49,982 nucleotides of DNA. Source: Catajapyx aquilonaris. Lineage: Eukaryota. How positions within the stretch are numbered: position 1 is the first letter of the stretch; the number at the start of each line of letters is the position of its first letter. A program made the translations under genes and the position numbers. Below are positions 1-49,982 of the stretch, piece by piece. The notes below the pieces were generated by a model. It ran no database searches. It was given only the letters and a program-made list of their open reading frames with translations, and had not been told where the DNA came from. Location of the stretch: assembly GCA_000934665.2 (NCBI GenBank), contig KZ538744.1, positions 1 through 49,982 of the forward strand. The letters run 5' to 3'.

Positions 1-68
1 CGTAACTTTTCACCACGGTGGCGTCCGTCGTCCGTATGGGAGTTACGTCACAATTTATGCCCCTGCAG

Positions 69-3000
69 ACTTACGCGAGCCACCACAATTCCGGCCTAAA
101 TAAAGTACAGCCAATAGTAAGGTAAGGGAGACCTACTGAACACTACATATCCGAATAAGTTTATTTTGATCGATTGATTATATTGGAACAGTCCGTTTTG
201 TACTCCAAGAAAAAGGGTCTCACTAATGGACTTTGTAACCTTGTCCAAACAAGTCTGCATTGTTTTTGCTTTCATCTGTGAGTAGCTATGTGAAACAACT
301 CAGCAACCCAGTTTTTAAAGAACAGGATTCTGGAAAGTGTTGAATATGCTTGGACTCCATATTTGGTTTAGGAAAATACCCTGAGGTCAGGTAAATCTTA
401 AGCCATGTAGCCTGCGTGTAGCTCCTGCTTATTGAAAATAAATGTGACTGTAGTACAAAATAACCCATAGTGTCACATTACGGAGTTCTATACCCAGGCT
501 TTCTCCGTGGTATCACTCGCCAGAGGCTCACGGTGAATGCATGCAGCCAATGATTAAAATGCTGATCAAGAGTGCTGCCTGCCTTCATTATACCCAGTTT
601 TATCACTGTGCTACCATGTATTGAACCAGTTAGTGTCATTACATTGCATGATAAGAATTTTTTTGACCATATATACAGTGGAGCATCGATTATCCGAACA
701 GAGTGTGCCCAGGGGGTGTTCGGATAACTGATTGTTCAGATAACCGATCATTTACGGGGGGGAAATTGTACCGGTGTCATAGGAGCAATATGAAACGAAG
801 AAACAGTGATATTAATCACAAAACTGTATATTTTCTGTCACAGGCACGTCTTAAAAATACTGTACATATACCTTACTGTCCTTACATGAAGTAGTCCTAC
901 AGTTTGGGGGGGGAGGGGGGAAGGCCAATTTATTTTGCTTGAGAGCAGAGGCTCGTTTTTTTGGCGGCTAAATCTGCAGCGCCACAGCACTAGCGACCAT
1001 TAGCGGAACCACATAGCATGTTTTTTTTTTTTTTTCCGACCCGAAAACGGTCCGTTGATTGGTGTTCGGATAATCAATGCTCCACTGTATTGCACTTTAA
1101 AACGCACTAACTACAAATAAATTGATAGTTCACAATGTGCGTTACAAAAGCAATATTCATGGATTGTAAAATTATTGTACTGTTAAAAGGTATGTGAAAG
1201 TTGAATTTTAGTTTTAGAATTAACTTTTCCTCCAATTGTAAGAATAGTGATCAAGTAGTAACTATTGGTACCAGATAATTTCAAGTGAAAACTGACTCAC
1301 AAAATTATGACTCACTTTCACTTTCATTTACAGAGTTCCTATTGAAGTTGCCTCAGCATTCCTTCTCTACCACTGGCTCAACTTCCTTGGCACCCAAGTC
1401 CACCACAACTGCTGCATTATCAATCACAGAAGCAGAGGGGTCAACTACATCTTGCTTTCATTCACAAATCAAATTATCCAATCCAGCCAGGAGTATGTTT
1501 AATGGAAAGAGACACAGTTCATCTCTTATTCTGCCTATGCCTGGGCGAGCTTTGACCACAGTGGTGGACAGCATCCAGAATCCCAGGATCAGTACAGAGG
1601 CAGCTAGTGTCTCCACCACCACAACTGGAACCATGGTATAATTTGCATTCAGGAATATAAAATTTGTAAAGTGCTCTGATCAAGGAGAGGCGTGGTGGCC
1701 GAGTTGGTAACGACTTGGCTTGCTGAGCAGGTTTCGGGTTCAATCCCCGCATGGGAACTCCCTTTCACCTGCATCAGGAGGGTCTCTGACCTGTGCCTTG
1801 GAGGCATCGAGCAACCTAACCTCCAGGGAGACTGCATATGACCCAGTATTCCGACATTGCATTCCTCCCCTAAAAATCCCCATCCTTACCCCATGTCCTT
1901 TCTTCTCTGCACGGAGCTTGAAAAAAAAAATCACTAGTAAATTGAAAACACCCTCCTAAAAGGGCACAGTTCCCTCTAATGGGGTATAAGAAGAAAAAAA
2001 AGAAAAAAAAAGTGCTCTGATCATCCAGTCATAACACCACCCAAATCGTTACCCTCTTGGTGATAAATGATGCCTACAAAATTAAGAAATATGACATGAT
2101 GTAATTGTTTTGGGTGAGCTCGTTAAAGGGACACTCCACTCAAAATAAAAGTTGATCTGTAAAAATCAGGCAAAAAATCCTGATTCCGGTGATACCATCC
2201 GTTTATCTCTGAGACGAACGGTAATGTCAGGGGAAGAGACGAAAGTCGGAAAAAATTCGAGGGGTGGCGCCGCCTAGCCACCTGGCCAAGTTAGGCGACG
2301 TTGGATAGAGCGCCGCCCTTCCCAACGGGCGCTAGGGGAAGTTGGCTTCGGACACAAGCAGATCCGACCGGATCCCCACGGATCCCCATGCCCGCAGGCA
2401 ACTTATCCAAGTCGCCGTTGGGAAGGGCGGCGCTACTATCCAACGTCACCCTTGGGGTGGCGTCGCCACCTGCGCCGGGCCCGTTTGAGCGCGGTTTTCG
2501 AACGACACACTTCCAGCTTTCGCCCTGGCCTTACCGTTCGTCTCTCAGAAAAACTGTTTATACCCTCGGAGTCAGGATTTTTTGCCCAATTTTTAGAGCC
2601 CAACTTGTATTTTGAGTGGAGTGTCCCTTTAATTTTGTTTTCATAATATCAAATGCTTGTAATGTGCGCATTATGGAATAGTATCATGGTGATTCACTAC
2701 TATCCATTTCAAAAATGTAGTCACCTAATTGACACTAAAACTGCATGAATACTGTATTGTCATATACTTGGGTTAATCCATAAGTCTTTGTGCGTATTTT
2801 TTTATTCAAAAACGGTAACACATACAGAGATGACCTTTGCTGAGTTTTGAAGCTCCGGCGATTACAATTTGATCTGGAATATAGATGTCGCCCCCCAATG
2901 TTGGACCCTCAGAGATGGACAACACTGGAGCTTGCTTTCGAGTGTGGGACAAGTCAGAGAACTGACCTGAGCCATGTGTCATCCATCACCACAAATCGTT

Positions 3001-6000
3001 TGAAAAACCATCGCCCTGAATGTGATCGAGTTCCAAGCGAAGGCAAAATGGACCTCAAAGAGATGGTGAGGAACCAGTGAGGATGTCAACTTCCTAAGAC
3101 TGTTCAGTCTTTCAGAGTCCTAAGCATAGTGCTCTGACTCGTCCCACACTCGAAAGCAAGGTCCAGTGTTGTCCATCTCCGCGTGTCCCACATGCAGCAT
3201 CCAACAGCTCCAAGCGCGTCAGGTTTGGGCCTTCTTAGGGCAATGGTGCGGTGAGGGGGTCACGATCCCCTTCCGTTTTCCAGCCCCCTTGCGATATGGG
3301 CGGCATCTATATGCCACATAAAATTGTAATCACCGGATCTTCAAAACTCAGCAAAGGTCATCTCGGTATGTGTTACCGTTTTTTGATTAAAAAATACGCA
3401 CAATGACTTATGAATCAACCCATGTATCATAAGAAAACATTAGTCAAGAACTCTAACTAGATAATAATAAATACCAGTCAATGAGCAAGGAAAATGATTA
3501 TCCACATTTTAAAAATACCACAGCGTGGCAGGAGAGCCAGACTAATCCAAAAGGAACCCCCTACCCAACCTGTTGTGACGCAACTTCCATCAGAGTGGGT
3601 GACAACTTTACAGGGATGTGGAATAAAGAGGGGAGGCAAAATGTAATGAGATGCCATGGCTTTGTGTGCATGGTTTATTTAAGTGTAGCCTACTCTCCAA
3701 GAACATTAAGGCACCTGTCTCAATGGTGAACTAAAGATTGATGCACATGGAATAAAATGACCACAGAAACAAATGGGGAATTCATTTGACATCACTCCAG
3801 AGCAGGAGTATTGGACATTTGGTCCCGCAGTAAGGATAGTTGTGTCAATGTGCTTAGGGAATACACTGCTGCTGCACAAATGTTGTAACATACGAGGAGT
3901 GATCAAAAAGTAAGGTCTCCAAGGCTGTAACCTTTATTCTGTATGAACACAAATGACGAAACTTACAGGGTACATGAGTACAATGGACATCTACTTTTCT
4001 ACATAGTTTCCACACCGAAGAACGCACTTATCCCATCGCCAGACCAGTTTCTCAATCCCTTCCCAATAGAAAGGGGTGCCCTGTTGACAGCACCAGTCAC
4101 GCAGCCTTCTTCACCTCATCGTCGCTTCGGAAATGCTGACCTGCCATGTCTGCTTTCAGGGCTCTGAATAAGTGATAGTCTGTGAGGGCTAGGTCGGGAC
4201 TATAGGGTGTGTGAGGAAGAACTTCCCAGTCGTATCCATTCGGCAAACCCATGGTGTCCCTCGATGTGTCCGGACGGGCGTTTTCGTAGAGAAGGATGAC
4301 CCCAGCAGTGAGCAATCCTGGAAGTTGCGACTATCAATTCGGAGCGCAGTGACCCTGGCGAAGTTGCAGAAGGCCATCAGGTGGAAACGACCAGGATTGC
4401 TCACTGCTGGGGTCATCCTTCTCCACCACAACTCCCGTCCGGACACATCGAGGGACACCATGGCTTTGCTGAATGGATACGACTGGGAAGTTCTTCCTCA
4501 CACACCCTATAGTCCCGACCTAGCCCTCACAGACTATCACTTATTCAGAGCCCTGAAAGCAGACATGGCAGGTCAGCATTTCCGAAGTGACGATGAGGTG
4601 AAGAAGGCTGCGTGACTGGTGCTGTCAACAGGGCACCCCTTTCTATTGGGAAGGGATTGAGAAACTGGTCTGGCGATGGGATAAGTGCGTTCTTCGGTGT
4701 GGAAACTATGTAGAAAAGTAGATGTCCATTGTCCTCATGTACCCTGTAAGTTTCGTCATTTGTGTTCATACAGAATAAAGGTTACAGCCTTGGAGACCTT
4801 ACTTTTTGATCACTCCTCGTATATGAGTATATAACAGGAGCACCATTGATTATGACAACTGCCAGTTTCTGATTTTGAACAAATTCTCTTTTTCACAGAC
4901 GTCTCCAGAAGATGCTCCCACTTCGTCCCCTTCTCTTCGCACTGTGCCCAACCCTCCTTCCTCCCCATCTCTGCACCCTCGCAGCAGCAGCCCTGCTTGG
5001 GTGATGCACCGTGACAGGGACACCTGCACTTGGGTTTTTTATGGAAGTGGTAATGGTGATCCAGGTAGTGGAAGCCCAAGCCGGAGTGCTACACCCAACA
5101 GTGCTACAAATATGGATTCCAACGTGTCGATGGTCGATGTCCAAGTGGAAAACCGCTTGGGTGTAATTGAGAGCCAGGTTAAGGAGATATCATCCAGGTT
5201 GGAATCAGTTGTGGTAGGAATTGTTGGTCAAGGTGCACAAAGAGCTGGAGGACAACATGGAGGGTCATCACAAGGAGGGAAGGAAGACATGAGTGTTAGG
5301 CTGGAGAAAATGGAAGAGGTTCTTAGGAGAGTGGAGAAGAGACTGGACCAGTGGAAGGTTAGAATTTATTCTTCCAGCTTTCTATTGTCGACAGGAACAA
5401 GTCAAAGTAAAGCACAAGTTATGCATTGATGCCTGAAGCCCAGGGAAATACTTAAATGTCCTCTTAACATATTGCCACACTTTGGGAAACTACCACATGG
5501 TTGTTGCAGTACTTTTAAATCATGGAAATGAAATTGAGAAGAAAGTATTTTGATATAAACTAATTCCTCATAATTAAAACTGTCATTTTGATGTACTATG
5601 ACGTTTGGAACTGTGGGTGTTGGCAGTACTTATGTATTCGTTACTTGTTGCTTCCTAACACTTACTGAGTCAGTTATAAAACTTAAAAGCAGCTTTATGA
5701 TAGTAGTCGGACAAGGGCTTCACCCCAACCCATGTAGATATTGTGTGTTATAATTTTTGTTACATCTGTTGCTTTCTTCTTGCAGGAGGTTGAGCCATGG
5801 TGGGAGTCTACGAGCACGCCTAGATCCACTCCTATTCCCCCTCCTCCACCGCTTCCCTGTGCTTCCCCTATGGTGCTGCCAGGACACATTTTCCATGTCT
5901 TCCCAAGAACTCCTTCTCCTGGGTGCAGCCCCTCTCGGAGACTCAGGATAGTGTCAGACAGGATTAAGGATGCAGAACAGCTGCTGATCAGGGCAGAAAG

Positions 6001-6202
6001 GCGGCTTGGAGGGGAGGACTTGGAGAAGGAGGAAGAAGCTCACCCAGAAGAGGGAGAAAAGGATCAACAAGACACCCCTCTTAATAATTCTGTAACCCCC
6101 ACAGATATATCCCTATCAAACTCCAATCCATCTACCCCAGCAGTGGTCAAGGAAAAAGAGGATGATGACTGGGTCGATGTTAAGGATGCGGATGAGAGCT
6201 AA
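69..6202 (+). CDS. Unidentified multi-exon protein (5' end probably upstream of the window); Ser/Thr-rich, two coiled-coil segments, Pro-rich stretch, acidic C-terminus
   Basis: Phase-compatible GT-AG exons read by eye: 69-121 and 498-532 (tentative), 1334-1635, 3767-3829 (weak acceptor), 4899-5357, 5786-6202 (TAA). AATAAA signals near 6645 and 6681. Heptad-like segments VENRLGVIESQVKEISSRLESV and VRLEKMEEVLRRVEKRLDQW. No family recognised. Confidence 0.6.
676..1087. mobile_element. Tc1/pogo(Tigger)-type MITE
   Basis: TIRs CAGTGGAGCATCGATTATCCGAACA / TGTTCGGATAATCAATGCTCCACTG flanked by TA on both sides. Confidence 0.8.
1683..2008 (+). mobile_element. tRNA-derived SINE
   Basis: A-box (TGGCCGAGTTGG) and B-box (GGTTCAATCCC) head; A-rich tail; 15-bp TSD AAAGTGCTCTGATCA at 1668-1682 and 2009-2023. 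Confidence 0.85.
2127..2628. mobile_element. Kolobok-like MITE (TTAA TSD)
   Basis: TTAA|AGGGACACTCCACTCAAAATA...TATTTTGAGTGGAGTGTCCCT|TTAA; long imperfect TIRs plus an internal inverted repeat; same family as 20819-22365. Confidence 0.8.
2767..3424. mobile_element. Tc1/mariner-type MITE with long TIRs
   Basis: TA flanks; about 120-bp imperfect TIRs (CTTGGGTTAATCCATAAGTC... / ...GACTTATGAATCAACCCATG); second internal inverted pair at about 2912-2957 and 3133-3179. Confidence 0.8.
3893..4819. mobile_element. Fold-back mariner derivative made of two inverted copies of the transposase 3' end
   Basis: TA|CGAGGAGTGATCAAAAAGTAAGG...CCTTACTTTTTGATCACTCCTCG|TA. Arms of about 430 bp (3893-4321, 4391-4819) each encode mariner catalytic C-terminal motifs (LL..NxRP, PHTPYSPDLALTDYHLFRALK). 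Confidence 0.92.
4899..5357 (+). CDS. Internal exon of the unidentified gene (coiled-coil region)
   Basis: tttcacag acceptor and AAG|gttaga donor; 459 nt open, phase 0/0; lies within ORF 4875..5429. Confidence 0.75.
5786..6202 (+). CDS. Terminal exon of the unidentified gene
   Basis: ttcttcttgcag acceptor; open to TAA at 6200-6202; ends ...EKEDDDWVDVKDADES. Confidence 0.75.
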   Translation, partial: EVEPWWESTSTPRSTPIPPPPPLPCASPMVLPGHIFHVFPRTPSPGCSPSRRLRIVSDRIKDAEQLLIRAERRLGGEDLEKEEEAHPEEGEKDQQDTPLNNSVTPTDISLSNSNPSTPAVVKEKEDDDWVDVKDADES

Positions 6203-7322
6203 TTCAGACTGAGTTTGTGAAGGACCAAAGTCCATAGATCAATTGCAATGGATGACAGGCATAATAATTCCCATGTACCTGCATATATTTTTAATTGCCA
6301 TAGTTGTTTAAAAAATGTTTCCATATCAGCCTGAAGTTGGGATGTGTATCTGAAGTCAAAAGTTTTCCAGTTTGGATTTATTTATTGTTTGTGCAGGTAA
6401 ATTGTGTGCCTCTTTGTGACTGTACCCAGTACAGGGACAAGTTTGAAAATGCAATGAAATTGGTATTGCCTTGTTCATGTGGACTATGATCCTTCTTGTG
6501 CTCACAATGGTTCTTGAACAGTTGCCCCGCTTTGTGTAACTTAATTCAGGAATCTTGTTTTGTTATGGCCTCGGGCCTATGAATATCAGTTTGCATTTAA
6601 AAACACTGCATATGCAGGATTGTTTATGTAAGTTATGCAAAAGAAATAAACGAATAATATGTGATATTCAGTTACGCACAAATAAAAGTTGTGCAGTTGC
6701 TACAAGTTCCTTGATTTATTATTTTATTGACACGACCAGTTGGAAAAAGAGGTTTTATTAACTTTTGGTATACTTGCCCAACACCAATGAAGTTCGCCTA
6801 GCATGAAAATCACCTGCAAGTTGATGTTACAAAAATACGAATTAAGTTACTTGAGAACGAATCATGATTTAATTGCACAATGTATTTTCCACGTATCTGT
6901 GGACGTAAGCTGGAATGATAGTGTCACAGGTCAATCACAGATGTGGAGAATAGGGTAGGAAAGTGAATGGTAGCTGCTGACTGCCATGTGGCCTGTTTGT
7001 TCTTTAACATGCAGAAGAATAAGTACTCAAGAGGACTCAACACCATACGGTATTCAACTGGGATGTAAGTAAGTAAGTTCTTTATTTCCGATTGCGGTTT
7101 CCCATTTCAACTGGGATGTCCACCTACTGATATCATGTCATAATTTGAAAGGCCCAGGCCCATTTTACCTGTAACTGGTCTGCCAGATTCCTTTTTCAGT
7201 TATTCAGGTTATTAATAAGATGACCCAAGGTAAAACATGTAAGGGGGGGAAATGTCACCCTTTAGTGAAAATGAAATTTGAAATGGATTTGTTAATCAAC
7301 ATCTGCAGGAAATGCTGCTACC

Positions 7323-10300
7323 TCAAAAGTCCTGAAATTGCCCTGCAGAGGATGTAAAGTTTGGCTTTCTCCAGACCGCTCCAGACACATGCCTCGTGAA
7401 GTGGGGCAGATGAAGTGGGGTCACTTTGACAGGGGAATGGGTTTTTTATTACTTCACAAATATTGTGCAATGAAATTCCAAATGTTGCCCCAAAATCTAG
7501 TGTACAATATTCCACAGTTTTAAAAATATGTTTTTGTTCTTTTTGGCAAAATAGTTATGTGAGAAAGGTCATGAAAGTCCACTACGAAATGAGGGTTAGC
7601 TTTTCAAACACAGAAGATCCAATTGGCTACACTGTATTTACCTTTGTTTGTAGGTTGACTTGTGGAATGTTCTGCTAGTGGAGAATTTCCTGCCATAGAT
7701 GAATTATTAGTATCATATAGAGTGCCTACACGAAAATGTCTGTGGTAGACCAGCTTCTGCATGCTATTTTACGTAAGTAATGATGCTATTTCAGATTAAC
7801 CCTGGAACTGTGACATGCCTGAAAGTTATGGCAACCGTGACATGGGGTCTTTTAGGACCCCATGCCATATTTCAATTTTTATTAATTTTATATAATACTT
7901 TTCAATGTATTGACTACATGCAATCATTCTTTGAACAATGCCTAAAATGATCGCTAATTCAAAATAAACGTGCACTTCCTGTTACATACTTTAAAAAAAT
8001 GGCAAACAGTTCATTGTAATTGTAATTCTAATGCATTTTCATTCCTTTGGGGTCCTAAAAGACCCCACGTCACGGTTCCAGGGTTAATACAAATCACAGC
8101 CCTTGTCTGCGGGCACAGTGCTTTGGGCCTCAAGGAATACACTAAGATCATAATTACGATTGTTTTGTCCATTGAATGCAAGATAATTCTTTGAACCCCT
8201 CTAACTTACTGCATTATCTTACAACTTGTTAGCATATGAAAGGTAATATGAAAAGCTATGCAGGGTGTTTTGTACCAACCAAATTATGCTGCTGTATTCC
8301 TGGGTCCCAGAATTCAAAGTCATGAATTTAGAGTGCACCTCTGCAGGTAAATTATTGAAGGTCTACTGTCAGAAGCAATCATGACATTAGTTTGAGGTTA
8401 AAAAATTGAAACAATACAACTCATAAAATGATGTGACTATCACTGGTGCTACAGTATCATACCATTTGCATATGTCACCAGTGTGAGTTAGGTGGTGATG
8501 CAGTGTAACTTGTTGATCTGACAAAAGGACGAATTCAACATTTTCATAATTTTACAGGAGAGCCAAAAGAAACAGTTAAACGCTCTACAAATACATAGGA
8601 TGGCATTTTGATTTTCCGTTCTAACTCTGATGCCACTTGTCCCATGTGTTTGCTGTTTTGTCAGAATATGACCCAGTGCAGAGGCCATAATCCAAGTTAA
8701 GCAAAAGTGTCGAATTCATCCTTTTGTCAGATTAACGACGTCCTACTTGAACTTGGAAGATCATCGTCCATCATCTGGGGTGCCAGAAAATAATGAAGAG
8801 GAGGTCCTTGCTACTCTCACATGACCATTACAAAAATTCTGGAGGCTGGTCAGGTACTCGCAGAAATGGGGGAGGAGGTAACATGGAAAATAAGGAAAAC
8901 TAACCAGAAGAATCATCAGTGTTATGAAAATCTTACACTGTAACGTTAGCTTTTGATATGACCAGCTATAAANNNNNNNNNNNNNNNNNNNNNNNNNNNN
9001 NNNNNNNNNNTATCAAATCGCTCACATGTAAACGCACCTTTATGGTTATGCCACTGGGTAGCCAAGAGCCAAGAGCCAAAATGCAGATAAGTCGTTGTGT
9101 TGGACCCATGCTCTCGTGGGGTCCATGTATGTGTAGATAAATAAGATAAATAAGATAAATAAGAAAACTCTCCACTACAAAAATGAACTGTTGCCATTAA
9201 AAAAAATTATATAACAGGAAGTGCATGTTTATTTTGAATTAGCGATCATTTTAGGCATTGTTCAAAGAATGATTGCATATAGTCAATACATTGAAAAGTA
9301 TTATATAAAAATTAATAAAAATTAAAATATGGCATTGGGTCCAAAAGGACCCCACGTCACGGTTAACATCACTTTCAGGCACATCACAATTCCAGGGCTA
9401 ATTCTTACCAGATATGAGAGTGAGGATTACAGACAGGTTCATTATTACTGAATCAGCAATATTCACACAATAAACCCAAGGAAAGAAATGTGTAATACAA
9501 TAATTCAAAAAGCTGCTTGAAAGGATGCTAATTTTCTGCACCAGCCATCATTATTTTGCACCTGTAGCCCAGGATTGATTAAATTGAAAAGGTACCCAGA
9601 CATGGTTACCAGTAGGCCCATGGTTGCACCTGCTCACCAACCGTTGTGTCATAAGGACAGTATGGGTTGGATTGTTGAACTTCACTCACAGCACAAGTGA
9701 CAATGTATGAGTTGCACACATTTTTTCATAAGTTTTCCCACATACAAATTATTCCATTAACAATTGCGCATCATGGCTGACCCTTTCTGAAAAACTCTCG
9801 GAGTTGTTTTGGGTCAAGGAATCGCCTGACCACTAAATGACCTATAATATCAAATGGCCTTGAGTGAGCATACGATCCATAAAAAAAGACCGTGTACGGC
9901 AAGTTCATCCTGGCTGGCATGCAACCGCATCCTTGTCCAACGGACGGCATAACAAGCAGGCGCAAATCGGAAAAAAGTGGCCCATATTGTCGTAATTTTT
10001 TCAAAATAACTCGTCAATACACGACATCGAATATCACTCGCATAATAGGAATCAATATTTTTCTGCAGCGACTGGTCACAGTTACTTGTAACCAGCACAT
10101 ATAATTTGAAACAATAGGAACAATAGCGACAATTTTTTTGTCGTTTTTTACGCAAACTGCGTGCATAAGGTGGCTCGTCCAGTGACCTAAAGACATCGAC
10201 ACCTTTTTGGTCGCGAGCTCGGGCAATGTTTGGACTGCAGGTGGAAGTGGTCACCAAGGTAACCACTTCGCCCCCCACAGCTCGATCCTCACCTCCCCCA

Positions 10301-10377
10301 TACCTATACCTCTCCAACTCAGTACCCTACCATTGGAAAAAGTTCAGGTGGTTGTTGAGGTCCATACCCTACCGCAT
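7323..10377 (-). CDS. Candidate small spliced gene (micro-protein of about 54-64 aa, or lncRNA) divergent from CFAP36
   Basis: Exons 10365-10331 (or 10377-10373), 10234-10203, 9841-9782, 7689-7642, 7342-7323 join in phase with GT-AG; minus-strand AATAAA near 7210 and 7083. Some donors are weak; no homologue recognised. Confidence 0.35.
7800..8083. mobile_element. piggyBac-like MITE
   Basis: TTAA|CCCTGGAACTGTGAC...GTCACGGTTCCAGGG|TTAA; other copies at 41278-41559 and about 9180-9397. Confidence 0.85.
8511..8738. mobile_element. Small MITE-like element with about 30-bp TIRs
   Basis: TGTTGATCTGACAAAAGGACGAATTCAACA versus TGTCGAATTCATCCTTTTGTCAGATTAACG; TSD not clear. Confidence 0.55.
8973..9010. 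other. Assembly gap (N run)
   Basis: 38 N; abuts the right end of a Harbinger-type MITE (ATCAAATCGCTCACATGTAAACGCACCT|TTA) of the family seen at 29026-29185. Confidence 0.99.
9180..9397. mobile_element. Partial copy of the piggyBac-like MITE, inverted relative to 7800-8083
   Basis: Near-identical to 41350-41559 (GGAAGTGCATGTTTATTTTGAATTAGCGATCATTTTAGGC...TCCAGGG). Confidence 0.75.
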
Positions 10378-10379
10378 TC

Positions 10380-10746
10380 TGCGCGTTTGTGTACCGAAAA
10401 TTAGGGTAGAAATATAGGGAATCAGTGACGTCAATTGCCCAACTAAATTATTGTTTTGGATGATTTGGGCACACAGCGATCCTTGAGATTAATCGCGGTG
10501 TGCTACTGAATACTTGTATATAAGTAATGATTCGAGAGCATGGGTGTCGTTGCAGTCCTAAATAATTCAAATAGAACGTGCGCGTCTTGTTGAATTCGAC
10601 GTTGCCAGGTTGCTTATTTTTCCACCCAACACCGCCTCATTATAGCGGTATCCAATACACAAGCCCCCAATACCAGTGCGGATTTTCTAGTTCGCAGAAG
10701 TGTTCGTGTACAGGTCTGAAGGTGCAGAAGGGTACAGCAGTCAGTC
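10380..10746. promoter_or_regulatory. CpG-rich, probably bidirectional promoter with a CRE palindrome and an RFX/X-box-like site
   Basis: TGACGTCA at about 10427-10434; GTTGCCAGGTTGC at 10601-10613 (contains CCTGGCAAC on the - strand) about 140 bp upstream of the CFAP36 ATG; locally high CpG. Confidence 0.5.
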
Positions 10747-12150
10747 ATGGGAGGTGACGACAACTCGGAGTGGGTGTTCGATTCCCTAGTGGGATTTCTT
10801 CGTGGTCCGGTCTGGCACGTTCCAATACTCACATTTATCGAAGAAAAGTCTCTCAGTAAGTTCAATCCAACAGTGACGGTCATTTGAAGATAAGTTTTTT
10901 TCACACTGTGACTCGTGTTCTCAGTTTTTGAACCTGAAGGCGGTCCGGAAGAGGAGTATGCCAAGGTCCACGAGCAGTACCGCAACCTGGTAAGTGCAAC
11001 ATGTGTTTTGCCAGGGGTATGCTCGGACTAAGTGTAAGAAAGTCTTAATAATCGAAAATTTCGTACCAAGGACATACGCATTTTACTACACCAATTGAAC
11101 CTTTCGGTTGTAGGTTGACTACATGCTGGGTAGCTTCATGGAGGACCTGGGTATCACTCCCGAGCAGTTCGAGGAAGCATGTGAGAAGGCGTCTCAGCCA
11201 GTTACGGCCAAAGTGCACCAGGTATGGCCTAGTTTTGATGACATGTCCTAGTTTGTAACAGTGTTTTATAGAGTCTGTTCGAGCAAGTCTGGGCAGCCGA
11301 CGATCAAGAGATCTTCCGAAGGATGATGGCCCAAAAGAACATTGAGCTGCAGCTGCAGGCTCTGGACATTTTGCAACAGCGGTACGGGATCACTCCACAG
11401 GCTTTTCTGCCCGGTGACGACCCTCTTCCAGATGACGAGGCCCGGATCATGGAGGAAGTGATCAGGTCTGTGCTTCCCTTCCAGCTCGATTCTTTTTACT
11501 GACCACATTTGTCACTTAGGCGCTCGTTAGAAGAGCAGAGCCGCCCCGATGAAGAGCTAGAAAAGGCCATGGCCGAATCTTCCGAGACTGAGCGCCACCG
11601 CCTGGAATCCGTCCACAAAAGTGAGAAGGTCCGCATGGAGGAGGCTGTTCGTATGTCGCTGAAAACGGCTGACCCCGAAAAGTAAGCGCAAATGACCCCA
11701 GCTTTGGCGGCCACTTTTTAACTCGATTGTTGCAGGGCGGAGGAAGAGACGGAAGGAGAGCCGGAGGAAGTGGTCGAGGAAGAGGCCAAGGAGGAGGAGG
11801 AGGAAGCTGTGGTGCTGCCCGAGGCAGAGTCCAGCAACAGCGCTACCGATGACATCCGAGCGGAGACGAAGCCCAAGGGCGACATAGACCCCGAGGAGTT
11901 ACGACGTCGTCAGGAGTACTTGCGAGGTCAGCGAGATAAGCTGCTGGCACTGAAACGGGCCGCCCGTGCCGCGGCTCTAGAGGAGGCCAATCCCAGGGGC
12001 GGAAGCAGCAGTCGGCCCAAGTCAGCCCGAGCTGCCAAGTCCGCCCTGGACCAGTCCCAGGAGCCGCATGCCGGGCTGGACCCCAAGACTCTGCAGGCAC
12101 GTCGGGCCCTGGCTGAAAGGCTCAAGGCAGAAGTCGTGGGAAACCTGTAA
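10747..12150 (+). CDS. CFAP36: Cilia- and flagella-associated protein 36 (CCDC104/BARTL1), 350 aa
   Basis: Exons 10747-10855, 10925-10989, 11114-11221, 11272-11465, 11520-11681, 11736-12150 (1053 nt, all GT-AG, in phase). BART-like N-terminus EWVFDSLVGFLRGPVWHVPILTFIEEK...FRRMMAQKNIELQLQAL; C-terminal ELRRRQEYLRGQRDKLLALK and RRALAERLKAEVV are typical of CFAP36. AATAAA at about 12281. Confidence 0.93.
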
Positions 12151-15100
12151 ACTCCTCAAACTCTGGCACACCGCACAGCCTTCCTCGATTGACCCAAGAT
12201 AAATTTTGAAAGTATCATACAGTTTGGATGGCGATATGGCACTATTTTTTTTGGCTTATGCAATTGGATTGACTTGACGAAATAAATCAGATTAGAATGG
12301 CCAACTCGGAATTAATTTCCGGCACGTGACAGTCGACAGACATGTAAGCGCCGGTTTCCCATAGAATAATCGAGCTGCACTTGTAGACCTTTCCTTCCGT
12401 CCTTTCGTCTACTGGGAAGCCACGCAAACTGCCTCCAAATCAATATCCAATCCCCCCCCCAGCTCCTGGTCCCCCTGCCCTCCCCAAATTTATGGATTCA
12501 GCACCGTAAGCTTTGCCTTCTTCCCAATCCCTATCCCAGAGTTTGTTCGCTGCACGACCATCGTGAATTAGCAAATACTTAATAGAGTTCCAATGTGAAA
12601 ACTTTATCAATGCAATTATGAGCAACTGCTACAGAAAAAGATTCGACAATATTTTACAATTGGGAGGAATAAAATAAAAACGCAATTGTTAAATACACTA
12701 TGTAACATGGTGAACGCTGAATACTGAATTAAGCACACTTTTGCGACTGCCGAACATAGGAGGAAACGTGGTCAATAAGATCTGTTCTACAAACAGTACT
12801 GGCACTTAATGCTTTCATCATTGATCCAATACAATCTTCCATGACAGGACAAAAGCTACCTGAAATCCATGGCACTGCAGCACCCAGACACAAGTCAGCA
12901 GTGTCTACACTTGACAGTGGGGTCAATATTTCATCACTCAAAATATACTTGGGGGATACGTGCCCACTTTATTCACACTTCCCATCTGAGGCCCAACAAT
13001 GTTGTGAACTGATACTTTTTATTTTATTTTGGAATATATCTGGTACAATGTACATAGAGTTAAAAGTATCTCCTCTCCAAAGAATCTACAAAACATGGAC
13101 CATTTTGTATGAGGAGGATTTCCTTCCTGCCTGTAACTGTGTGAATGTGAAGGGTAGGTAAAGTATGGGAGGACAGGTAGTACTTTTTGTAATTTTTGTG
13201 TTTTTAAAATCACGAGCAGCACAACAAAATGGTCAAAGAACTTTAGCTGGCATCTCCCTGTAGTCCTTGTCGCTGCAAGGGCACGACACAAGCGGCTACA
13301 ACTCGTCGGAAATTCCCGACTGGTGAAAAAGTCAAGCCTGAAAACAGCAGTCCAATTTTGCTCTAGTAGCACCGACCAAAAAAAAATTGGCGGTTAGGTC
13401 ACTGGAGCAAAACTTGAGCCCGGGCTGCTACTTTCCCCTTGTCCTTTAGCAACCCTCTCTTTTTTGTGATTTATTATTTTTTCCAAAAAGGCCTCTCACC
13501 TACTGCGCAACTACCAGGAAGATAAACGGAAAATGCAATTCAACAACTACTCCTTTCTGGAAGCAGGCTCAAAAAATCATTGTCCTCAACAGTTACGCCA
13601 CAAATGGCGTAAGGCCATTTTCAAATGAAATCCCCTGTACTAGTTTTCTAACCCCCCCACCCCACCAAACTCATGACATGCAAATGAACGGGGAAAACAA
13701 GTTGGGCAATTCTATCTCAAATTTGTCTGCATTTTAAGTAGATATACCTCACCCAACTCGTTCCCAATGAGCCACAGTGCATGCATGTGAAGACAGCCAA
13801 AGTACACAAAAAACAGGAAGTTATTTCTTATTTGCATTTTGCATGACACACACCCGCACACAAAAATTTTCGTACATACTTCAGTTCACTTGGTTTCCAA
13901 GTTTGCAAAAATACTAGCACATTTTTCCCCCATTTTAAGTCTCCAAATAGATGTATGTGTGGGTGTGTGTTGAGTTATTTTTGTGTTTTCACATTTTTTT
14001 AAATATAATAAGGAACATGAAAGGTTTAGGTCAGGTCTTGGGGCTTGTGAGTGCATATAAAATGACATCCAGTGGTCCAAAACCAGTGTTAAAAATATAC
14101 CGGTTCCTATTATGAGGTGGATGTGTGTGTTTTTAAATATTTTCTTCCCTTTAAGATGCGTGTAGAACACAAATGGGAATCTAACATGTGACAACATACA
14201 CTTTTTTTGCATGGGTAATGGGGTAGGGGCACATTCACTCAGTGATTGTAAACACTGTCATAAGGGGTAAGGAATAGTAGTAGTAATAATTATGTACGTA
14301 AGGTGTATGTGGGGGAAGGGAACACTTTCGCCACATGTAAAAGTTCACATAGCAACTGTCGGGTCTCAATAGTCTTTCCATCAGAAAAACAAAACTGCAC
14401 ACACTCGCTCACAACGCAGACACACGCAACTATCATTAAACTGCATGGCTATTCAACCGTACTTCCTTGTATTTTTTTCCTCATCGATCATGCTAAATCA
14501 TGGCTTTAGGTCCATCACCATCACCAACATTCACTACCAATTGTTTCTATGTCACTATCCACACTTCTCACTCTTTTTTATATATGTATATTTTATGTAT
14601 ATATAAAAAAAACATTGCAAAGAAAAAGTTCATGAGTCTCATTATTTTAACATCTACAAGACACCACACCGGTTGAACTTTTCATTCGGGGTCTTCTCGT
14701 ATCATCATTTTAAAAAATTCTCTTCACTTGAAAAAGAGTCCAATCCACCTCTCACACAAACCCCCACAAATTAAAATGTATTTCATTCGCAGGTACAATG
14801 CAAAAAGAGAATAGGAGAAACCCTCTTCTTTGAGTTTGTCTTTGTGTTAAGTGCAGATTTCTTATATATAACCTCATCAAGAGTTCTGTCATCAGTTGTT
14901 TTTAAAATTTATTATACACATTTCAATTGTGAACCTCGTTGTCCCCATGTCCCTTTTGTTCAAATTTGTTTTCTTCTCTCTCCCCCTTTCTTTCTCTCCC
15001 ATCAGTTCTACCCATCCTGGTAGATCACACAGTACCGTACATCTCTTATCACTGATGCAGTAATACCTCAAGGCGGTTGCACCAATACTCTTAATTCCAG

Positions 15101-17770
15101 GCTTGCTATCCATTTTACCAGAAAAGTGTTGTACTAACATCTCTTTAGGGTAACACAATTATTCTAATTAAGCTTAATCTGCCAACTCACTGCTGCAGGG
15201 ACACTCAACCTGACTTACAAATTGGGTCCTAAAAATGAATCAAGATTTGCTGATGCCTATGGTTATTCAAATTGATAACTACCAGGTGCATGATATAAGT
15301 TGGCTCCAAATGATCGTCTAATTTTCACATTCACTTCTGGAATCAGTGGAACAGGTGACCTGTGGCACTCCAAAAACTAGATTGTCCTTTCTTCAGTGAA
15401 TTTTTACGTGTCTTCATGTTGTCTTGATATTGTCCCTTGCGCTAGAAAGGGTAGTGTCGAAAGTTTTCTTTTTACCAGCCTTATGATGTCTGAATGCTTC
15501 CTACTGCTCATGCATGCAGTTGACCTGACATCTCAAAATAATAAAAGCAAAGAAAATAAATAATAATAAACCCCTTTTCCACAAACAAGTTTCTTGAACA
15601 CTGGAAACATAAGGCAGGCAGGTAAGGCTAGCCTGATCGAGCTAAGCAGATCCAGGTGGACCAGCTGGTAGAAAGAATAACATAATTTTGAGTCACTACA
15701 TCTACCTAGTACTCTCTCTTTGAAGTTCTGCTACCAGAACTTTTCTATTGTCCTAATGTCCCATGCTCAACTGGGCTACTTATTATCAGTCCTTGACTCA
15801 TATTTCTGAATTTTGAAGCAAACACCAATTTGTCAAGTACCACAAATCAAGCCTGTTGGTTCCCTTTCCTGTAACACTGGCACTAATAAAATTCATCAAC
15901 TTGTAGACTTGTGGTAAGCACCATTACAAATCTTGCTCCTGGTCAATATTTATGCAATGGTAGCCTTATTCCTGATCATACTCTCTCTGTAACAGCCACA
16001 AAATACCACCTGCACTAAGCAAGGCCTGACAAAGATTAAAGTATAAGAATGATTTTAAGAATGAGAAAAAAAGTTGGAAATGATCATATTGAAGGAGATG
16101 GGCATGGAGAGAAGGAATACACTGCTTCTTCCCCCTAATTGGCTACACTGCTGTTAAGCATGACTGTCACAAACTGAAGCTGGTCTGGGCGCCGCCATGT
16201 TGGGAAACCACTCACTTTGGGTGAGCCGATTGCGATCTCGCTTTCCTTGTCACAGGGAGTAAGTTCCGGCAGGGTTCCAACTGCACTCCAGTTTTATGCC
16301 AGTCAGCTAACCTGATGGTACCTTTAGACACAACACTTTCAGTACAACACTTTTAACTTAATTTAAGAATTCAATACAAGCCTGATATTTAAGCTTTGTC
16401 AATAACAGCCTCAACAGCTGCCAAGTTAAAATTACAGGAGAAAGACAGTCATTGAAATTACATGCTAAGATTACACAAGATTTCACAGGACTTTTCTGAT
16501 CTCAATGGGAAGACCTCCATAAAGGAGGTTTGCTGGAAAATCTAGAGCAATGAAGATGAATTTTTAATTCCGAAACAGTTTTGTATTCCTCAACACATTG
16601 GGAGGTATTACTACATCAATGATGTTTTATGCACTTACTTTATATTTAAAACAAACACGAGCAACATGTCCTTACTGAGGGTGTCATTAAATAATATGTG
16701 CATATTCAATAAATATATCTCACCATTCTAATAGCAAAAAATGTGAACTAATTGGATAATTACACCAAGTGGGCCAGTGAATTCTTCTAACCTGCTAACA
16801 CGTAGCAACATTTACAAATTATCGGAATTCAACAATGTGAATACCTACAGTTTATAAGACAGATTTATGGGTGGTGCTATCAAGCATTACTCTGTACAAT
16901 TATTGAGAATTCCAACCATGAACATTTTGAAGTTATACTGAGCTAACTTGTCTTCACTTTAAAAAAGTTTTACCTCAGGTTAGAGGAATTCAGTGACTGG
17001 CTATCCTCTACTGACCCAATTCAACATTGTGAATAGTTTCATTCATATTCAACTGTTAACTGTTTCCTGAATGGGAAATATTGTACCTTAGTGCACAAAA
17101 TGCCAACTTCAGTGTCGAGTGTCAATGCATAGCATAACGTCCCAAAATTTGATCCAAGTCCACATTTTTTTCTTTAAATTCTGTTGACTACTCCTCTATC
17201 CCTCTAGTTTACTACATTCCTGTTCCCCAAAGCCCTCAGTAAGGACTAGGCCACAACATAAAAATATGGAAACTCATAACATAATTGCAAATAAAAATAC
17301 TAGCGCAGGTCCAGGATGGTTATTCACTTTCACCTATGTCACTTTCATGACCTTACATTTTTAATTTCTCATTTAATAGAGGGTCAGTTGGGGTTTTAAA
17401 AAACATGACATTGCCTCGACACATTTTCTGTCACTGCTCAGGCTCATCCTCTCTAAAAACTTACAGTGGGTGTTTTGTTTTCAAAATGTGGCAGTGTGTC
17501 TTTTGTGGGACCATCCACCAGGTAATAGGCAAGTAGTGACCGCAGATATGGGAGGGAGAAAGGGCGAAAGAGTGCAAAAAAGTCGGGATTAAGGTCGAGT
17601 ATAAAAAATATATTAAGATAGGAAAAGAGATCATATGAGGTCCTACAAAGAAGACCTTTGATAATTAAAAAAATAAAATGCCAGAAGAAAGTAGAGCTGA
17701 GAGAACAAAAAGAAACCTTTTTGGGAGTGGGAGTTGGACAATGAAAACCTAACTTAAAGAGAGGGATCCA

Positions 17771-35356
<17,586 letters not shown>

Positions 35357-36009
35357 GGCTGTTGCTTCTCCAATCCCACTGCCACTTTCACTCCCACCTC
35401 CCTCTCCTTCTCCTCCTCCTCTTGCTATTCCTTCCTCTTCCTCCACCTCCTCCTCCTGCGTCCGCTGCCCCTTCCACCCCACCTGGCCCTGTCGAGGGCC
35501 ACTTTCGTCACTGCCTCCCTCCGCCTGGGGCTGCCTGTCAACGCCTCTCCCAGATGACTGGTCAGGCGCAGGTCCAACGCGATCGCTTTCCTGGTCTCTA
35601 CTACATCCCCGCTGTAACACATCTGGCAAGAAAATATGAAGTTGTGTTACTCACTGTGCACTATAAGGTAAAGTCACCACACACGCATGTTGGTTCACAT
35701 TGAATATAGAAACGTCAAGCTGTCTCACTTTTTTGCATGACCTGTCTTATCAGAGCTCTGGGTGAGATAAGGTTGTCTTGGATATAGTGATAGACTAATC
35801 ACGTGAATGTAGGATTGATCTGAACAGCAATATAAATAACATGCATTTTAACAAGAAATATTCAGCGTTGTTGCTAATGATATAATCAATGAAAATGTAT
35901 ACCTGTACAAAAAACCCGAAATAAACGTTGTCTACCACAAACAGAAAAAAAAGAGAAACAATTATGCCCCTCCTTAGATTTGGTATATATACACACATAT
36001 TTCTTATAT

Positions 36010-36335
36010 TTGCTACCCCGTGCTAGGGCCATTGGCTCTCTTAGGGGGGTGGGACACCACCATATTTTCTGTATTATTTTTCCAGTTTTCTTTGAACTCT
36101 GGTGCAGGGACATTAGGTAAGGATTTGAATTTTTGTGGAGTGGACATGGGTTCAAGTGCATTGTCTCAAATTGGACTATGTGCAGTGCCCCCAGGAAGTT
36201 AGGTTGCCAGACACCTCCAAGGTGCAGGTCAGATACCCTCCTGTCGCAGGCAAAAGGGATATCCCAGACAGGGATCACACGTGGTACCTTTCACTCAGCA
36301 AGCCGAGATGTTACATCTCGGCCACCGCACCCCCC
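36010..36335 (-). mobile_element. Diverged copy of the 1683-2008 SINE family
   Basis: Reverse complement matches GGTGGCCGAG..TAAC..GGCTTGCTGAG...CAGGAGGGT.TCTGACCTG..CCTTGGAGG...AACCTAAC. Confidence 0.65.
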
Positions 36336-38633
36336 CAGATTTGGTGTATTATACCTTCATGTACTAACTTCTGGCCGAATCAATTGGGAGAGAAATTAAA
36401 CATAGCAACAAATTAGATTTTAATTTCTGGAATCAAAACAAAAGTGGATAGGTTGCCATGATTACTTTGGATCACATGCAGAAACAACTGGAAACACAGA
36501 ATGTCAGGGTTTAACTTTGATTACTGTAGGAATAGGCCAGTTTACAAATGTCTCATTCAGGAACACGGAAGAGGCTTCAACTATCCTACACCAAGGACAA
36601 CATGGGATAAGAAAAGTTCGACTTGGAAAGCGGGGTAGTTTAGCATGGAATAAGGAGGAAAAATCGTAACATAACTCAATATGCCAAACAGCGCCTCTGC
36701 AGCCAATCAATGTCACTAATACATCTACCCCAAGCTATAGTCCCCGGCGGGTTAACTTGGCAGTCCCCCCACCCAACACTCCCAGCCAATGGCGTGCTTG
36801 GATTGGGATGGGGGGGAATGGAGGAGTCGAGGTGGAGGGGGGATGAGTGACATTCACCGGAACATCCGCAGGATCAGTCGCCGGATACTTCGCCGGAAGC
36901 TAGGCCGGATACTTGAAACCGTGTGTACAAATTGTCATTAAAGGTTTGCTTTAAGATGTGCGTCGCAACAATTCACATCATCAATATTTCCAAGTTTAAT
37001 TGTCATCACAGTAGTCCTTAAGAGGTCAGCGTGGCGGAGGGATGTGACGTAGAAGGCAGCGGGAGGTAGGGCAACGAGGTTGGGGCTAGGGGGTAGAGGA
37101 GGTAAGCAGCGCCGGGGAGAGGCGGGGGGGCAAGAGTTGCCAGAAACCCCCACCCTGACACGTTAGGAGGAAATCTACTATATATTTTATCACCAAACAA
37201 TGAGGCAGTTTTATCATTTCCTGGTATCATTATTTTCTGCTTTAGCCTCAGCACTGCCCTTTCAATGATTCTTTGGAATGTTCTTTTTGGCATTTGAGGT
37301 GCTACCACATTGTGCCCAGGAATAGCAGAAAATAACTTCAAACCTGTGTCTGAATGAGACTTTTGATGGACATTCTTATTTTGCCTGCATCCAGGGAATG
37401 GACACATTTCTGAATATGACCCACCAATTATGACCATCCATCATAAGTCCTAATGAGAGAACTGTACGTAAGGTGTAGAGCTCAAGATTACATATTAGTG
37501 CCACACATCTCATGACTGCAGACACAAATAGCTCTCTGCCCCTGTTCAACACATGACCCATTCACTTAAAATGGCCCCAAATTACATTTTCATCTGTCCT
37601 TGTATTGATTATTCTAAATGACAGACAGCCTTAGTTGCTTTGGCTAATTCCCTCTCAAACAAATTCCCTTTTCACCACCCTTTTTCACCATTCATATTAA
37701 ACTTGTAGCCCTAACTACATACAACCAAGCTATTACATTTCCCTAGCCAACACGAGCAGCAATATTCAGCTGCAAAATGCAGCTCTAATAAATTGGCCCT
37801 GATACAAATGGGTAAGATGCAGACTGCTACTGTGCCTGGGCAATCTCAGTAACAGCAATTTATCAATTTTCACGACAGATAGAGTAAATGATTTTTTTTT
37901 TTTTGGACAGTGTTTCAATTATGAGAGCAAGCAATAATTTGGAGGAAAAAAAAAAATCCCAAAATTGTCTGCCTGTGTCAAAACTAATGTGGCCCAGACT
38001 GACTGAAACAGAATGAAGTAATAATCCAGTGTTTTGTCTGACCCCTGAAGATGGTCTGCACCATACAAGGTAAAAACCACCCATATCAATCACATACAAG
38101 TGCTTTTTTTTAAATCGCTAAATTTTGTCGTCTACGATGCTTAAAAAAAAAAAAAAACGGGAGCACATCACTTATTAATGTACTTGTGAGAATTTTGAAA
38201 GGAAGAAAGAAAGAAAGAAAATCACCCCACTTTATACCAACCGGCCGACTCCTCAAGTGTACTGGCCCCACGGTCAACTGCATTTTACAATGGCATGCCA
38301 CGGAAGTAGCAGTAATACTGCGTATAGTAATTCTCCAAAAGGACCAAAAACTCCACAATGCACAAGTTTATGCTGCACCCAGGGTATGTTACAGACAAGT
38401 GTCACTGTAGGTGACAAACCTATTGCTGACTAAATTATTCACATAACTACGCACATACAACTTAAAGATTCAGTCAATTAAATGCTCAAATCCTGAACCA
38501 CTGAACAAGTGACCTTTCTGCTCGTGTAATCAAACAAAACTCACAATCCACAGTAGACAACTTGTCATGCCCATGAGATGACTGATTTTACTTCGCTCTT
38601 TAACAGGTAGGCTACATCACATTGAAGGTTAAC

Positions 38634-38945
38634 GGGCAGGAGGAGTGGCGCTGCGGAGACATATGCACCCACAGACGGACCGGTCCCAGGTTTGATCCCA
38701 AGCCCAGGCTTTCCCCACTTTCATCTCGTCCAGTTTTGGGTCATCTCTGGGGGGATTCCTTAAGACTAACCACCCAGCGGAACTCACAAAATGGCCAAGC
38801 AACAACATTGCACTGGCACCTTCTCTCCCCCACCCCTGCCGGCGGACCTGGGTGCTATGTTCAAAAAGGTCCAAAATGTACTGTATACCCAAGGACAAGT
38901 AAAGTTCCGTGCTACATATCTTGCAATGAGGTCAGCACTACCCAG

Positions 38946-39010
<65 letters not shown>
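38634..39010 (+). mobile_element. tRNA-derived SINE with (TAT)n tail
   Basis: Head similar to 46364 (GAGTGGCGCTGCGG...GGTCCCAGGTTTGATCCC); ends in about 22 TAT units at 38945-39010. Confidence 0.7.
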
Positions 39011-39012
<2 letters not shown>

Positions 39013-40061
39013 TTATGGCTGACTGGAACTGCTGGTCAACCTCATGTACTAACAAGAGTAAGCAGTAGGTGCATAGCCATTGCATAACTTCTCAACAACA
39101 TGCAGTATATCGAACTAATGCAACAAAATACCACCCACGTGTTGTACCAGAGCACCACACCTCATCATGAGTGTTTGTGGTTTATTTACAGCACCACAGT
39201 ACTTTGCATTGCCTTGCTCTTACCTCTGCTCTTCATGGTACACGAAAGTACCACAAAAAGTTTCTGCTTCAAAGCAGCTCCATAATAACATACTTAAAAA
39301 GTCATGGCTATGTCTGCTTCTGCACATGCACACTGGCACCAAGCTGAATGGTAAATTCATGGCTCCCCCAACAGGCTAAAGTAAGGGATACCTTACAGGG
39401 CAAGGTGCTACACCACCTCAACTTTCACCTGCCTGACAGCCACCTGTGATTTATAACTCGCTGGGCAGCCAGGTCAGAGGGAACAATTGGCCTTGTTCTA
39501 AACTGACCAATGTAGTATGCAACTGCAGTGTCACCCACACTTGCCACGAACAACCAAATGCCCCACGGAAAGCACTTGCGCACAAGACATGCCACTGCTC
39601 AGCACGACGTGATCGTTGGACCGGGCAGGGTACCCTTCCCTTAACCAACACAAACTGCCGAGCACTTTTGCACCACCCTTTCTGGCTCGCTTCAAACGGA
39701 TCCACGTCTGTCCCCTTAACCCAACATGCCCTCAGTTTCTCTTTCTCCCTGCCTGAATTCCTTCCCACCCCTGGCTCCAAACCACACGTCGGCGTCCAGC
39801 ACCCGCACACAGGCCGTCCCACAGGCACAGCAACTCTCACGCAGGTTCCCAGCAGAAACAACAAACACAAGCCACACACCAATCATTGATGAAACACCGC
39901 GGCATCACTACAAGTAGCGGCCGACGCAGGGAACAGATCGACGGCGCCTTCCCAGCACTCTCCTTCACTCCCATTCCTCTCGCCCTTGCCGCGCACCATT
40001 AGCGCAATCTCACCCACACAGCCAAACACGTTTCAACTTGTTCTACTAACTAGTTGACTAC

Positions 40062-40460
40062 CTATAAGATCCAGTGTTCCGGACCTCAAAAAGCATCAAC
40101 TCGGCTCGCCATCTTGGATTCATAACAATACCGCTACGGGGTCCGCTGGGCGAATCCCACGGACTGCCTCCCTCTCCCTGCTTCCCCTTCCACCCTCCAC
40201 CCTCCCCTTCACGTCCCAGTCCACCCGCTATCCCCCGCCGCAACTTTCCAACTAGGAGGAGGAGGCGGTGGCTCTTGGAGGACTCATTTCTACTCCCTTC
40301 AACATGTTCTAAATTTCACCAAAATTACGGGAGCTGCTGCAAAGAAGGTGCTGATTAAACGGTTAAATTATTTCAGGTATTGATTTTATGCGACGATGTT
40401 GCACTAGCGGGGAAGGTGAGAGAAGTGTGTGACGTCACATGTGTGGTGACATCACGCTTG
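40062..40460 (-). promoter_or_regulatory. Proximal SMEK promoter / non-coding first exon (CpG-rich)
   Basis: CpG-rich island at about 39900-40460; GTGACGTCAC at about 40429-40438; YY1-like CAAGATGGCG on the - strand at about 40107-40116; donor TATAG|gtagt at about 40061; short uORFs. Confidence 0.55.
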
Positions 40461-40936
40461 CAGATTTGAAATTGTCGCAACTACAATATATATGGGACGT
40501 ATTTGTTTTTCAGCTTTCTAAAATAATTCTTATTCAAATATATGCATGAGTTAATACGAACTTCTAAAGATTTTACTCCAGAGCAGCTGATATAATTAAT
40601 GTTATATCGGCCCCCTGTCGGTTAATACTGTAAATTTGAAGTAGGTGGCGTTTTTTGGCGCCTGTTTTGTAATGTTCTGCCCAGTTCCTGCCTCTGAATG
40701 GCTCTGAATCATGGTCTAATACCAAGTGGGTAACAACTCCCCAAAAAAGTGTACACCAGATCCTGGAACCGGGTGGTTCCAGGCCGGTTCCAGACCTGTT
40801 CCAAGCTGGTTTCAGAGAGACCCTGTACACCTGTTCCATGAAGTTGTTACCCCCTTGTCCACGCCCTTGTCTAATACTCGCTCTGAATATTGAACAAGAG
40901 CTATACAAGAGCTTTAATTGCATTGTGTCACCGGCT

Positions 40937-41238
40937 TTTTTTTGAGGTGCAAGGGAGGTGCCATACACGCCGGCGTGGCCAGGGCGTCTGGAGTAGTGGC
41001 TGGTGGCGAGGGGGGAGGGGGGGGGGGCTTGTTTTTGACGAAATACAGTATTGCATAGTGTAATATTTAAATTTAATATTGAGTGTCTGTTTCTGAGGTG
41101 GGCAGGAGTGGGGGGTGGGACGAGTTGTTTTTAGGTTTATTCTCATGAGTTTTATTAGTTCATATGTTGGGTTAGCTTGCGTCTCCCTTCATCGCTGACT
41201 ACCCCTCATAGGGAAATGTCGTGTTGTTGTTGTTGTTG
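40937..41238 (+). mobile_element. Retroposon 3' fragment with (TTG)n tail
   Basis: 14-bp TSD TTGTGTCACCGGCT at 40923-40936 and 41239-41252. Confidence 0.7.
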
Positions 41239-41277
41239 TTGTGTCACCGGCTCATTTTTTCACATAGTCTTTATTAA

Positions 41278-41559
41278 CCCTGGAACCATGATGTGGTGTC
41301 ATTTAGGACCCCCAAGGAATTAAAATGCATTAAAATGATAATTACAATTAACTTTTGCCATTTAAAAAAGTATATAACAGGAAGTGCATGTTTATTTTGA
41401 ATTAGCGATCATTTTAGGCATTGTTCAAAGAATGACTGCATACAGTCAATACATTGAAAAGTATTATATAAAAATTTTTAAAAATTAAAATATGGATGGC
41501 GTCCTAACAGACCCCACATCGCAGTTGCCGTAACTTTCAGGCACATCATGGTTCCAGGG
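41278..41559. mobile_element. piggyBac-like MITE (family of 7800-8083)
   Basis: TTAA|CCCTGGAACCATGATGTG...CACATCATGGTTCCAGGG|TTAA. Confidence 0.85.
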
Positions 41560-41779
41560 TTAAACATATGAAATGAGCTGTAACCTACCAGGGACTGAGT
41601 AGCCGCGCAAATGACATCAAACCAGTGGATTTAGGAGAACATGTTGGAAAAATTACTGGCAAGAGATTACTACATTCATATAACAAGTCCGCACTTTTTG
41701 CTTTGTAATGCCTTGAAGGATAATAATGTTTTTAGGCCATGCGCAGTCAACAATGTCCTCGAAATGGCGTTGGCGAAGG

Positions 41780-42120
41780 GATTATTTCATGGATCTGGGT
41801 TTGGGTGCTTCCACACCCGCTGTACTCCCCTGGCCTGGCCCTCAGTGACTTTCACCTGTTCGGATCCATGAAAAAATCTATTCGCCGACACCATTTTGAG
41901 GATATTGTTGAATGCGCGCAGTCGTCCGGGATTGGGTGCGCCACACCACCAAATAGTGGTTTTTGGAGAGCCTGGAGAGGGTGCCATACCCATACCCATG
42001 ATGCCAGTGCATTTGGCTCCAAGAGGATTCTATCGATAATGTGTGCCTATCTGCCGACCTGCATGGGCCCTGTATTTGTGGCAAAAAAATAAATTGTAAA
42101 TCATTTTAGTATGACTCTCG
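41780..42120 (+). pseudogene. Degraded mariner transposase 3' fragment
   Basis: VLPHPLYSPGLALSDFHLFGSMKKSIRRHHF motif; TIR-like end TGACTCTCG|TA; enclosed by about 130-bp inverted arms at 41612-41742 and 42189-42320. Confidence 0.8.
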
Positions 42121-42321
42121 TATTATGGAAAATTTCCTGAGACTACTGGAGGACAGAGTAAATTATTTTTTTAGTGTGTTAGTTGATGGCATGACCTAAA
42201 AACATTATTATCCTTCAAGGTATTACAAAGGAAAATGTGCGGACTTGTTATATGAATGTAGTAATCTCTTGCCAGTAATGTTTCCAACATGTTCTCCTAA
42301 ATCCCCTGGTTTGATGTCACA

Positions 42322-43463
42322 GCCGGTGCTGGTGGTCTGGTGGTTAGCGCGCTCGCCTCTAGACCCAAAGTTGTGGGTTAGAACCCGGCCGAGGTCAGTG
42401 ACTTTTCTCCGGGTGGTAGAAAAGTGAGAGTGCACCTTCCTTCGGAGGGGAAGTAAAGGCGTCGCACAGAGGGGCAGAATCGAAACCGGTCGGAAAATAA
42501 TTGTTTTTTGAACTTTTTTTTTGGTCTCAGAAGTATGCGATATAGATTATCAGATGACCGGAACTTACTTATCCGAAAAAAAATTGCCTCTGTGGTCGTC
42601 CCGAACCTGTGCAGAGGTCACGAAAGTCTACCTTTTTTGCGTGGGCAAAATGTTTGAGAGGCGTGTGCGTAGTGGCTTAACTTTCACGGGTCGCTATGAG
42701 CGGTGTACATCTCAATTTTGCCAAAACAGCGGTATGGATGTTATTGAATGGATCTTATAGAACGGTAATAAACATTTAATTTCACCAATGAAGTATCAGT
42801 AGGCTCTAAAAATCGGGATGGATCATAGGCTTACACACAAAAATATGACCGCAATTCCAATATAAATATTGAGATACAAATATTATCCCACATTATCCCA
42901 GAATAATTTTTTGCTACATGTGTAGAGGAAAATGTGGGGAATAAGAGCAACCAGAAATGGTTTGCGCATATGGGCGCATTTCGTCACAAGAGTCGGTTTC
43001 TTTTTGCAAGAGACCCGTCATTAATGCAGTTGCTATACAATTCTGCGACAACAGATAATCTTGGTACCGGTACTCTGATGAATGAATCTGCACTCGTATT
43101 ACTAGTTGAACAAACTTTTACAGCTATTACACTTATGAAAAAAAAACTTCCACTAGATTATGTGATATTCAGTGCCCGTATCTAACATTCGGCAATTCTT
43201 CCCCTCTCGCGATCTATTGGAACAGGCTAAAACACCCTTACTTCGCATTTAAATTCAATATTGTGACATACAAGAAGTCGTATGATTTTTTTCCGACACT
43301 TTTCGAATCTGCCCCACTGTGCGTCGGTCCCGCATGCTTGTGACATTGCACGAGTGCACGTTAAAGATCCCCAGAGTGGCCAAATTTCCAGGAGCAGGAC
43401 CACCCCCTGGCGTCGGTGTTGAGCCTAGCGGCAGAAATAGGCTGACGTTAAGCACCCACTAAA
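42322..43463 (+). mobile_element. tRNA-derived SINE interrupted by a Transib insertion
   Basis: Head TGGTCTGGTGG / GGTTAGAACCC; the body resumes after the insertion (GGTCCCGC...CACGTTAAAGATCCCC); 14-bp TSD GGTTTGATGTCACA at 42308-42321 and 43464-43477. Confidence 0.85.
42465..43321. mobile_element. Non-autonomous Transib element
   Basis: Termini CACAGAGGGGCAGAATCGAAA / TTTCGAATCTGCCCCACTGTG; 5-bp GC-rich TSD CGTCG at 42460-42464 and 43322-43326. Confidence 0.85.
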
Positions 43464-45499
43464 GGTTTGATGTCACACAACATAATGAGACGCCCAAGTT
43501 ATGTAATGTACTGTACATCAACCCTACCCTCCCCTACCCAAAGCTAATGCCGTTAAATTTATTTCCTGCCCTCATCTATTATTATTATTACGCAATATTT
43601 GAGCTAACTCGAAGTTGCATTAATAAATAACTATCCTTTAAAAAAAGACAGGTGCCAGAATGCAGACTGAAGGTTGACAAACCAAGTTTTTAATTTCTGT
43701 AGTAGAAGTGTTATTTTTAAAATAGCTAATACATATTGTGTAATATTGTGAACACACAGATTTTGTGTTTGGTTGGTGGTTCATTCTTTGGAAGGGCAAG
43801 AGGTTCACATTTCACAGGTCTAATGGCATTCCCAGGTGAGACACAATGTCATTTTAGCAAAGGAAGGAGTGAACAAAATCACCCCTTGACCTCCTGCATA
43901 AGTTTCTGCATCCATACAGTTGCCTGTCATTAAGAAGAGAGCAAACAATCTCTAAGGTGGAATATTACTTATTTTGTACTTTTCAGCAGCAGCATCAACA
44001 GTCACGACAGTGAGCATAATATTATTGTGGTGATTGCAGTCATTCAATGTACTAGCGATTATTTTGTCTCCAATAAATAGAAAACAGCATTGTTTCCCAT
44101 GTAGGCCTATTTAAACATGTTTCTCAAAACCGGTTTTGAACTGGGTGAAATTTTTAAACAGCTAACTCCAAAATGCAGATTTTTACTTCTCACAAGGGAA
44201 CTGTAAGTGCTGTCAATGGAGTTGCTGTATGAAACTTGGCACAATAATATAGGCAGGTAAGTTATTAAACAAAATGCAAACTGTTTCGGCAAAGCTCTAC
44301 AAGGTCTAAAGTTATGACCTCTCGATGTCAGCCCAGACAGCTTACCTTACGAGCGAAGTTTCAGATATTGCACTTAAAAAAAAGCAGACATTTTATTACA
44401 TCACTGGAAAGGGATAATTACTCTGATTACAAAAAGGCCCCAAGTCACTGGAGGAAGATTTTAAAAACTATCAATTAGTCTAAGACTGCGATTAGTCGAT
44501 TTCCTTACTGCCTCACGATTACAACTAAAACTTTGGTATATGCAATGGGACAATGCCCTTCTACCTAGCCGACAAAAAAATATTTTAAAAAACAGGTTCC
44601 CTCTTTCTCTCTCTCTTTATACCACTTTACACTGTCATATTATACGTAAGATGTGCTCGCTGTACAGACTTGTTTAGATTTGAACACATTGTCACAAACA
44701 GTTGTACACAGGGTGAAGGGAAACTCACGCCCAATCGCCAGGTAGACTTATAGTACTTATAAAACTAATATAATGCAATTAATTTTGGGCGCCGTTGCAT
44801 AGTTATAATGCGTACGGAGCCGTGAAAGTTTTGGGACGTCACGTCCGTTCCGCCAGCTTTGATGAAGCAAAAGTCAGTTCGAGGGCCTCCAGTCCCTTGC
44901 CTTGGTCCCATAACACATCGTCCATGTGCAAAAGGCGATCAAATCCCGTCAGAGGAATGGGTTATGTGGCTGCTAAAAAAAATAATTGAATCAGTTGTTA
45001 CGAAAAGGCCCTACGTGTTGTGAACCAATTTCGACCAATTTCTGAGAAAAACACAAAAAATTGTCCTACCCATTTCCATTATTTTTTCCTTTTGGCGAAG
45101 ATTTATCATACGCAGCAGAGGAATTTGACTGATGCTGTTTTCATTCACCACGCGCGTTGAAACCAAGAAGCAACATGACAGTGTTAGCTCAAAAATTTCA
45201 AATTTTGAAGCAACGGAGAGGGGCCCGTGGAGGACAGTGTTCAATGCCAACATACTACTTGCCCAACACCAATGAAGTTCGCCTAGCACGAAAATCACCT
45301 GCATGTCGATGATACAAATACGAATTACTTGAGAATGAATCATGTTTTAATCACATAACTTATATGCTAATGAGCCACATGGAAGAGCAATGTTGGGGCG
45401 AGATATCAATGCATTTGTCAGTGGAACAAGATGAATACGACAGTATTTATTTAGCGCGCCGGGGGCAATGGAGTTCGCCCAGAGCGCTAAATGTGCCAC

Positions 45500-46310
45500 A
45501 AAGTTCACCTAGAAGCAGGTGACATCGCCATGGGCAGCAATGACGCCCTCCACACAACACGACATGTGTTGAATGAGCTCTGGCACTCGGCTAAAGTGAT
45601 GGTGTCCCGAACCTTCCGTAGTTTGGCCCTCAAGGGATGCCTTGGTGCAAGGATGTGTCCTCGGAAGTACCTTCTTAATGATTTTCCAGTCTATCTCAAT
45701 CGTATTGAGGTCCAGGCTGCTCCATGGCCACGTAGAATGTTAATCCCCTTGTTTTTGCTTTTGCTGTTTTGGCAAGCTGCAACGTCCTGTTGAAATATTC
45801 TTTGACATCCGGATGTAAGGTTGCTATTGAGGGCACACACAGCGGATGGTCTCTCAAAATCTCCTGAAACATGGATGTATCGATGGTGCCACTGATGCTG
45901 TGAAAGTTGCCAAGGCCGACACTACCCATGCATCCCCACACCATAATGCCGTGTGCATATGCACACAGCATTATGGTGTGGGGATGCATACATATGTTTG
46001 ATGGTTCGAGTAAGACATTGGGATGGTACGCCTCTTCCTTTGTTTGCAGTACTCGATTATGGATGTCCCTGTACTGACTAATTCATCGCTAAACTTGACT
46101 AATTCCACATCTGATGTGCCCAATGCTTCCATTCCTTCTCCCAAGCAAGTCTTTTTCCTGTTCCAGTGCCATCAAGAGTGGTTCCTTCTTGCCCTATTGT
46201 CAAGAGGGCAGGTCCTGATCTCATTAATTCCCCGTTAGTCTTTGAGAAGTTACGCATAAAGTTCATCTTCATGTCACGGATGCAGAGTCGACAGGTTGTT
46301 GTGGGGACCA
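45500..46310 (-). pseudogene. Degraded Tc1 (DD34E-type) transposase
   Basis: GIMVWGCMGSVGLG (Tc1 MVWG motif) and a downstream W..SLDLNTIE-like motif; frameshifts and stops. Confidence 0.75.
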
Positions 46311-46363
46311 CCTTTTGGGTCACCTCTGACCATTTTAAAGTTGAAGCAACCTCTGCTCTGAAG

Positions 46364-46707
46364 GGGAGGCAGAGTGGTGCTGCGGTAATGTATGCGCCCA
46401 CGGCGGATGTTAAGGTCCCGGGATCAAATCCCGCCCGGGGACACCCCCTTCATCTCGTGCAGAGTTCAGAGTCACCTCTGGCTTCGTCTCGGGTGGTATT
46501 TCCAACAGACTCAACCACCCGGGGGAGTTCACTAAAAATGGCCACATTAAGACATAGCACTGCACCTTGCACATCCCCTCCTGTCATCCTGCCCATGCCG
46601 GGCGTTTCAAATGAATAGGCACAAAATGTAGGGTACCTCAATAAATAAAGGTCTGTGCGATATGCCCCCGTGTGGGGGCGTGTGGGGGCGAAAGCACATT
46701 ACCCCAG

Positions 46708-46773
<66 letters not shown>
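46364..46773 (+). mobile_element. tRNA-derived SINE with (TAT)n tail, inserted in a hAT remnant
   Basis: 16-bp TSD AACCTCTGCTCTGAAG at 46348-46363 and 46774-46789. Confidence 0.88.
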
Positions 46774-46774
<1 letters not shown>

Positions 46775-47086
46775 ACCTCTGCTCTGAAGTATTTAATACC
46801 ATGTGTACTATTAGGCCTACCTATTTATGTGAAGCAAGTTTTTCGGCATTAACGTCCATGATAACAAAATTAGATCATTGACTCTGTGTTGAGAAAGATC
46901 TCATGCTTAAATTGACGCCGCTTGTCCTGAATATTGTGTGAAAGAAAGAAAACTTGCCCATCACATTAACTAGTTAGTGCCCGCATTTACGATACTGTTG
47001 CTAGGTAACAGGATCGGAGTGGGGGTACAAACTGTCTTCACATATTTGAAAAGGGGTGCGTGACAAAAAAAGTTTTGGAAGCACTG
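46774..47086 (+). pseudogene. hAT (Charlie/Buster-like) transposase 3' remnant
   Basis: PTYLCEASFSALTSM dimerisation-domain motif; terminus AAAAGTTTTGGAAGCACTG. Confidence 0.75.
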
Positions 47087-48587
47087 TTCAATTTTCCAAT
47101 GCTATAAGCTGGATTTGATGCCAATCAGGCAAGCAATTTGAGAAAAAATAATTTTTGTATTTTTTCCACCTGCAAAAATTCAGAAGCTACTTACTCCAAT
47201 AGCAATTTAGCTCGTTGTAATCAGAGTTATTATCCCTTTCCAGTGATATAATAAAATGTCTGCCTTTTTTGATTGCAATATCTGAAACTTCGCTTGTAAG
47301 GTAAGCTTTCCGGGCTGACATCGAGATGTCATAACTTTTGACGTTGTTGCGCTTCGTCGAAACAGTTTGCATTTTGTTTAATAACTTACCTGCCTATATT
47401 ATTGTGCTAAGTTTCATTCAGAAACTCTATTGACACCACTTACAGTTCCCTTATCAGTATTCTCAAGAAGGAAAGCGGCTACATCAGTGGGGTGTAAACT
47501 TGTGATCTCTATAATCTGGTAAGTTGTGGATCCATGGGACTGTTGAAAGAGTCTGTGCATGCTTTACTTGATGGGGTGCCAAACCCTCTGTCGGAGGAAT
47601 TCTTGCAAAAATTGCCATGGTTAGGGCAAATTAAATCATGTGTATATTTAATATATCAATCTTTCTTTACCACTGCCATAAAAACAGTACATCCACGCAC
47701 ATAAATATTCGAAGGGGTGATGATGTCAGTTGGTCGAGTTGGAGCTTTAAAAAAGCAGAGTATAATAATAATGAGGTATGGAATGACACACCCCCCCCCC
47801 CCCCCCNTCCTGACCCCCCACCCCCCCCTCCTGCTCCACACACGTACACACAAACATAGCAGCTCATGGTAAAAGGGAAAGTTCTGTTTTACTGAATATT
47901 GCAAATCTACTCCTGCCTTGATAGCAGGAGCAGGCATGTGAATGCAACCCACGAAAACCACCTCGACAAAGCCTGCCATGATGGAATTAGGAACTGCTGA
48001 TATGAAGCCTCTTCTTTTTCCCATGCATATTCAGAGAACTATCTATATATTTTACTTCCACATCTAAAGTGTGCCTTTGAAAATGAAATGGCTGGGTAGC
48101 CAGATCATTATATATCCTATCAAGGCAGAAATATAGCCTACCCCTGCGTTTATTTATTTGGCACAATATTACCAGCTTCAGGGAGTATAGAATAAATATG
48201 ATGTTTCAAAAGTATTTTTCGACCCCAAAAATGGGAGTAGTAGTGACTTCAGATTTGGCCTCACTTGAGGTCACAGCCAAATGGTCACCAAGAGAGTGCA
48301 CGTTACTACCTGGGCAATGTCCGGTATCCAGCTAGTTATAATATTGTATGATACGTACGTACATGTAATGCCCCACACGAGTGGAAGCATGGGACCAGGA
48401 CTGGATATGTGAGATCCACCTGGCTCTTTCCCATTGACTGATGCATGCTGAAACCCATATCACTCTGATAGCCATATAGCCAAAGCAACAATTCCCACTC
48501 AAGCCCCACATGAGTCACATCCTACATATGGCATTGCAACTACTTGGTCTATAGAAAAGCCTACCCCTCTACTGTAAATGACCTTAC

Positions 48588-48708
48588 CTAATAATTTTAT
48601 CATCCAGATGTCCACTTCACTCCAATCCATGTTGTCAATCTCGTCCTCCTCGAGATCTCTGATGTCCTCGTCCCAGGGGCTACCTGGCTCTGGGTTATTA
48701 CTGTCCAT
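48588..48708 (-). CDS. Candidate distal first coding exon of SMEK (N-terminal extension)
   Basis: ATG at 48708, 40 codons plus G, strong donor AG|GTAAGG; phase 1 matches the open frame of exon 35622-35215; CpG-rich region immediately upstream. Confidence 0.55.
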
Positions 48709-48779
48709 CAGTAATGATGTTCACTGGACATGGACTGTCCCTCGAGTCGGGATTAATTAAAACCTAAGGTTAAAGACGA

Positions 48780-49210
48780 GGAATTGTTCGTGAAACCCTC
48801 GTCCGAGATGCCCACCGGAATGGCACCAGGGAACAATTCTTATTCACTCGCTCCCTCCCCTTCTTTCCCCTCCCCTCCCCTTTTCCTTCGGATTCGAACG
48901 AAAGCGGCCATTTTGTTTTTTAGGTGTGAGCGGCGCGGGGCGGCGTGGAGTCAGGCGACCAGTCCTCTGCTTCTAACCCGAATAAACCGGCACCTTGGGG
49001 GCCATAGCCGCATCCTCCGGTGATTGACCACCGCACCAGGGAGCATACGTACGGTCCTTGGCCGATGCCTCGGCCACCGACCACCGAGCAGTGGAACATG
49101 ATTGACTACAGGTCCAGACGACCGCCACAACCTGTCTGACGATATGTGCTAGCTACACCTTGGGCTACACCTGACGCATCTGACAGTGAGGTAGGCAGTG
49201 ACGTATGTTA
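48780..49210 (-). promoter_or_regulatory. CpG-rich distal promoter
   Basis: High CpG density; YY1-like CAAAATGGCCGC on the - strand at about 48904-48915; GTGACGTA at about 49198-49205. Confidence 0.5.
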
Positions 49211-49982
49211 ACTTGTAGTGCAAGGTTGAGGGAGAACAACAAAACATGTGCAGAAATTTTGCACCCATTTTGTACCACTTTGTACCACCAAGAAAAAGTA
49301 TTGCACCCCTATACAGTTAGAGTTATTATAAGGAAACGAATTTGCGCTTATGGAGTGCAGGTCACTCAAAGTAACGGTTTCTCTGGCCTATCAGATTCTC
49401 CTCATTTTGCACCATTTTGCACCACCAACATCGAGTTTTCCATCCCTCTCCTTATATGCGAAAAAATTGCACTGAAAGCAGCTCAAAGTTTCGCGCGGCA
49501 TTCAAATTGTCATTTTTGGAGGGCACCAAAAAAGTGGTACAAACCACTCCAACTTACATATTTTTTATGAATTAACGCTAGCATATGAGGCCAAAGCAGG
49601 AGAACAGCGCTGAGGAGGAAGACCTGTTGTCCTGCAGGACTATTCAATGGGGATCTGGTAATAATCGTGGCCCTGCCCACAGTTTCTGATGCAACCAGAA
49701 AATGGTACTGACAATGGAAGTGTAAGTGTTGTCCATGGAGTTTCTGAATGAAACTTGGCACAATAATATAGGCAGGTAAGTTATTAAAGAAAATGCAAAC
49801 AATTTACGCGAATGCCCACAAGGTCAAAAGTTATGACCTCTCGAACTCACAAGGGACACTTTCCAAGGTCTCACCGATTTTCTTGAAATTCGGTACATTG
49901 GTAGGCCACCCCAAGGGATGAAAAACGCACCTAAAGTGACCTCTCAAAATGACCCGGTGACCCCTTTTTGGGGGCTACCAAT

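Follow-up and report, generated by a model that had tools for sequence, protein, structure and literature searches.

A candidate distal coding exon and a putative acidic N-terminal extension of PP4R3 in Catajapyx aquilonaris

PP4R3, regulatory subunit 3 of protein phosphatase 4 (PP4), selects the substrates of this enzyme via its EVH1 domain, which lies at the very N-terminus in solved structures. In the window analysed here (the whole stretch of 49,982 nt of contig KZ538744.1 from Catajapyx aquilonaris), a preliminary description proposed that an exon 13 kb upstream of the canonical start, under its own CpG-rich promoter, adds an acidic extension to this protein. The locus raises the question of whether it encodes one PP4R3 N-terminus or two. 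If the proposal is true, a promoter-selectable tail would be a simple means for one holoenzyme to adopt either of two states of localisation or substrate access. Judging from its sequence properties, segment 48708–48588 most probably represents a genuine alternative coding exon at the 5′ end. The extended isoform as a whole, comprising the join, its translation and alternating promoters, may be a lineage-specific PP4R3 variant, a proposition whose chances we see as evenly divided.

The PP4R3 gene and the exon 2 leader

The gene was identified as an arthropod-type PP4R3/SMEK/Falafel orthologue on the minus strand. Canonical residues 1–48 showed 100% identity to an insect PP4R3 (P0044, residues 1–48), and tblastn gave approximately 80–81.5% identity to insect PP4R3 over approximately 710–740 residues in seven exons. 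PDB 4wsf and 6r8i align from residues 1–2 to the canonical start, with E-values of 4e-23 and 4e-22 against the part encoded by exon 2, which bears out the earlier statement that canonical PP4R3 starts directly with EVH1. The EVH1-like domain PF22972 was recognised from these structural matches and from hundreds of PP4R3 hits carrying PF22972; exon 2 alone matched the profile partially, at 16.2 bits (cut-off 27) with approximately 31 of its 100 positions present. PF04802 (SMK-1/PP4R3) and the C-terminal helical repeats were assigned through the approximately 80% tblastn alignment of PF04802-annotated PP4R3 proteins. Sequence comparison located the remaining PP4R3 exons within 17774..30368 (minus strand), at 30368–30313, 27721–27274, 26926–26652, 25578–25267, 23310–22747 and 20262–19941, with a Gly-rich exon within 18301–18795 and the last exon within 17774–17899. 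Exons 2–8 amount to 706 codons and one further base, and another two exons of roughly the expected size can be seen at the C-terminal end.

Exon 2 begins at 35622 (minus strand), following a pyrimidine tract and CAG at 35625–35623, and ends at 35215. Its 3′ part (35215..35356, minus strand; donor GATG/GTGAGT) contains the canonical start, MTDTRRR at 35356, and the first 47 residues of the EVH1 domain. The 266-nt leader upstream (35357..35622, minus strand) was free of stops in the frame of the canonical ATG, as previously described, with one and six stops in the other two frames. A stop-free leader in the ATG frame occurred in 3.6% of 5000 dinucleotide shuffles (p = 0.036). This leader would contribute 88 full codons and the junction codon to the putative extension.

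An open leader would also be seen if the locus produced the canonical protein only, the leader being a G- and purine-rich 5′UTR open by composition or chance and the distal segment being either no exon or a non-coding alternative first exon with at most a regulatory upstream start. We regard this account as possible, with a limited probability, and much of the leader itself speaks for it. The leader is 45% G and 11% T, and it has few stops because it contains only 30 T in 266 nt; some open frame was present in 11% of the shuffles. Its codon score in the ATG frame was not significant, being reached by 20.6% and 6% of shuffles, and the +1 frame out-scored the ATG frame in codon usage. In favour of the extension, the 5′ 55 codons scored 21.6 bits and came 14th among the coding-like segments on both strands of the window; their periodicity was not significant (p = 0.12), and towards the 3′ end the leader consists of a GGA/GAG-like purine repeat, which is periodic without coding. 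The leader also contains an out-of-frame upstream ORF of 65 codons, which begins at the first base of exon 2 (35425..35622, minus strand), and an ATG–TAG start-stop at 35606–35601 (minus strand). Such elements are often present in regulated 5′UTRs, and these two would be 5′UTR elements if the canonical transcript is made.

The distal candidate exon

The candidate distal coding exon 1 (48588..48708, minus strand) opens with an ATG at 48708–48706 and continues for 40 codons plus one base to a phase-1 end at 48588. Its donor, GTAAGG (48582..48587, minus strand) after TAG (TAG/GTAAGG), agrees with the consensus at seven of nine positions, and its hexamer also occurs at the real donor of SMEK exon 6; the exon and its phase-1 donor were both reproduced from the sequence. 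An in-frame TGA is located five codons 5′ of the distal ATG, at 48723–48721, and the ORF read without splicing extends for 69 codons to a stop. The distal ATG is in a weak context (C at −3), which is a point for the canonical protein only. A second in-frame ATG inside the exon, at 48630–48628, has A at −3 and G at +4 and is thus strongly placed. Read directly in the sequence, a 7-codon upstream ORF (48708..48731, minus strand; ATG at 48731–48729) ends in a TGA sharing one base with the distal ATG (TGATG), and another ATG is found at 48911–48909; depending on the start site, these two upstream ATGs may precede the distal ATG in the transcript.

The codon usage of exon 1 resembled that of coding sequence. 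Its score of 0.27 bits/codon was in the range of the real exons when these were left out of the training set (0.00–0.32), and, compared with 776 non-coding windows of 40 codons without stops, fell in the top 1.3%. With codon models that are small (711 and 399 codons) and both derived from acidic proteins, this score was reached by 9 of 4000 dinucleotide shuffles under the SMEK-trained model, so that exon 1 beats 99.8% of them, and by 2 of 4000 shuffles under the model trained on the neighbouring gene. Because only 9 of 4000 shuffles reach the score, the coding-like codon usage is not explained by composition. The other two frames scored −0.4 and −0.9 and contained two and five stops, respectively. 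Composition by codon position followed the pattern of the known exons (periodicity p = 0.006). Among 672 donor-phase combinations in the window, 63 had an ATG-initiated ORF of at least 30 codons, and the best 11 of these by codon score consisted of three exons of the neighbouring gene, six SMEK coding segments and two adjacent donors of exon 1; the next-ranked ORFs scored 0.184 and then at most 0.108. No non-exon ATG-to-donor ORF among the 63 scored as high as exon 1. In these three partly independent sequence tests exon 1 behaved like coding sequence, which favours a real coding exon. The tests stand against the production of the canonical protein only, since chance would seldom produce such codon usage and periodicity, and since an open leader, a phase that fits and an upstream exon resembling coding sequence would all have to coincide.

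No homologue of exon 1 was detected by word-indexed search (0 hits from one candidate), by phmmer against 1.84 billion representatives (0 hits) or in Atlas. For the joined extension, all listed matches covered only the EVH1 third of the query, and no homologue of the extension was among them. The upstream parts of 67 PP4R3 hits resembled it no better than shuffles did, reaching 18.1 bits with exon 1 and 25.0 bits with the leader (95th percentiles of the shuffles, 18.5 and 25.8 bits, respectively). The lack of a homologue would suit a locus with the canonical protein only. However, a close relative is missing from the 240 fetched proteins, of which the best reaches 91.7% over 60 residues (among 142) and approximately 81% over the full length, and the extension not being shared is therefore weak evidence either way. 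Neither exon 1 nor the CpG-rich block beside it matched a Pfam family above threshold, and both are single-copy in the window.

Alternatively, the distal CpG-rich block may drive a lineage-specific transcript of its own that is not joined to exon 2 and that comes from a small protein gene or is a lncRNA. The block and the good donor do point to a transcribed first exon, an orphan gene would likewise encode a peptide without relatives, and an unspliced ORF of 69 codons is available; nevertheless, we consider this unlikely, as no further coding-like minus-strand segment lies between 48588 and 35650, the ORFs in that interval have no Pfam match, and two coincidences would be needed, one for the fitting phase and one for the open leader. 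Between exons 1 and 2, the best other minus-strand segment reached 12.1 bits vs 20.1 bits for exon 1. It is highly improbable that the distal ORF is what remains of an older gene or mobile element that has decayed and has no present function: although fragments of repeats and transposons abound in the intron around it, the check on a transposon origin found the segment single-copy in the window and free of any repeat or transposon signal, no homologue came from very large protein sets in which element-encoded proteins are represented, and the segment adjoins a CpG-rich block and retains its ATG, open frame and consensus donor.

The joined extension and the two CpG-rich blocks

Returning to the extended isoform, a programmatic join of 48588 to 35622 gave 129 codons that continue without a stop into the main ORF. 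The frame of the acidic 129-residue extension given in the preliminary description was reproduced, with a net charge of −23. Phase compatibility alone is weak evidence for the join; six of 29 upstream donor-like sites give an ATG-open phase-1 frame, three of them with at least 40 codons. In the proposed mechanism, exon 1 would be spliced across the 13-kb first intron to the exon 2 acceptor at 35622, and the leader, untranslated otherwise, would then be read in frame, placing a strongly acidic tail of 129 residues ahead of the EVH1 substrate-recognition domain. Transcripts from the proximal CpG block (39600–40400) would bring no in-frame ATG and would yield the canonical protein from the ATG at 35356. 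We infer the joining of exons 1 and 2, initiation at the distal ATG or at the in-frame ATG at 48630, which is better placed, and an alternation between two promoters.

Both of the CpG-rich regions claimed earlier, at the distal exon and near the proximal exon, were present. With 400-nt windows and thresholds of GC >0.5 and CpG o/e >0.75, eight of 79 windows were CpG-rich (34600–35199, 36800–37199, 39600–40399 and 48600–49199), the o/e of the whole window being 0.54. The distal block (48600..49199; GC 0.53–0.59, o/e 0.84–0.86) is unique in the window and is a candidate promoter, whereas CpG-undepleted patches are not limited to promoters, as 42200–43600 has an o/e of 0.9–1.2 at low GC. The proximal block (39600..40399; GC 0.51–0.58, o/e 0.80–0.90) may provide the canonical transcript with its promoter or with a first exon that is non-coding, and its longest open frame was not coding-like (score −0.09, periodicity p = 0.45). 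A proximal exon had been placed near 40062–40330; its donor at 40062 is out of frame (phase 2), as had been claimed, but the site is weak, agreeing with five of nine consensus positions, and the best donor-like sites in the proximal region, 39444 and 39429, are without an ATG-open frame. The putative first intron (35623..48587, minus strand; 12,965 nt) contains, besides the proximal CpG block, fragments of repeats and transposons and a pair of (ATT)n microsatellites.

The extension is Gly/Glu/Asp/Ser-rich and of low complexity, and is probably disordered. It contains a single [WFY]xx[LIV] core, W-S-E-V at residue 29 in acidic surroundings, as the acidic W-x-x-V core noted earlier. Compared with LIR motifs, it meets only the relaxed core pattern in an acidic context; four-residue LIR-core patterns are frequent by chance, and the flanking positions presumably do not fit the stricter published pattern. 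The amphipathic helix suggested across the junction was marginal, with a hydrophobic moment of 0.49 that 5% of shuffles reached. A motif scan of the extension found no FxxP or MxPP pseudo-substrate motif, the two motif types that the PP4R3 EVH1 domain recognises according to one study (PMC7776573). Speculatively, the most plausible role for the tail is that of a disordered acidic appendage through which localisation or access to EVH1 is modulated. It is very unlikely that promoter choice switches PP4 substrate recognition in this arthropod lineage, with the tail either tethering the phosphatase to Atg8-family proteins through W-x-x-V or charge, or folding back on the basic EVH1 start and gating FxxP/MxPP binding.

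Predicted N-terminal extensions in other PP4R3 proteins

Solved and commonly annotated PP4R3 proteins begin at EVH1, whereas here a candidate acidic extension could precede this domain. The extension shares nothing with any fetched PP4R3. PP4R3 database proteins from other taxa likewise have in-frame residues before the same EVH1 start, some of which are conserved: P0132, P0135 and P0145 have a common basic N-terminus of approximately 80 residues, P0192–P0201 and P0210 have a common 24-residue piece, P0122 and P0123 are also extended, and P0102 and P0116 are named predicted PP4R3 isoforms with in-frame upstream residues. Such upstream ORFs provide a precedent for the extended isoform. These predicted extensions are each specific to a lineage and show no sequence relationship to the present one, and that unrelated open leaders before the same start are common is a point for the canonical protein only. 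The same holds for the reported finding that many N-terminal extensions are not under selection or do no more than add disorder (PMC9789052, PMC11623489). Given its apparent lineage specificity, its low complexity and the unrelated upstream ORFs of other taxa, the extension will most likely prove to be a disordered appendage whose general significance is limited. The practical value lies in annotation, with the PP4R3 locus as a candidate for a longer isoform.

A literature search on N-terminally extended PP4R3 isoforms found no papers. In alternative-first-exon proteoforms, one first exon brings an in-frame ATG and the other is non-coding, and the shared exon 2 leader is translated because of that ATG; the present case is known from genomic geometry and coding statistics only. 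Several of the extensions in other taxa share an exon with the start, whereas here the extension would be supplied by a distal exon. Against the extended isoform, many open 5′ leaders of the PP4R3 gene in other animals look like artefactual read-through translations.

PP4R3 gene structure and the upstream reading frame

A tblastn search with database PP4R3 proteins traced the minus-strand gene through seven exons between 35356 and 19941, all with consensus splice sites; on the C-terminal side, a Gly-rich exon lies near 18.3–18.8 kb and a terminal acidic exon near 17.8–17.9 kb on the same strand. Residues 1–48 of the canonical protein were 100% identical to many insect proteins, and the best identities over ~710–740 residues were ~80–81.5% (transcript-derived, stick-insect, locust, and damselfly proteins). 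These identities point to an arthropod source that probably falls outside the insect orders represented. PDB 4wsf and 6r8i (Drosophila and human EVH1 domains) align with the canonical start from their residues 1–2 onward, and therefore the known protein begins directly with EVH1, as the preliminary description had it.

All sequence coordinates in that description were reproduced on reading the minus strand. The distal ATG (48708–48706) is preceded by an in-frame TGA five codons upstream and opens the candidate exon 1 (48708–48588), which comprises 40 codons plus one base and is followed by GTAAGG. A pyrimidine tract and CAG precede exon 2, which runs from 35622 to 35215 (GATG/GTGAGT). Its first 266 nt, the leader (35622–35357), are free of stops when read in frame with the canonical ATG (35356); the other frames have one and six. 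The computed join of exon 1 to the leader gave a stop-free extension of 129 codons. The leader comprises 45% G and 11% T; among 5000 dinucleotide shuffles of it, 3.6% stayed open in the ATG frame and 11% in some frame. Upstream of exon 2, the minus strand has 29 donor-like sites (at least 7/9 consensus positions), six of them with an ATG-open phase-1 frame, three of which reach at least 40 codons. As six of 29 sites fit, phase compatibility was rejected as stand-alone evidence, for which it is weak. Four assembly gaps (N runs, 41 bases in total) lie at 8973, 30009, 33531, and 47807; the last falls in the putative first intron, and none touches the exons under discussion.

Coding statistics of exon 1 and the leader

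A codon log-odds model was built from 711 codons of PP4R3 exons against the non-coding trinucleotides of the window. Exon 1 scored 0.27 bits per codon in frame and −0.4 and −0.9 in the other two frames, and real exons left out of training scored 0.00–0.32. This places exon 1 in the top 1.3% among 776 stop-free non-coding 40-codon windows. Because both the training protein and exon 1 are acidic, composition was controlled by shuffling: when exon 1 was shuffled by dinucleotides, only 9 of 4000 sequences reached its score, and 2 of 4000 did so with a second model based on 399 codons of the neighbouring plus-strand gene. The codon-position composition of exon 1 (40 codons) followed that of known exons (p = 0.006), with a purine-rich first, an A/T-rich second, and a C/G-rich third position. 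Periodicity was absent (p = 0.45) from the longest open frame in the proximal CpG block.

The most telling test was a ranking over the whole window. Both strands together carry 224 donor-like sites, or 672 site-phase combinations, 63 of which are entered by an ATG-initiated ORF of at least 30 codons. The 11 highest codon scores belonged to three neighbour-gene exons, six PP4R3 coding segments, and two adjacent donors of exon 1; the six PP4R3 segments were in the training set, making their rank circular, and the three neighbour-gene exons were outside it. Rank 12 scored 0.184 and the remainder 0.108 or less. Exon 1 was also the top-scoring segment on the minus strand across 35650–49982 (20.1 bits versus 12.1 for the second best). 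Judged from these intrinsic statistics, exon 1 is credible as a coding exon.

The coding signature of the leader is weaker and less clear. Its ATG-frame score was matched by 20.6% of shuffles under the PP4R3 (SMEK) model and by 6% under that of the neighbouring gene, and the codon score of its +1 frame was above that of the ATG frame. A generic codon score was discarded as unreliable evidence in this GA-rich sequence, where a non-coding frame scores equally high. The first 55 codons ranked 14th in the window, at 21.6 bits, without significant periodicity (p = 0.12). The last 33 codons form a GGA/GAG-like purine repeat that is strongly periodic, a periodicity that need not mean coding. A Gly-rich coding exon occurs downstream in the same PP4R3 protein, so composition of the leader type is not foreign to it.

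Weighing the intrinsic statistics of exon 1 together with a leader that is open and a phase that matches, we put the chance that an extended PP4R3 isoform is encoded here at about even. If so, a well-known subunit would have a lineage-specific variant here. The main rival, possible but clearly less probable, takes the leader as an ordinary purine-rich 5′UTR preceded by a chance or non-coding upstream exon. A separate orphan transcript starting from the distal exon is improbable: between exons 1 and 2 there was no coding-like segment and no Pfam match, and with the runner-up segment at 12.1 bits a separate multi-exon gene is not apparent. That the distal ORF is a decayed remnant is very unlikely.

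Homologues and upstream reading frames in other lineages

A word-indexed search with exon 1 of proteins of 71–2000 residues returned one candidate and no scored match. Its unspliced ORF (69 residues) had no phmmer match among 1.84 billion representatives, the Atlas held no usable match to exon 1, and Pfam returned only a sub-threshold DUF6900 (13.4 bits, cut-off 24.1). The leader peptide likewise found nothing usable in the Atlas. The exon-2 ORF (135 residues) matched 1355 proteins longer than itself and 383 of about its own length; among the matches listed, coverage was limited to the EVH1 third, with none in the extension. The pre-start parts of 67 matches with at least 12 residues upstream resembled exon 1 or the leader no better than they resembled shuffled queries. 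The missing homologues are weak evidence, as not one of the 240 retrieved proteins belongs to this species or to a close relative. Among these PP4R3-type proteins, the outlier P0001 (200 bits) was set aside as probably an assembly or prediction artefact with three tandem N-terminus copies in 1047 residues, and P0231 (coverage 87%, identity 47%) has an unrelated upstream part. P0122 and P0123, with an acidic Trp-containing upstream piece, were rejected as relatives of exon 1 because they fell outside the eight best matches listed for it and the best match was not above shuffles.

In other lineages, too, conserved ORFs precede the same EVH1 start in frame, each lineage with its own. A basic N-terminus is common to three clusters (P0132, P0135, and P0145), and a 24-residue upstream piece to about eight (among them P0192, P0193, P0195, P0197, P0198, P0200, and P0210). 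With P0122/P0123 these make three mutually unrelated, lineage-specific families. Additions to the N-terminus, or conserved elements in the leader, thus seem to recur in the PP4R3 gene, which offers a precedent for N-terminal additions to PP4R3. Many other open upstream parts among the matches are plainly 5′UTR read-through. A literature search for a PP4R3 isoform with an N-terminal extension found nothing; many N-terminal extensions are described as lacking selection or merely adding disorder (PMC9789052 and PMC11623489).

Candidate promoters, translation context and other features of the window

Three blocks 5′ of exon 2 combined GC >0.5 with a CpG o/e >0.75 (window mean o/e 0.54): the distal block (48600–49199), the proximal block (39600–40399), and a third at 36800–37199. 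The two CpG-rich blocks proposed as alternative promoters are thus present; their reading as promoters is only suggestive, because the intron has further CpG-undepleted patches, at lower GC. That the candidate distal promoter and exon might be a duplicate of the proximal one was rejected, the regions having no similarity (best match 17 nt). Both blocks contain an ATGGC-centred element on the minus strand (proximal, 40107–40115, AAGATGGCG; distal, 48903–48913, AAAATGGCCGC) adjoining GGGGAGGGG-type purine tracts in otherwise dissimilar regions. We take these elements to resemble YY1/Pho-type promoter-proximal motifs.

The proximal donor at 40062 is out of frame as claimed (phase 2), but is a weak site (5/9 consensus positions). 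The best proximal donor-like sites, 39444 and 39429 (both 7/9), have no ATG-open frame, and therefore any proximal first exon would give the canonical protein.

The distal ATG, with C at −3 and G at +4, overlaps the TGA of a preceding 7-codon uORF; at the in-frame ATG at 48630, within exon 1, these positions are A and G. Position −3 of the canonical ATG is G. The leader contains, on the minus strand, an out-of-frame 65-codon uORF (35425–35622) whose first base is also that of exon 2, and an ATG-TAG start-stop at 35601–35606. These two elements could serve to regulate how the canonical mRNA is translated.

The putative 129-residue tail comprises 22 Gly, 20 Glu, 14 Asp, and 12 Ser with a net charge of −23, and contains no FxxP or MxPP motif, the motifs bound by the PP4R3 EVH1 domain (PMC7776573). 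The proposed LIR-like W-x-x-V corresponds to the single [WFY]xx[LIV] core of the tail (residue 29). The maximum of the helical hydrophobic moment (0.49) does fall at the junction, where an amphipathic helix had been suggested, but 5% of same-residue shuffles equal it.

A second gene (5100–12150, plus strand) is convergent with PP4R3 and has strongly coding-like exons at 5942–6196, 10912–10989, 11117–11188, 11275–11490, 11515–11682, and 11740–12147. For one exon, Pfam came close to threshold with the ARL2-binding BART domain (21.2 bits, cut-off 23), and the product looks like a protein of CFAP36 type with an acidic tail. Scanning the entire window for Rfam families and tRNAs gave no matches. 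An ORF in a PP4R3 intron (28129–28410, plus strand) had a sub-threshold match to zf-RVT, the zinc-binding region of reverse transcriptases (22.1 bits, cut-off 27.5), and is probably a retroelement fragment. There are several inverted-repeat elements: one at 41612–42319 has 131-nt arms around an ORF (41736–42092) with a C-terminal piece that looks mariner-like by eye, though Pfam gave no match; another, at 3864–4848, has 468-nt arms. Two long (ATT)n microsatellites lie at 38947–39010 and 46715–46775, and three copies of a dispersed repeat of ~140–190 nt lie around the distal exon (44189–44381, 47265–47459, and 49706–49849).
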